A stretch of DNA of 61,242 nucleotides from Promethearchaeota archaeon (GCA_019057865.1 JAHLWP010000024.1:1-61242), one strand, 5' to 3'. Positions 1-61,242 are shown, counted from the first letter of the stretch. Notes: generated from the letters alone by a model not told the origin. Numbers and translations are program-made.

Positions 1-174
1 AGTTTCGGAGCGGGATACTATGATATGGTTCTGGTAAAATATGGTATTGCAGAACGACCTCCTTCTGACGAGCTTATAATGATCCTTATTATAGTTGTGT
101 CAATAGCGAGTGTAGTTGGTGTAGGTATTGCAATAACATACTTTATTAGGAAAAAACGGAAAATAGTAGAATAG
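1..174 (+). CDS. 3' end of a tandem paralog of the beta-propeller membrane-anchored protein (partial, runs off window)
   Basis: Positions 21-221 are identical to 1595-1795; encodes ...DMVLVKYGIAERPPSDELIMILII...RKKRKIVE-stop. Confidence 0.9.
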   Translation, partial: SFGAGYYDMVLVKYGIAERPPSDELIMILIIVVSIASVVGVGIAITYFIRKKRKIVE

Positions 175-389
175 TTAAATCTATATTTTTTACTTTAATT
201 TTTCTTTCTTATTTTTCTCTAAAGTATTAAAAAAAGAATTTAAAATCAGTATTTATTTTTCTTTTAACTGTTTCGCGATATTTTGGGCCTTGTCATTCTT
301 TAGATTTTTTCAATCTCCAAATTTATAAATAGAAGAATTGCTTAATATTTCTATAATCCAAAAATGTAAAAAAAGTTAAGGAAACGAAC

Positions 390-1748
390 ATGAAGACTGA
401 TAAAATCTATTTAGTAATATTTATGTTAATATTGTATTTTAGTTTCCTATTACAAGGAACTACTATTATCACTAACCTACAAGATAAGAAGGATAACAAG
501 AATGTTGTACTCCCTTTAATTGCGAATAAGGCACTTATATATGAATGGAATCGCACGTGGGGCGGATTAGGTGGTGATCTTGGCTTTGGAGTGGCGATGG
601 ATTCGTTAGATAATGTGTATCTTGCGGGGGTCACAGATAGTTTTGGAGCAGGAGGCGGTGATATGGTTCTGGTAAAATATGACGGAAACGGCGTGCAGCA
701 ATGGAATCAAACATGGGGCGGGATTGGTTTTGATTATGGTTATGGAGTGGTGGTGGATTCGTTAGATAATATGTACCTTGTTGGAGGTACAAGCAGTTTC
801 GGGGCGGGAAACAGTGATATGGTTCTGGTAAAATATGACGGAAACGGCGTGCAGCAATGGAATCACACATGGGGCGGAGGTGATGATGATTATGGTTATG
901 GAGTGGTGGTGGATTCGTTAGATAATGTGTACCTTGTTGGAGGTACAAGCAGTTTCGGAGCAGGAGGCGGTGATATGGTTCTGGTGAAGTATGATGGAAA
1001 CGGCATGCAGCAATGGAATCGTACATGGGGTGGGAGTGGTAATGATTATGGCAATGGAGTGGCGGTGGATTCGTTTGATAATGTGTTTGTTACGGGGACT
1101 ACATATAGTTTCGGAGCGGGAGGCGTTGATATGGTTCTGGTAAAATATGACGAAGACGGCGAGCAGCAATGGAATCGCACATGGGGTGGAGGTGATGGTG
1201 ATTATGGCTATGGAGTGGCGGTGGATTCGTTAGATAATGTGTATGTTGCAGGAGATACTTATAGTTTCGGAGCAGGAAACAGTGATATGGTTCTGGTGAA
1301 GTATGATGGAAACGGCATGCGGCAATGGAATCGCACATGGGGTGGAGCTTTTGGTGATATAGGTTATGGAGTGACGGTAGATTCGTCAGGTAAAGTGTAT
1401 CTTGCAGGAACCACAGGGAGTTTCGGAGCCGGATATGTAGATATGGTTCTGGTAAAATATGACGGAAACGGCGTGCAACAATGGAATTGTACGTGGGGCG
1501 GAGCTGATTATGATTTTGGTTATGGAGTGGCGGTAGATTCGTCAGATAATGTGTATCTTACGGGAACCACAGGGAGTTTCGGGGCCGGATACTTTGATAT
1601 GGTTCTGGTAAAATATGGTATTGCAGAACGACCTCCTTCTGACGAGCTTATAATGATCCTTATTATAGTTGTGTCAATAGCGAGTGTAGTTGGTGTAGGT
1701 ATTGCAATAACATACTTTATTAGGAAAAAACGGAAAATAGTAGAATAG
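390..1748 (+). CDS. SBBP-like repeat beta-propeller surface protein with N-terminal signal and C-terminal TM anchor
   Basis: About seven 50-aa repeats (WNRTWGG..D.GYGVAVDS.DNVYLAG.T.SFGAG..DMVLVKYD); hydrophobic N-terminus; C-terminal TM helix followed by RKKRK. Confidence 0.88.
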   Translation: MKTDKIYLVIFMLILYFSFLLQGTTIITNLQDKKDNKNVVLPLIANKALIYEWNRTWGGLGGDLGFGVAMDSLDNVYLAGVTDSFGAGGGDMVLVKYDGNGVQQWNQTWGGIGFDYGYGVVVDSLDNMYLVGGTSSFGAGNSDMVLVKYDGNGVQQWNHTWGGGDDDYGYGVVVDSLDNVYLVGGTSSFGAGGGDMVLVKYDGNGMQQWNRTWGGSGNDYGNGVAVDSFDNVFVTGTTYSFGAGGVDMVLVKYDEDGEQQWNRTWGGGDGDYGYGVAVDSLDNVYVAGDTYSFGAGNSDMVLVKYDGNGMRQWNRTWGGAFGDIGYGVTVDSSGKVYLAGTTGSFGAGYVDMVLVKYDGNGVQQWNCTWGGADYDFGYGVAVDSSDNVYLTGTTGSFGAGYFDMVLVKYGIAERPPSDELIMILIIVVSIASVVGVGIAITYFIRKKRKIVE

Positions 1749-1795
1749 TTAAATCTATATTTTTTACTTTAATTTTTCTTTCTTATTTTTCTCTA
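1595..1795 (+). repeat. 201-bp exact direct repeat of 21-221
   Basis: Direct comparison, offset 1574; includes stop codon and T-rich 3' flank. Confidence 0.9.
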
Positions 1796-1870
1796 GAGTA
1801 TGATCACTAATTTTTAGTTCATTAAAGATATCAGGGAAGTTGTCAAAAAGTTCAGTAATTCTTTGCTTCA

Positions 1871-2185
1871 ATGCATTCTTTTGAAGTGAGGGAAGTATGG
1901 GCTGTAAGAGGGATAACAAGTTTTCAAAAAAATCAATTCCTTTCTTTGATAAATTATAATGACATTTTATTCAAGTGGGGATTATTAGGGAGTCTTAAAA
2001 AATCAATCCCTTTAGAATTTCGTAGTTTTTATTTAGGTTCCAAGGGATGGTCTCTGAAAAGATTTGCAGAAGAAATTGGAGCATTTAAAATTATAGAAAA
2101 CGCCCGCTGGTATAAAAAAGACTTAATAAATGAAAGAGGACCTGAGATCCTAAAAAGTCTAAGAAAAGAATATAAAATCGAATAA
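1871..2185 (+). CDS. hypothetical protein, probably a 3' gene fragment
   Basis: ORF track; begins shortly after the end of the direct repeat; no recognised motif. Confidence 0.35.
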   Translation: MHSFEVREVWAVRGITSFQKNQFLSLINYNDILFKWGLLGSLKKSIPLEFRSFYLGSKGWSLKRFAEEIGAFKIIENARWYKKDLINERGPEILKSLRKEYKIE

Positions 2186-2819
2186 TTTTAAATAAGGGAG
2201 CAAGAAAGGATAAATTATGAGAATGGTCCTGAGTAGAAAGTCATTCGATTCAACTTAAGGTGGAAAATCAAATTTAATATCTCCAAATGGAAGTCTCTTA
2301 CCAGTAATGAAAGCAAATTAGCAAGTTATTAGAACATTATAAAATGTAAGAAGTAAGATATAACGTTATTTAATGTGTTCTTTCAAGAACATTTTAATCT
2401 CATTCATATACTCTTTTTTCTTTGAAGGATCTGCCCAAGTTCGAGAATCTAGAAACTCCTTTCCACCGTCTTGATGATTTATCCCGAATTCTAGAAAAGT
2501 AACTAATATACCGCTCTTGTCGCACCCGTTTTTCCACCGTTCCATAATTCAGTATAGAATGGTATTATCCATAAAATTTATTATTTTAAATTTCCAATAA
2601 GAAGAGTAAAAAGAAAAAATAAAGAAAAGGAAAGTATTTGGTGTTTTTTGATAGCAGCTCAAGAATAAAGTTGTTGCTCTTTGACGATCTTCGATTATAA
2701 TGAGTAAAACTATTTTTTCAAGATTTATATTTAAAGCATAACGCTATGAATTCCAAATCATTTTTTACATGCAATTTATTAAAAAAAGATTAATTGTTCA
2801 TTAATATTAATACATTCCA

Positions 2820-3431
2820 TTGATGGTGAAAAAAATTAGTGATATTCAAAACAATCTGGATTGGCTTTTTAAATCTAATAAAGATAAAAATGATTTTATA
2901 AATTATTTAAAGAAAAATTACCCAGACATAGCTAAAATCACTTCAGATTTAGTGGATAAATTAAAGCATTACAATATAAAAGGAATCCAAGAAAAATTTA
3001 GTGAAAATATGGGATTTAATGGGGATATCTCTCATGTTAATTTTTTATCCAAGATTAAAGAGTTAGAAGTGGGGCTTTTTCTTGCTGGAAAAGGTGAACG
3101 GGTGCAGTTTTTAGAAGGTCAAAACAGTCCAGATTTAATATCTGGGATTAGTTGTTATAATAGAATTTGGGAAGTGAAAACGATATATGACTCACAATTT
3201 ATCTCTAACCTTTTCATAAACGGTAATGAGATTATTAGAAGCTGGAATAAAAGAGTAGAAGTAAAAGTTGGACTAAGTTTAAGTCTTTCAGGATTCTTAC
3301 CAAGAAGGAATTATCATGGTTATCACAATAATCTGATACTGGAGAAGCAAAATCTATGCAAGTTATTACACAAGAACAGCAATTTATTCAAGAAACTAAG
3401 GGATATTGTCCTTATTGCGGAACTCCTGTAA
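2820..3431 (+). pseudogene. PD-(D/E)xK-like hypothetical protein, probably truncated or chimeric at the 3' end
   Basis: Motif SPDLI...IWEVKT; last ~35 codons overlap a different-frame zinc-ribbon fragment. Confidence 0.45.
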
Positions 3432-3478
3432 GTTCAAAAGAAGCTCTATTTTGTAAGTATTGTGGAACTAAATTATAA
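3332..3478 (+). pseudogene. C-terminal zinc-ribbon fragment of another gene
   Basis: Hand translation SDTGEAKSMQVITQEQQFIQETKGYCPYCGTPVSSKEALFCKYCGTKL-stop (two CxxCG). Confidence 0.6.
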
Positions 3479-3901
3479 TTTTTTTTATATAACTTTAATG
3501 TTGATTAAAAAAAAATTAAAAAATTATTGAAATATAAAAATACTAAATAATTCGTTAGTTTAAAAATAAATTTTTACTTTTTGAGAATTGCATTTACTTA
3601 GACAGTAACAATTTTCTTAATTTATTTGGTCAAATCTTTTATTTTCTAATTTTTTAAAATATTTTTTATAAATAATATTCAAATGGTTCTCTGTTGTTCT
3701 ATATATTTTTGGTAAATTTCCTTGATTCATTTCGGGTTTCCTTCCTTCCCTCTGCAAGGAGAAGAATACTTGCTCGTCTTGTATACTTTCTTCATTTTTA
3801 CACATTACAATAGTAGATCCTTTCTTGCTTTATAAATAAAAAATTTTTTCTAGAATTATCTGATTTAACTTAATAGAAAAATTTCAGAATTAGCTAAATA
3901 T

Positions 3902-4771
3902 TTGAAGGAATTTTCAATAAATCATCTTTTTTTCAAAAAATTTCTCGATATTTTAATTGATATTATAGATGTATTAGAAGAACGAAATGAAATTGTATAT
4001 CTTGGAGTTATTTTAGAAAGTTATAACCTAAATTCAATTGAAGACATTGACATTTTAAAAAAAATTCGTAGTAAAATAAGAATATATGTTGAGATGGGAA
4101 TTTATGATGAGATCAATCGAGTTTATTCAAATATTGATAGTATTATTCAAGGAAAAATAAATCAAAAAAGGGAAATGGATATTTTATTTAGAAAAAGTTT
4201 AAACCGTTTAAGTGTGATAACTAAACAAGATTTAGATCAAATACAATCATTTCTTAACACAGATTGGAAGCAAATAAAGAAAGATTATGGTGATGAGGAG
4301 TTAAATCAACAATTAAGACTTTTATTCCATTATTTAGGATTTGAAGTAATTCCCATAGAAATGATTATGCAAAATGAAAAATATAAGTCTTTAACTCAAT
4401 CCCCTCATCCAGATGTTATTTTATGCGATTTTTCATTAAATATAATCGTAATTATGGAAGAAGAGACTAAATTAGATAAGACAGTATTATATAAAAAAGA
4501 GGCTATAAAATTATTAATCGATGTATTTGCACCTTTGTTCTATGATAAAAATAATATCATATTTCAATACCTAGCAAGAACAATTAGTTCAGGCATAGAA
4601 AAATTAGACCAGCCACCAAATATCATCCCTCAAAAAGAATTCATGGCATTATTAAGTCAAATTTTTGGCGAGATACTCCTTGTCGAGAACATTTTTAAAA
4701 ATGATGAATTAAAAGAGAATTTAAAGTATTGTATTGACATAATTAAAGGAGATATAAGTTTACAATATTAA
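3902..4771 (+). CDS. hypothetical protein, possible PD-(D/E)xK nuclease-like fold
   Basis: 289-aa ORF; LFHYLGFEV...HPDVIL...IMEEETK pattern. Confidence 0.5.
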   Translation: MKEFSINHLFFKKFLDILIDIIDVLEERNEIVYLGVILESYNLNSIEDIDILKKIRSKIRIYVEMGIYDEINRVYSNIDSIIQGKINQKREMDILFRKSLNRLSVITKQDLDQIQSFLNTDWKQIKKDYGDEELNQQLRLLFHYLGFEVIPIEMIMQNEKYKSLTQSPHPDVILCDFSLNIIVIMEEETKLDKTVLYKKEAIKLLIDVFAPLFYDKNNIIFQYLARTISSGIEKLDQPPNIIPQKEFMALLSQIFGEILLVENIFKNDELKENLKYCIDIIKGDISLQY

Positions 4772-5151
4772 TTACCTCCTTTTATCTAATTAAATCAAAA
4801 TCTTCATTACATTGGGAGCATTCACTACTTCCCAATTTTTTTAGGGAACACTTTTTAAAAATATTCAAATGTATCTAATAAAACAGAAATTTTTAGGTAG
4901 ATACAAAATTTGTTGATAATTTTAGCTTTTAGTGTGAATTTATTTATTTTTAAAAAAAATTATTATAAGTATAAAAAATTATTATTTTAAGGGTGAGTAT
5001 TTAATATCAAATAGTCAAGAGTTCAACTTAGAAAAATTTATATTGGGATATTGTCATAAGGCAAGTAAAGGAACTGATAAAGGAATTTATTACTAACTAA
5101 TTTCATTTTCTTATAAAATAGATGGAAAGAAAAAGGATGTAAAATTTACAC

Positions 5152-6096
5152 TTGTTATTGGTGGAAAATCTACTAATGAAAGAAATAAATAATGATATTT
5201 ATATTATTAAACCTTATAAGCTTGGAGATATTGATTGTTCAGTATACTTAATTGACACTAAAGATATCGATGGATTAATTTCAATTGACCCAGGCTTGTA
5301 TATTGAACCAATTAAAAATATTAGACAATACGGTTTTAATCCTAAAAATATTAAACATTGCCTAATAACACATGGACATCTAGATCATTTCGGTGTTTGT
5401 TATAAACTTAAGAAAATCAATCCCGATATTAATTATTATATTCATAAGTTGGATGCCGAAAAGGTTGAGCAAATACCTTATGATGATAATATTGAGAATT
5501 ATTATAAGGGATTTGAGTACAAACCCGTCAAAATAACAAAAAAACTTCAGGTAGATAATGAAATTTTAAAATTCGGGGATTATGAAATCAAATGTATTCA
5601 TATTCCAGGGCATACCCCCGGATCAGTAGCCTATTATTTAGAAACTGATAATTCAAAAATCATCTTTGGTGGAGATATCTGTGGAGCTACCCTACAACTT
5701 AGTGGTGGAGATTTAACAAAATATATCAAATCAATGCAGAAACTCCTTGAATTAGATATAGATATACTCTGTGATGGACATCTAAATGTCATAAAACCTG
5801 CAGAAAAAGTTATAGAATTTATTCAAATATGTATAAAGATGAATAAATATCTTCATATTATTTTAGAGGAGGAGCCTAATAACATAAAAGTTTGGTATGA
5901 TTTAACATTATTAGAATATGAATTAGGTTTATATGACAATGCTTTAGATTTCTGTAATTATTTATTAGAAATTAATCCTAATAATTCTGAAGCTAAAGAG
6001 CTTCTTAAAAAGATCAAGAAGCATAATCCACCAAAATTCGAATTTGTCAAAAACTATATTAAAAAGTATTTTGGTAATCAAATAAACAGTAAATAA
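5152..6096 (+). CDS. MBL-fold metallo-hydrolase with C-terminal TPR
   Basis: THGHLDH, PGHTPGS and DGH motifs; TPR-like tail. True start is probably the MKEINN ATG. Confidence 0.9.
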   Translation: MLLVENLLMKEINNDIYIIKPYKLGDIDCSVYLIDTKDIDGLISIDPGLYIEPIKNIRQYGFNPKNIKHCLITHGHLDHFGVCYKLKKINPDINYYIHKLDAEKVEQIPYDDNIENYYKGFEYKPVKITKKLQVDNEILKFGDYEIKCIHIPGHTPGSVAYYLETDNSKIIFGGDICGATLQLSGGDLTKYIKSMQKLLELDIDILCDGHLNVIKPAEKVIEFIQICIKMNKYLHIILEEEPNNIKVWYDLTLLEYELGLYDNALDFCNYLLEINPNNSEAKELLKKIKKHNPPKFEFVKNYIKKYFGNQINSK

Positions 6097-6417
6097 AGAA
6101 AAATCAAATTTTTGTTTGTCTTTCAATTTTAAAAAAATTCTAATATTAATTCTTTATTCGTGAAACAGACATCCATTGAAAAAATTTGGGTGGATACAAA
6201 ATTCAGTGAAAAATGAACTATAGATAGCTTATTGAAATCTTAAATATTTTTACTTTTTTATTATTATTATTTTGCGAAAGCGAAAGTGAATTAAAAAAAA
6301 GCAGAACCTAAGTTAGTTATGCCAGCAATGTATGAAATTATTAAAGATAAATTTTCTGCTAATTAAGACTAACATTATAAAAAATAATCTATATAAAATT
6401 ATCATAACATAATAGAT

Positions 6418-7122
6418 CTACCTGAATGACCAATAATCGCTAAATTTTCCTTTCAAATTAGCTCGTATTGTATTATATAATCCACTTTCCGCTTCTTTTA
6501 AATTATATTGTTCTAGAATCATTATTGCATGTTTAAAATTTTTCCTTGCCTTTTTAAATCTTGCTTCTCCTACCCAATCATATGTACCAATTTTGTCTAT
6601 TCCTGTTGTTACATTTACACTTATCTTTTTTAAATAAACTAATCCCATCCTATGATAAATTCTTACTCTCTCAGCATGTAATCCTAATTTCTCGAATATT
6701 TTTTCTGCTTCTTTAAAATGCTGAATAGCTCTACTTTTTTTATCCAAAATTTCACTGATCTTACCCAATTTAAAAGTATTTTCAGCAAGTAGTTTTAAAA
6801 ACTTTTTTTTGGGTATTTCTTTGTTAGATCTATAATACGCGTCGTAAGCATCATTTAATAACCCTTGCTTAAAATTAAAGTCACCTAGTAATTTGTAAAA
6901 TTCATAAGGTGTTGGAAAATCAGAATATTTTTTACTAAATTCTATAGCTTCTTGAATATATTTTAAACCTAGTTCATAGGCTTCAATTTTATAGCATAAT
7001 TTCCCTAGATTTAGTAATATATGAAAAATCTCTGACGTATTCGCTGAATTTTTAGCCAATTCTAACTCTTTTTCATATTTTGATAATTCTTCAAGAGGAT
7101 TTTCAGTATTTGGATTACCCAT
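6418..7122 (-). CDS. tetratricopeptide repeat protein
   Basis: Repeated LG..Y......A...Y..A helical pattern. Confidence 0.8.
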   Translation of the reverse strand: MGNPNTENPLEELSKYEKELELAKNSANTSEIFHILLNLGKLCYKIEAYELGLKYIQEAIEFSKKYSDFPTPYEFYKLLGDFNFKQGLLNDAYDAYYRSNKEIPKKKFLKLLAENTFKLGKISEILDKKSRAIQHFKEAEKIFEKLGLHAERVRIYHRMGLVYLKKISVNVTTGIDKIGTYDWVGEARFKKARKNFKHAIMILEQYNLKEAESGLYNTIRANLKGKFSDYWSFR

Positions 7123-7355
7123 ATAAAAATCACTTTATGTATTAATATTTTTTTGATTTAATTTAATTTCTTGAGTTACTAAGTTATTCTTTTTATAAAA
7201 TTTTTTATTGTTTAGAAAGATGGGCCTCTCATTTTAATGAAAGTGATCCAAAAATGGGGGGACAGAAAAATTAATCAGCCTTAAAATCGAAATTTAAACC
7301 AATTGATGCAAATCTAGCACCTTATATATAGAATTCGTTTCGGAGTTCATTTTAT

Positions 7356-7835
7356 TCACCTTATATGCTCTCTTGTAATACTATTTGGTTTTTGAAGAAA
7401 TAATTTGGTATCATGGTTGTTAAATTTATCAATTACATTCTCCATTTTCGATTCTTCTACGACTGTCTCATAGTCAAGATAGGGATCAGGAAATTTTTTT
7501 GCTTCCATATCATAGATAGGAATGGAGACCCGTTTAGTTGAAGGGTGAGGGCTAAAGATCCGAAATACGCCTCTTCCCATGCTTGAAGTATCGAGTAAAA
7601 TCGACATGAGATTTCTCTCATCAAACACCGATATTTTAAAGAGCTGATAGGGATGATAAATTCTTAATTTTTTCTTGATACTAAGTGGGATCTCTATTTT
7701 TCCTTTATAGATGGTGTATAAGAGTAAGCTCTGAAGCAAGGATTTAGAAAATTTAAATTTATCTCGAAGGGTACTTTTATCATCTTTTTTCAGGGTGCTA
7801 GAACCTTCCGAAAATACGTTCTTTATTTGCTTCAA
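7356..7835 (-). pseudogene. hypothetical protein, likely 3' fragment
   Basis: ORF overlaps the end of 7798-8235 with no convincing start. Confidence 0.4.
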
Positions 7836-8235
7836 ACTCTTCTCTATCTATTCCTGTTTCTCTATAAAATAGTCCTAAAAAGAACATAATTTTATCGTGT
7901 AATGTGCTTTCTGTTATATGACTAAAAATTTTTCGTAATCCGCTTTTAACTACCTCTTTAGGTACTTTATCGATAAATTCATTAATTGTATCATTTCTTA
8001 TTGTTTCATTAGCAGGGTTAAATAAAATCTCAGGTATTTCTGTCTGATTAAACAATGGTGAGAAGATTTTATCTATATACCACCTAATGTCCTCTAAAAG
8101 ATCGGTCTGACGAAACTCCTTTTCTAGATGTTTATAACATTCTTTGCAAAATACACAATCTCCTAACTTTATTACTTTTTTAGGAGGATACTTTTTCTTA
8201 CAATTATCACAAATTTCTAATTTCTCTTGATTCAT
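7798..8235 (-). CDS. hypothetical protein with N-terminal zinc finger
   Basis: CDNC...FCKEC. Confidence 0.6.
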   Translation of the reverse strand: MNQEKLEICDNCKKKYPPKKVIKLGDCVFCKECYKHLEKEFRQTDLLEDIRWYIDKIFSPLFNQTEIPEILFNPANETIRNDTINEFIDKVPKEVVKSGLRKIFSHITESTLHDKIMFFLGLFYRETGIDREEFEANKERIFGRF

Positions 8236-8309
8236 AGATAATGTTTTATCTAGGTTTTTCTTTTATAAATAAAAAAAGTTTTCTAATAGCTAAATTTGTA
8301 GGATGTTAT

Positions 8310-8795
8310 TTAATTATTTATGAAATCATCTATTTTAATTTCTATCTGCTCTCTAAAGTGATTTTTATCATCCAGCATATACCCATGCTTTTGTATTTTA
8401 ATACCTTTTTTCCATTTTAACGCATTGTAAGGGATATAATACCCGTATTTATCCTTCACTTGTGATATTATATCATTTGCAGGAATTCTAAGAGATATTA
8501 GTTTTTCTCTTTTCTTTTTCTTGCTTAATTTTTGTTTACATATATCAGAAATGTACTGATTTATTTCTTTAATGCACGACCATTCTACATTTACATCCCG
8601 AAACCGTATTAACTTATACTTTTTGCCGGTAAACACCAATTCTAAGGAAGGGACAGAACCACAGATGACATTTCTCTGTTTCTTATAACGCATAATGCTT
8701 ATTAAGCATCCGAAATAACAATTAACATTGCTATCTGCCCATTCTTTAGTACCAAGCGTTATTTTTCGTGTTTTTATTGTCATAAATGTATCCAT
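8310..8795 (-). pseudogene. chimeric ORF: radical-SAM-like N-terminus joined to an unrelated sequence
   Basis: GTKEWADSNVNCYFGC resembles the run-up to a CxxxCxxC motif, but the motif is not completed. Confidence 0.45.
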
Positions 8796-9204
8796 TAATC
8801 TACATATATAAAAAAAAATTTTTTAAATAATTTGTAAGAGACTCATACTTTACTATTGCAAAAATATATTTTAGAGTTTATCAAAATAAGCAATATTTAG
8901 AAAATACCTCCTCTATATATTTAAAGGAAATTCTGGTTTTCCAGAATTAAGTACATAAGGGAGTAGCGTTATACCATTAAAAAGAAATGTTTTTTTGTAA
9001 AAATCTCATCCGTCCAGTTTGTTGCTCTTACTCAATATTTAAAAAATAATGTAAAAAATTTATATTGAGAACCTTATATATATAATATAGATAATATATA
9101 TTGATCTTACAGGTGTTTGTATTTTGAAAGACAAGGCACAACCAAAAATTATTGAGACCGAAATAAATAAAGACCAAGAGTGCTGTTCTGAGGATGATTA
9201 AAAA

Positions 9205-9360
9205 ATGAATAAAAGATGTGTCAAATGTGGTAAATATTTCACACCAGATAAACCTTATCAGAGAAGGTGCCCAAAATGTCAATCTGAATTTATGGAAACT
9301 CATTATCGAATGGGGGCATCCGTTAATGAGGGAGAATGGTTTAGGGGGTTGAGGAAATGA
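9205..9360 (+). CDS. small zinc-ribbon protein (51 aa), virus/plasmid-like
   Basis: Hand translation MNKRCVKCGKYFTPDKPYQRRCPKCQSEF...GLRK-stop; tightly packed with neighbouring small frames. Confidence 0.55.
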   Translation: MNKRCVKCGKYFTPDKPYQRRCPKCQSEFMETHYRMGASVNEGEWFRGLRK

Positions 9361-9718
9361 AAGAATCTTTATGTTGGTGTAGAATTATACTATGATAATG
9401 AACAATTATCTCCTGATAGATGTGTCTATGAGAGACGATTGTCAGATATTATAGAGGAGATGAAAGAATTACAAGAATTAGCTGTTAGATATGGCTTCGA
9501 TACAGAAGAAATTGAGGCTATATATGGTTGTTTTGAGACATAAACAACCCAAAAATGATAGAAATGACATTGGGTGACGGCCAATGATTCATCAATATAC
9601 GCAAAATACATCGTAAAACCAACTTAATATCTTCATAATAATAAATTTCAATTAATAAGTTAAAAATAAGTTTTTTAAGACTTTTTTTTTAGAAAAAACG
9701 AGGTCTAAAAAAAATTAA

Positions 9719-11017
9719 TTAATCCCATGTAGCTTTCTTTACTGTATCATCATCATCTTCGCTATGTATTCGCTTTAAATTGATGTCTTGGTAACCTGGG
9801 AGAACACTTAACATTCTTCTCATTGCAAATTCAACGTCCTTCGCGGACGCGATCCAGCGACCTACTATTAAAATATCTGCTCCTTGTTCTAAGGCAGAAG
9901 CAGCAGTACTAGGTTCGATACCTCCAGCAACAGCGACTAACACCCTATCCCTTCCTGAGAGTTTCTTTTGATCAGCATATAATTCTTTAATTTTCGGAAT
10001 CAAGGCCCATCTTTGTTGTTGTTTGGCATCAGGAGATTGATCTCCTTCTGTAGATTGCTCAACATCAATTGCTCTATGAATTATTACAACATCTGGGGTT
10101 TGCATTAAAGAACTTAATTTCTCAATGGGATTTGTAACTTCCATTGTATCAACAAATGCATGAATACCAAGTCGTTGGGCCTCTAAAATAAATTTATCGA
10201 GTGAAGCAGTAGAAGCTAAACCACTTGCTACAACAGCGTCTGCCGTTGCATCAAACGCAAAATCAACCTCTAATTTTCCAACATCTAAAGTCTTTAAATC
10301 AGCAACAATAAACTTGTCTTTCGCAAGTTCCCGAATCTTCTTAATTGATTCAACTCCATATTTCTTGAGAAATGGTGTACCAACTTCAAGTAAAATTCTA
10401 TCACTTTTAGGTAAATCTTTAACAACTTTCATTTGTTTTTCTAAGGCTGGATGATCTAATGCTACCTGAATATAAGGAGGACGCCATAGCCTGGGAACTC
10501 TAATTCCTGCAACAGGGTGTTTAGCTCGATCTTTATCATAAAATATCTTCTCTATTGGAGGATATCCTCTTATGGCTCTCTGAATTGCTAATTTTGTAGC
10601 GCCATAATTATACTGATAGATTTTTCTATAATCCGTAGCTTCAGGATGTATATATACGGTTGCTATTATCAACCAATCATCTATTTTATTCATTGGAATA
10701 ATTCCTTCTTCAACGGCATCAGCTATCCCTTTAGCAACAGCAGCTTGAGCAGGTCCAAAGATTTTGCTTGCGTCCTCCATTTTCGCAACAGTAACTTTAG
10801 GAACGATAATTGCGTATGGACGAGTCAAGAGATTTGGTCTGATTCCAGCTAGTAACCCCCCATGCCCTTTTGATGGTGATCCTATCGCATTCGCGAATGA
10901 GACACCTATAGGCCCATTCTTAGAACCTATTACTAAATCAATGTGTGCTAAATTAGCCCCTTCTCCAACAAGGGCCTCGCCAACATAGTACTCAACAGCT
11001 TTAGGCATAAATTTCAC
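9719..11017 (-). CDS. fae-hps: bifunctional formaldehyde-activating enzyme / 3-hexulose-6-phosphate synthase
   Basis: N-terminal GEALVGEGANLAHIDL...FGPAQAAVA (Fae); C-terminal QVALD, EVGTP, ADLKTLD, AVAGGI (Hps). Confidence 0.93.
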   Translation of the reverse strand: MKFMPKAVEYYVGEALVGEGANLAHIDLVIGSKNGPIGVSFANAIGSPSKGHGGLLAGIRPNLLTRPYAIIVPKVTVAKMEDASKIFGPAQAAVAKGIADAVEEGIIPMNKIDDWLIIATVYIHPEATDYRKIYQYNYGATKLAIQRAIRGYPPIEKIFYDKDRAKHPVAGIRVPRLWRPPYIQVALDHPALEKQMKVVKDLPKSDRILLEVGTPFLKKYGVESIKKIRELAKDKFIVADLKTLDVGKLEVDFAFDATADAVVASGLASTASLDKFILEAQRLGIHAFVDTMEVTNPIEKLSSLMQTPDVVIIHRAIDVEQSTEGDQSPDAKQQQRWALIPKIKELYADQKKLSGRDRVLVAVAGGIEPSTAASALEQGADILIVGRWIASAKDVEFAMRRMLSVLPGYQDINLKRIHSEDDDDTVKKATWD

Positions 11018-11185
11018 AATAATTATTTTTTTTTGTATATCTTGTAGATATTTTTTATTTATAATAGTATATTTTATAGGTAATATAAAAAAATATTTAC
11101 CTACATGAAATTAGAGTTAATACACCATATATTAAAATTTTCATATGATTGAAAAATTAAAGTTTGTATTATTAATGAGGTAATA

Positions 11186-12088
11186 TTGAGAACTCTTTTT
11201 TACAAAGCTTCTTTAATATTTCTAATTATTTATATGGTGAATTTTTTGAAGTTTGGGTTATATATGCCAAATTATGGTAAAATTTTTGGATATGCAAGGA
11301 ATCTAGCAGAGATAGCAAAAGAAGCTGAAGATGTGGGATGGGATGGTTTTTTTATTTTTGATCATATATTAGTAGATAAAGAGGGAAAATACCCTATCGT
11401 AGATCCTTGGGTAGCATTGTCAGCTATTGCGATGAATACAAAAAATATTCAATTTGGTACAACAGTGACACCCTTGCCTCGTAGAAGGCCTTGGAAATTA
11501 GCCCGTGAAACCGTTTCAATCGATCATTTATCGAATGGAAGACTCATTTTAAGTGTTGGACTTGGTACTCCACCTGATGCAGAGTATGGAGCTTTTGGTG
11601 AAGAAACAGATGCAAAAATCAGAGCACAAATGCTAGATGAAGGTTTAGATGTACTCTTTGGGCTTTGGAGTAGTAAATCCTTCTCCTATGATGGAAAGCA
11701 TTACAAGATAAAAAATGTAAAGTTTGTACCTAAACCAATTCAGCAACCAAGAATTACTGTTTGGGGAGCTGGTTATTGGCCAAGTAAAGCACCCTTTATA
11801 AGAGCCGCAAGATTAGATGGTATTTTCCCATTGGGGAAGAGCTCCTATCGAAAATTAATAATTGAAGATTTTAAAGAGATAAAAAATTTTATTTTTAAAT
11901 ATAGAACACTAGATTCTCCTTTTGATATTGTTATGTTAAAAGGAGTTCTGCCTAAAACTAGCCAAAAACCCAATAAAGAAAAAATAAAAGCTTATGAAGA
12001 AGCTGGAATTACTTGGATGATGTTTTATTTAGGTGCTAGTTTAAGCTATGATGATCTTCTTGAGCGTATTAAAAAAGGACCACCCTAA
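11186..12088 (+). CDS. LLM-class (luciferase-like) flavin/F420-dependent oxidoreductase
   Basis: AEDVGWDGFFIFDH, DPWVALSAIA, DHLSNGRLILSVGLG; true start is probably ~15 codons downstream. Confidence 0.92.
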   Translation: MRTLFYKASLIFLIIYMVNFLKFGLYMPNYGKIFGYARNLAEIAKEAEDVGWDGFFIFDHILVDKEGKYPIVDPWVALSAIAMNTKNIQFGTTVTPLPRRRPWKLARETVSIDHLSNGRLILSVGLGTPPDAEYGAFGEETDAKIRAQMLDEGLDVLFGLWSSKSFSYDGKHYKIKNVKFVPKPIQQPRITVWGAGYWPSKAPFIRAARLDGIFPLGKSSYRKLIIEDFKEIKNFIFKYRTLDSPFDIVMLKGVLPKTSQKPNKEKIKAYEEAGITWMMFYLGASLSYDDLLERIKKGPP

Positions 12089-12091
12089 AAA

Positions 12092-13432
12092 TTATCTTTT
12101 AAACTCTTTTTCAATATCTTTAGCGATAAGAAATAATTTATTTAATATACTCTTATTTAATTCTTCTGTTTCAAAAATGAGATGGTTGCAGTCATACTTT
12201 GAAAAATCATCTTCTATTATTTTTATATTAAATATTTTGTCTTCCCATAAGCGTGAGCCAGGATAGGGTGTAGCTACAAAATAGTTTATGATATCATTAT
12301 AACCCAATGGTAATTTTTTTATGAATTCGATTGTTTTATGAACGCTTTTTTCTGTTTCCCCTGGCAAGCCTAATACAAAGTATGCTTGAATAGGGATACC
12401 ATATTCTTTTAAATTGGAAACTCCTTGATAAACATCAATAGGATCTTGAAATTTGAAATTTTTTCTTAGAACTGTTTTACTAGCTGATTCTATGCCAGTA
12501 GCTACAAGTTGACATCCTGCTTCTTTTAATAATTTGGCATCTTCCATAGAAATATTATCTACTCTTAATTCACATCCCCATGGTATCTTTATATGGTTAT
12601 CAATAAACATTTCACAGAAATCTTTAAAAAATTCTTTATCAATGTTGATATTATCATAAAAATTTATATAATTATACGATTGCATTGAAATTATGTCTCT
12701 GATTTCAGTTAGAATAGAATTAATACTTCTAATTCTTACATTCTTAAATAATTTTGTTCTTGAACAAAAGGAACACTGATTTGGGCATCCTCTATTTATA
12801 ATTACATTTGCCACATTATAAAAATATTTATCCTGAGTTAGTTTATAGCGAGCAGGTAGGGGTAAAGATTCAACATCTATAAGTTTATCAGAATATCCCG
12901 TAAATATGAACTTTCCTTTTGGGTTTATATAAGAAATTCCTTTAATAGACTTCAGATCTACTTCAAAATCTTCTATTCTTTTATTTTTCTCTAATTTAAC
13001 TCTTAAAATTTTAATTAACTTTAAGAAAGACGTCTCTGCTTCTCCTACACATATATAATTAATTAATTTTTCAGTTTTGTAATCATTTTCTAAAATTTCT
13101 CTAAAAAGAAAGGAAACATGGGGACCACCTAAAATTATACAATTATTAATATCTTGTTCTTTTATTGTTCTTGCTATTTCAAGAGCTATATTAAACGTAT
13201 TTGTAAGAGATGTTATCCCAAAAATCTTGTAGTTTACAATTTTAGTTTTTATTAATTTTTTTAACTCTACTTTATTCATGTTAATAAATTGCTCAAGATC
13301 CAATATATCAACAGGAATATTATAACTATCCAATACTGCAGCTAAATATAAAATTCCTAAATTAGGTTCTCTGAAAAAATCTGTTTGAATTTCAGAAGGT
13401 TTAGTAGTTTTAGGATTTATTAACAGAATCAT
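12092..13432 (-). CDS. B12-binding radical SAM protein
   Basis: PNLGILYLAA, LGGPH, RGCPNQCSFC, GLPGET. Confidence 0.93.
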   Translation of the reverse strand: MILLINPKTTKPSEIQTDFFREPNLGILYLAAVLDSYNIPVDILDLEQFINMNKVELKKLIKTKIVNYKIFGITSLTNTFNIALEIARTIKEQDINNCIILGGPHVSFLFREILENDYKTEKLINYICVGEAETSFLKLIKILRVKLEKNKRIEDFEVDLKSIKGISYINPKGKFIFTGYSDKLIDVESLPLPARYKLTQDKYFYNVANVIINRGCPNQCSFCSRTKLFKNVRIRSINSILTEIRDIISMQSYNYINFYDNINIDKEFFKDFCEMFIDNHIKIPWGCELRVDNISMEDAKLLKEAGCQLVATGIESASKTVLRKNFKFQDPIDVYQGVSNLKEYGIPIQAYFVLGLPGETEKSVHKTIEFIKKLPLGYNDIINYFVATPYPGSRLWEDKIFNIKIIEDDFSKYDCNHLIFETEELNKSILNKLFLIAKDIEKEFKR

Positions 13433-14232
13433 TTTTGTTGATTTTCTTTATCCTGAGGTAATTGTTTAGGTATATGAAAAGCCTTAATTACATCTTTTAA
13501 ATTACCAGGTTTGCTAAATTTTTCTTCATAAATTACAGGGATTTTTAACTCTAACGATGGAGCCCTATCCTCTCTATCAATATATAACTCAATACCTTGT
13601 ATTTTACGCTCTTTTATAATTAATCTTGTTGAATAATTATGATCCTCAAAAAAAGTAAAGCCATTGTTTAATCGACCCAATTTTTCAGGTCGAATAATTG
13701 TTTTTTTTTCCGTAATAAGAGCTTCTGTAATTTCTTCATCCGTATAAATAGTTCCTCCAATTATTAGAAATCTTCTTATAAGATTTTGAGGTTGAGGAAT
13801 TTCATTAAGATATTCCATTGCTTTATTTAATTTTGGATTCGCTACAATCATAAATGTAGATTGAGTCTCTTGAGTGGGTATTGGAAAATCGCGTTTTTCA
13901 ATAGGTTTTGCTTGACCACCTCCAATAGGTTTTTCTAATATCTCTTGAAATACTTGATGGTCTTCAGAATATAAATTTAAAGTAAATGGTCTAAACCATC
14001 CTTTTAATTGTTTTCGAAACATACCAGCCATTATTCCACCATAAATTTGGAGTCTAAATGGGCTTTTAGGTCCATTATATGTCCAAATTCTCTTAGAATC
14101 ATAGTCAATAAGTAAAAACACTTTTTCACTATTTTTTTCATTAATAATATCTCTAACAGTAGTACCCTCAATAACTGGATTAGTTCCCATAAAAGGAAAT
14201 TCTTTTAACTCAACAACTTCAAATATTTGCAT
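13429..14232 (-). CDS. protein with N-terminal gelsolin-like domain
   Basis: NSEKVFLLIDYDSKRIWTYNGPKS resembles the gelsolin-repeat core (LNS.DVFILD...IFVW.G..S). Confidence 0.55.
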   Translation of the reverse strand: MQIFEVVELKEFPFMGTNPVIEGTTVRDIINEKNSEKVFLLIDYDSKRIWTYNGPKSPFRLQIYGGIMAGMFRKQLKGWFRPFTLNLYSEDHQVFQEILEKPIGGGQAKPIEKRDFPIPTQETQSTFMIVANPKLNKAMEYLNEIPQPQNLIRRFLIIGGTIYTDEEITEALITEKKTIIRPEKLGRLNNGFTFFEDHNYSTRLIIKERKIQGIELYIDREDRAPSLELKIPVIYEEKFSKPGNLKDVIKAFHIPKQLPQDKENQQK

Positions 14233-14407
14233 CGAGAAAGAATTCTTTGATTTTTTATATAATTTAATAGGATACTTCCCTTAAAATAAATTTCATCATT
14301 TTTTTATATTCTATAAATAAATCTGAATATTTGCATTTCATAAAATTTTTATGAAAATAAACATTTTTCATATCAATTTAGCTCTTTTAAGTTCTATATG
14401 ATGTATT

Positions 14408-14812
14408 ATGTCTTCTGAGAAACTAGTATATAGATTAAACATAAGTGGCGGGAATGAAGGTCCAGGTTCTGGATTGTCTAAATTAATTGAGATAGATGAG
14501 AAAAAGTTCAGACCATTTGAAGGAAAAAAGATTGGCGATATTGTAAAAGGTGGTCTCATAGGTTTTGCAAATTACGAATTTAAAATTACAGGTGGTTCTG
14601 ACTCTTCAGGGTTCCCGATGAGAAAAGATGTACATGGACCTGTAAAGAAAAGAATATTAGTTTCAAAAAGAGGAATAGGGTATAAGCCACGAAGAAAGGG
14701 TGAAAAACGGCGTAAAACTGTACGTGGTAATGAAATAACTTTCAATATGACGTTGATAAATTTAAAAGTTATAAAGTATGGAGAATCAGAATTATTTAAG
14801 AAAGTGGAGTAA
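14408..14812 (+). CDS. rps6e: 30S ribosomal protein S6e
   Basis: YEFKITGGSDSSGFPMRKDVHG, GEKRRKTVRGN. Confidence 0.97.
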   Translation: MSSEKLVYRLNISGGNEGPGSGLSKLIEIDEKKFRPFEGKKIGDIVKGGLIGFANYEFKITGGSDSSGFPMRKDVHGPVKKRILVSKRGIGYKPRRKGEKRRKTVRGNEITFNMTLINLKVIKYGESELFKKVE

Positions 14813-14817
14813 TAGAG

Positions 14818-15000
14818 ATGGTAAAGGTAAAAAAGTGTAGTTTTTGTGGCTATGATATTCCAATTGGTCGTGGAGTTATGTTTATCAGAAGAGATGGCAC
14901 TATTTTAAATTTTTGTACTAATAAGTGTAGAAAATCAATGCTAAAATATAAGAAGAATCCCCGTAAAACGCGTTGGACAGCACATTATGGGAAACAATAG
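14818..15000 (+). CDS. rpl24e: 50S ribosomal protein L24e
   Basis: CSFCGYDIPIGRGVMFIRRDG..FCTNKC, NPRKTRWT. Confidence 0.96.
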   Translation: MVKVKKCSFCGYDIPIGRGVMFIRRDGTILNFCTNKCRKSMLKYKKNPRKTRWTAHYGKQ

Positions 15001-15049
15001 GATCTACTTTTTCTAGTTGAGATTAGTATAATTTAAAAAGAATAAATTT

Positions 15050-15250
15050 TTATTGCAACCTCGAAAACTTAAGGAGATCATCGATCAAGTCAACATGGCT
15101 AACCACCATTCTTTTGCAACAGAATCTTTCAATACCTAACTGTTTAAAAGCATCTTCAGAGCTCTCGCCCTTCTCTAGCATCTCCAGATAAGGCTTGTAA
15201 ATGTGAGCTATGAGCTTACCACAGGAGAAGCATCTTATGGGAATAATCAT
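15050..15250 (-). CDS. rpoN: DNA-directed RNA polymerase subunit N (Rpo10)
   Basis: MIIPIRCFSCGK...RFCCKRM. Confidence 0.97.
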   Translation of the reverse strand: MIIPIRCFSCGKLIAHIYKPYLEMLEKGESSEDAFKQLGIERFCCKRMVVSHVDLIDDLLKFSRLQ

Positions 15251-15418
15251 TATAAGAAAATAAAAGAACCATATTAAAAAAATTTTATCATTAAAACACG
15301 CTCTTTATTGCTGTTAATTTTTATTCTAAATCAAAAATTTTATTTACAATCCTTTACTATTGTTCTCATTGTAAATCGATGATTTATGATAATATATTAA
15401 AAATATTATATATTTGAA

Positions 15419-15424
15419 GGAGGT
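15419..15424 (+). promoter_or_regulatory. Shine-Dalgarno site of rpl7ae
   Basis: GGAGGT ending 7 nt before the in-frame ATA at 15432. Confidence 0.7.
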
Positions 15425-15431
15425 TTGATTT

Positions 15432-15806
15432 ATAATTTCATATATTAATTTTAAAATTCCAGATGCCCTCAAGAATCAAATAAAAACTGCTATAAATACC
15501 ATCTCTGAAACACGAGATTCAAAAATTAGAAAGGGAATGAATGAAGTAACAAAATCAATCGAAAGAGCCCAAGCAAAGTTTGTTGTAATGGCAGAAGATG
15601 TTAGCCCACCAGAAATATTATTTCATGTACCTCTATTATGTGAAGAAAAGGGAATACCTTACGGATATATCTCTACAAAAAAAGAACTTGGGAATGCTTC
15701 GAGAATAAATATAGGATCTAGTGCGATTGCCATCGAATCTTTTGGCACAGGAAATGAAAATGTTTTGGATGACATCTTAAAAAAGCTTGAAAGTTTAAAA
15801 AAGTAA
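15432..15806 (+). CDS. rpl7ae: 50S ribosomal protein L7Ae (start extended upstream of the ORF call; non-AUG start)
   Basis: KIRKGMNEVTKSIER, AEDVSPPEILFHVPLLCEEKGIPY; frame is open to 15429 with an L7Ae-like N-terminus SYINFKIPDAL. Confidence 0.93.
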   Translation: MISYINFKIPDALKNQIKTAINTISETRDSKIRKGMNEVTKSIERAQAKFVVMAEDVSPPEILFHVPLLCEEKGIPYGYISTKKELGNASRINIGSSAIAIESFGTGNENVLDDILKKLESLKK

Positions 15807-15813
15807 TAGGTGA

Positions 15814-16059
15814 TTGTTTTTGGTTAAGCTAGATAAAAGTGTGCAACAACAGGACAAATCAATTCCCGCTCAAGTAATTCAAATTGTTGGTCGTACCGGA
15901 CTTACAGGAGAAATAAGCCAAATAAAAGTACGGATACTTGAGGGTCCTGACAAGAATAGAATCTTGACTCGCAATGTGAAGGGTCCAATTAGAATCGATG
16001 ATATAGTTATATTAAGAGAAGTCGAGCGTGAAGCACGTAAAATTCGAGGACGTCGATAA
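15814..16059 (+). CDS. rps28e: 30S ribosomal protein S28e
   Basis: [22 protein letters not shown]...[19 protein letters not shown]. Confidence 0.97.
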
Positions 16060-16177
16060 AACTTTTTTTAGTAACAGGATTTTTAAATTCTTTAGATTAA
16101 ATTAATTTATTTCCTTAAGATTTCTAATTATCATTTTATTTATTCCTTATCAAATAACATCAATTTACTAATATAAT

Positions 16178-17134
16178 ATGTCTTTAAAGGATGTTGAAGA
16201 AGCTTATCTCAGAATAAAAAGTGTTATTAATAGAACTCCAGTCATGACCTCGCGGATGCTTTGGCAGATTACTAAAGCATCAGTATACTTAAAATGTGAG
16301 AATTTCCAGCGAGCAGGATCATTCAAATTCAGGGGAGCTTTTAATACAATTTGTCAACTTTCATCTAAGCAGAAAAAAAGAGGAATAATTACTCATTCAA
16401 GTGGAAATCATGCTCAAGCAGTTGCATTAGCGGCTTCAATATTAGATATTCCAGCAACTATCGTCATGCCAAAAGATGCACCTATTATAAAAGTTAATGC
16501 CACTAAAGGGTATGGTGCCAATGTTGTATTTTGTGACAATTCATTAGAAAGTCGAGTTTCTACCACTAAAAAATTAATAACTGAAAAAAATTTAGTATTA
16601 GTTCATCCATATGACAATGAAAGTGTTATTTATGGTCAAGGAACTGCAGTATATGAATTAATTAAAGAAGTAGGGGATTTAGATATGGTTATTGCTCCAC
16701 TTGGAGGAGGAGGGTTATTAAGCGGAACTGCAATCGCGACAAAAGGGTTATGTTCAAAAGCGAAGGTTTACGGAGTTGAACCCTCTATAGCAGATGATGC
16801 TTATCGATCTATTCAAGCAGGCTATATTATTCCAAGTATATATCCGGAAACCATTGCAGATGGATTGCGTACATCTCTATGCGAAAGAACTTTTAAGATA
16901 ATTCAAAAATATGTTGATGAGATTGTTACAGTATCAGAACTTGAAATTTTAAATGGCATGAGATTTATTTGGGAAAAAATGAAACTTGTTGTTGAACCAT
17001 CAGGAGCAGTACCAGTAGCTATTTTACTTTCCAATAAAATTGAAACAAAGAATAAGAAAATTGGAGTAATAATTAGTGGGGGGAATATTGTATTAGATGA
17101 ATTTTTTCAGCAATTAGAAAAGAACTTAATATAA
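16178..17134 (+). CDS. PLP-dependent threonine/serine dehydratase family protein
   Basis: KCENFQRAGSFKFRGA, SSGNHAQ, GGGGLLSG, SGGN. Confidence 0.93.
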   Translation: MSLKDVEEAYLRIKSVINRTPVMTSRMLWQITKASVYLKCENFQRAGSFKFRGAFNTICQLSSKQKKRGIITHSSGNHAQAVALAASILDIPATIVMPKDAPIIKVNATKGYGANVVFCDNSLESRVSTTKKLITEKNLVLVHPYDNESVIYGQGTAVYELIKEVGDLDMVIAPLGGGGLLSGTAIATKGLCSKAKVYGVEPSIADDAYRSIQAGYIIPSIYPETIADGLRTSLCERTFKIIQKYVDEIVTVSELEILNGMRFIWEKMKLVVEPSGAVPVAILLSNKIETKNKKIGVIISGGNIVLDEFFQQLEKNLI

Positions 17135-17169
17135 ATAGAAAGATATTAATAATGAAAAAAGGATCTTTT

Positions 17170-17379
17170 TTACAAATTTTCCTCAAAAAAATCTAACAAC
17201 TTCAAATTATCATACTCTTTATGTAAAAATTCTCTAAGAGCAGTTCTAATTGCCTCTGAGCGAGATGGCATCAGATTCATTTTAATTAGTTTTTGAATAT
17301 TTTTATCATATATATCTGGGATATTTATAGTTATATTGACCATTTTACGTTTTTTTTTCTTTTTCTTGTCCTCTGTCAT
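17170..17379 (-). CDS. ribbon-helix-helix DNA-binding protein
   Basis: NITINIP...SRSEAIRTALREFL. Confidence 0.85.
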   Translation of the reverse strand: MTEDKKKKKKRKMVNITINIPDIYDKNIQKLIKMNLMPSRSEAIRTALREFLHKEYDNLKLLDFFEENL

Positions 17380-17736
17380 GTAGCTTACACAAACTTATTT
17401 AACTTTAAGAAAACTATAAAAAGTGGAGTCCTAATTAGACAAAAATCACTCTGCCCTTAACAACACTCTATTCTTGGCTATGATATATTAAGTAAAACTT
17501 ATTTATATACTTATGTTGTTTATAAATGAACGCTAAATCGATGTAAATATTTTTTATACCTTTATTATATATTTGAACGATTATAACAATTACTTTTAAT
17601 CCAATTGAACATATTTTATTTTTACTTCAAACCATACCTTAAAGAAGAGTTACCATCTAATTAAGAAAATGATAGGATTCAAAATATAAACTTCATTATT
17701 TCTATTAGCTTAATTGAATAGTAGAAGCGATTATAA

Positions 17737-18288
17737 ATGGAAAAAAAATTAAGTATCTTGGATATAATTAAGTCCAGAAGAAGCACACGCAGATTCAAAA
17801 CAGATATGGTACCTGATGAAGATTTAAATGCGGTATTAGAAGCAGGTCGATGGGCACCTTCTGCTGACAATAAACAACCCTGGAAATTTATCGTGATAAA
17901 AAATAGGGAGATTATGGTGAAAATTGTTGAATTATCACCTTTAAAAGGATTCCACGCATTTCTTAGAAATGGACCAGTATTAATTGCAATTTTAGTAAAT
18001 TCTAAAAGATCAAAATGGGTAGTTTTAGATGGAGCTATTTGCGCTCAGAATTTAATGTTAGAAGCTTGGGCCCGGGGATTAGGTACGTGTTTTTCATCAT
18101 GGTACCCCACAATGCCTTCTTCAATTGCAAAAGAAGTTAAAGAATTGTTAGGTATTCCAGATAATTGGATTATTATTACATTTACGCCATTGGGTTATCC
18201 TGTTGACGATCCTGAGCGAGCATATATACTCCCCGCTAAAAGAAAACCATTAGAAAGACTGGTGTGTTATGAAAAATTTGAAGGATAA
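17737..18288 (+). CDS. nitroreductase family protein
   Basis: RRSTRRF, WAPSADNKQPWKF, QNLMLEAWARGLGTC. Confidence 0.93.
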   Translation: MEKKLSILDIIKSRRSTRRFKTDMVPDEDLNAVLEAGRWAPSADNKQPWKFIVIKNREIMVKIVELSPLKGFHAFLRNGPVLIAILVNSKRSKWVVLDGAICAQNLMLEAWARGLGTCFSSWYPTMPSSIAKEVKELLGIPDNWIIITFTPLGYPVDDPERAYILPAKRKPLERLVCYEKFEG

Positions 18289-18299
18289 GTTTATCTTTA

Positions 18300-18980
18300 T
18301 TACAATCTTTCTTCCGATTTTACGTATCTGCCGCGCGTTTCAATGGCAGTAATATTCTTTATTATCATATTATATACATTTAAGTCTTCTTTATCATATT
18401 CTGACTTATATCCTTCGAGAAAAGCTTTAAAACAAAATTCATAATCTTTTCCGTGAGATGAAATCAAAACTCTCTTAAAAAGGTGGAGATCAACACTTTT
18501 ATCTTCTATTGTGTCGGAATATTCATGTAAACCAAAATCTATTAAAAAAATGTCTTCATTTTGAGTTATTATAATGTTGCTAGTGGTAATATCACCATGG
18601 ATATGCCCATTTTTATGAAGTAATGCAATATCACGACCAATCTTCTTAAAATATTCTTGTTTTTTATTATCATTTAAAGAATTCAAAATATCTTTCAATT
18701 TTTCACCTTTTATATATTTCATCACAATTGTAGAATTTTTAGTATCAATCTCATAGACTTGTGGGACATTTAATCCAAAATTTTTCACAGTAATCAAAGC
18801 ACGAGATTCATTCATTGTTCTCATAGTTCTAATCTTCTTATCTAATTCTTCTAATCGATACTTTTTAGGAATTCGATATTTAAAGAACACTTCTTTATTA
18901 AACCAATGTCCATAGTAGAGGTTTGCCTCAGCTCCCTTGTGTATAAGTTTTTCTTTTATAATTTCTGAATTTGACATCAT
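18300..18980 (-). CDS. bud32: KEOPS kinase Bud32
   Basis: KGAEA, HGDITTSN, IDFGL, VDLHLFKR, RGRY; adjacent to kae1. Confidence 0.95.
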   Translation of the reverse strand: MMSNSEIIKEKLIHKGAEANLYYGHWFNKEVFFKYRIPKKYRLEELDKKIRTMRTMNESRALITVKNFGLNVPQVYEIDTKNSTIVMKYIKGEKLKDILNSLNDNKKQEYFKKIGRDIALLHKNGHIHGDITTSNIIITQNEDIFLIDFGLHEYSDTIEDKSVDLHLFKRVLISSHGKDYEFCFKAFLEGYKSEYDKEDLNVYNMIIKNITAIETRGRYVKSEERL

Positions 18981-19994
18981 TTAAATCCTCCACGGAATAG
19001 TTATTTGATCCATACGTTCTTTCGGATTAATAATGGTTTCAGAAATATCATGACCTCCTATTGAATTATACCTTAAAATTCCTGTCCACCCTATCATTGC
19101 ACCATTATCTCCTGCATATTTTAATGGAACTACTTCAAATCTCGCATTATGTTCTTTACTGATATATTCAATCATTTGTTGGAGTTTTTTATTAGCAGCA
19201 ACTCCCCCAGTTAATAGAACTTCCGTCTTCTCTGTATGGGCTAAAGCTCTTTCAGTAACTTCAGTTAACATTGCAAAAGTAGTTTCTTGTAATGAATTTG
19301 CAACATCGTTTAAGTTATATTTTTTATTAAAATCTTCAGATTCAATTAATCTTTTTGCAGCTGTATAAATGCCAGAAAAAGATAGATCCATTCCTTTTAC
19401 TACATAAGGTAGTGGTAGATATTTATTTGACTTCTGAGCTAATTCTTCTATCTTAGGTCCTCCTGGATGAGATAATCCAGCATCTCGGGCAAATGAATCA
19501 ATCATATTCCCAATCGCTAAATCTAATGTTTCTCCAAAAATTTGATATCTACTAGATTCAAATGCACTTACTATAGTATTTCCTCCAGAAACATATAAAG
19601 TTAGTGGATCTTTAATATTACACATCAAACGCCCTATTTCTATGTGAGCAATACAATGGTTTACACCAACAATTGGGATTTTTAAAATTTGACTTAACAT
19701 CCGAGTAACCAATGCACCAATTTTTAATACTGGACCTAATCCAGGGCTTTGACTAAATGCAATCAAATTAATATCCTTAATTGAGATCCTTGCTTCAGTA
19801 AGAGCTTTTATTATTGTGTTCATAAAATTGTTAAGATGGTGTTCTCTTACTAAAAAGGGATGAAGTCCCCCTTTTTCAGGTATATATATATCATTTACAA
19901 GACTATGAACTTTCCCATCAAAATCAACGATCCCCACACTGAATGTGTGGGCTGTAGATTCAATTCCGAGAACTATCTCCCGAATTTGACACAC
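18981..19994 (-). CDS. kae1: KEOPS t6A synthase Kae1
   Basis: LGIESTAHT, VNHCIAHIEIG, YVSGGNT, GDNGAMI. Confidence 0.97.
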   Translation of the reverse strand: MCQIREIVLGIESTAHTFSVGIVDFDGKVHSLVNDIYIPEKGGLHPFLVREHHLNNFMNTIIKALTEARISIKDINLIAFSQSPGLGPVLKIGALVTRMLSQILKIPIVGVNHCIAHIEIGRLMCNIKDPLTLYVSGGNTIVSAFESSRYQIFGETLDLAIGNMIDSFARDAGLSHPGGPKIEELAQKSNKYLPLPYVVKGMDLSFSGIYTAAKRLIESEDFNKKYNLNDVANSLQETTFAMLTEVTERALAHTEKTEVLLTGGVAANKKLQQMIEYISKEHNARFEVVPLKYAGDNGAMIGWTGILRYNSIGGHDISETIINPKERMDQITIPWRI

Positions 19995-20071
19995 CTCTAA
20001 CCTAATTATTTAAAAAGAAAGAATTATACGAACTTTATAGAAACTATTTTTGTTATTTTTAAAAGTTTAAT

Positions 20072-20323
20072 TTAACTATCCATTGATTTAACACGCTTTC
20101 GAGGGGTTCTCCTTGCTACTTTTACTTTTCCTTTAGCTCCTGCGGCAGCTTTTTTCCCTTTCCTCTTAAAAACTGTATAAGCGCAATGCCCGCAGACCCA
20201 TCTATCGTAATGATCTGCTAGGAAATAACTTGGACCACATTTTGGACATGATCTATGAGTTCTAACTAACTTATCTCCTTCAATTTTATAAAATTTTGAT
20301 ATATCTGTCATTTTTTTAATCAT
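20072..20323 (-). CDS. rps27ae: 30S ribosomal protein S27ae
   Basis: CPKCGPSYFLADHYDRWVCGHC. Confidence 0.95.
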   Translation of the reverse strand: MIKKMTDISKFYKIEGDKLVRTHRSCPKCGPSYFLADHYDRWVCGHCAYTVFKRKGKKAAAGAKGKVKVARRTPRKRVKSMDS

Positions 20324-20331
20324 TATATTAA

Positions 20332-20688
20332 TTATTCATATTCAAAAAGATGTTTGTATGGTTCATTTCTCTTTTTTAATTTATAGATTTCTGTTCTTTT
20401 CTCTTTATCAAGATTGCGAACTTGAATATGAAAAGGTTCAAAAAATTGAAGCTCTTTTGCATTTTCATATATATTTACTTTTCCTATAGCGTACGATGCC
20501 CCAAAATGTGTCTTTAATTCTTTTATTATCGTAAGATTTTCCTTTGATTTCTTCATGGTAGTAATCTTCTTCTTTACATCTAATCTATTTGGTGTACCAG
20601 CTGCAAAATGATCTACTCGAAATTTGATTTCAACTCTGTCTATTAAGGGATTTTTCTTTTCTTCCAATATTTCTATAGTATATGGCAT
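20332..20688 (-). CDS. rps24e: 30S ribosomal protein S24e
   Basis: KNPLIDRVEI...GTPNR...THFG; conserved operon position. Confidence 0.93.
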   Translation of the reverse strand: MPYTIEILEEKKNPLIDRVEIKFRVDHFAAGTPNRLDVKKKITTMKKSKENLTIIKELKTHFGASYAIGKVNIYENAKELQFFEPFHIQVRNLDKEKRTEIYKLKKRNEPYKHLFEYE

Positions 20689-20781
20689 TTTGAACTTCTC
20701 ATTTTTCGGAAAATTTAGAGATTAATCTATAGTTATAAAATTTAAAAGAAAAGATAAAAAATAAAATTTTTGTTTTATTCT

Positions 20782-21369
20782 CTAAAACTTTTCCATTAAT
20801 TTGATTGTGTCTTTCACTTGATTTTGAATTTTCTCATCCACATCCACAATTACAATGCCCTCTGGAATTGTAAATTTTGAATCTGTTATTGGAGGTTGCC
20901 CGTAAAAAACAAAATTTTTAACTTGCTCTTTTATAGGAAGTCCTAATACAAGTGGTAGAACTAATAAATCTTCTTCTCCTTCTGTTATTTTAATTAAAGT
21001 TCTTTTATCAGAAACAATAATTGATTTAAAAAGATCCCAACTTTCTTTCTGGATTGTTCCTTTAGGATTTTGAAATTCAATGATTTCTTCAAAGAATCCT
21101 TTAAAATTTATCTCAATCTGATTTCTCTGAGTTTTTTCATCGATAATACAAACTTTAATGAAAGATTTTAAAAACTTATTAGCAAAAAAATCCTTTGCTA
21201 CTATATCTCCTACTATATAAAAATTAGGATTTTTATTGGTTTTTAAAAACTCTCTAAAAATGTCTTCTACCTGAATAAGTGTTTCATCCCGTGTTCCAGC
21301 AATTAAAATATCTAAAGGTTCAGCAAACTTAAATCTTAAATTTTCAGGTACTTTTAAATTATAATCCAT
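20782..21369 (-). CDS. GTP-dependent dephospho-CoA kinase family (DUF359)
   Basis: VGDIV, IIDEKTQR, NPKGTI, GEEDLL, YGQP; lies between spt4 and rps24e. Confidence 0.9.
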   Translation of the reverse strand: MDYNLKVPENLRFKFAEPLDILIAGTRDETLIQVEDIFREFLKTNKNPNFYIVGDIVAKDFFANKFLKSFIKVCIIDEKTQRNQIEINFKGFFEEIIEFQNPKGTIQKESWDLFKSIIVSDKRTLIKITEGEEDLLVLPLVLGLPIKEQVKNFVFYGQPPITDSKFTIPEGIVIVDVDEKIQNQVKDTIKLMEKF

Positions 21370-21460
21370 TTAAATCAAGATTATTAAGATAGAATTTTTT
21401 ATAATATTTACTAAGAAATTAAGATTAGTAAAAATATAATGAGTTATTTTCGGTCGATTT

Positions 21461-21649
21461 TTACCGTACTCTTAAAGCGTATTTCCCAGGAAAATGGATC
21501 TTGAGGTCTTGTGCCATTTTTGATTCCTTAGGATTTATTATTATGACCTCTCCAGTGAAATCTTCACTTAGAGTATGCGTCTTGCATTTAGGGCATAAAA
21601 TTTCATTTTTAGTTATTAAATGACAATTTTTACATGCCTTCTCTTTCAT
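21461..21649 (-). CDS. spt4: transcription elongation factor Spt4 (RpoE'')
   Basis: KACKNC...CPKC...PGKYALRVR. Confidence 0.95.
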   Translation of the reverse strand: MKEKACKNCHLITKNEILCPKCKTHTLSEDFTGEVIIINPKESKMAQDLKIHFPGKYALRVR

Positions 21650-21675
21650 GATTCACACTTAATTGATAATATTTA

Positions 21676-22281
21676 TTATTCTTTATTTTCTTCTTCTTCA
21701 ACACTTTCTTTTGTTTTTTTTGCTTCTTTTTCTGCAATTTCTTCTTCTATATCATTCTGAATCCACTCTTCTTTTCCCAAGAACTTTTGTCGCATTGTTA
21801 ATCCAAGTTTTCCACTTCTACCTGTACCAAGAGACACAGCAATAATTCTTGCGCGAACATTATCATTAACTTCAAGGATTTTTCCCGTTTCTTTACCAAT
21901 AAATCGATTTCCAACTTGTTCAAAAGAAATATAATCATCACAGATTTGGGAGACATGAACTAATCCATCTAAGGGACCAAGACGGCAAAAACTCCCAAAA
22001 TCAACTACTTCTACTATGGTTCCCTCGACAACTTCACCAACACTAGGTTTGAATGTTAAAATTGTAAATTCAACTTCATGAAATGTGTTAGCATTTCCAG
22101 GTATTACTAATCCCTGTGAAACAGAAAGTATATCCACAACTGTTATAATAAACCCAAAATTCCTTGTAATGATCCCTTCATAATCTTCCCTCAAAATAAT
22201 TCGTGCACTTGTTTCTTTAGGTTGATCAAACAGAAATGGTGGAATTTCAACCTTACTTTGAATTGTATATAGTTTAAACAT
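21676..22281 (-). CDS. rpoE1: DNA-directed RNA polymerase subunit E' (Rpo7)
   Basis: GEVVEG.IVEVVDFG.F.RLGPLDGLVHVSQI, KLGLTMRQ.FLGK.EW. Confidence 0.96.
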   Translation of the reverse strand: MFKLYTIQSKVEIPPFLFDQPKETSARIILREDYEGIITRNFGFIITVVDILSVSQGLVIPGNANTFHEVEFTILTFKPSVGEVVEGTIVEVVDFGSFCRLGPLDGLVHVSQICDDYISFEQVGNRFIGKETGKILEVNDNVRARIIAVSLGTGRSGKLGLTMRQKFLGKEEWIQNDIEEEIAEKEAKKTKESVEEEENKE

Positions 22282-22406
22282 ATCAATGTACCTAAAAAGT
22301 AGATAACGTTTTGTGTTGAAAAAAAATGTACTAAAAAATTAATAGTTTGTGGTTTTTATACATTGTTTTATCCTAAAAATGACAACTTTCAAAAAGAATA
22401 AAGAAA

Positions 22407-22781
22407 TTAAATCAATTTTGAGATTTTCTCACAAGTTCTTTTGCAATCGAGAAATATTAATCCTAATCTAACCTCTTTCGTTGTAGAAACCGTTAATACA
22501 GCGTTAGGACCCGCTTGCATGACTAACAGATAACCGTCCGACCCCTTTACATATAATTCAGAAAATTCCCCCTTTTCCATCTCGATAACCGACCTTTCAG
22601 CTAAAGAGAGAAGCGCGGCTGTCATTGCAGCAATCCTGGTTTCGTCAACACCGTAAGGAAGGGCTGAGGCTATGGGCAGACCTTCAGCAGAGACAATTGA
22701 GGCAGCTTTCACCTCTGGAATAGCTGCCAATAATTTTTTCAATATGTCATCAAGACTCTCAGTCGTTTCCATAGAAAACAA
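22407..22781 (-). CDS. roadblock/LC7 (MglB-like) protein
   Basis: IVSAEGLPIASALP...RIAAMTAALLSLAERS...VRLGLIFLD. Confidence 0.93.
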   Translation of the reverse strand: MFSMETTESLDDILKKLLAAIPEVKAASIVSAEGLPIASALPYGVDETRIAAMTAALLSLAERSVIEMEKGEFSELYVKGSDGYLLVMQAGPNAVLTVSTTKEVRLGLIFLDCKRTCEKISKLI

Positions 22782-22983
22782 TTTTTCATTAATTTTAATT
22801 TAGGATATTATTTGATGTTATTAGATTAATTAATATTAATATAATTAACTTATTTTAATTTTATTTAATTTTTTGTATTACATATTCTCTAATAAATCAT
22901 ATTATTATTTCTTTATTAATTAAATTTCAAAAATACCGTAATAACACATAATTACTTAATAATGAATAGATTTTCAAAATTTT

Positions 22984-24042
22984 TCAAATATTTAATTGAT
23001 ATTTTTTTGTAGTTTCAATCATTGTCTTAATATTTTTAGGATTAACTTTTGAATTTATTTGTTGAGTGGGTGAAATAATTAGTGGACTCATTGTTTCCCT
23101 TGATTTCTTAATTAATTTTGTAACATATTTTTCAACTTGTTGAGGTGTTCCAAATGAGAGGAGGGAAATATCCAAATTGCCTATAAAACATATTTCATTT
23201 TGGAATCTTTTAAATAAACTGAAAATGTCAACTCCTGCATTAGGTTCTAGACTCTGAACAGCATCAAATCCTAAATCAATAAATATTTCCATCATATCCG
23301 AGATGTATCCATCAGAATGAATTATTATTTTTTGATTTTTTTCGTGAATCATTTTTATAATTTCTTGGTATTTACTGAAGAATATTTTTCGCCAGATTTT
23401 TTTAGGGATAAATTCTCTTTTTTTATAGCCGCAATCATCGGCAATAAGAAAAATTATTGCACCAGCGTGTTGGAGAAGATGAATTAATTCTTTAAGATAT
23501 TGTGCAAAAAAATTAACAATTTCCTCAATAAGGTTTAAATTTAATTTTAAACATTTCGCGAAGTATTTAAAACCCATCGATTGCCAAGTTTTTTCGAATA
23601 AACCAGGTAAAGAAAATATCAAGTTAATTTTGTTTTTATTTTTATGTAAAAAGGCTTTCAATGCTATTATTTTATTTTTTGAAGGCAACTTTAAATGTTT
23701 CCAATTTGCAACAGTTTGCTCATCTTTAAAAACCCCCTCCCACATATACCAATTTTCTTTATATACACGTCCCCATCCATCCACTCTTAATTGATTTGAT
23801 AATATGTATCCTCCTTTACCTTTTCTGTAATCCCACATAGAAATAGCATCAAAACCCATCTGTTTTATAATATCATAATCTTTTCGGTCGAGAACTAGGT
23901 TTTCATTATTCAATTTAAGATTATACAAATTAACATAATTATTTATGAATTGTTGTTCCGGATATCCTGTACAATACAAAGGAATCCTGGATACAGGCTC
24001 TTTTGATAAAACTTTTAAGAAATCATTTTTTTCAGATTTCAT
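22984..24042 (-). CDS. uroporphyrinogen decarboxylase family protein
   Basis: ADDCG, HSDG, IGNLD, GTPQQV. Confidence 0.85.
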   Translation of the reverse strand: MKSEKNDFLKVLSKEPVSRIPLYCTGYPEQQFINNYVNLYNLKLNNENLVLDRKDYDIIKQMGFDAISMWDYRKGKGGYILSNQLRVDGWGRVYKENWYMWEGVFKDEQTVANWKHLKLPSKNKIIALKAFLHKNKNKINLIFSLPGLFEKTWQSMGFKYFAKCLKLNLNLIEEIVNFFAQYLKELIHLLQHAGAIIFLIADDCGYKKREFIPKKIWRKIFFSKYQEIIKMIHEKNQKIIIHSDGYISDMMEIFIDLGFDAVQSLEPNAGVDIFSLFKRFQNEICFIGNLDISLLSFGTPQQVEKYVTKLIKKSRETMSPLIISPTQQINSKVNPKNIKTMIETTKKYQLNI

Positions 24043-24055
24043 CTTTATTTACTAA

Positions 24056-24610
24056 TTATTTATTATCCTCTTTCATAATATAACGAAATATGCAACGATT
24101 TTTGCCTGTTGCATGTCTATCTTTGAGAACGAGTTTTATATCTGGATTGTATCCTTCAAGAATTTTATAATCTACATATTTACAATAAATTTTAGAATAT
24201 TCCTCTAATCCCCAACTTTTTGCAGCATTATAAAAGGTACAATGTTTTATTTTAGCAACAAAATCTCCATCTGGTGTAGTTGTAATTGGACGGAAATTTT
24301 TGAATGAATCAATATCAGAATAAATTAACCAATTTTTAAAAGTGAGAGGTTTTTCCTCTGATTTCACCTTTTCGGCAATTTTTTTTCCTCTTTCAAATCC
24401 AAATTCTTCAATAGCGCTTTTAAGAATTGCTTCTCCTTCTTCAGGTCCCAATCTGTTTACAATATGCTTAGCTATCGTTGAAAATATTTGAGCAGCTAAT
24501 CCAAATCCAGGTGTTTGATATTTATCATCTAACTCCTTCTTCTTGTCAAGAACATCACCTAAATATTCGAAATCAAAACCCAATTTCTTTTCTCTTTTTA
24601 AATCGTCCAT
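24056..24610 (-). CDS. L-2-amino-thiazoline-4-carboxylic acid hydrolase family protein
   Basis: FG.ERG, CTFYNAAKSWG...IYCKYVD..ILEGYNP...C.F. Confidence 0.8.
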   Translation of the reverse strand: MDDLKREKKLGFDFEYLGDVLDKKKELDDKYQTPGFGLAAQIFSTIAKHIVNRLGPEEGEAILKSAIEEFGFERGKKIAEKVKSEEKPLTFKNWLIYSDIDSFKNFRPITTTPDGDFVAKIKHCTFYNAAKSWGLEEYSKIYCKYVDYKILEGYNPDIKLVLKDRHATGKNRCIFRYIMKEDNK

Positions 24611-24725
24611 AATTCATTATTAGTATTTTTATTATTTTGAAATTATCTTTTTTGACCAAATCAAAGAATAATTATGTGATTGTTACTTATTTCAATAATT
24701 AAATACATATTTTAGCTTATTAATT

Positions 24726-25883
24726 ATGGATTATTGGACTGCAATTGACGCAATATATAATACAACATTGTCTTTCTCTTTTTTTGTACTAACATTTATA
24801 ATGCTTTATATCGGACGTACAGGTTTAAAAGCAAGGAATCGGTATGGTGGAATTTCAACTATAATTTGTGGAATTTTGTTTTTAATTTTTGGATATGTCA
24901 ATTCTACTGCGAGATTTTTTCCCTATCCATATAATGGATTTATGATTTGGTGGATTTGGATGAACATAGTTGTCAGTATAATTTTTGCATTATTAATTAA
25001 AAAACAAAAAAAGAAATTACAAGCAGAAAGTATAGTTGTAGGATCAGAGAGTAGCAATTATGGTAAAAAAACAATATTACAAAGATATGTTGAAAGGATG
25101 ACAAAAGAAAATCCTTATAGAGACGATATATCATTTAAACACGAGGTAATAAGAAAGAGTTTCCATTTAATGGGATTTCTTCTTGTTATAGCATATTTTG
25201 GATTTTTCTTTATGTATCCACTCACTCTTATTGTAAGTGATAGTGTAATATTCTTAATTAATCACATTGAACCTGCTTATGAATTTGTATGGGGACCTAT
25301 TTCCCTTTTTCCCCATAGTCCAGGGGAATTCCAAGCGATTGTTGATCTTACTATGATGGCTTTAATTGGAGCTCTTATATTTGCTTTAATATCGGATCTG
25401 ATTAGAATTCTTTGGGGTCCAGAGTATTCACTTTTTAATTTTCTTACAAGATCTATGTTAAGGAATAAGGAGATAAATGCAGCAGGACCACAGATTTATA
25501 TTATTACAGGATTTATTTTTTCATATATGCTTTATATGGCAGATTTAATTCATATAGCAGCGGTATTTTCAGGAATTCTTATTGCATGCTTATCGGATGC
25601 TGCAGCGGCATTAATTGGAAAACGATATGGAAAACATAAAATTAAAGTAAGAAGTAAAGGCACTAAATCTGTTGAGGGCTTTCTTGCTGGCACCATTGTT
25701 GCATATATCATCGGATTTGTTCTTGTAGGACCAATTTATGCTTTAATCGGAGCATTTATTTTCTTTTTAACAGATTATTTTCCAAAATATACGGCTGATA
25801 ATATTTTGAATCCAATTGCAATCCCCATTGGAATCCAGTTATTTATAGTTCTATTAGGATTACCAGTTGGATGGTTTTTTTAA
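24726..25883 (+). CDS. dolichol/phytol kinase-like polytopic membrane protein (CTP-dependent)
   Basis: EVIRKSFH, SDAAAALIGKRYGKHK...KSVEG, DN; multiple TM segments. Confidence 0.85.
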   Translation: MDYWTAIDAIYNTTLSFSFFVLTFIMLYIGRTGLKARNRYGGISTIICGILFLIFGYVNSTARFFPYPYNGFMIWWIWMNIVVSIIFALLIKKQKKKLQAESIVVGSESSNYGKKTILQRYVERMTKENPYRDDISFKHEVIRKSFHLMGFLLVIAYFGFFFMYPLTLIVSDSVIFLINHIEPAYEFVWGPISLFPHSPGEFQAIVDLTMMALIGALIFALISDLIRILWGPEYSLFNFLTRSMLRNKEINAAGPQIYIITGFIFSYMLYMADLIHIAAVFSGILIACLSDAAAALIGKRYGKHKIKVRSKGTKSVEGFLAGTIVAYIIGFVLVGPIYALIGAFIFFLTDYFPKYTADNILNPIAIPIGIQLFIVLLGLPVGWFF

Positions 25884-25921
25884 ATATCTATAAAAAATAA
25901 AGTGATTTAAGAAATATTCTT

Positions 25922-26767
25922 ATGAGAAAATTAATAGAGGATTTAGAAAATATCAAATTAGCAATTTTTGACTTAGATGGTGTAATATATCGGGGAGAAA
26001 CGCTAATACCGAGTGCTGATAAAGTTATACAAGATTTAAAGAATCTTTCAGTAAAAGTTGTATATAATTCTAATAATTCTACTGCAACTAGGCAAATGTA
26101 TGTTGATAGGTTAAAAAAATTTGATATATTAACCGAAATAGATGATGTTTATACCAGTGCTTCAATAAGTGCCTTTGAAATCACTAAAATAAAGAAAAAT
26201 GCAAATATATTTGTAATTGGAGAAAAAGGACTTAGAAAAGAATTGAAATTGAAGGGTCATAAGGTTATTGAAGATCCTCCCAATTATAATGATATTGATT
26301 TTGTAATAGTAGGACTTTGCCGTAATCTGACTTATAAAGACTTGGCTATAGCCCAGAAATGCATCTTAGAAGGGAATGCTCAATTTTATGCAACAAATAC
26401 CGACCCAACCTTACCTGCTTCTAGAGGATTTTTACCAGGAGCAGGAGTTATGGTTAAAGCTATTGAAACCTGCACCGCTAGAAAACCTATAAAGATCTTT
26501 GGAAAGCCCTCACCACTTGGAATCAATCTAATTCTAGAAGATACAACAATACCTCCGAAAAAAGTAGCTATGTTTGGAGATCGTATAGAAACTGACGTAT
26601 TAGCAGGTAATCGTGCTGATATTAAAACAATTGCAGTTTTGACGGGAGTTACTACAAAAGATATGATAAATGATATAAAAAATAAAGCTAAAAAATTAGT
26701 AGATTTTGATGAAAATCTAATCCCAGATTTAGTGCTTAATTCATTAGATGAGATATTTAAAAAATAA
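25922..26767 (+). CDS. HAD-IIA family hydrolase (NagD-like)
   Basis: DLDGVIY, SNNS, GKPS, GDRIETD, VLTGVT. Confidence 0.93.
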   Translation: MRKLIEDLENIKLAIFDLDGVIYRGETLIPSADKVIQDLKNLSVKVVYNSNNSTATRQMYVDRLKKFDILTEIDDVYTSASISAFEITKIKKNANIFVIGEKGLRKELKLKGHKVIEDPPNYNDIDFVIVGLCRNLTYKDLAIAQKCILEGNAQFYATNTDPTLPASRGFLPGAGVMVKAIETCTARKPIKIFGKPSPLGINLILEDTTIPPKKVAMFGDRIETDVLAGNRADIKTIAVLTGVTTKDMINDIKNKAKKLVDFDENLIPDLVLNSLDEIFKK

Positions 26768-26772
26768 TCTGG

Positions 26773-27306
26773 TTATATTAGCCCTGATCTTCTCATCATT
26801 AATCGACCGATTTCAATGAAAATATCGTCTATATTTTCACCGCTTTTTGCTGAACATTCAACAAATCCATATAAATTGCTTTTTTTTGCTAATTCGAAAG
26901 CATCATTACTGGATACTGCTCTTTTATACTGGAGATCTAATTTCCCGCCTACCATTATAACGGGGATTTGCTGTTCCTTACCTGTATAAGCTCTTTTAAA
27001 AATATCTAACCAATCATCAAAATTTTTTAAGCTAGAATATCTGGTTACATCATACATAAAAATTCCTCCTGAAGCTCCAATAACATAACTAGGAAGGAGG
27101 AACCTAAATCTTTCTTCACCAGCAAAATCCCATATTTGTAATGATACTTTCAATCCATCAATCTCTAATTTCTTTACATGAAAATCTACACCAATTGTCA
27201 TTGTGGAATCACCTTTAAAAACACCAGTCATATATCGATTTACTAATGTCGTCTTCCCTACGCCCCCATCGCCGAAAAATACTATCTTGAACATCGCGTC
27301 AGCCAA
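26773..27306 (-). CDS. Rab-like small GTPase
   Basis: GDGGVGKT, TIGVDF, WDFAGEERF, GKLD, ECSAK; no C-terminal prenylation Cys. Confidence 0.95.
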   Translation of the reverse strand: MADAMFKIVFFGDGGVGKTTLVNRYMTGVFKGDSTMTIGVDFHVKKLEIDGLKVSLQIWDFAGEERFRFLLPSYVIGASGGIFMYDVTRYSSLKNFDDWLDIFKRAYTGKEQQIPVIMVGGKLDLQYKRAVSSNDAFELAKKSNLYGFVECSAKSGENIDDIFIEIGRLMMRRSGLI

Positions 27307-27501
27307 TTATTTTCCATCTCCTCTTCAAAATTTCCAGTCTAGCTATTTTATTAAGCATTTTTCTCATAAGGGTTTGAATTTAATGATTTAAGCTTATAGT
27401 CCTACTTCTACATACTTTATTAAATATAATAATTATAATAAATTTGATTCTTTTAAGTATTTAGTATTAGAAAGTATTAAAAAGTGCTTTAAAGTTTTTT
27501 A

Positions 27502-28917
27502 TTATTTTTTATAAAAAGAATTTTTTCTATATAATTCTGAGTATATTTTAAGAAAACGATAATTTGAAAGTCTTGTATTAATTATGGAATCTTTTTGTAT
27601 AAATTCATTTGGAGAATGGGCAAAACCTCCGATTCCTAAACCACCTGTTATGAAATTTAGTCCCAGTTCTTTATTAATCATACTTAAAGGAGCAGCAGCA
27701 GCACTTATAGGCCAAATTTCAGAGGAGATTCCATTAAAACTTTTAATCAGACTCTTTACTAAAATTGATTCCTCTTTTACTCTTGAACCTTCATACCCAA
27801 TATTTTTTATCAATTCGATTTGACATTTTGATTTTGTAGCAAATAATTCAACTTTTTCTTTAATTTCTTTATAAATTTCATCAACAGAAACTCTATGTGC
27901 AAATCTGATATCTATATTACATAATGCTTGATTAGGGACCATATTTTTTATACCCTTTTCTAAATATCCAGATTTCAATGTAGAAATATTAAATGTTGGC
28001 TTAAAAAGATAATTAATAAAAGCGTTTTTGGGATCTTCTTCAAGTGTTTGTATTATTCCCGCTTTATTTTTAATTTTTTCAATGTCTAATTGTTTTATTA
28101 AATCTTCTATAAGTAATTGCTCGTTAGTTGTAATTTTATATGGTTCTTTAAGACTATCGATATGAAATTCATTTTTAGAATATATACTATTAATTAGAGA
28201 GATTAACTCAATGGCGGGGTTAACAATCATAGCACTAAAGGCAGAATGGGGTTCTTTATTTTTTGATTTGACTTCAATTGTTAGGGATAAGATTCCTTTA
28301 TAACCTAATTTTAAAACTGAAATGCTATTTAAATCTTGTTTCGTTGACGGATAATAAGAATCAATACAATTTTCAAATATCTTTCTGTTAGTTTTAATAA
28401 ATTTTAGGAGTGAAGGTGAACCAATCTCTTCTTCACCATCAAAAAATAATATTAATGATATGAGTAATTTATTATTTTCTTTCAATATTTTTATGATATT
28501 TAAAAAACATAATAAAGGTGTTTTTGAATTATATGCCCCTCTTGCTATAATACAATCTCCTAACATATCTAGCGGGGGAGGAAATTTATGGATTTCGGCG
28601 CCAAAGGGTTCACTAATCCATTCTTTTTCTTTATTGACAGGTTGAGTATCGTACATCATGTATATTAATAGAGGATCTTTTATCTGTCCCTCTACTTTAG
28701 CTAAGATTAAAGAGTTAATCTCTCCTTCAATTTCTTTTATCTCTTTACAAAATCCTGAGATATAAGAAATAATATACTCTTTTGCTTGATTAATTCCTTC
28801 CTTATTGAGTGTATTACTTGGAATTCTTAAAAAGGGAAGTAATTCATTCTCAAGAAATTCCCTATTAGATTTTATTACTATATTCTCAATATTATTATTT
28901 GATTTCACAATACTCAC
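27502..28917 (-). CDS. M20/M25/M40 family peptidase-like protein
   Basis: YDTQP, ARGA, GEEEIGSP, HSPNE; some metal ligands look substituted. Confidence 0.85.
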   Translation of the reverse strand: MSIVKSNNNIENIVIKSNREFLENELLPFLRIPSNTLNKEGINQAKEYIISYISGFCKEIKEIEGEINSLILAKVEGQIKDPLLIYMMYDTQPVNKEKEWISEPFGAEIHKFPPPLDMLGDCIIARGAYNSKTPLLCFLNIIKILKENNKLLISLILFFDGEEEIGSPSLLKFIKTNRKIFENCIDSYYPSTKQDLNSISVLKLGYKGILSLTIEVKSKNKEPHSAFSAMIVNPAIELISLINSIYSKNEFHIDSLKEPYKITTNEQLLIEDLIKQLDIEKIKNKAGIIQTLEEDPKNAFINYLFKPTFNISTLKSGYLEKGIKNMVPNQALCNIDIRFAHRVSVDEIYKEIKEKVELFATKSKCQIELIKNIGYEGSRVKEESILVKSLIKSFNGISSEIWPISAAAAPLSMINKELGLNFITGGLGIGGFAHSPNEFIQKDSIINTRLSNYRFLKIYSELYRKNSFYKK

Positions 28918-28987
28918 ATATAATACAATAGTTAAATATTTTTAATTATTTGTCCTAATATAATTCAAAAATTAAGTTTATAGTTGA

Positions 28988-29368
28988 ATGAGTAAAATGG
29001 ATCACTCTAATTTACATCAATTAAACTTAATATTAGATGAAATAAGACAGATAGGGAAATTAGAAGGTATATTATTGACCTATCGCGATGGAGGTCTTAT
29101 TGTAGAAAATATTAGTAAAGATATTGATAGAAAAAAATTTGCTTCCATGTGTGCTTCTGTATTAGAAAGTGCTGAAGAGCTAGGTAGAACGATAGATGAT
29201 AGAAATATCAAAAAAATCGTAACAGAAATAGACAAAAAATCAATCTTGATTATTAAATGTGATGATAAAACATTTCTAACACTTATAATCAATGATGAAT
29301 CTAAAATTGGATTAATTTTGGACCAATTAGAAACATATATTCAACGGATATTAGACGAATTTTATTGA
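28988..29368 (+). CDS. roadblock/LC7 domain protein
   Basis: LLTYRDGGLI...FASMCASVLESAEELG...KIGLIL. Confidence 0.85.
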   Translation: MSKMDHSNLHQLNLILDEIRQIGKLEGILLTYRDGGLIVENISKDIDRKKFASMCASVLESAEELGRTIDDRNIKKIVTEIDKKSILIIKCDDKTFLTLIINDESKIGLILDQLETYIQRILDEFY

Positions 29369-29371
29369 TAA

Positions 29372-29905
29372 TTAAATCTTAGAGAAGTTATAGCTTTTTT
29401 CTTTCTTCTCAATTAGTTTAAATAAACCTTGCGCTGTTATTGTTTCAATTATCTCATTTTCTTTCAAATGGTGATCATCAAAAGAGAGTCTTGAATCTAA
29501 CTTTAAGACACGATGAAATTCCTTCAATATACTTTCTTTATCTTTAATATCATGCAAAACATCAAAACACATAATAACATCGATATAATTATCATCTAGC
29601 CCAGTTTTATAATCTGTTTCGATAGTTATTATATTTTCTAACCCTTTTTTCATTGCTTTTTTATTTACTTTTTTAATCGCAAGAGTGTGTATATCTGCAG
29701 CAAATATTTTGCCACTTGGACCTACAATCTCTGCGGCTGCAAATGAATAACTTCCCGGTCCACATCCATAATCAAGGACAAAATCTCCTGATTTTATCTC
29801 CGCTATATCTACTTTTTTCATAGGTGATTTAAAAAAATCGCGAATTTTAAAGAAAAATGACATAAATCTAAAATCTAAATTTGATTGGCTCTTATTATGG
29901 CACAA
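29372..29905 (-). CDS. class I SAM-dependent methyltransferase
   Basis: VLDYGCGPG, AADI, EFHRVLK. Confidence 0.9.
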   Translation of the reverse strand: MCHNKSQSNLDFRFMSFFFKIRDFFKSPMKKVDIAEIKSGDFVLDYGCGPGSYSFAAAEIVGPSGKIFAADIHTLAIKKVNKKAMKKGLENIITIETDYKTGLDDNYIDVIMCFDVLHDIKDKESILKEFHRVLKLDSRLSFDDHHLKENEIIETITAQGLFKLIEKKEKSYNFSKI

Positions 29906-29964
29906 TTTAATCTTACCTACTTTTACTTTTATTTAATACGAAAATTATTAATAATAAAAAAATC

Positions 29965-32728
<2,764 letters not shown>

Positions 32729-32788
32729 TCAATATATTAAAATGTTTTAATTAGTACAATTCATATTTATTTTTTTTATAAATAAAAA

Positions 32789-33790
32789 TTAATCTTCATC
32801 AGGTATATATTGTATAAATAAACAATATTCATCACCTTTCATAAGAGTTTTTGGCTGTTTAAATCGTACTTTTGGATCCCATGCGGGACGATCCCACCAT
32901 GCAAAATCTGTTCGGCAATGAATTTGATATCCAATTTCAGGAAAACCAAACTCTTTCCAAATTTCTGCATATCGACATCGTGTTATTTTCATTTCAAAAC
33001 GATTTTTTGTTGCTTCTACTGTTTCTGTATCCTGTAAACCATAAGCCTCATTAATCTCCCACTCTTGTTCATTTAATAATTCTTCCCATTTAGCCACATC
33101 TCTTAAATCTCGAGGATTTAGATTAAATCTTTCAAATAATTCAAGATCTTCTTTTCTTCTTTCTTCCCTGGTTTCTTCTGCCATTTTAAGAACTGTATTG
33201 AAATATACTTCCCACATTCCATCTCCATATTTATTGTAGAGCTTTGGTAGTACACGGGCTAAACCTTCAATTTTTCCTTTTAAATGGATTTCATTTTGAG
33301 TAATTTTTATTTTTCGTTCATAATTCATAATGTAATTACATACAAAATCCCACTTACCATTAAATTCTTCTAATATAATGCTCAAACATCCTAGTTCCAA
33401 ATGTAATTCATTATCATCCCATCGATCACCTATCCCCGCAATAAAATTATACTTCTTATTTATTTTTTTTATTATTTCAAGTCGGTCTTTTTGAGTTTCT
33501 CCTAAATACACTTCTCCTTTTGGAAATCCTTCTTTCTCTAACCATTCTTTCGTATAGTCGATTGTGAATTTCGGTCTTGCTCCAATATAAACAATCTCAT
33601 ATCTATTCGATAATTTATTTAAGCAATTTACACTATTAGGTACAGCTTTATCTTTGATTATTGCTTCACGTTTATTAAATTCTAGTGTCTTTATTCCAAA
33701 ATGATGTCTCTGCCTTGTATCACAAATGGTACCATCTATAAATACTAAAATTGATTTCATTAGATCTATATTTTTTAACTTTTTAATCAA
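32789..33790 (-). CDS. fusion of a HAD-like domain and an ATC-hydrolase-like domain
   Basis: N-terminal FIDGTICD...GDRWDD; C-terminal CRYAEIWKEFG..IGYQIHC..D...TLMKGDEYC. Confidence 0.7.
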   Translation of the reverse strand: MIKKLKNIDLMKSILVFIDGTICDTRQRHHFGIKTLEFNKREAIIKDKAVPNSVNCLNKLSNRYEIVYIGARPKFTIDYTKEWLEKEGFPKGEVYLGETQKDRLEIIKKINKKYNFIAGIGDRWDDNELHLELGCLSIILEEFNGKWDFVCNYIMNYERKIKITQNEIHLKGKIEGLARVLPKLYNKYGDGMWEVYFNTVLKMAEETREERRKEDLELFERFNLNPRDLRDVAKWEELLNEQEWEINEAYGLQDTETVEATKNRFEMKITRCRYAEIWKEFGFPEIGYQIHCRTDFAWWDRPAWDPKVRFKQPKTLMKGDEYCLFIQYIPDED

Positions 33791-33880
33791 TTTTTCTATT
33801 TTATTAAAATTCCTATTTATAAGAAGAATAAAAAACTATGAAAAGATTAATATGCCTAATAAAATAGAATTTGTATAAGT

Positions 33881-35347
33881 ATGTCATATAAAGAAAAAGT
33901 TATCAGGCAACTAAGTAAAGGTTATTTACCTTTAGGAGTGAGCCCAAAAGAAGATTTAAATACCGTTTTTAACAAAACTTTTAAGTCATTAACTGATAGG
34001 AAGGATTTAGACTTATTTTTCGAGCTTTCTGAAAGTAATGAAACATGTTTGAGAGCATGGGGTTTTTTAGGCATATATTATATTTTAAAAGATAAAAAAT
34101 TCGAAGATGGAGCGAAAGAACTCAGATTGCATAAAATAATCATTGATTTATTGAATGATAATAGTGAGATAAAATATTTTGGTGGATCAAGTGAAATTCA
34201 AACATCACTAAGAGAACATCATATAAGAAGACTGTGTGAATTAGATTCCTCGCTCATATTTAAGCCAGTGTATGAATATATTCAATCTTTTAAAGGGAAA
34301 ATTGATGAGGTTATTGGTGAATTATTGGAAAATGTTTTAGCCCAAGTTGAAGACCCCCGAGTCATCCCTTTAATCCTACAACATGCTAGAAGCCTAAATC
34401 AAGAGGATATTAACCTTAAAATTCACTTGATTAGGGCTTTTGAGAATTTAGGTCAAAATATGATATTGAAAGAAAAAGAGTGTATAGCGGATTTACTTAG
34501 AAGATATTTAATAGATAATACAAAATATAAAGCTAAATTTAAAGATTCAAATGAAAGTAAGATTCTTAAGATAAGAAGGCTTGAAGAGGATATTTTAAAA
34601 ACTGCAGCTGTGTTAGATCTTGACCTTGAAGAAGAGACTTTAGAATTTTTAAACAATTTGGCCTATCCTTATAAAGACTTGTACCAAATTGCTGAAGCAT
34701 ATAAAAATAATGAAAAGTTTAGATCAATTCTTTTAAATAAGTTAGAAATAATAGAGAATCCTAATTTAATAAAAGATATCCTAATGGCTATAATATCAAT
34801 GAAAGAAAATGTTAAAAATTGGAAGGATCTCATTATAGAGTATCTAAATAAATTTCAACTTGTTGATAATGACTTAATAGAAGAATTACAAAAGGTAGAC
34901 CTCTTTAGTGAAGACATGTTAATAAATTCTTTAAATAATGGTAAAAATTGGCAACTAGATTTTATTCGAGAATTTCTCATAAGTAATCCTGAAAAGTTAA
35001 ATATATGGTTAAAATTTCAGAATAAGTTTATAGAGATATTAAAATTCTTTAAACCCCTAGAAGAAAGTTGGGAGAATTATCAAAACATGAAAGAAAAAAA
35101 GGAACTTGTATTAAAACTCATTATAGACTTAGAAAGGGAAGATATGATTAAGTATTGCTTAAATAATGTGAAAAATTTAGAGGATAATAAATTACGAGAA
35201 ATTGCTCTTTTTGCAATTATTAAACTTGGAAATGAAGAAATTATGCTCGAGTTAAAAAGATTGATGAAAGATGATAAAGAACTAGCTAAGTTTTTTAAAA
35301 AATTCTGGAGATATTTAGAAAGACGCGAATTTAAATTCTATTATTGA
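33881..35347 (+). CDS. hypothetical all-alpha (HEAT-like) protein
   Basis: 488-aa Leu/Glu/Lys-rich ORF. Confidence 0.6.
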   Translation: MSYKEKVIRQLSKGYLPLGVSPKEDLNTVFNKTFKSLTDRKDLDLFFELSESNETCLRAWGFLGIYYILKDKKFEDGAKELRLHKIIIDLLNDNSEIKYFGGSSEIQTSLREHHIRRLCELDSSLIFKPVYEYIQSFKGKIDEVIGELLENVLAQVEDPRVIPLILQHARSLNQEDINLKIHLIRAFENLGQNMILKEKECIADLLRRYLIDNTKYKAKFKDSNESKILKIRRLEEDILKTAAVLDLDLEEETLEFLNNLAYPYKDLYQIAEAYKNNEKFRSILLNKLEIIENPNLIKDILMAIISMKENVKNWKDLIIEYLNKFQLVDNDLIEELQKVDLFSEDMLINSLNNGKNWQLDFIREFLISNPEKLNIWLKFQNKFIEILKFFKPLEESWENYQNMKEKKELVLKLIIDLEREDMIKYCLNNVKNLEDNKLREIALFAIIKLGNEEIMLELKRLMKDDKELAKFFKKFWRYLERREFKFYY

Positions 35348-35603
35348 AAAATTCATATTTTTAGTTTATTTGATATGAGTTTATTAAAAATAACAAAAAT
35401 TAAAAAAATGAATTAGAAAAAATTTTTTAATAATTAGCCTCTTTTAATATCCATTTTCTGACGTTCTTCTATTAATTGGTTAACAATCTCATTATTAATT
35501 AAGGAAATTATTTATAAAATCTAAATAATCTCCATCGATGATTTCATAAAATAATCAATTTTCAATTAATCGTAAGTATGTTTATAAAGAATAGTGAATA
35601 TTT

Positions 35604-36494
35604 TTGAATATTATGAATAGGGAATACATGAAAGATGAAACATTTGATGACACTTTTCCATTTACACCAAATTTTATGGAAATCAATGGGTTTAATATGC
35701 ATTATATTGATGAGGGAAAAGGAGAGCCTATTCTTTGCCATCATGGTATGCCCACATGGAGTTATCTTTATAGAAATTTTATTATGGAATTAAAAAAAGA
35801 TTATAGAGTTATTGCGCCTGATGCAATGGGATTTGGAAAAAGTGATGTACCTCAAGATAAACCTTATTTATTAAAACAACATGTTGATAATTTGACAAAA
35901 TTAATTTTAAAGCTGGATTTAACAGAATTAACATTAATATTTCAAGATTGGGGAGGCCCTTTAAGTTTAGGTTTTGCTGTTGATTATCCCGAAAGAATAA
36001 AACGATTAGTAATCATGAATACATCAATTGGAGTGATGAAAGAAGGTTCTAAATCTTGGTATTATAGGATGGAAAAATTAGGTAAATATGAGAAATATAT
36101 AAAAAACACGGGTGGGATAATTCGAATGGGGATATATAATAAAGGAAAAGTTACTCCTACACTATTAAATGCTTATAATGCTCCCTTCCCAAGGGATGAG
36201 TATTATATCGGTTCATTAGCATGGCCTAAAGATATTCCTGTTGGCAATTCTCATCCAAGTGCTAAACCAATGATACATATAAGAAAAAATTTACATAAGC
36301 TTTTGGATAAGCCAAAAATTTTAATTTGGGGTATGAAAGATCCTATTTTTCCTACATGGACAATAGATTGGTGGAATAAAATTTATCCCGGTATTGAAAC
36401 CTATAAAATCGAAAATGCATCCCATTTTTTACAAGAGGATGCTCCCGAACTGATTATCTCGTTAATAAAGGATTTCCTTAACAAATATCCTTAA
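35604..36494 (+). CDS. alpha/beta hydrolase, haloalkane dehalogenase-like
   Basis: HGMPTWSYLYR, QDWGG, HFLQED. Confidence 0.92.
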   Translation: MNIMNREYMKDETFDDTFPFTPNFMEINGFNMHYIDEGKGEPILCHHGMPTWSYLYRNFIMELKKDYRVIAPDAMGFGKSDVPQDKPYLLKQHVDNLTKLILKLDLTELTLIFQDWGGPLSLGFAVDYPERIKRLVIMNTSIGVMKEGSKSWYYRMEKLGKYEKYIKNTGGIIRMGIYNKGKVTPTLLNAYNAPFPRDEYYIGSLAWPKDIPVGNSHPSAKPMIHIRKNLHKLLDKPKILIWGMKDPIFPTWTIDWWNKIYPGIETYKIENASHFLQEDAPELIISLIKDFLNKYP

Positions 36495-36565
36495 AAATTA
36501 AAATTAGAAATAGATTATCTTTATCCAGAATTAATTTAATTAAAAAAAATATAAAAAAATATAAA

Positions 36566-36735
36566 TTAACCTACTTCGATATCCATTTTCTTACGCTCTT
36601 CAAGAAGGGCATCAACAACGGAGGGATCTGCCAACGTAGTAACATTTCCAATCAAAATGACATCTGGCTGGAATAAGGGACCAAATTCTTTTCTTACATG
36701 CATTCTAATTTCTTTAGATAACTTAGCAGATTTTT
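36566..36735 (-). pseudogene. acs: acetyl-CoA synthetase 3'-end fragment with internal deletion
   Basis: Hand translation [55 protein letters not shown]-stop; lacks the [12 protein letters not shown] block. Confidence 0.8.
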
Positions 36736-36875
36736 AAATTAATAATATTTTTTTACTTTCTTTAAATAACTTATTTATTATAGAAACTCAATTTCCTTTT
36801 TTACGAATTAAGTCCGAATTTCTCGTTTTGAAACCCAGAATGTATAAGTTTAGATTTTATTTCATGAAAATAAAA

Positions 36876-37103
36876 TTATTTTAAAAGTGAAAGGAATTCC
36901 TCACGTGTCATTCCAGTGTCTTTAATTATTTTTAATCATAAGCCTCTTCCAATTTTTTCACCTTTATGAAAAGGAATTACTGTCGTTCTACCTTCAGCAT
37001 CCCTAAATAATTTATGGGAACCTTTTTGTCTTATTTCTTCGAAACCTTGTTTTTTGAGAATTCTAATTAATTTTTCTGGAGCTATTGGATTAAGCTTCTT
37101 CAA
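36876..37103 (-). pseudogene. hicA: HicA family toxin with in-frame TGA at codon 56
   Basis: Hand translation MKKLNPIAPEKLIRILKKQGFEEIRQKGSHKLFRDAEGRTTVIPFHKGEKIGRGL*LKIIKDTGMTREEFLSLLK; overlaps the hicB stop. Confidence 0.88.
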
Positions 37104-37317
37104 AAGTTATTTCCACCTTCTGAATACCCACAAATTTATTGGGTTTTTCCAGCTTTTTTTTATCTACTTCAATGTATAATTCAATGGCTTCAATAATTCG
37201 CTTTTGTAATTCATCTAATGATTTTGCTTGTGTATGACATCCAGGTAACTCAGGAACACTGGCGATATATAAATCATCGATATCTTGTTCTATTACGATA
37301 TTAAATTCTCTTTTCAT
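37090..37317 (-). CDS. hicB: HicB family antitoxin
   Basis: YIASVPELPGCHTQAKSLDEL...EAIELY. Confidence 0.92.
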   Translation of the reverse strand: MKREFNIVIEQDIDDLYIASVPELPGCHTQAKSLDELQKRIIEAIELYIEVDKKKLEKPNKFVGIQKVEITFEEA

Positions 37318-37777
37318 AATCCTTACTCTCTTCAGTTATGAATATGGAATTAAAATCTTCTCTAATAATCATATATTATTATTCTTATTATTTTTATCTG
37401 ATTTACAGAATAAGAATTATATAAAGGTTTAAAAAATAGTGATTTTAAACAATATATTTTATTTTGTTTTAGCTATGATTTTTTTATTCTTCTACAAAAT
37501 GATAATAGTTTCTTAAGTTTTAAAGATTTAAGAATAAATCTAATAAAGTCTAATACTTTCTCTAAATCTACTTTAAGGACGAATAGAATAAATTTAGATT
37601 TACTTGAGTTGGAGTCATTTGAAATCATAATTATTGCGGAAAATGAAATTGGGGAAAAATTATATTTAGTTAATACGTTAATTTTGCCTCAATTTTATAA
37701 AGTTGAGTACAAAGAGTTAAAAGAATTGCTATTTAATTTATTCAATTCTGGTAAATAAAAAAAAATAAAAAAAATTA

Positions 37778-38041
37778 TTATTTAGGAATTTCAATATCCA
37801 TCTTTTTCCGTTCTTCAAGCAAGGCATCTACTACTGAAGGATCAGCTAATGTGGTTACATTCCCTATTTCTGTACCGGCAGCAATTGCCTTCAGGATTCT
37901 ACGCATAATTTTACCACTTCTTGTCTTTGGTAAAGCATCGGCAAATTGAATGACATCTGGTTGAAACACTGGACCAATTTCGTTTCTAACATGCATTCTT
38001 ATCTCTTTAGACAACTTAGCAGATTTTTCAACACCTTGCAT
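37778..38041 (-). pseudogene. acs: acetyl-CoA synthetase C-terminal fragment
   Basis: [33 protein letters not shown]...TTLADPSVV; only ~90 aa of a ~650-aa enzyme. Confidence 0.9.
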
Positions 38042-38151
38042 TAATGTAACGATATTTTAGGTAATTTATCCCCCTCTTTTCCTTTTAATTGAATTTTTTT
38101 TTTAAATAGAATGAAATTATTGGGAATAAAAAAAGAATTAATATAACCTAT

Positions 38152-38538
38152 GTGAGAAGGATCAGTACTGAAGGATTAATTTGCTTGGAATACCATACCA
38201 CATGCGCCACATACTATGTCGATAACCTAAAATTATCCACGCTATTACTTGACATAGTAAAAGAAGCTACCAGAAATATCTTAGACCTTTCTAAAATCCA
38301 TCTCTTAATATATGCTTTAAGTCATATTCCGTATATTCGAGAAGAGCAATTAACACGACTAATTGATAAAGTAATTAACTGCTTTCAATCACAGAAATAC
38401 TCTATGTGTCGATATGGAAATTTTATGGAACTGCAAGGAATTTTAGAGATTGATTATGAGATTAATGGTTCTTTTATTGTTTTTGAAGATGGTAAGACTG
38501 ACTGGTATTTGGATATAACTATTCTCTTACCAAATTAG
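38152..38538 (+). CDS. hypothetical protein
   Basis: 128-aa ORF, no motif recognised. Confidence 0.45.
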   Translation: MRRISTEGLICLEYHTTCATYYVDNLKLSTLLLDIVKEATRNILDLSKIHLLIYALSHIPYIREEQLTRLIDKVINCFQSQKYSMCRYGNFMELQGILEIDYEINGSFIVFEDGKTDWYLDITILLPN

Positions 38539-38789
38539 ACTTCAATATATTTTAGATATTTGTTAATTTTTTTAATTCTAAAATGTAATTATTTGCATTC
38601 TTTCTCGTTATCTCTCTTATTTTTATCTTTTATCCCTCAAGTGAAAAAAGTGCCCTTAAAATAGTAAGGTCAAAAACAAAAGTAACTTTGATCACTATTT
38701 TTCTCTATTTTTTAAGAGAATACCATGGAAGGATCTCATGCCTTCCTCTTTTCTCTTATCTTTATGAATTTACTAAGTTAAACAAGAGG

Positions 38790-39176
38790 CTATATAACCT
38801 TTTTTTTATTGATGGATACAAGGAATAGGATTAGGAGCGCCACATAATTCAAAGGTAATATTAAAATTGAGAGCAACCTATATGGTATGGGCATTTCAGA
38901 CAAATCTGGTGCAAATAGGTTTACAATGTAATTAACTGCAAAGAATAGAGGGAAATCTAACCAACCCCAAAAATTTCTGATGCTATAAATTACTAAAAAA
39001 AGACCAAATAAATATGCTAGAAAACCCAACATTGCTGCATATCCTGTAAAATAAATACCGTATATCCTAAATCCTACATCCGCCGTTATTACAATAATCG
39101 CAAATACAATAATGATTGTACCAACAATAAACAATATTTTACTTCTTTTTATATCACCCTCAGAAATCTCTTTCAC
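38790..39176 (-). CDS. small membrane protein (about 4 TM)
   Basis: Hydrophobic segments; upstream AGGTGTG SD-like sequence. Confidence 0.7.
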   Translation of the reverse strand: MKEISEGDIKRSKILFIVGTIIIVFAIIVITADVGFRIYGIYFTGYAAMLGFLAYLFGLFLVIYSIRNFWGWLDFPLFFAVNYIVNLFAPDLSEMPIPYRLLSILILPLNYVALLILFLVSINKKKVI

Positions 39177-39262
39177 CTTTAATTTTCACACCTCTATTTT
39201 GTAAATTAAAATGATTATGGAATAACTAGACACTTGTGTATATAATATTTATGTTTATGATT

Positions 39263-39892
39263 TTAGAGAGAACAATTTAAAATATGTTTTTTTAGAAAAT
39301 CGAGAATTTCTCTTAAATCTTTTTGCTTTGGTATATTATTACTCATGACATTTTTATTATTACTTATATGAGGTATTTTCTTGGGAACATTTGAGTTCAT
39401 AAATCTCTCTTCAGCTTTTAATTGAAGTTCTTGATTCTTTAGGATAATTAGATATTCTTTTGCAACCATCCTTACTTTATTTAAATTATTAAATTGGATC
39501 TTAAGTTGGTTTTTATAGTAATCTCTCGTAATTCTATGAGTGTTAGCATCAATTTTTTTTCTTTTTATAGCTTTATTTAGTTGTAAAATACATTGCTTTA
39601 ATTTTTTAATTTGGTTTGATAATTCAAAAAAATTATATGAATCCTCTAATTGAGAGATGATAATTTTCTTTTTTTGCAAAATCTCATTAGAAACTGCTTT
39701 TAACGCTTTAAGTTTAATTGAGAGATTCTCAGTGGAATTTTTTTTAATGGTTTTTTGTAATTTATATAACTTGTTGATTAATATTTCTCTCTGATTATCA
39801 AGTTTGTATATTTTATATAGTAAATCTAGCTGTCTAAAGCCTTCTTCTTCAGGAAATTGGATATTTTGATCAAGATTACCAGTTTTTAGCAT
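39263..39892 (-). CDS. coiled-coil hypothetical protein
   Basis: Lys/Leu/Gln-rich heptad-like pattern. Confidence 0.6.
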   Translation of the reverse strand: MLKTGNLDQNIQFPEEEGFRQLDLLYKIYKLDNQREILINKLYKLQKTIKKNSTENLSIKLKALKAVSNEILQKKKIIISQLEDSYNFFELSNQIKKLKQCILQLNKAIKRKKIDANTHRITRDYYKNQLKIQFNNLNKVRMVAKEYLIILKNQELQLKAEERFMNSNVPKKIPHISNNKNVMSNNIPKQKDLREILDFLKKHILNCSL

Positions 39893-39928
39893 TTTCTTTC
39901 ACGCTTCTCTTTTTTCTTGTTTTCTAAA

Positions 39929-42900
39929 TTATAGATCCTCATTATTAAATATATCATCAAATACATCTTTCATTTTTTTACCCTTCTTAATTTCTAATTC
40001 TAATTTTAAAGGAGTGTCTTTTTTCCTTCTACTTTTTCTCCCAAAAATCCATTTAGTAAATTTATTTGAAATAAATAAAGAAAATCCACAAGTAGCTACA
40101 AAGATACATAATGCTAGAATTGTCCAGAGAATTGAGGATACTGGAGAATCTCCTCCGCCAGGATTGAAGGATTCTGAAGGATTTATTTCGTATTCATATA
40201 AAATCATTCCATCAGGGTGAAATCCATCATAAATTAAAAATCGAATAGAATACTCAATATTTTCCCGATTTTCATAATACATAGTAAATTTAGATAAATC
40301 TGAATAATCCTCTCTCTCAAGTTCAATAGATTCTACCATTAAGAAATTTCTATAAATGTTCCCTACTACCATTGAATTGGATGCTGGATTTTGTCCTGAT
40401 GAAAATTCGTAAGAGATGTTCATCTCAAAGATGAGTTCTTGACGTTTGTCGATTATTTTCAAGCCAGAATCATGAAACACATAAAATGTCCTAATATTGA
40501 TTGGGATTTGCCCTAATTGCTCAAAACCTTTATAGATCGCCACAATACCTTCTACTTTTGGATAATAACTGGGATTTTCAGGTATTTTAAAATCTTTATA
40601 ATAAGTATTGTCAACTTGTTTCTCAAGATTTATTATCCCAAGCTGTAAACTTTCAAAAACAACTGAAATATCATCCCCAAAATCATCAATAATCAAATTT
40701 TGAAATGATACTGTAAGACTATTAACACCCCCTAAAATTATTTGTTCCATATATTCACATACAATTTCTAAATCACTGTTTAGTGCCATTTCACAAATCC
40801 AGAGAAGAATCTCTTGGTTAACCATTTGACGATTTGAACTCAAGTAAAACTCATTTAAATCTCCCGAATAAAGCAGTTCAGCTAAATTTATTATTAAATC
40901 ATGATTGAATTCAAGACTAATGTCCAAGATTTCTGAGATTTTGTATGAGTAATAGATATTGTTTATCTTATTGTAATTTATGTTTTGGAGCACAAATTCT
41001 TTGATTTTTTGATTATTTAAGTCATAAAGATCAAGTGCCTTCAACACATAAATCATGTAATAAGTGTTTTGTAAGATTACTTCAATATTAGAAGTGTATT
41101 GAGGATCAAAATAGAGTATGGAGGAGGTTTCAACGATATTTCTTTCAATGTATTCATATAGCGCTGCTTTATTAAAAGATAAATCAACTAAACTTCCTAA
41201 ATTCAGATGATCTACTAGCAATTCTAATGATTTTATCGAATAATATGAGTATTCAAAAAAGATTTTCTTTAATTGGCTTTCAAGGGAGAAAAAGGTATAT
41301 CCGCGCATAGGTAAAAAAGCCCCGTAAGCTCCAGGAAGTGAGGCATTTAAAAATTGTGATTGTATGATGTCTTCAATTAAATTGGTCAAATCAACCTCTC
41401 CTTCAAAATCATCCAATTTAAATAGTTTATTCATTGAATTTAAGGCAAAGTACATGGATTTAAATGATGTAAAATAATCAATTCTTGTAATGTAATTATG
41501 ATAACCTCTATTATAATATTCAATTGGGTATGAGCGAAACTCAGGCTTCATTGGATCTACATTTATACAAGGTAGAAAAACATACCAATCTTCAGGATAA
41601 TTATAATACATGAAACAATCTTTTATATTATTATATATATCTTGTATTTCTAAATCTGAAACCCTATCAAACAATTGAAATGAGGAGATAATAGTATTAA
41701 GTAGATTAAGGGATGTGTATTCTTGAGAGATAAGGGAAAATCCTTTAAGTTGATGATAGTTGTTAAGTGCTGTTAAAATCTCAGATATAACTAGCCCATT
41801 TAGGTTAGAAATTACTCTGCTGTTATTTAAAGACCGTACAATTTGATATATGTCCAATAGCTCATGCATTTTAACTGTTGTAGAGGAATCCCATGCCCCT
41901 TGAGAATTTCTATTATTCATAATGAAATTGATAACAGAAGTTTCATTTATTCCTGAAAATCCCGTTATTTTAGAAAGTTCTAACCCAATTGCGGTTGCAA
42001 TGAGATTAGTTATGTTATGTTCAGGATTGGACATTTGAAAATAATTGTCATCCATATATAACTTAGTAAGAAATTGATGAAAGCTATTAATATTAATCGA
42101 CTCTTCCATTCCAAAGATTTCTAATGTTTTGATACAGTAATAAGAAGAAAGAAGGTTGGGTTCATGAAGTGGTTTAATACTATTAAATAAACTATCTTTA
42201 TCATTATAAAATCCTCCATATCTCCAATTAGTATTTATTGAATCTTGTAAATCATTTATATATTGAATTATCTCATTTTTACGCGCTGTATAACTATTCC
42301 AATTATCCATTAGCAAATTTAATGTCATAACTGCAAAATATGTATTATCCATTGTAGAAATTTTAAAAGAGTCTTCTAAATCTACATTATATGGTTGTCC
42401 AATAAATCCACTCATGACGGGACTATAACAACTCCAAATGAAATCGATAAATTTTTGTCTGTCAATTAAATCTAATTTGTTTAATATATTTAAAGATAAA
42501 ATAGCATAACAATTCACTTCAAGTACAGATGTCAAAGGATAATATGCTTGCGAGAAATCTGTTTCCAAATATCGATAAGAATAATCATCGAAAAATAAAT
42601 TAGATTCTTGATTATAAGTAGAGATTATATAATTCGTTATTGCTGTTTTATTTATTTCACCTAAATTACCAAGAGCAGCTAGAATATATAGCCCATAATA
42701 CGTAGCTTGTAACGAAGGTTCGTAAATCTGAGGAAAATAGCCATATAATTCATAATCACTAAGTTTCCTGTCAAAAATAACTTCAATATTGTCTATATTT
42801 CTACATGTTGAAATTTTTGGTTGATTTTTGGTTCTAGATTCAACTCTCTCATCATAATATTGTTGATCATAATCTGAATCTACTCTATATTTAACTTTAT

Positions 42901-42973
42901 TAATTTGAAATGTGAAGATAATTTGACAAACCACAATCATTAATACCAATACAATAATTTTAGTTTTTTTCAT
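39929..42973 (-). CDS. large membrane-anchored protein with prenyltransferase/squalene-cyclase-like repeats
   Basis: Signal-like N-terminus; repeats such as TYYGLYILAALG, FIWSCY....GFIG, YINDLQ....GGF; C-terminal TM. Confidence 0.7.
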   Translation of the reverse strand: MKKTKIIVLVLMIVVCQIIFTFQINKVKYRVDSDYDQQYYDERVESRTKNQPKISTCRNIDNIEVIFDRKLSDYELYGYFPQIYEPSLQATYYGLYILAALGNLGEINKTAITNYIISTYNQESNLFFDDYSYRYLETDFSQAYYPLTSVLEVNCYAILSLNILNKLDLIDRQKFIDFIWSCYSPVMSGFIGQPYNVDLEDSFKISTMDNTYFAVMTLNLLMDNWNSYTARKNEIIQYINDLQDSINTNWRYGGFYNDKDSLFNSIKPLHEPNLLSSYYCIKTLEIFGMEESININSFHQFLTKLYMDDNYFQMSNPEHNITNLIATAIGLELSKITGFSGINETSVINFIMNNRNSQGAWDSSTTVKMHELLDIYQIVRSLNNSRVISNLNGLVISEILTALNNYHQLKGFSLISQEYTSLNLLNTIISSFQLFDRVSDLEIQDIYNNIKDCFMYYNYPEDWYVFLPCINVDPMKPEFRSYPIEYYNRGYHNYITRIDYFTSFKSMYFALNSMNKLFKLDDFEGEVDLTNLIEDIIQSQFLNASLPGAYGAFLPMRGYTFFSLESQLKKIFFEYSYYSIKSLELLVDHLNLGSLVDLSFNKAALYEYIERNIVETSSILYFDPQYTSNIEVILQNTYYMIYVLKALDLYDLNNQKIKEFVLQNINYNKINNIYYSYKISEILDISLEFNHDLIINLAELLYSGDLNEFYLSSNRQMVNQEILLWICEMALNSDLEIVCEYMEQIILGGVNSLTVSFQNLIIDDFGDDISVVFESLQLGIINLEKQVDNTYYKDFKIPENPSYYPKVEGIVAIYKGFEQLGQIPINIRTFYVFHDSGLKIIDKRQELIFEMNISYEFSSGQNPASNSMVVGNIYRNFLMVESIELEREDYSDLSKFTMYYENRENIEYSIRFLIYDGFHPDGMILYEYEINPSESFNPGGGDSPVSSILWTILALCIFVATCGFSLFISNKFTKWIFGRKSRRKKDTPLKLELEIKKGKKMKDVFDDIFNNEDL

Positions 42974-43144
42974 GCTGCTTTTTTCTCTGTTTAAAAATTT
43001 TAGACTTGAATCCCTATCTTACATTTATATTTAAAGAAAAAAGAAAAATTGACTTTTTTGTAGATTTTTAATTTTTTTATTTATAAATAAATAACAGAAT
43101 TAATGTGAAACTAACTAAAAATTAATTTCTACAACAGGAATAAA

Positions 43145-46069
43145 ATGATTAAAAATCCCTCTGAGACCAAATCTGATTTGACTTGTGAAGAATGTGGTGA
43201 ACCTATAAAACAAAATCAAACTGGCAATAAGCCTATATATTGTGAATTTTGCGGTGCTCTAAATAATACTGTATATACGCAAAAACAAGAAACTCTTGTT
43301 AAAAGGAGAAGACAAGGACCAAAATCCCAACTAGAACAGAAGGAAATAAGATTTTCTTATACTACTGAAGAATTACGACAAGAAATTAGAAATCTTACCT
43401 ATCAGAAAATTTATGAATTAGTGAAAACAACTTTTTCAGTCATGAGACAACTAAAGCACCAAGAAGATCTTAAACAATCGCAGATATTGAAACTTGCTAA
43501 AAAACTACGAAAGGCATTATTATCTCTTTCTCTTCCTTCCGATAGTGCTGAATTATTGACCAAAACCTCAAAGAAAAAGATTGAAAATTATTTTGAGAAA
43601 TTCCAGTCAGGCTTAAAAAAGAAAAAAAAATCTCAATCCAATTATATGCCTTATTTTATAAAAAATATCAAATTTGTTTTTAGATTAATCAATGGAGATT
43701 ATGAATTCTCAAATCTCACCAAATATAATCAAAAAGCGGTGAAAAAATTAAAAGAAAAATATGGGTTTAAAATCAATGCTAAAACTAAAAACTCATTCTC
43801 CTACTCTTTATCAATACTAATATGTAGAAAAATATATAGAATTATCACGGCTCTGGGGCATGTCTTAGATTTAAAGCACAGTAAAAATGAATTAACTAAA
43901 CAATATAAATTAAGCATTGCTAAAGATATAACAGCGTTAGCTTTAAATAATTATTTCAAGAGAAATTTCTCTAAATCATATAGAAAACTAAAAAAGGATC
44001 TCGAAATCGATTGGGTTTATCGTGAAAGCTTTATTGACCATGTCTGCTCATTAATAAAACTAGTCTATAAATTAACATATAATAAAGGTTATTCCTCTAA
44101 ACTTAGAGGATTTCAAAAATTAATTGCTGAAGAATTAAAAGTAAGTGCACTTTTTGAAAATGATACTAATTATTCACCTTATTTGAGGCTTAATTTAACT
44201 TTGATTCTAAGTAGAATTATTCACTGTGTTCTTGATTTATCCCTAAATTTAACTCCCCTACAATCTGATCCCAGAAAATTGAATCCCACTGAAAACCTAA
44301 GATTAGCAAGTGAGATTATAAATGAAATTTTAGGAGAAAAAAAAATTAAACCGGAATTTTTAAAGAAGTTTTATAACCTCTCTCTAGAAGAATTTCAAAA
44401 GGAATATGAAAAATTACAAGTTAAATTAAATTCTGATATGCTCTATAAAGAAAACTTTCTATCATTTCTACAAAACCTCTTAAATACTGTTTATAAAATT
44501 ACTCACACCAGAAGTAAAAAATCGAACCATTCGAAGATAGAATTAGCAATCATTCAAGATCTCGCAAACTATAACTTTAATTGGGAATCACTCAAAAAAG
44601 AAAAATCACGTTTCTACTCAGAGGAAAAAGATAAGAAGTTTTTAAATAAGAATATTACTCCTGTAAGATCTCCTAAAACTAGTGATATATCAGAGATTTT
44701 GTCTTATTCTACTCTTGACTTAATTGAAGGTTTAAGGGAAGAAATTCAAATTCATTCGGAAGAATTGGCTGAATTTTTCCCAGATAGAGTTAGTAGATAC
44801 TCTGATAGACATCTTTCACGATTTTGGCGTGGTAATAATTATCAGTATATTTCAAAGGTTAAAAATAGGATATTGAATCCGAATAATAAGAATTATCAGC
44901 TTAATTTTGAATTTCCAGATTCAAGTTTAAAACTTCTAGAGGATAATTTAGAAGAAAGACTTGGTGCAAAAGCGATGGGATGTCTTTATATAATTGGAAA
45001 GTACAAAGATCCAAATTCAGGTATTTCTACTCTTGAGTTTATTGAAATGTTAAAGAAAGAGTTAGGAAGGGTTAGTGGTGAGGTTTCGCTAACAAATGAA
45101 GAAATGAGCTTAATATTGAGTGGATCAAAGGATTATATCCATCGCACGTTGGATACCATGTCAAATTCGCGATCTAAGCGGTGGTATAATCCTGACTATA
45201 AATTTCCACTTGAAAGGTTAGAGCATTTTGAACAAGCAATTCGTGAATTATTAGGTTATAAAGCCCAAAAATGTTTAGACTTAATGAACACATACAAAGC
45301 ATTTAATCCAGATTTGAATTATTGGCATCCTAAAGATTATTCTATTAAAAATCCTACATTTTTTGATGAAATAGATTCTCCTGTAAAGGCATATTGGTAT
45401 GGTTTCCTCTGTGCTGATGGATGGATGTATCACAATAGACCAAGAATTGGTTTAGAACAAGCCATTAAAGACAGAGATAGCGTGGTTAAGTTCACTGAGG
45501 TTCTGGGACTAGATATATCTCGAATTGAGGAAAGAACCGGTTTCTTTCGGTATAAAGGAAAAATTAAGACCTTTGAGTCCGCAAGAATTACTTTTTCATC
45601 TAAAAAAATAGCAGATATTCTTAAGGACTATGGATTCTCCGATTTAAAATCTGGGAGTGTTGGACTTCCTAATTTTGTAAAATCGTTGATTAGTCAAGCT
45701 AAGCAAGAGGCTTTACAGAAGGGAGTCCATTGGTCAAGCACCCATTCGGGCAAGGTAGCTTTCGGTTGGCTTCTTGGTTTTTATGATGGTGATGGTACAT
45801 ATATAGGTGTTAGACAAGCTAGGATTTCTTCTACTAACAAAAAGCTTTTAGATGATATTAAGACACATTTTGGAGTTCAGAATTTAGTTTATATTAGTAA
45901 ATCTTTAGATGAATCTTTAGTTGAAGGTCATTGGAGATCTACCAAGACTTTATATTCTTTGAATTTAGGTCCTGATGTCTTTATTTCTATGATTAATAGT
46001 TATGAGGGTAGTATGGTTAGAAAAAGACCAAGTAACCCAACTATAAATTATTTAGGAGATTACGAGTAA
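43145..46069 (+). CDS. large protein: N-terminal zinc ribbon, helical region, C-terminal double-motif LAGLIDADG domain
   Basis: CEECG...CEFCG; AYWYGFLCADG and WLLGFYDGDG. Confidence 0.85.
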   Translation: MIKNPSETKSDLTCEECGEPIKQNQTGNKPIYCEFCGALNNTVYTQKQETLVKRRRQGPKSQLEQKEIRFSYTTEELRQEIRNLTYQKIYELVKTTFSVMRQLKHQEDLKQSQILKLAKKLRKALLSLSLPSDSAELLTKTSKKKIENYFEKFQSGLKKKKKSQSNYMPYFIKNIKFVFRLINGDYEFSNLTKYNQKAVKKLKEKYGFKINAKTKNSFSYSLSILICRKIYRIITALGHVLDLKHSKNELTKQYKLSIAKDITALALNNYFKRNFSKSYRKLKKDLEIDWVYRESFIDHVCSLIKLVYKLTYNKGYSSKLRGFQKLIAEELKVSALFENDTNYSPYLRLNLTLILSRIIHCVLDLSLNLTPLQSDPRKLNPTENLRLASEIINEILGEKKIKPEFLKKFYNLSLEEFQKEYEKLQVKLNSDMLYKENFLSFLQNLLNTVYKITHTRSKKSNHSKIELAIIQDLANYNFNWESLKKEKSRFYSEEKDKKFLNKNITPVRSPKTSDISEILSYSTLDLIEGLREEIQIHSEELAEFFPDRVSRYSDRHLSRFWRGNNYQYISKVKNRILNPNNKNYQLNFEFPDSSLKLLEDNLEERLGAKAMGCLYIIGKYKDPNSGISTLEFIEMLKKELGRVSGEVSLTNEEMSLILSGSKDYIHRTLDTMSNSRSKRWYNPDYKFPLERLEHFEQAIRELLGYKAQKCLDLMNTYKAFNPDLNYWHPKDYSIKNPTFFDEIDSPVKAYWYGFLCADGWMYHNRPRIGLEQAIKDRDSVVKFTEVLGLDISRIEERTGFFRYKGKIKTFESARITFSSKKIADILKDYGFSDLKSGSVGLPNFVKSLISQAKQEALQKGVHWSSTHSGKVAFGWLLGFYDGDGTYIGVRQARISSTNKKLLDDIKTHFGVQNLVYISKSLDESLVEGHWRSTKTLYSLNLGPDVFISMINSYEGSMVRKRPSNPTINYLGDYE

Positions 46070-46231
46070 TAACTAATTTTATGAATATTTTTTTATTTTA
46101 ATCTTTTTTTTAGTGTAAAAAACTAAAGTTTTTTGGAAAAGATATTTTTATATAAAATAAGTTTTTTACTACTATTATTAAGATTGTGTTTAAAGTGATG
46201 ATTGTATATTATGAATTGTTTAGCAATAGAG

Positions 46232-46239
46232 CGAGGAGG
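46232..46239 (+). promoter_or_regulatory. Shine-Dalgarno site of the MglA-like GTPase gene
   Basis: GAGGAGGT about 10 nt before the GTG start at 46250. Confidence 0.7.
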
Positions 46240-46249
46240 TTGGTAAAAA

Positions 46250-46888
46250 GTGCCCTCACGTAGAGGAGATGGGACTCTCGTCTTCAAAATTTGCTTTTAC
46301 GGACCTTCACTCGGAGGAAAGACAACCGCATTGGAATGGGTCTATAACAAGGAAGGACTTGCCAGTGGTGACATGCAACAGATACAAGATCCTACTGGTA
46401 GGACACTCTTCTTTGATAGAGTTGTCGCCCGTGTTTCAAATGTAGTCTTTCAAGTATATACGGTTGCAGGTCAAAGAAGGCATAAATTTCAACGCCAGAC
46501 TGTTCTAAAAGGGACCGATGCTTGTATATTTACATGGGATTCCCTTATCGATCAATGTGCATGATTCGATTTCCGAACGCACGATTATTGGCAAGAGAAT
46601 GTCTGGTCTTTAAAGGAATTAATGAAATTCTATGGAGATAGACTAATTCCAACTGCCCCTGCTGAACCTCCAGCTGTCCCGCTTGTTGTATTGGCTAATA
46701 AACGTGATTTAGAGGATATTATTGAGGTATCTAAAATACGTCAAGTATTTGATACGGCTAAATTAAATCATACACTTATTTATGAAACAATTGCCATAAC
46801 AGGAGTAAATGTAAAAAGAGCTTTTGTATATGCAGCTCGACAAGCAGTACTTAATCACTACAAGAAGTTATCAGGTAAGTCAATGTAA
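46250..46888 (+). CDS. MglA/Arf-like small GTPase, join(46250..46555,46589..46888), 201 aa after removal of a 33-nt intron
   Basis: G1 YGPSLGGKTT, RTLFFD, YTVAGQ, G4 NKRD; the two called ORFs are in the same frame, separated by a single TGA that lies inside the insert. Confidence 0.88.
46556..46588 (+). other. candidate bulge-helix-bulge (BHB) intron in a protein-coding gene
   Basis: 4-bp helix GAUC(46550-53)/GAUU(46583-86); 3-nt bulges AAU(46554-56) and AUU(46587-89); intron stem GUGC/GCAC; exon stem 46539-49/46590-600. Cuts after bulge nt 2 remove 33 nt including the in-frame UGA. Confidence 0.82.
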
Positions 46889-46937
46889 GCTGCTTAAAGA
46901 TTACTAACTTATTTTTAAATTACTTGTTATTAGATTT

Positions 46938-47468
46938 TTATAAATAGATAATTTCAAAATTTACATTTTCTTTTGAGATTTTAAGAAATCCGTATGAATT
47001 TATATCAGTAAATTTCTTATCAGTGGGAGTTCCAGGGCTTATGTATAATTTTCCATCCCTCCACTTTTCATTATATGGATGGTGAACATGCCCAAAAATA
47101 ATAATATCGTATTTAGATAAGTCAAAATACTTATTTAACCGTTCAATAATCATGTCTGGTCCTCCCGTTCCATGAGTCATAAAAATTTTATGACTATATA
47201 AATCAAATTCAATTTTTTCAGGTAAAATCTTTATCAATTTATAATCATCCATATTCCCTCGAATTCCTATAACCTTATCTTTTCCAAAAGTCTCTAATAG
47301 ATCATTATAAACTTTATATTTAGTATAATCTCCTAAATGAAAAAGATAGTCAATATTTCTTTTTTTAAAATCATTGATTATATTTTTAGGAATTTCAGGA
47401 CCTCTTGATGGGATATGAGTATCCCCAATTAGTCCAATAAGTAGCTCATCTTTTTCTGTTTTAATCAT
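46938..47468 (-). CDS. YfcE/Vps29-like metallophosphoesterase
   Basis: GDTHIP, HLGD, RGNMD, THG, FGHVH, SPGT. Confidence 0.92.
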   Translation of the reverse strand: MIKTEKDELLIGLIGDTHIPSRGPEIPKNIINDFKKRNIDYLFHLGDYTKYKVYNDLLETFGKDKVIGIRGNMDDYKLIKILPEKIEFDLYSHKIFMTHGTGGPDMIIERLNKYFDLSKYDIIIFGHVHHPYNEKWRDGKLYISPGTPTDKKFTDINSYGFLKISKENVNFEIIYL

Positions 47469-47510
47469 AGTTAGAACTTAAAGGCTTTAATCTAATTTAC
47501 AGAATCTGAT

Positions 47511-48443
47511 CTATTCTTCTTCTTTATTTTTTTCAACTTCTTTTATTCTAATTTTTATCACTCTGAGAGCGAAATTAATTACGTCATCCATATTACTCCA
47601 TCTGCCTTCATCAAGCATTTCTTTAATCCAGTAATAGAGATCTTGTTCTATTGGAATAGTCATATAAATTGGTTTATATGTCTGTTCCTCTGTAGACTGT
47701 GCTTTATTTAATAACCAAGAAATCATATTTGAGACTAATTTAAAATTATCTGCTGCATTGATACCATAGGATTGCTGTAAACTTGAAAATAAAGATAAAT
47801 TACCTAAAGCTAGAACTTTTCCTAATCCAAAATGCGTGATACCAATCACAGGAACTTTATGGACTGGTTCCTCAACCCAATCATTATCATCAAAATATTT
47901 ATGCCGTGACGATTCCTCAGAAGAAAATGCTATTGCTTTAACATCAATTTTCTCGTTCTCAATAGATTTATCTATATTTAAAGTACAACCGCTTGAATGA
48001 ATTATTTCTGTTATTTCTTTTGTAATAAAATGTTTTTTAAAATCTTTAATAATTGGATGTGAACTTTTTTTTGAAAAATTTTTATCATCAAATAACCTAT
48101 CAGAGTTAAAGGTTATGCCAAAATGCTTAGAAAGTTCTGATAAGTTATTCTTATTATCATAATCGCCACCTTTATCGTTTAATAATAAAAGACTTCCACC
48201 ATCGTTAACATATTTAACTAATACTTCAATCTCATCAGGATTAAGATTAGAATCTGTAGTAGGAACACCAATAATGAAGATATTATATTTATTCAATTTT
48301 TCATAGCTAATTCCGGCTTCAATTTTTCCAAGTTTAAAGTCAGAATTAAATAAGTATTGGATAAAATCAGTAAATGTTTCATTTTCAATAACTAATTTAT
48401 TATTATGGGAATAATCAAATCCAATCGCTTTTTCATTCAACAT
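47511..48443 (-). CDS. GIFT (GldG/IFT52-like, DUF4350-like) domain protein with C-terminal RHH-like tail
   Basis: FDYSHN, EIEVLVKYVNDGGSLLL, FGITFN.D, GKVLALG, DNFKL..N.ISWL; tail ..DDVINFALR. Confidence 0.7.
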   Translation of the reverse strand: MLNEKAIGFDYSHNNKLVIENETFTDFIQYLFNSDFKLGKIEAGISYEKLNKYNIFIIGVPTTDSNLNPDEIEVLVKYVNDGGSLLLLNDKGGDYDNKNNLSELSKHFGITFNSDRLFDDKNFSKKSSHPIIKDFKKHFITKEITEIIHSSGCTLNIDKSIENEKIDVKAIAFSSEESSRHKYFDDNDWVEEPVHKVPVIGITHFGLGKVLALGNLSLFSSLQQSYGINAADNFKLVSNMISWLLNKAQSTEEQTYKPIYMTIPIEQDLYYWIKEMLDEGRWSNMDDVINFALRVIKIRIKEVEKNKEEE

Positions 48444-48520
48444 ATTATATATTTCTCCGTAAATTCTTATTTAATTTTGTATTAATTTGATATTATCATA
48501 AACAAAAAAATATATAAATT

Positions 48521-48874
48521 ATGCTAAAAAAAAATTATCGAGATGTTCAAGCTAAACCTGCAACCTTAATGGATGGCACCCCAGTAGAAAATGTCTTTGT
48601 AAGATGGCTAATAGATGAGCAAACAGGAGCTAAGAATTTTGCTATGAGGCATTTTGAAATCAAACCCGGCACAAAAGTTTCTTTGCATAATCATCTAGAA
48701 GAGCACGAAATTTATATTTTATCTGGGACCGGGAAATTTTATAATGTTAAAGGGCAAGAAGAAATAGCAAGTACGGGAGATTTTTTATATATTCCCCCTA
48801 ATGAAAAGCATGGGATAGACAATATAGGAGAAGATAATCTAATTTTTCTCTGTCTTATTCCAAATCTTAAATAA
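48521..48874 (+). CDS. cupin domain protein
   Basis: HNHLEEHEIYILSG...GDFLYIPPNEKH. Confidence 0.92.
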   Translation: MLKKNYRDVQAKPATLMDGTPVENVFVRWLIDEQTGAKNFAMRHFEIKPGTKVSLHNHLEEHEIYILSGTGKFYNVKGQEEIASTGDFLYIPPNEKHGIDNIGEDNLIFLCLIPNLK

Positions 48875-48888
48875 TAAGTTCAAGAATC

Positions 48889-51327
48889 TTAAGTTTCTTG
48901 TTCACATTTCCCAATTGCTACTACGAAATCATTTTCATAAAGTTTGATAACTCTAACACCCTTAGCTTTTCTGTGAGTAATTCGAATTGAATCAACAGGT
49001 ACCCTTATCATTTGTCCTTGTTCTGTTCCAATTAATAAATCCATATGTTTAGCAAATTTGATAGCAATAACTTCATCATTTTTTGCTTTATTCAAAGTGA
49101 TGTTCTTGACCCCCTTAGCTCCTCTACCAGTCTTACGATATTCTTTAACATATGTTCTTTGACCATAAGCATTTTGAGTGAGTGTTAATATTATCTTATC
49201 GTCAGTAACAAGAAGGCAATCAATAACCTCATCATTTTCTCTTAATTCTGCTCCTTTTACACCCATTGAAGTACGCCCTAATTCTCTTAATTCTGACTCA
49301 TCAAATCTAACCGCATAACCTAATTTAGTGGCTATAAAAATATCCTGGAGTTCATTGGAAAGTCTTTTAACACTTATTAATGCATCATCTGGCCTAATCC
49401 TTTGAGCTCTTACTCCAGTGCTCTTAAATTTTGAGAATAGTTTTAAGGGGGTTTTTTTAATAATACCTTTCTTTGTAGTCATAATAAGCATTTCATTAGT
49501 ATTGAAGTTATTAATTGGTATCATAGCTGATATATTTTCTCCTGTTTGTAAAGCTATAAAATTAATAATTGGTTTTCCTCGAGCAGTTCGTTTTTGTAGT
49601 GGAATACTAAAACATCTAATCGAATACACCCTCCCTTTCGAAGTAAATATTAAAATTGTATCATGAGTTGTACAAACAAATAAATCTGTAATAAAATCTT
49701 CTTCACGTACTGTCATACCTTTTTTTCCTCTACCACCACGTCTTTGAGCTTGATATTCCTGTAAAGAGATTCTTTTGATATATTGATTTTTAGTAAAAAT
49801 TACAATAGTAGTTTCTTTTTTGATTAAATCTATTTTTTCAATTTCTTTTATTTCATGATACTCCACCATTTTAATTTCAGTCCTTCTTTCATCTCCGTAC
49901 TTTTTGTTTAATTCGGTTAAATCGTTTTTAATTATATCTAAACGAACCTGTTTTTCTTTCAGAGTTTTATTATAATCTTCAATACTAGTATGTAACGATT
50001 TTTGTTCATCTACTAACTTTTGTTGCTCTAAATTGGTTAATCGAGATAGAGGCATACTTAAAATAGATTGAACTTGAATATCACTTAATTTATAAGTTAC
50101 TTTTAACTTATTTTTAGCTTCTTTAGTGTCTTTCGAACTTTTGATTATATTCACTACATTATCAATATCATTTAACGCAATTAAAAGACCTTCAACTCTA
50201 TGAAGTCGATCTTTTGCCTTTTTTAGGAGATATTCGGTTCTTTTTTGAATGATAACTAATCGATGTTCAATATATTCATTAATAATTTCTTTTAGATTGA
50301 GAATTTTTGGTTGCTTACCATCATTAACCAGAACTAGATTAGTTATATTAAATGTCGTTAGAAGTCTAGTCCTCTTAAAGAGAATATTTTTTATTATAAC
50401 AGGTTGAGCTTTTTTAGATAAATCTAATACAATGCGCATTCCTTTTCTATCTGATTCATCACGCAAATCTCTAATATCCTTAATTACTCTATCTTTTATT
50501 AAATTAGCGATAGATTCAATTAAAGTTGTTTTATTAACTAAATAGGGAATTTCAGTAATGATTAAACTATTTTTATTTCCTTTTGTTTCAGTTTCAATCT
50601 TACCACTAATATTAATAGTTCCATTCCCCGTATGATATGCATTGTAGATTCCATTTGTGTCAGTAATAATTCCTCCTGTTGGAAAATCAGGACCTTTTAT
50701 GATTTCCATTAATTCTTCTATGGAAATTTCAGAATCTTCTATAGTTGCGACAATCGCATTACAAACTTCTGTTAAATTATGTGGGGCCATGGATGTTGCC
50801 ATTCCCACAGCAATCCCTTTAGTACCATTTAATAAAATATTTGGTAGTTTTGCTGGTAAATACAGTGGTTCAGAGGTACTATTATCAAAATTCGGTTGAA
50901 ACTCTACAGTCTCTTTATCAATATCTTCAACTAACTCATTTGAAATTTGAGATAATCTTGCTTCAGTATATCTATAGGCTGCTGGAGGATCTCCATCTAT
51001 AGATCCGAAATTTCCCTGTGGATGGATTAAAGGATATCTTAATGAGAAATCTTGTCCCATTCTAACAAGTGCATTATAAACAGACATATCACCGTGAGGA
51101 TGATAGTTACCGAGAGTTTCACCTACAATTTTGGCACATTTAACATGAGAACTTGTATAATACCAATTATTTGCTGCCATAGCATATATGATCCTTCGAT
51201 GTACAGGTTTCAAACCATCCCTAACATCCGGGATTGCACGCCCAACGACCACAGACATAGCATAGTCGATGTAGCTGCTTTGCATTTCATCTTTTAATAA
51301 AATCTCTTCTATTTGTTCTGAAGTCAA
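48889..51327 (-). CDS. gyrA: DNA gyrase subunit A
   Basis: RAIPDVRDGLKPVHRR, YHPHGD, AAYRYTEARL, GyrA-box QRRGGRG. Confidence 0.97.
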   Translation of the reverse strand: MTSEQIEEILLKDEMQSSYIDYAMSVVVGRAIPDVRDGLKPVHRRIIYAMAANNWYYTSSHVKCAKIVGETLGNYHPHGDMSVYNALVRMGQDFSLRYPLIHPQGNFGSIDGDPPAAYRYTEARLSQISNELVEDIDKETVEFQPNFDNSTSEPLYLPAKLPNILLNGTKGIAVGMATSMAPHNLTEVCNAIVATIEDSEISIEELMEIIKGPDFPTGGIITDTNGIYNAYHTGNGTINISGKIETETKGNKNSLIITEIPYLVNKTTLIESIANLIKDRVIKDIRDLRDESDRKGMRIVLDLSKKAQPVIIKNILFKRTRLLTTFNITNLVLVNDGKQPKILNLKEIINEYIEHRLVIIQKRTEYLLKKAKDRLHRVEGLLIALNDIDNVVNIIKSSKDTKEAKNKLKVTYKLSDIQVQSILSMPLSRLTNLEQQKLVDEQKSLHTSIEDYNKTLKEKQVRLDIIKNDLTELNKKYGDERRTEIKMVEYHEIKEIEKIDLIKKETTIVIFTKNQYIKRISLQEYQAQRRGGRGKKGMTVREEDFITDLFVCTTHDTILIFTSKGRVYSIRCFSIPLQKRTARGKPIINFIALQTGENISAMIPINNFNTNEMLIMTTKKGIIKKTPLKLFSKFKSTGVRAQRIRPDDALISVKRLSNELQDIFIATKLGYAVRFDESELRELGRTSMGVKGAELRENDEVIDCLLVTDDKIILTLTQNAYGQRTYVKEYRKTGRGAKGVKNITLNKAKNDEVIAIKFAKHMDLLIGTEQGQMIRVPVDSIRITHRKAKGVRVIKLYENDFVVAIGKCEQET

Positions 51328-51375
51328 TTATGACACCATTTCTATTTCAAATTATTATAATTTAGTAGGTAAGAA

Positions 51376-53400
51376 TTAAATATCTAATGTTTTAACTTTA
51401 TCAAAATTGCTAATAATAAATTTTTTTCGACCCTTTACCTCTTTGCCCATCAATTTTGTAAAGATTAAATCATTTTCGAGATAGTTTTCATATGTTACTT
51501 TTTTCAATCTTCTTGAGTCTCTTTTCATTGTAGTGTCATATAGTTCATCAGAGTTCATTTCACCTAGACCCTTGAAGCGTTGAATTTTGATTGATTCAAC
51601 ATTCTTAAGTTTATATTTTGTTTTGATGATTTTGAGAAGAACTTCTTTTTCATTATCTGAATATACGTATTCTTTTGTTTTTTTATAAGAAACTTTATAT
51701 AATGGTGCAACAGCTATAAATAAATACCCATTATCTATTATTGGTCGCATATATCTAAAGAAGAATGTAAGTAAAAGAGTTTCAATATGTTTTCCATCAA
51801 TATCACTATCACACATAATTATTACCTTATGATATCGTAGTTTACTTAAATTGAAGTTTTCTTCAATTTCTTCTCCATTCTCTTCTAATTCTCCATTGGT
51901 TCCGTTTGTTTGACTGGAATCTTGAAATCCAACTCCCAAAGCTTTTATAATAGCTTGAATTTCGTTGTTTTGTAATACTTTATCTATTCTAGCTTTTTCG
52001 ACATTGAGAATTTTACCTCTAATTGGAAGAATTGCTTGATAAGTCCTATCTCTTCCTTGTTTTGCTGGACCACCTGCTGAATCTCCTTCTACTATGAAAA
52101 TCTCTACTTTTTCTGGATCATTTGATGAGCAATCAGCAAGTTTTCCAGGCATTCTTGCACTGTCTAATGCTGATTTTCTTCGTATTAATGTTCTCGCTTT
52201 TTGAGCAGCTTCTCTTGCTATCTTTGCATTAATAGTTTTTAAAACAATCCTTTTAGCAGTTTGCGGGTGTTCTTCGAAATACTGAGTTAATTTTTCAGTA
52301 ACAATTTGGCTAACAATTTGTCTGATTTCGGGATTACCTAACTTTATTTTTGTCTGACTTTCAAATTGAGGATCGGGAAGTTTAACAGAGATTACTGCAG
52401 ATAGACCTTCTCTTGTATCACTTCCACTTAATACATGTCCTTTATACTTCTTTTCCATAAAGTTTTCTACATATGAGTTAAATGCCCTTGTTAAAGCGGA
52501 TTTAAAACCAGTTAAATGAACTCCACCTTCAATTGTATTTATAGTATTTGCATAAGAGAGAATAGTTGTTTGATATCCTTGATTATATTGTATCGCAATA
52601 TCGCAAAGTACCACTGATCCATCTTTATCTTTATAAGAGTCGCTTATGTAAATAATATCATTATGTAGTGGTTGTTTATCCTTGTTTAAATAGGAGATAA
52701 ATTCTTTAAGACCACCCTCATAATGAAATTCTTCTTTAACGTCGGTTATTTTATCATTAAGTTCAAACCTAGTATGAGGTGTAAGAAAAGCTAACTCTCT
52801 TATCCTATTAGAAATCGTAGAAGGATTGAAAATACGTTCTATATTATCGAATTCAAAAATTTCCCTATCTGGATAAAAGGTTATTTTAGTATAAGATTCC
52901 TCAGTAGTTACCTTAGTTATATCTGGTTCTGATACTTTTTTACCTTTAGAAAACTTTTGTTTATAGCAAAGCCCATCGCGGCAAATCTCTACATCCATCC
53001 ATTCTGCTAAAGCATTGACAACCGATAAACCAACGCCGTGTAATCCACCAGAAATTTTATAACTTTTATTGTCAAATTTTCCACCAGAATGTAAATATTC
53101 CATAATAACTTCGAGGGCCGGTTTATTGTATTCAGGATGATTATCGATAGGAATACCTCTACCATTATCAAATATTTGGACAGAATTGTTTTTATTTAGG
53201 GTTATTTTTATCTCATCCGCGAACTCGCCCATTGCTTCGTCGACACAGTTATCCAAAACTTCAAAAATAAGATGATGGAGGCCCTTCTTTCCTGTGGAGC
53301 CAATATAGAGCGCTGGTCTCTTCCTAACACCTTCCAAACCCTTTAAAACCTTTATGTCCTCAGCCTGATAAGAGTTTTGGTCAGAGGATTTATCATTCAT
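51376..53400 (-). CDS. gyrB: DNA gyrase subunit B
   Basis: VRKRP..YIG, SGGLHGVG, EGDSAGG, PIRGKILN, QRFKGLGEMN. Confidence 0.97.
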   Translation of the reverse strand: MNDKSSDQNSYQAEDIKVLKGLEGVRKRPALYIGSTGKKGLHHLIFEVLDNCVDEAMGEFADEIKITLNKNNSVQIFDNGRGIPIDNHPEYNKPALEVIMEYLHSGGKFDNKSYKISGGLHGVGLSVVNALAEWMDVEICRDGLCYKQKFSKGKKVSEPDITKVTTEESYTKITFYPDREIFEFDNIERIFNPSTISNRIRELAFLTPHTRFELNDKITDVKEEFHYEGGLKEFISYLNKDKQPLHNDIIYISDSYKDKDGSVVLCDIAIQYNQGYQTTILSYANTINTIEGGVHLTGFKSALTRAFNSYVENFMEKKYKGHVLSGSDTREGLSAVISVKLPDPQFESQTKIKLGNPEIRQIVSQIVTEKLTQYFEEHPQTAKRIVLKTINAKIAREAAQKARTLIRRKSALDSARMPGKLADCSSNDPEKVEIFIVEGDSAGGPAKQGRDRTYQAILPIRGKILNVEKARIDKVLQNNEIQAIIKALGVGFQDSSQTNGTNGELEENGEEIEENFNLSKLRYHKVIIMCDSDIDGKHIETLLLTFFFRYMRPIIDNGYLFIAVAPLYKVSYKKTKEYVYSDNEKEVLLKIIKTKYKLKNVESIKIQRFKGLGEMNSDELYDTTMKRDSRRLKKVTYENYLENDLIFTKLMGKEVKGRKKFIISNFDKVKTLDI

Positions 53401-53676
53401 AAGAAAATGACCTGTAGAATTTTAATTTGTAATTATAAAAATATTCAAAATACCATTATATTTTGCTGATTTACATATAATAAATAGTAATACTCAAATT
53501 TAAATATAAGCTCAAATCTTTTTAGCTCAAAAATAACAATATGTCTTAATTATTAACCAGAATTTATATATATCAAAAATTGTAAGAGATTTTCTCAAAT
53601 CTATCCTAATTTTAAAATAATTCTTTATTTTGGCCCAAATCTTAAGAGATCACAAAAATTAAAAAATGACTATTAT

Positions 53677-54540
53677 TTACTGATATCTTCTAATTTCTTC
53701 AGCCATTTTTACAATATCTAATAATTGGTTATTCACATCATGAGTTCGAATAATATGAGTACCATTATAAACTGCTATCGCAGTAGAAGAAAGTGTTCCA
53801 TTTAGTCGATTTTCAGGGTCAGGAATATTCAGTGTTGTTCCTATAAAAGATTTTCTTGATACAGCAATCAATATGGGTTTATTAAGTTGCCTTAGTTTAT
53901 TCAAATTCCCTATGATTTTTAAATCATATATATGTACTTTCTTTTCAATCCATTTTCCAATTCCAGGATCTAATACAATATTATTCTCAGCATATCCATT
54001 GGTTTCAAGTTTTTTTATAGTTTTTTCAAATTCTTTAATTATTTCTTCAATTGTACATAAATCTCCAGGAATTTTTTTAGACGCCATCAAAATTACAGGA
54101 AGATTATTTTCAATAATAAATTCTTGTAAGGAAGGATCTGTTTTTAAACAGCTTACATCGTTGATTATTATTTTTCTTTTTGATTTAAGAGAGATATCAT
54201 AAGCAATTTGAGCAACATTACTGTACTGTGTATCAACTGATATTATTATATCTTCAGGAATTATTTTACAAACTAATTCCATAGCGGGGGTTAACCGACT
54301 AATCTCTTCTTCGATAGTTATTTTATCTGACCAAGGAGCAGTAGATCGAGCTCCTAAATCAAGCATTTTTGCTCCATTTTTTATCATATCTAAGGTGGCA
54401 TTCTCTATTTCCCTATCGTCAGAATAAACTGATCCTTGGTAAAAGGATTCGGGGCTTAAATTTAAAACTCCCATAATCACTGTAGGAAAATCATCTCCAA
54501 TTTCTAAGAAATCATAAATTTTTGAATAGATTTTTTTCAT
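53677..54540 (-). CDS. folP: dihydropteroate synthase
   Basis: IMGVLNLSPESF, SVDT, INDVS, DPGIG, SRKSFIG, IRTHDV. Confidence 0.93.
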   Translation of the reverse strand: MKKIYSKIYDFLEIGDDFPTVIMGVLNLSPESFYQGSVYSDDREIENATLDMIKNGAKMLDLGARSTAPWSDKITIEEEISRLTPAMELVCKIIPEDIIISVDTQYSNVAQIAYDISLKSKRKIIINDVSCLKTDPSLQEFIIENNLPVILMASKKIPGDLCTIEEIIKEFEKTIKKLETNGYAENNIVLDPGIGKWIEKKVHIYDLKIIGNLNKLRQLNKPILIAVSRKSFIGTTLNIPDPENRLNGTLSSTAIAVYNGTHIIRTHDVNNQLLDIVKMAEEIRRYQ

Positions 54541-54596
54541 GCTATATCAAGAAAAGAAAAAAAGTATATCAAATAAGTTTAATTTTTTTACCTACA

Positions 54597-55382
54597 ATGG
54601 AATTGTTTTCAATAAAGCTACCACTAATTAAAGAGAATGCTCCCCTATTAGACATTATAATAAAAAATATTAAGAAATCAGGGAAATCGTTAAAAGAAGG
54701 AGATATAATTGTAATTGCTGAGAAAGTAATCGCAACATCTCAAGGACGAGTAGTCAAATTATCTGAAGTAAAAGAGATATCAGAAAAAGCAAAAGAATTT
54801 GCTATTAAATATGATATGGATGAAAGATACGTGGAATTAATTCTTCGAGAAGCCTCAATGATACTAGGAGGAATGAGGCATGTTATATTAGCAAAAGTTA
54901 ATGATTTTCTAATAGCTAATGCCGGAATTGACCAATCTAATGCTGGTCCTGATAATGTTGTTTTATTACCAAAAAATCTTAATGAAGTGGTCTGGGATTA
55001 TTGGAAAGAACTGAAGAAAGTATTTAACATAAATAAATTAGGAGTTATTATATCTGACTCGAGAGTACAACCTCTTAGGAAGGGTACGATTGGAATAGCG
55101 ATAGCTACCGCTGGATTTGAACCAATTGAAGATCTACGTGGTCATCCAGATCTTTTTGGTAGACCTTTAGAGATTACTATGAGAGCCATTGCTGATGATC
55201 TTACAAGTGCGGCTCAATTTCTTTTAAGCGAAGCTGATAAACAAACTCCCGTTGTTATTATTAGAGGCAGTAATGTTGAATTTACTGAAAATCCGAAAAC
55301 AACTCCAGAAATGGCTCCAGAAGAATGTCTTTATATGAATATATTCTCCAAATACCTTCTTAAAAAACAAGAAGAAAATTAG
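54597..55382 (+). CDS. cofE: coenzyme F420-0:L-glutamate ligase
   Basis: LPLIK, DIIVIAEKV, ANAGIDQSN, DLFGRPL..T.RAIAD, TPVVIIRG; start moved to the ATG at 54597. Confidence 0.92.
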   Translation: MELFSIKLPLIKENAPLLDIIIKNIKKSGKSLKEGDIIVIAEKVIATSQGRVVKLSEVKEISEKAKEFAIKYDMDERYVELILREASMILGGMRHVILAKVNDFLIANAGIDQSNAGPDNVVLLPKNLNEVVWDYWKELKKVFNINKLGVIISDSRVQPLRKGTIGIAIATAGFEPIEDLRGHPDLFGRPLEITMRAIADDLTSAAQFLLSEADKQTPVVIIRGSNVEFTENPKTTPEMAPEECLYMNIFSKYLLKKQEEN

Positions 55383-55423
55383 ATTTAGGAATTTTTTATA
55401 AAAGCATTTAATTGTGAAATGGA

Positions 55424-56017
55424 ATGGAAAATATCTTCCGATTAAAAAGAGTCCAAGTTGAACCAGCTGCTAAAGTGCTTGCTAGAGCTTTTGAAAATGA
55501 TCCTTTACACATAGCTTACTTTCCAGATCCTAATAAAAGATTAAAGCAAAATTATCATTTAATGATATTTTGCATTCGATTTTGTATGAGATTTGGTGAA
55601 GTCTACACTACATCACCTAACTTAGAAGGAATTGTCCTGTGGATACTAGTGGATCCGAAAGTAAACCAGCAAGAAAATCCTGGGAGCTTATTTGCAAATT
55701 GGATTAATTTTAGATTAGTGGTTGCTTTAGGTAAAGCAATGGAAAAAGTAGAATTTATTTATGAGTATACGCGTTCAATACATTACAAGCTCATTCCTTC
55801 ATTACATTGGGCCGGTTTTATTATTGGAGTAGATCCAGAATTTCAAGGAAAAGGATATGCCAGCAGTTTGATTAGACCTATGCTTGCTCGGATAGATAAA
55901 GATCATTTAGGGTGTTATCTTGATACTAACAAAGAAAAGAATGTAGGATTGTATCAACACTTTGGTTTCAAAGTCTTGAAAAGATATCAAATCCCTGGAA
56001 CTAATGTTATAAATTAG
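55424..56017 (+). CDS. GNAT family N-acetyltransferase
   Basis: GVDPEFQGKGYAS, NVGLYQHFGF. Confidence 0.9.
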   Translation: MENIFRLKRVQVEPAAKVLARAFENDPLHIAYFPDPNKRLKQNYHLMIFCIRFCMRFGEVYTTSPNLEGIVLWILVDPKVNQQENPGSLFANWINFRLVVALGKAMEKVEFIYEYTRSIHYKLIPSLHWAGFIIGVDPEFQGKGYASSLIRPMLARIDKDHLGCYLDTNKEKNVGLYQHFGFKVLKRYQIPGTNVIN

Positions 56018-56139
56018 TCAATGTTAAGAGAAAATCCACTATAATTTTAGACCATATTATTTAATAATTCAGTCAAATTTTTTAGAAATCGTTAACTAAC
56101 TAAGACATACTAATTGTAAACTATTCTTTTAATTTAAAA

Positions 56140-57441
56140 ATGACAGAATCAAAATATACAACTATAGAAGAAGCTCTAAACAAGGGTTCTACTGATGTGA
56201 ATCTAAGAGGTTGGGTATACAGAGAAAGAAAATCAAATAAGTTTGTATTCATTGTTTTACGGGATGAATCTGATATAATACAATGTGTTATATCCAAAGA
56301 AAAAAATCCAAAACTCTTTGAAAAAGCTGAAAAACTGACTATTGAATCTTCAGTTATGATTTCGGGAGAATTAAAGAAGGATGAAAGAGCTCCCACTGGC
56401 TATGAAATTTCTATATCTGATTTGGAAATACTCCAAATTGCTGAACCATTTCCAATCACTGAACACCAATCACCTGAACTTTTATATGATAATAGACATT
56501 TATGGTTAAGATCAAGGAAATTAAATGCTGTCTTAAAAATTAGGCACACTATTGTTGGAGCAATTCATGAATTTTTTAGAAGTCATGGATATTATGAATT
56601 CGATGCGCCAGTCTTCCAACCTAGTCAGTCCGAAGGTGGTGCCACTTTATTCGAAGTTAAATATTTTGAAGATAAGACTTATCTTAGCCAAACTTGGCAG
56701 TTATATGCTGAAGCAGCTATCTTTTCTTTAGGAAAGATTTACAATATGGGACCAACATTTCGAGCAGAAAGATCAAAAACCTCAAGGCATTTAGCAGAGT
56801 TTTGGATGGCTGAAATGGAGGCTGCATGGATGGAGCTGGAAGAGGTTACCGAAGTTGCTAAAGATGAAATCAGGTTTATAGTTCAACAAGTTTTGAAACA
56901 TAATCGAAAGGAACTTGAAATCTTGGAAAGAGATATCAAATTACTAGAGCATTATGCAAAAGCAGAATATCCTACTATTAAATACGCGGAAGCTCTAGAT
57001 CTCTTAAATAATAAATACAAAATGAACGTACCTTGGGGTAAGGACTTAAGAACTATCGAAGAAGCAAAAATCGCTGAACATTTTAAAGTTCCTGTTGTTG
57101 TTACACATTATCCTATAGAGATTATGGGTTTTTATAAACCACCAAGTAAAGAAAATCCTAAAGAAGCATTATGTTTTGATATGTTAGCCCCTGAAGGATA
57201 TTGTGAAATAGTTGGTGGATCTGAAAGAAGTCTGTTAGTTGAAGATATGGTAAAAAGATTAAAAGCAGATGGTGAAGACCCAAGCAATTATGATTGGTAT
57301 TTTGATTTGAGAAAGTATGGAAGCGTACCTCATTCAGGGTATGGTGTGGGTGTAGAAAGAGTTGTTATGTGGATTTGTGGATTGGATAATATTAAGGATG
57401 CTATACCATTCCCACGGACTCTAAGGCGGAGAACTCCGTGA
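56140..57441 (+). CDS. asnS: asparagine--tRNA ligase
   Basis: RHLWLRS, FRAERSKTSRHLAEFWMAE, EIVGGSER, YDWYFDLRKYGSVPHSG. Confidence 0.95.
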   Translation: MTESKYTTIEEALNKGSTDVNLRGWVYRERKSNKFVFIVLRDESDIIQCVISKEKNPKLFEKAEKLTIESSVMISGELKKDERAPTGYEISISDLEILQIAEPFPITEHQSPELLYDNRHLWLRSRKLNAVLKIRHTIVGAIHEFFRSHGYYEFDAPVFQPSQSEGGATLFEVKYFEDKTYLSQTWQLYAEAAIFSLGKIYNMGPTFRAERSKTSRHLAEFWMAEMEAAWMELEEVTEVAKDEIRFIVQQVLKHNRKELEILERDIKLLEHYAKAEYPTIKYAEALDLLNNKYKMNVPWGKDLRTIEEAKIAEHFKVPVVVTHYPIEIMGFYKPPSKENPKEALCFDMLAPEGYCEIVGGSERSLLVEDMVKRLKADGEDPSNYDWYFDLRKYGSVPHSGYGVGVERVVMWICGLDNIKDAIPFPRTLRRRTP

Positions 57442-57590
57442 GGAGGTTCGGGGAAGAAAATCTCTTTACTTACCAAAGAGGCTTACTCCTCAAATCTCAT
57501 ATGGGGGATTGTTTAAATGATTTGTAGACTCCGAAAAGATATCTGTTAATTCCGAGGCGCCAACGCGCCTTTTAACAGAAATAAACTCCA
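57439..57590 (+). ncRNA. unidentified structured RNA element
   Basis: At least six helices and a 7-bp pseudoknot in a GC-richer island; G-U pairs favour the + strand. Confidence 0.5.
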
Positions 57591-57675
57591 TGATCTATGA
57601 AACTATTTGTCAATATATAAATTTAATGACAGTAGCAATATAGAAACTAATTAAAAATAAAAAAATAAAAAAATT

Positions 57676-60600
57676 TTATGGGCGTTTTCGATCTAAGCTA
57701 TTATAATAGCTCTCTAATAATCTCTTAAACACGTCAGAACCGAGAGTTAATCGATAGAATCCTTTAGAAATAATTGGCTCATCAAATACGTATGTCTCAT
57801 CTCCAAGCTTCGTCTTTGGATATACTCTATTTTTAATTTCAAATAAATCTTTGATCTCTTTTAATAAATCCTCGCTAGCAGAGAGAATCTGAGCTGTATA
57901 TTTGGCACGTGGGGATGTTTTCCCCATATATTGTCCGTCCCCATCATAAAATCCAAGAAGCCATGCATGAGCAACTTTCCCATAGCTTGTCTCTGACCAA
58001 TGGACATATGTATTCTCTACTTCCTTTTTGGCTAATCTAATAACTTCTTTTATAATAGAAGGAACACTTTTTCTTTCACTCTTAGATCCAAAAAGACCCA
58101 ACTCCTTCAATGTCTCATGCATAGGCTTGCAACAAAAATCAATAGCATTGCACTCATATATTCTTATTTCAGATTTATAAGTACGGAGCCGCGCTCGGTA
58201 ATAAATCCGACTTTCATCAAATCCAACTAATTCACCAAATTTCTTAAGATGGTCTTTATCTTTTACTGATAGTTCAGTACCAACAGTATACCGTCCGTCG
58301 TCTGAAACATAACCATCAGCACAAAGAAAACCAAGCCAATAGGCTGCAACTGGATTTTGAAGTATATCTGAAAAGAAGTTTGGGTTTGTAATAGTATATT
58401 GTTGTAAACTATATTCCTTTAGATCAGGATTAAGAGATATAAATCTCTCAATTATATATAAGACCTTCCTAAAAGAATATTTAAGTACCTCTAAATTTTC
58501 AGCTAACCCGCTTAATACTTCTTTACTAAAGGCAAAATTAGAGTTATAATCTCTATTGCTAGGATCTGTTAATCGTGCTTGAATCTGTGATATATAAGAT
58601 ACTGACATTCCAAATAAGACGCTTAATTCTGTCTTTGATACTGTAAGTTCACCAGATACTCTTCCTAATTCATGCTGAAAATTCTCAGTAAATTCAAACA
58701 GCGTAATTTCATTACTTGTATATTGTCGAATTATTTCTATAAGACCTAAGGATTTCGCACCAAATCTATTAATAGACTTCTCTTTAAGAAAATTCAAATC
58801 ATCCTCCTTAAATTGATATATTGGATTCTTATTTCGCTTATAATATTTAATACCATTGATAAATTTGTCATTTCCTTTCCAAAATTGTGATAAATCCTTT
58901 TCTGAAAAATGATAAACTCTTTTAGGGAATATTTTTGCTAATGCTTCGGGCTGACTTTTTAGCTCACTCATTAAATCTTGTATAAATTCTATTGTAGAAT
59001 AAGAATGTAGTACAGAATAAGCTTGTTTAATAAATATTTTTTTCGAATATTGTTTCAAGACATCATACTTTTTAGATAGATTATTAAGAAATTTGTATTT
59101 TATTTCCCTAATAAGCCACGGATTCCACCAATACTGTTCTTGAAAATAAGCCTTGAATCCACTTATATTAAAATATAATAGAAGGTGAATTTTGTTTTTA
59201 TTTAGAATTTTAGTTATAATAGAGTTTAATCTATCCCTATCTTTTTCAGTAATTTTCACATTTTTATACTTTCTTAAAAATTCTTCGAATTCTTCATACT
59301 TGGAAAAATTTTGGAGTATTTCTTTCAATATTTGTTTAAGTTCAGAGCTGAGCTCCTCTTCTGCAGATCCTTCTATCCATTTTTTAAGTTTCTTTTGCCA
59401 TTTCTCCTCTTGTTGTTCTTTCTCTTTTAGTTCTTTAGTTTTTAATTCTTGCTGTTCTAACCATTGGCTAAATCCTTTTGTCTCTTTTCTTGCATATATC
59501 GGTCTTTTACCAGTTTCTTGGCGATATAATTGCTGAAGCATATTATATTCTTCTTCCTCTGTTTCTTCACTTTCTGACTTTTTTTCTTTCTCTATAGATT
59601 CCTTGCTTTTTTCTTGAAAAGACTGCTCTTCATCTACTTCGATATCATCTAATTCTGTGTAGATCTCTTCTTCTGCTTCTTTTCTTTCTATTGATTGTTG
59701 AGTTTCACTATTCTCATCGTTATTATAAATAGAAATTTGCCCAAATTGTTCTTGATTTTCAAGATCCAAATGTTCTTCATCAATTTCAACCTGTTCGATT
59801 CTTAATTCTTCACTCACATCTTTTTCTTGTTCATTTTGTTGGTTTTCTTCTAATTCACTTAGGAAAAAATCATCTGCAATTTCTTCCATTTTTTCATCGA
59901 TTTCTTTTTGAAATTTTCCTTGCTGGTATAATTCTTGTTCACTATCTGCAAAGTATTCTATCGCATCTACTCTATCAATCTCTTCTCTTACATCCTCATC
60001 ATTTTCTTCATCTTCATGGTCAATTGACTTTAATTTCTCTTTTTCTTGTTGTTCATAGAGCTTTTCAACACTTTTTAAGAGATTATAAGTTTCTTCTGCT
60101 TCCTGCATTAAATTCCTTATTTCTTCAGAACTCTTCCCTTCTTGTTCATACTGTTCATATTTTTCCCAAAGATAATCAAACTCTTCTGGCTCTATCTCTG
60201 CTTCTTCTGATGTATCATTGACATCTTCCCCTTGTGCATCACCAGAAAGTATTTCCTCAATATGCTCTTCCTTCTGATCTTCTGTAATTTCTTTTTCTTG
60301 TTCCTCTAATTCTTGGGCCTCTTCCTTTTCTTCTTTATTACTATTTCTTTCTTTAATTTCCCTATAAGCTTGCTCTGCATTAAAAGCAGTATTATCATTT
60401 TCTTCTTCAGGATAGCCTAACTTCTCATCATATTCTTTCAGCATGCGCCCCAATTCTTCCATATCCCTAACAAATTCTATCTCTTCGGTATCAATAATAG
60501 GATCTTTGTCATTTTCGTATTCTTCTGGATCTATCTCAACTACTTCTTCCTCATTCTCTCTTTGATCCTCTTCCTGCTCATATTCCTCGCTTTCTTCTTG

Positions 60601-61035
60601 ATATTCTCCTTCTATTTTCGGTTTTTCAGGTATTAATACAGTACTTTGAGAACCAATATTCTCATATTCTCCTTCTTTTTCAGCATTTTCAGCATATTCC
60701 TCATTTTTATCCTCACTCTGATCATTTTTTTCTTTACTCCAATCTATCTCGTTCCACTTACTTTCATTCTCCTGCTCATCTTTTTCTCCTTTACTCCAGT
60801 CAATCTCATTCCATTTACTCCCTTCTCGTTCACTTGAAGTTTCTTCGCTCCAATCGATCTTGCCCCATTTCGAGTCATCGGACTCTTCACCTAATTTCTC
60901 TCTTACATCATCATCCTTCGCCTCTTTAATTATATCGGATTCTTGTTCTTTTTCCACTTCCGAATAAGTCTCCTCACGTTCTTTATCTGAATTGGACTCT
61001 CCTTTTTCCCCAACCTCTCCTATCTCATCATTCAT
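57676..61035 (-). CDS. large protein: ~550-aa acidic low-complexity N-terminus and C-terminal double-motif LAGLIDADG domain
   Basis: AYWLGFLCADG and WLLGFYDGDG; last ~440 aa align by eye with those of 43145-46069; upstream GAGGAGG SD. Confidence 0.85.
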   Translation of the reverse strand: MNDEIGEVGEKGESNSDKEREETYSEVEKEQESDIIKEAKDDDVREKLGEESDDSKWGKIDWSEETSSEREGSKWNEIDWSKGEKDEQENESKWNEIDWSKEKNDQSEDKNEEYAENAEKEGEYENIGSQSTVLIPEKPKIEGEYQEESEEYEQEEDQRENEEEVVEIDPEEYENDKDPIIDTEEIEFVRDMEELGRMLKEYDEKLGYPEEENDNTAFNAEQAYREIKERNSNKEEKEEAQELEEQEKEITEDQKEEHIEEILSGDAQGEDVNDTSEEAEIEPEEFDYLWEKYEQYEQEGKSSEEIRNLMQEAEETYNLLKSVEKLYEQQEKEKLKSIDHEDEENDEDVREEIDRVDAIEYFADSEQELYQQGKFQKEIDEKMEEIADDFFLSELEENQQNEQEKDVSEELRIEQVEIDEEHLDLENQEQFGQISIYNNDENSETQQSIERKEAEEEIYTELDDIEVDEEQSFQEKSKESIEKEKKSESEETEEEEYNMLQQLYRQETGKRPIYARKETKGFSQWLEQQELKTKELKEKEQQEEKWQKKLKKWIEGSAEEELSSELKQILKEILQNFSKYEEFEEFLRKYKNVKITEKDRDRLNSIITKILNKNKIHLLLYFNISGFKAYFQEQYWWNPWLIREIKYKFLNNLSKKYDVLKQYSKKIFIKQAYSVLHSYSTIEFIQDLMSELKSQPEALAKIFPKRVYHFSEKDLSQFWKGNDKFINGIKYYKRNKNPIYQFKEDDLNFLKEKSINRFGAKSLGLIEIIRQYTSNEITLFEFTENFQHELGRVSGELTVSKTELSVLFGMSVSYISQIQARLTDPSNRDYNSNFAFSKEVLSGLAENLEVLKYSFRKVLYIIERFISLNPDLKEYSLQQYTITNPNFFSDILQNPVAAYWLGFLCADGYVSDDGRYTVGTELSVKDKDHLKKFGELVGFDESRIYYRARLRTYKSEIRIYECNAIDFCCKPMHETLKELGLFGSKSERKSVPSIIKEVIRLAKKEVENTYVHWSETSYGKVAHAWLLGFYDGDGQYMGKTSPRAKYTAQILSASEDLLKEIKDLFEIKNRVYPKTKLGDETYVFDEPIISKGFYRLTLGSDVFKRLLESYYNSLDRKRP

Positions 61036-61242
61036 GGATATACTTCCTCCTCAACATTCAATTAAATAAGCTGTTTTCTTAATTATTAACTTCTATTTCC
61101 TCTTTATCTGCCGTTTTCATTAAATATCGTTCCCTATCTGTTATGATTAATGCGTTTCTTTCCCTGAGAGTTAATAAAGTCTCTCTCTCTTTCAAATTTC
61201 CTGTAAAAATTTGATTGTTTGGAAAACTTAATTGGAAAAGTA

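What the first reader, a model, noticed from the sequence alone, without database searches (positions are those of the whole stretch)
46539..46600. Canonical bulge-helix-bulge intron inside the mRNA of an Asgard MglA-like small GTPase
Seen in sequence: ORFs 46250-46564 and 46622-46888 are one frame broken by a single TGA (46562-64), reading ...WDSLIDQ[CA*FDFRTHDY]WQENVWSLKEL. The RNA can fold as follows. Exon stem AUUCCCUUAUC(46539-49)/GGCAAGAGAAU(46590-600), 9 of 11 positions paired. Central 4-bp helix GAUC(46550-53)/GAUU(46583-86). Two 3-nt bulges on opposite strands, AAU(46554-56) and AUU(46587-89). Intron stem GUGC(46557-60)/GCAC(46579-82) and an inner hairpin UUCG/CGAA. Established knowledge: the archaeal tRNA splicing endonuclease (EndA) cuts BHB motifs after the second nucleotide of each bulge and RtcB ligates the exons. 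Applying that rule removes exactly 46556-46588 (33 nt, including the stop) and gives GAT CAA|TGG CAA, i.e. DS-LIDQWQE-N. That is the DS-x7-N spacing I recall for bacterial MglA (DSQIERMEAN). Structure, frame and protein spacing therefore agree independently. The well-known archaeal mRNA intron is in crenarchaeal cbf5; I know of none in an Asgard GTPase but cannot search the literature. Inference: tRNA-type mRNA splicing in a lineage close to eukaryotes.
Basis: partly seen in the sequence, partly recalled or inferred. Interest (0 to 1): 0.96.

Follow-up and report, generated by a model that had tools for sequence, protein, structure and literature searches.

The report
tRNA-type mini-intron in Asgard GTPase gene
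The only copy of a conserved MglA-like GTPase gene in this Loki-type (Asgard) archaeon is interrupted by a 33-base insert shaped like a tRNA intron, and comparison with about 100 related genomes shows it must be cut out of the messenger RNA, a kind of splicing published for only one archaeal protein gene (cbf5).

Summary
Observation confirmed and first reading supported. Window 46250-46888 is one MglA-like GTPase frame broken by TGA inside a 33-nt insert (46556-46588). The insert sits in a textbook bulge-helix-bulge (BHB) motif. About 80 orthologues in the same family lack exactly these 33 nt and read DSLIDQW-EN, as the cut rule predicts. Eighteen orthologues carry 28-45-nt inserts at 14 sites. 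Many of these inserts shift the frame. Removing them by the same rule gives intact, colinear proteins in every case. Exons stay under strong purifying selection (30 synonymous against 3 non-synonymous changes since the window's intron was shared). Helix pairs covary, and intron-bearing alleles use synonymous codons that build the exon helix. Independent metagenome contigs hold the insert, and a relative's contig skips exactly it. The genome encodes EndA alpha and beta and RtcB. No RNA data cover this gene, so splicing is inferred, not seen. I found no paper on mRNA BHB introns in Asgard archaea. This scan has noted the same phenomenon before, in this genome and in other Asgard genomes. New here: a free-standing double-LAGLIDADG endonuclease gene lies just upstream of the GTPase in five genomes of three genera. 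All five carry an intron at this site or 9 nt away, against 0 of 64 intron-less loci. This suggests collaborative homing.

The parts
46233..46239 (+). Shine-Dalgarno-like GAGGAGG, 10 nt before the GTG start
   Evidence: read from the sequence
46250..46555 (+). Exon 1 of the MglA-like GTPase (codons 1-102: P-loop GPSLGGKTT, switch I, G3 TVAGQ, ...WDSLIDQ)
   Evidence: Colinear with about 80 uninterrupted orthologues.
46556..46588 (+). 33-nt BHB intron carrying the in-frame TGA (46562-64). Three placements (shifted by up to 2 nt) give the same product.
   Evidence: Absent at exactly these bases from orthologues and from a relative's contig in run X7. BHB score 11/13 at these boundaries.
46589..46888 (+). 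Exon 2 (WQENVWSLKEL..., G4 NKRD, ...GKSM, stop TAA 46886-88)
46539..46549 (+). 5' strand of exon-exon helix h. It pairs with 46590-46600 (9 of 11 pairs).
   Evidence: Intron-bearing alleles have 5-7 of 8 pairs against a mean of 3.9 in 114 intron-less junctions.
46550..46553 (+). 5' strand of the central 4-bp helix H (GAUC). It pairs with 46583-46586 (GAUU).
   Evidence: Position H2 covaries TA/TG/CG among six genomes.
46554..46556 (+). 5' bulge AAU. Predicted cut between 46555 and 46556.
   Evidence: The 5' bulge reads AA|N in most of the inserts found.
46557..46582 (+). Intron helix h' (46557-60/46579-82) enclosing the hairpin UUCG 46565-68 / CGAA 46574-77
   Evidence: All six h' positions show compensatory pair types at this site across genomes.
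46583..46586 (+). 3' strand of the central helix H (GAUU)
46587..46589 (+). 3' bulge AUU. Predicted cut between 46588 and 46589.
46590..46600 (+). 3' strand of exon-exon helix h
43145..46069 (+). 974-aa ORF that ends 180 nt upstream of the GTPase start. Its C-terminal part (about 44702-46066) is a double-motif LAGLIDADG endonuclease module (AYWYGFLCADG and WLLGFYDGDG). It may be the mobile partner of the intron.
   Evidence: Synteny with the nearest relatives breaks at 46084-46107.

Best explanation
The 33 nt at 46556-46588 are an archaeal bulge-helix-bulge (tRNA-type) intron inside the coding sequence of the genome's single MglA-like small GTPase gene. In the transcript, exon sequences on both sides pair with each other (helix h). 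Four exon bases pair with four intron bases (central helix H). The intron closes on itself (helix h'). Two 3-nt bulges are left on opposite strands. The heteromeric splicing endonuclease EndA (alpha and beta subunits, both encoded in the genome) cuts after the 2nd nucleotide of each bulge. RtcB then joins the exons to give GAUCAA|UGGCAA, and probably circularises the 33-mer. Only the spliced mRNA encodes the full 201-aa GTPase (...DSLIDQWQENVWSLK...). The unspliced mRNA ends at UGA after 104 codons, before the NKRD guanine-specificity motif.

Shown: the motif, the exact boundaries, the colinearity with orthologues, purifying selection, covariation, and the presence of the enzymes. Inferred: the cutting and ligation themselves, the enzymes responsible, and the circular product.
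For: (1) Exact boundaries. About 80 orthologues in 135 genomes of the family are 600-606 nt long and read DSLIDQW[QGS]EN across the predicted junction. The nearest relative (90% nt identity over 10.7 kb) differs by only two indels of 8 nt or more. Both are short inserts in this gene: 33 nt in the window and 30 nt in G012 at another site.

(2) Recurrence. Eighteen orthologues carry inserts of 28-45 nt at 14 sites, up to 4 per gene. Many are 28, 29, 31 or 32 nt long and so shift the frame. Removing them by the BHB cut rule gives stop-free proteins in all 18. These align with the intron-less reference with at most one gap column, apart from one copy cut by its contig end.

(3) BHB geometry is enriched at the orthologue-defined boundaries. 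The median p is 0.0035, and 17 of 27 inserts reach p<0.01 against 66,173 null placements.

(4) The interrupted genes are functional. Since the intron was shared, synonymous against non-synonymous codon differences are 30:3 (window vs G088), 104:11, 106:19 and 47:5. G000 has no second copy.

(5) Covariation at this very site in six genomes. H2 shows TA/TG/CG, exon helix h3 shows TA/CG, and all six h' positions are compensatory. The exon helix is built by synonymous codon choice, with 5-7 of 8 pairs against a mean of 3.9 in intron-less alleles (Mann-Whitney p 6e-5).

(6) It is not an assembly artefact. Contigs from two other studies (X3, X4) span the insert without a difference. A relative's contig (X7) skips exactly 46556-46588.

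(7) The machinery is present. There are two EndA-domain genes, one with the Tyr/His/Lys catalytic residues and one without the His, plus RtcB. Asgard EndA is reported as (alpha-beta)2 with the broad-specificity L1 loop (PMC5829648). The genome's tRNA genes are themselves heavily interrupted: ARAGORN finds 30, of which 18 have introns of 11-61 nt and two calls are much longer.
Against: No RNA evidence exists for this gene. No RNA run holds it, and the one metatranscriptome laid gave no cover. The nearest-neighbour energy model prefers a symmetric 3x3 internal loop to the BHB register by about 3.9 kcal/mol, and the region is no more stable than shuffles (z -0.43). A third of the inserts miss the strictest hBHBh' definition by one pair. 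My genome-wide motif plus ORF-rescue scan could not separate real from decoy motifs (240 vs 231), so the shape alone has little predictive power.
Confidence: 0.9

Rival explanations
1. The gene is a pseudogene, or a gene freshly disrupted by a small insertion, and no full-length protein is made.
For: An in-frame stop after codon 104. No RNA or protein data.
Against: It is the only orthologue in a 99.7% complete genome. The same intron is kept in G088, while the exons differ at 30 synonymous against 3 non-synonymous codons. Seventeen other species keep interrupted but otherwise perfect genes. The only lesion is a BHB-shaped insert at exact cut-rule boundaries.
Confidence: 0.03
2. The insert is translated. 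UGA is read through or recoded (Sec or Trp), giving a GTPase with 11 extra residues.
For: The insert is a multiple of 3 and carries only one stop, a UGA. Some Asgard archaea use selenocysteine (my own knowledge).
Against: About 80 orthologues lack these 11 codons, and bacterial MglA aligns without a gap there. Inserts at this same site in other genomes are 31 nt (frame-shifting) or carry TAA/TAG. The insert sequence is conserved as RNA structure, not as codons.
Confidence: 0.02
3. The insert is removed, but not by EndA and RtcB. Candidates are another nuclease/ligase pair, or excision at the DNA level in a fraction of cells.
For: The enzymes are inferred only from the motif and from gene presence. 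A DNA contig without the 33 nt exists in run X7.
Against: The X7 contig differs from the window at 40 of 189 upstream positions, so it comes from another lineage and is not an excision product. The geometry and cut positions are those of EndA substrates, and they covary as such.
Confidence: 0.04
4. The insert is an assembly or binning artefact.
For: The genome is a MAG with 5% estimated contamination.
Against: Identical sequence across the insert appears in contigs of two unrelated studies (X3 record 4, X4 record 8). A near-identical intron is present in G088.
Confidence: 0.01

Closest known systems
BHB intron in the cbf5 (pseudouridine synthase) pre-mRNA of Crenarchaeota (Watanabe 2002; Yoshinari 2006; Yokobori 2009, PMC2738675)
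   Same: A short intron inside a protein-coding frame. It has an hBHBh' motif built from exon and intron, is removed by the hetero-oligomeric splicing endonuclease, and is patchily gained and lost among relatives.
   Different: The host gene (an MglA-like GTPase) and the phylum (Promethearchaeota/Lokiarchaeia) differ. There are 14 insertion sites in one 600-nt gene, with up to 4 introns per allele, and turnover between genomes that are 90% identical. A free-standing LAGLIDADG gene is associated with one of the sites. Splicing is not yet shown experimentally here.
Non-canonical BHB introns of archaeal tRNA genes, including the heavily interrupted tRNA genes of Asgard archaea (Marck & Grosjean 2003; bioRxiv 10.64898/2026.10.13.758758)
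   Same: The same motif, the same size range (about 11-60 nt), the same predicted enzymes and the same pattern of repeated gains.
   Different: The substrate is an mRNA. The exon half of the motif is made of codons, so it is tuned through synonymous sites. The consequence of failing to splice is a truncated protein, not a dead tRNA.
LAGLIDADG-bearing BHB introns of crenarchaeal rRNA genes (I-DmoI, I-PorI)
   Same: A BHB intron associated with a LAGLIDADG homing endonuclease. I-DmoI is among the best structural matches of the neighbouring ORF.
   Different: There the endonuclease gene lies inside a long intron. Here the intron is 33 nt and has no ORF, and the endonuclease gene stands free. It ends 180 nt upstream of the host gene's start, about 490 nt from the intron.
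Collaborative or trans homing in phages: free-standing F-CphI with the ORF-less psbA group I intron (PMC6083498); T4 mobE with the I-TevIII intron (PMC2790892)
   Same: A free-standing endonuclease gene lies next to a gene with an ORF-less intron, and the two elements co-occur across genomes.
   Different: The intron type (BHB, protein-spliced), the domain of life and the endonuclease family differ. The target site and the cleavage are untested here.
MglA (Myxococcus xanthus, Thermus thermophilus) and Asgard MglA-like GTPases (PMC10933270)
   Same: The best solved relatives are MglA (E 1e-21, 5ymx/6h17/3t12). Shared features are the G3 motif TV[AP]GQ, NKRD and the gap-free DS-x7-N stretch.
   Different: About 35% identity. 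The function in Asgard archaea is unknown, and no MglB/roadblock gene lies directly beside it in the window.

Membership tests
Archaeal BHB (EndA/RtcB-spliced) intron | [quoted passage not shown] | tested here: met
   46554-56 and 46587-89 flank GAUC/GAUU, all 4 pairs formed
Archaeal BHB (EndA/RtcB-spliced) intron | Flanking helices h (exon-exon) and h' (intron) of at least 2 bp each (strict hBHBh') | tested here: met
   h has 2 contiguous pairs next to H and 9 of 11 overall. h' has 4 contiguous pairs.
Archaeal BHB (EndA/RtcB-spliced) intron | Cutting after the 2nd bulge nucleotide and joining the exons restores a functional product | tested here: met
   The in-silico product is colinear with about 80 intron-less orthologues and with MglA. 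A relative's DNA lacks exactly these 33 nt.
Archaeal BHB (EndA/RtcB-spliced) intron | The structure is maintained by compensatory change | tested here: met
   Site 306 in six genomes: H2, h3 and h'0-5 all show compensatory pair types. Only six sequences from three lineages are available.
Archaeal BHB (EndA/RtcB-spliced) intron | Splicing endonuclease and RtcB ligase are encoded by the host | tested here: met
   PF01974 hits at C71 (104.6 bits) and C69 (70.5 bits). PF01139 hit at C75 (561 bits).
Archaeal BHB (EndA/RtcB-spliced) intron | The spliced RNA, the excised intron or in-vitro cleavage has been observed | not testable with these tools
   No RNA run holds the gene. The metatranscriptome X23 gave no cover.
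Stop-codon recoding (selenocysteine or read-through) | The extra codons are translated and conserved as protein in relatives | tested here: not met
   Orthologues lack them. Inserts at the same site in other genomes are 30-31 nt, unrelated in sequence, and frame-shifting or carrying TAA/TAG.
MglA-type small GTPase | Ras-like G domain with P-loop, TV[AP]GQ in place of DxxGQ, and NKxD. MglA is the closest characterised relative. | tested here: met
   phmmer against the PDB puts the MglA chains on top (E 1.3e-21 to 7e-20). Rab7 follows at 4e-11. Pfam reports only the generic Arf/Ras families.
LAGLIDADG homing endonuclease (neighbouring ORF 43145-46069) | Two LAGLIDADG motifs with the acidic residue, and the alpha-beta-beta-alpha-beta-beta-alpha fold | tested here: met
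   CADG and DGDG are invariant in 4 homologues, except for one G-to-A change. Foldseek top hits are bI3 maturase, I-AniI and I-DmoI (prob 1.00, E 5e-6), but TM is only 0.3-0.44 on a model of pLDDT 62. The Pfam LAGLIDADG_3 hit is below the cut-off in this protein (21.8 vs 22.5 bits). The family is on record for relatives.
Collaborative homing (free-standing endonuclease plus ORF-less intron) | The endonuclease gene is adjacent to the intron-bearing gene and co-occurs with the intron across genomes | tested here: met
   An orthologue or remnant lies directly upstream in G000, G137, G069, G105 and G112. All five carry an intron at site 306 or 315. None of 64 intron-less loci with at least 1.5 kb of upstream sequence has it. 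Two intron-bearing loci lack it. The genomes are related, so this amounts to about 3 independent lineages.
Collaborative homing (free-standing endonuclease plus ORF-less intron) | The endonuclease cuts the intron-less allele at or near the intron insertion site, and the intron blocks cutting | not testable with these tools
   This needs a cleavage assay. Only indirect hints exist (a divergence switch near the site).

The most novel reading that the evidence does not exclude
The intron at site 306 (or 315 in one genus member) may be one half of a two-part mobile element. In this reading, a free-standing double-LAGLIDADG endonuclease gene, inserted about 160-300 nt upstream of the GTPase gene, cuts intron-less alleles in the conserved DSLIDQW-EN coding stretch. 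The ORF-less BHB intron splits that target and protects its carrier. Endonuclease gene, exon 1 and intron are then co-converted into naive alleles. This would be an archaeal form of collaborative homing. It would give a DNA-level route by which tRNA-type introns enter and spread among protein-coding genes of the closest prokaryotic relatives of eukaryotes.
Probability: 0.35. Interest if true: 0.92.

Novelty: new member of a known kind. Interest (0 to 1): 0.8.

Why it matters
Archaeal mRNA splicing by the tRNA machinery is documented in the literature I could search for one gene only, cbf5 in Crenarchaeota. Here a conserved signalling GTPase of Lokiarchaeia-type Asgard archaea can be made only after such splicing. 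The same 600-nt gene has acquired introns at 14 positions in one family, and these turn over between genomes that are 90% identical. So protein-coding genes in the lineage nearest to eukaryotes are routinely 'genes in pieces', through a protein-enzyme splicing pathway that eukaryotes also inherited (the TSEN complex and RtcB). This bears on how tolerance of introns could arise before the spliceosome. It also has a practical side. Gene callers split or truncate such genes, so Asgard proteomes and 'missing' genes are mis-annotated. The link with a free-standing homing endonuclease offers a testable answer to an open question stated in a 2026 preprint on Asgard tRNA introns: how BHB introns arrive.

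Tried and rejected
(1) Plain MFE folding of 46530-46610 gives a symmetric 3x3 loop, not the BHB, and is no more stable than shuffles. Thermodynamics alone neither finds nor supports the motif.

(2) I scanned G000 genome-wide for strict BHB motifs (L 20-60) whose removal joins two open frames of at least 50 codons. This gave 240 hits against 231 for a parallel-pairing decoy, with no excess at 28-33 nt. I therefore cannot give my own count of mRNA introns in this genome.

(3) RNA evidence: no RNA holder is listed for this gene. The metatranscriptome X23, from the same study as X3, gave no cover.

(4) I looked for co-conversion evidence. Window exon 1 is 77-84% identical to the three nearest intron-less relatives and exon 2 is 90-93% identical. 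The X7 contig switches from 21% to under 1% divergence about 40 nt before the intron site. However, divergence between the window and G012 is mosaic all along the 9 kb, and Logan contigs can be chimeric. This is suggestive only.

(5) I checked other LAGLIDADG paralogues of G000 (C3, C4, C22, C69, C39, window 57676-61035) and of G123 and G107 for split genes next to them. No clear case was found. A 40-nt candidate upstream of an RFC gene on C4 was rejected because the downstream ORF already starts with the RFC N-terminus.

(6) phmmer of the endonuclease module against PDB sequences found nothing. NCBIfam also found nothing.

(7) Group I/II intron, intein and selenocysteine readings are rejected on size, on the stops and frame shifts in sister inserts, and on the absence of the codons from orthologues.

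(8) L037 (G060) has unresolved inserts near its 5' end and was left out of the counts.

Full report
WHAT IS THERE. Window 46250-46888 (+) is a single reading frame with a Shine-Dalgarno-like GAGGAGG 10 nt before a GTG start. One TGA at 46562-64 interrupts it. I checked base by base that the surrounding RNA can form the proposed structure.
- Exon-exon helix h: 46539-49/46590-600, 9 of 11 pairs.
- Central helix H: GAUC 46550-53 / GAUU 46583-86.
- Bulges: AAU 46554-56 and AUU 46587-89, on opposite strands.
- Intron helix h': GUGC/GCAC.
- Inner hairpin: UUCG/CGAA.

The order of elements is helix h, then H, then a bulge on the 5' strand, and h', then H, then a bulge on the 3' strand. This is the order found in pre-tRNA. 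The EndA rule (cut after the second bulge nucleotide) removes 46556-46588 and joins GATCAA to TGGCAA in frame.

IS THE SHAPE ALONE MEANINGFUL? No. A minimal strict BHB is met by about 5e-4 of arbitrary (position, length) pairs. That gives 24-42 chance motifs per 600-nt gene, including in intron-less orthologues. RNAfold prefers a symmetric 3x3 internal loop. The region is no more stable than shuffles (z -0.43), and the BHB-constrained fold is 3.9 kcal/mol above the MFE. A genome-wide scan for strict motifs whose removal joins two open frames gave 240 hits against 231 for a decoy. The case therefore rests on comparative evidence.

COMPARATIVE EVIDENCE. The gene is single-copy in a 99.7% complete MAG. 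Public records of the same gene are labelled Promethearchaeota/Promethearchaeia, which is the Loki lineage. In 135 genomes of the same family, 99 have an orthologue at E<=1e-50. About 80 of these are uninterrupted, 600-606 nt long, and read DSLIDQW[QGS]EN[IV]WSLKEL. This is exactly the predicted spliced product.

The nearest relative, G012, aligns to the window at 90% identity from 46107 to 57413. In those 10.7 kb the only indels of 8 nt or more are two short inserts, both in this gene. One is the 33 nt in the window. The other is a 30-nt insert with a TAG at a different codon in G012.

Across the family, 18 orthologues carry inserts of 28-45 nt at 14 sites. In nucleotides of the intron-less gene, the sites are 26, 38, 56, 68, 103, 123, 133, 154, 187, 204, 210, 223, 306 and 315. 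All lie in the first, most conserved half of the gene, and one allele can carry up to four. Many inserts are 28, 29, 31 or 32 nt long and so shift the frame. This excludes read-through as a general explanation. Removing each insert by the BHB cut rule yields stop-free proteins in all 18 genes, aligned to the reference with at most one gap column except in one copy cut by its contig end. Identity to the intron-less reference is 81-94%.

At boundaries fixed by the alignment, a 13-pair BHB score reaches p<0.01 in 17 of 27 inserts against 66,173 null placements (median p 0.0035). For the window's insert the score is 11/13, p about 3.5e-3. For a few inserts I chose among offsets by BHB score. Their correctness is supported independently by the restored frame.

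THE INTERRUPTED GENES ARE ALIVE. Four pairs of genomes share an intron. Their exons differ mostly at synonymous codons.
- Window vs G088:C1: 30 synonymous to 3 non-synonymous.
- G064 vs G069: 104:11.
- G137 vs G112: 106:19.
- G012 vs G087: 47:5.

The window's intron itself differs from that of G088 at 3 of 33 positions. One change removes the first h' pair and another creates a fifth pair.

STRUCTURE IS SELECTED. Site 306 is occupied in six genomes by three unrelated intron sequence families of 33, 30 and 31 nt. The geometry is kept throughout. The central-helix position H2 is TA, TG or CG, where the exon base is the synonymous third position of Asp. The exon-exon pair h3 is TA or CG. All six h' positions show compensatory pair types. 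Intron-bearing alleles spell Leu-Ile as CT[TC] ATC and form 5-7 of 8 exon-helix pairs. The 114 intron-less junctions, mostly TTA ATA, form 3.9 on average (Mann-Whitney p 6e-5). Some of these genomes are duplicated in that set and they are related, so the p value is indicative only.

NOT AN ARTEFACT. Contigs of two other studies (a hydrothermal vent and a subsurface metagenome) span the insert with no difference. A cold-seep contig from a relative skips exactly 46556-46588.

MACHINERY. G000 has two EndA-domain genes. The C71 ORF has the Tyr, His and Lys of the catalytic triad as I read it from the sequence. The C69 ORF lacks the His, as a structural beta subunit would. G000 also has RtcB. Asgard EndA has been described as (alpha-beta)2 with the L1 loop that confers broad substrate range (PMC5829648). 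ARAGORN finds only 30 tRNA genes, 18 of them with introns. This is consistent with the heavy interruption of Asgard tRNA genes reported in bioRxiv 10.64898/2026.10.13.758758.

THE GENE. Its best solved relatives are MglA of Myxococcus and Thermus (E 1e-21 to 7e-20), with Rab7 next at 4e-11. The alignment is gap-free across the splice junction: DSQIERMEAN against DSLIDQWGEN. Asgard MglA-like GTPases are known (PMC10933270). Unspliced mRNA would give 104 residues without the NKRD motif.

MECHANISM AND CONFIDENCE. I put 0.9 on removal at the RNA level by EndA and RtcB. Cutting, joining and the probable circular 33-mer are inferred. No RNA data cover the gene. The rivals (pseudogene, recoding, another removal route, artefact) together get about 0.1.

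LITERATURE. Searches for BHB introns, mRNA and Asgard returned no report. A 2025 paper on archaeal splicing endonucleases still cites only the cbf5 papers for introns in protein-coding genes. The library lacks most subscription journals, so absence is not proof. Earlier AI notes of this scan describe the same kind of insert in other genes of this genome and in other Asgard genomes, some with RNA-derived contigs. I did not test those notes. They are leads, not support.

A SECOND FINDING: THE NEIGHBOUR. The 974-aa ORF 43145-46069 ends 180 nt before the GTPase start. Its last 455 residues or so hold two invariant LAGLIDADG motifs. Relatives carry Pfam LAGLIDADG_3. A moderate AlphaFold model (pLDDT 62) matches bI3 maturase, I-AniI and I-DmoI best.

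Synteny with G012 and with G088:C1 breaks at 46084-46107, just after this ORF, so the ORF is an insertion relative to those genomes. Orthologues (52-57% identity, about 465 aa) lie on the same strand, about 160-300 nt upstream of the GTPase gene, in G137, G105 and G069. A remnant lies there in G112. In G106 the contig ends before the GTPase gene could be seen.

All five assessable loci have an intron at site 306 or, in G105, at site 315, which is 9 nt away. None of 64 loci that lack a site-306 insert and have at least 1.5 kb of upstream sequence has the ORF. Two intron-bearing loci (G064, G088:C1) lack it. A naive Fisher test gives about 2e-6. The data come from three genera, so this is roughly three independent lineages. 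Introns at the other 12 sites are never accompanied by this ORF.

Members of the same endonuclease family sit beside glcD-like genes in three unrelated contigs. In one of them a 40-residue fragment with a FAD-oxidase C-terminal-domain hit lies just downstream of the endonuclease gene, as expected of mobile cassettes. This pattern fits collaborative homing as known from phages (PMC2790892, PMC6083498). In that model the endonuclease would cut the conserved intron-less site, and the intron would protect carriers and travel with the endonuclease gene. The supporting hints remain inconclusive: a divergence switch near the site, and exon 1 being more divergent than exon 2 from close relatives. Divergence is mosaic throughout the region. 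I give this reading 0.35.

VERDICT. The intron itself is a new member of a known kind (a BHB intron in an mRNA), in a new lineage and gene. The density and turnover of intron sites is not described in the papers I could search. The possible endonuclease partnership, if shown, would be a new route of intron spread.

Noticed in passing
window 43145-46069 (+); also G137:C197:22994-24325, G105:C35:41359-42699, G069:C130:6207-7541, remnant at G112:C77 about 8886-9047: A free-standing double-LAGLIDADG endonuclease gene lies directly upstream of the GTPase gene only in genomes that carry an intron at site 306 or 315 (5 of 5, against 0 of 64 intron-less loci). Synteny with the nearest relatives breaks right after it (46084-46107).
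   Followed up: partly
window 43145-44700 and G000 C39:20967-22520: The N-terminal 520 residues of the 974-aa ORF (Zn-ribbon start, long helical region) have an 89% identical copy on contig C39, fused there to a different C-terminus. In other genomes the endonuclease is only about 465 aa, so the window's ORF looks like a recent fusion of two modules.
   Followed up: no
window 57676-61035 (-): A second, 38-40% identical LAGLIDADG module forms the C-terminus of an 1119-aa ORF. It lies at the other end of the block syntenic with G012 (the break is at 57413). No split gene was seen next to it.
   Followed up: partly
orthologues L001-L048, L141 (gene coordinates): All 14 intron sites of the GTPase family lie within nt 26-315 of the 603-nt gene, which is the conserved G1-G3 half. 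None lies in the second half.
   Followed up: no
window 46107-57413 vs G012:C47:50500-61350: Divergence between the two genomes is strongly mosaic: blocks of 0-2% alternate with blocks of 15-25%. This points to frequent recombination between lineages. The segment 55413-56055 (ORF 55424-56017) does not align to G012.
   Followed up: no
run X7 contig, window 46367-46940: An intron-less allele from a cold-seep metagenome shows 40 differences in the 189 nt before the intron site but 3 in the 352 nt after it. This could be a recombination breakpoint near the intron site or a chimeric contig.
   Followed up: partly
L138:3001-5163; L139, L140: Homologues of the endonuclease sit next to glcD-like FAD-oxidase / CCG genes in three unrelated contigs. 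In L138 a 40-residue fragment with a FAD-oxidase C-terminal-domain hit follows the endonuclease gene, as if the cassette had brought a replacement gene end.
   Followed up: no
G000 whole genome: ARAGORN finds only 30 tRNA genes in a 99.7% complete genome, 18 of them with introns. Many tRNA genes are probably too interrupted to be recognised.
   Followed up: no
window 47511-48443 (-): The 310-aa ORF two genes downstream of the GTPase hits the IFT52 GIFT domain (PF23355, E 2.7e-11) and ABC_transp_aux, a domain otherwise known from eukaryotic intraflagellar transport.
   Followed up: no
G088 (C27:44586-45188 and C1:3-422): This MAG holds two alleles of the GTPase gene, one intron-less and one with the window's intron. 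It is probably a mix of two strains, and it shows that presence or absence of the intron is polymorphic at a very short evolutionary distance.
   Followed up: partly
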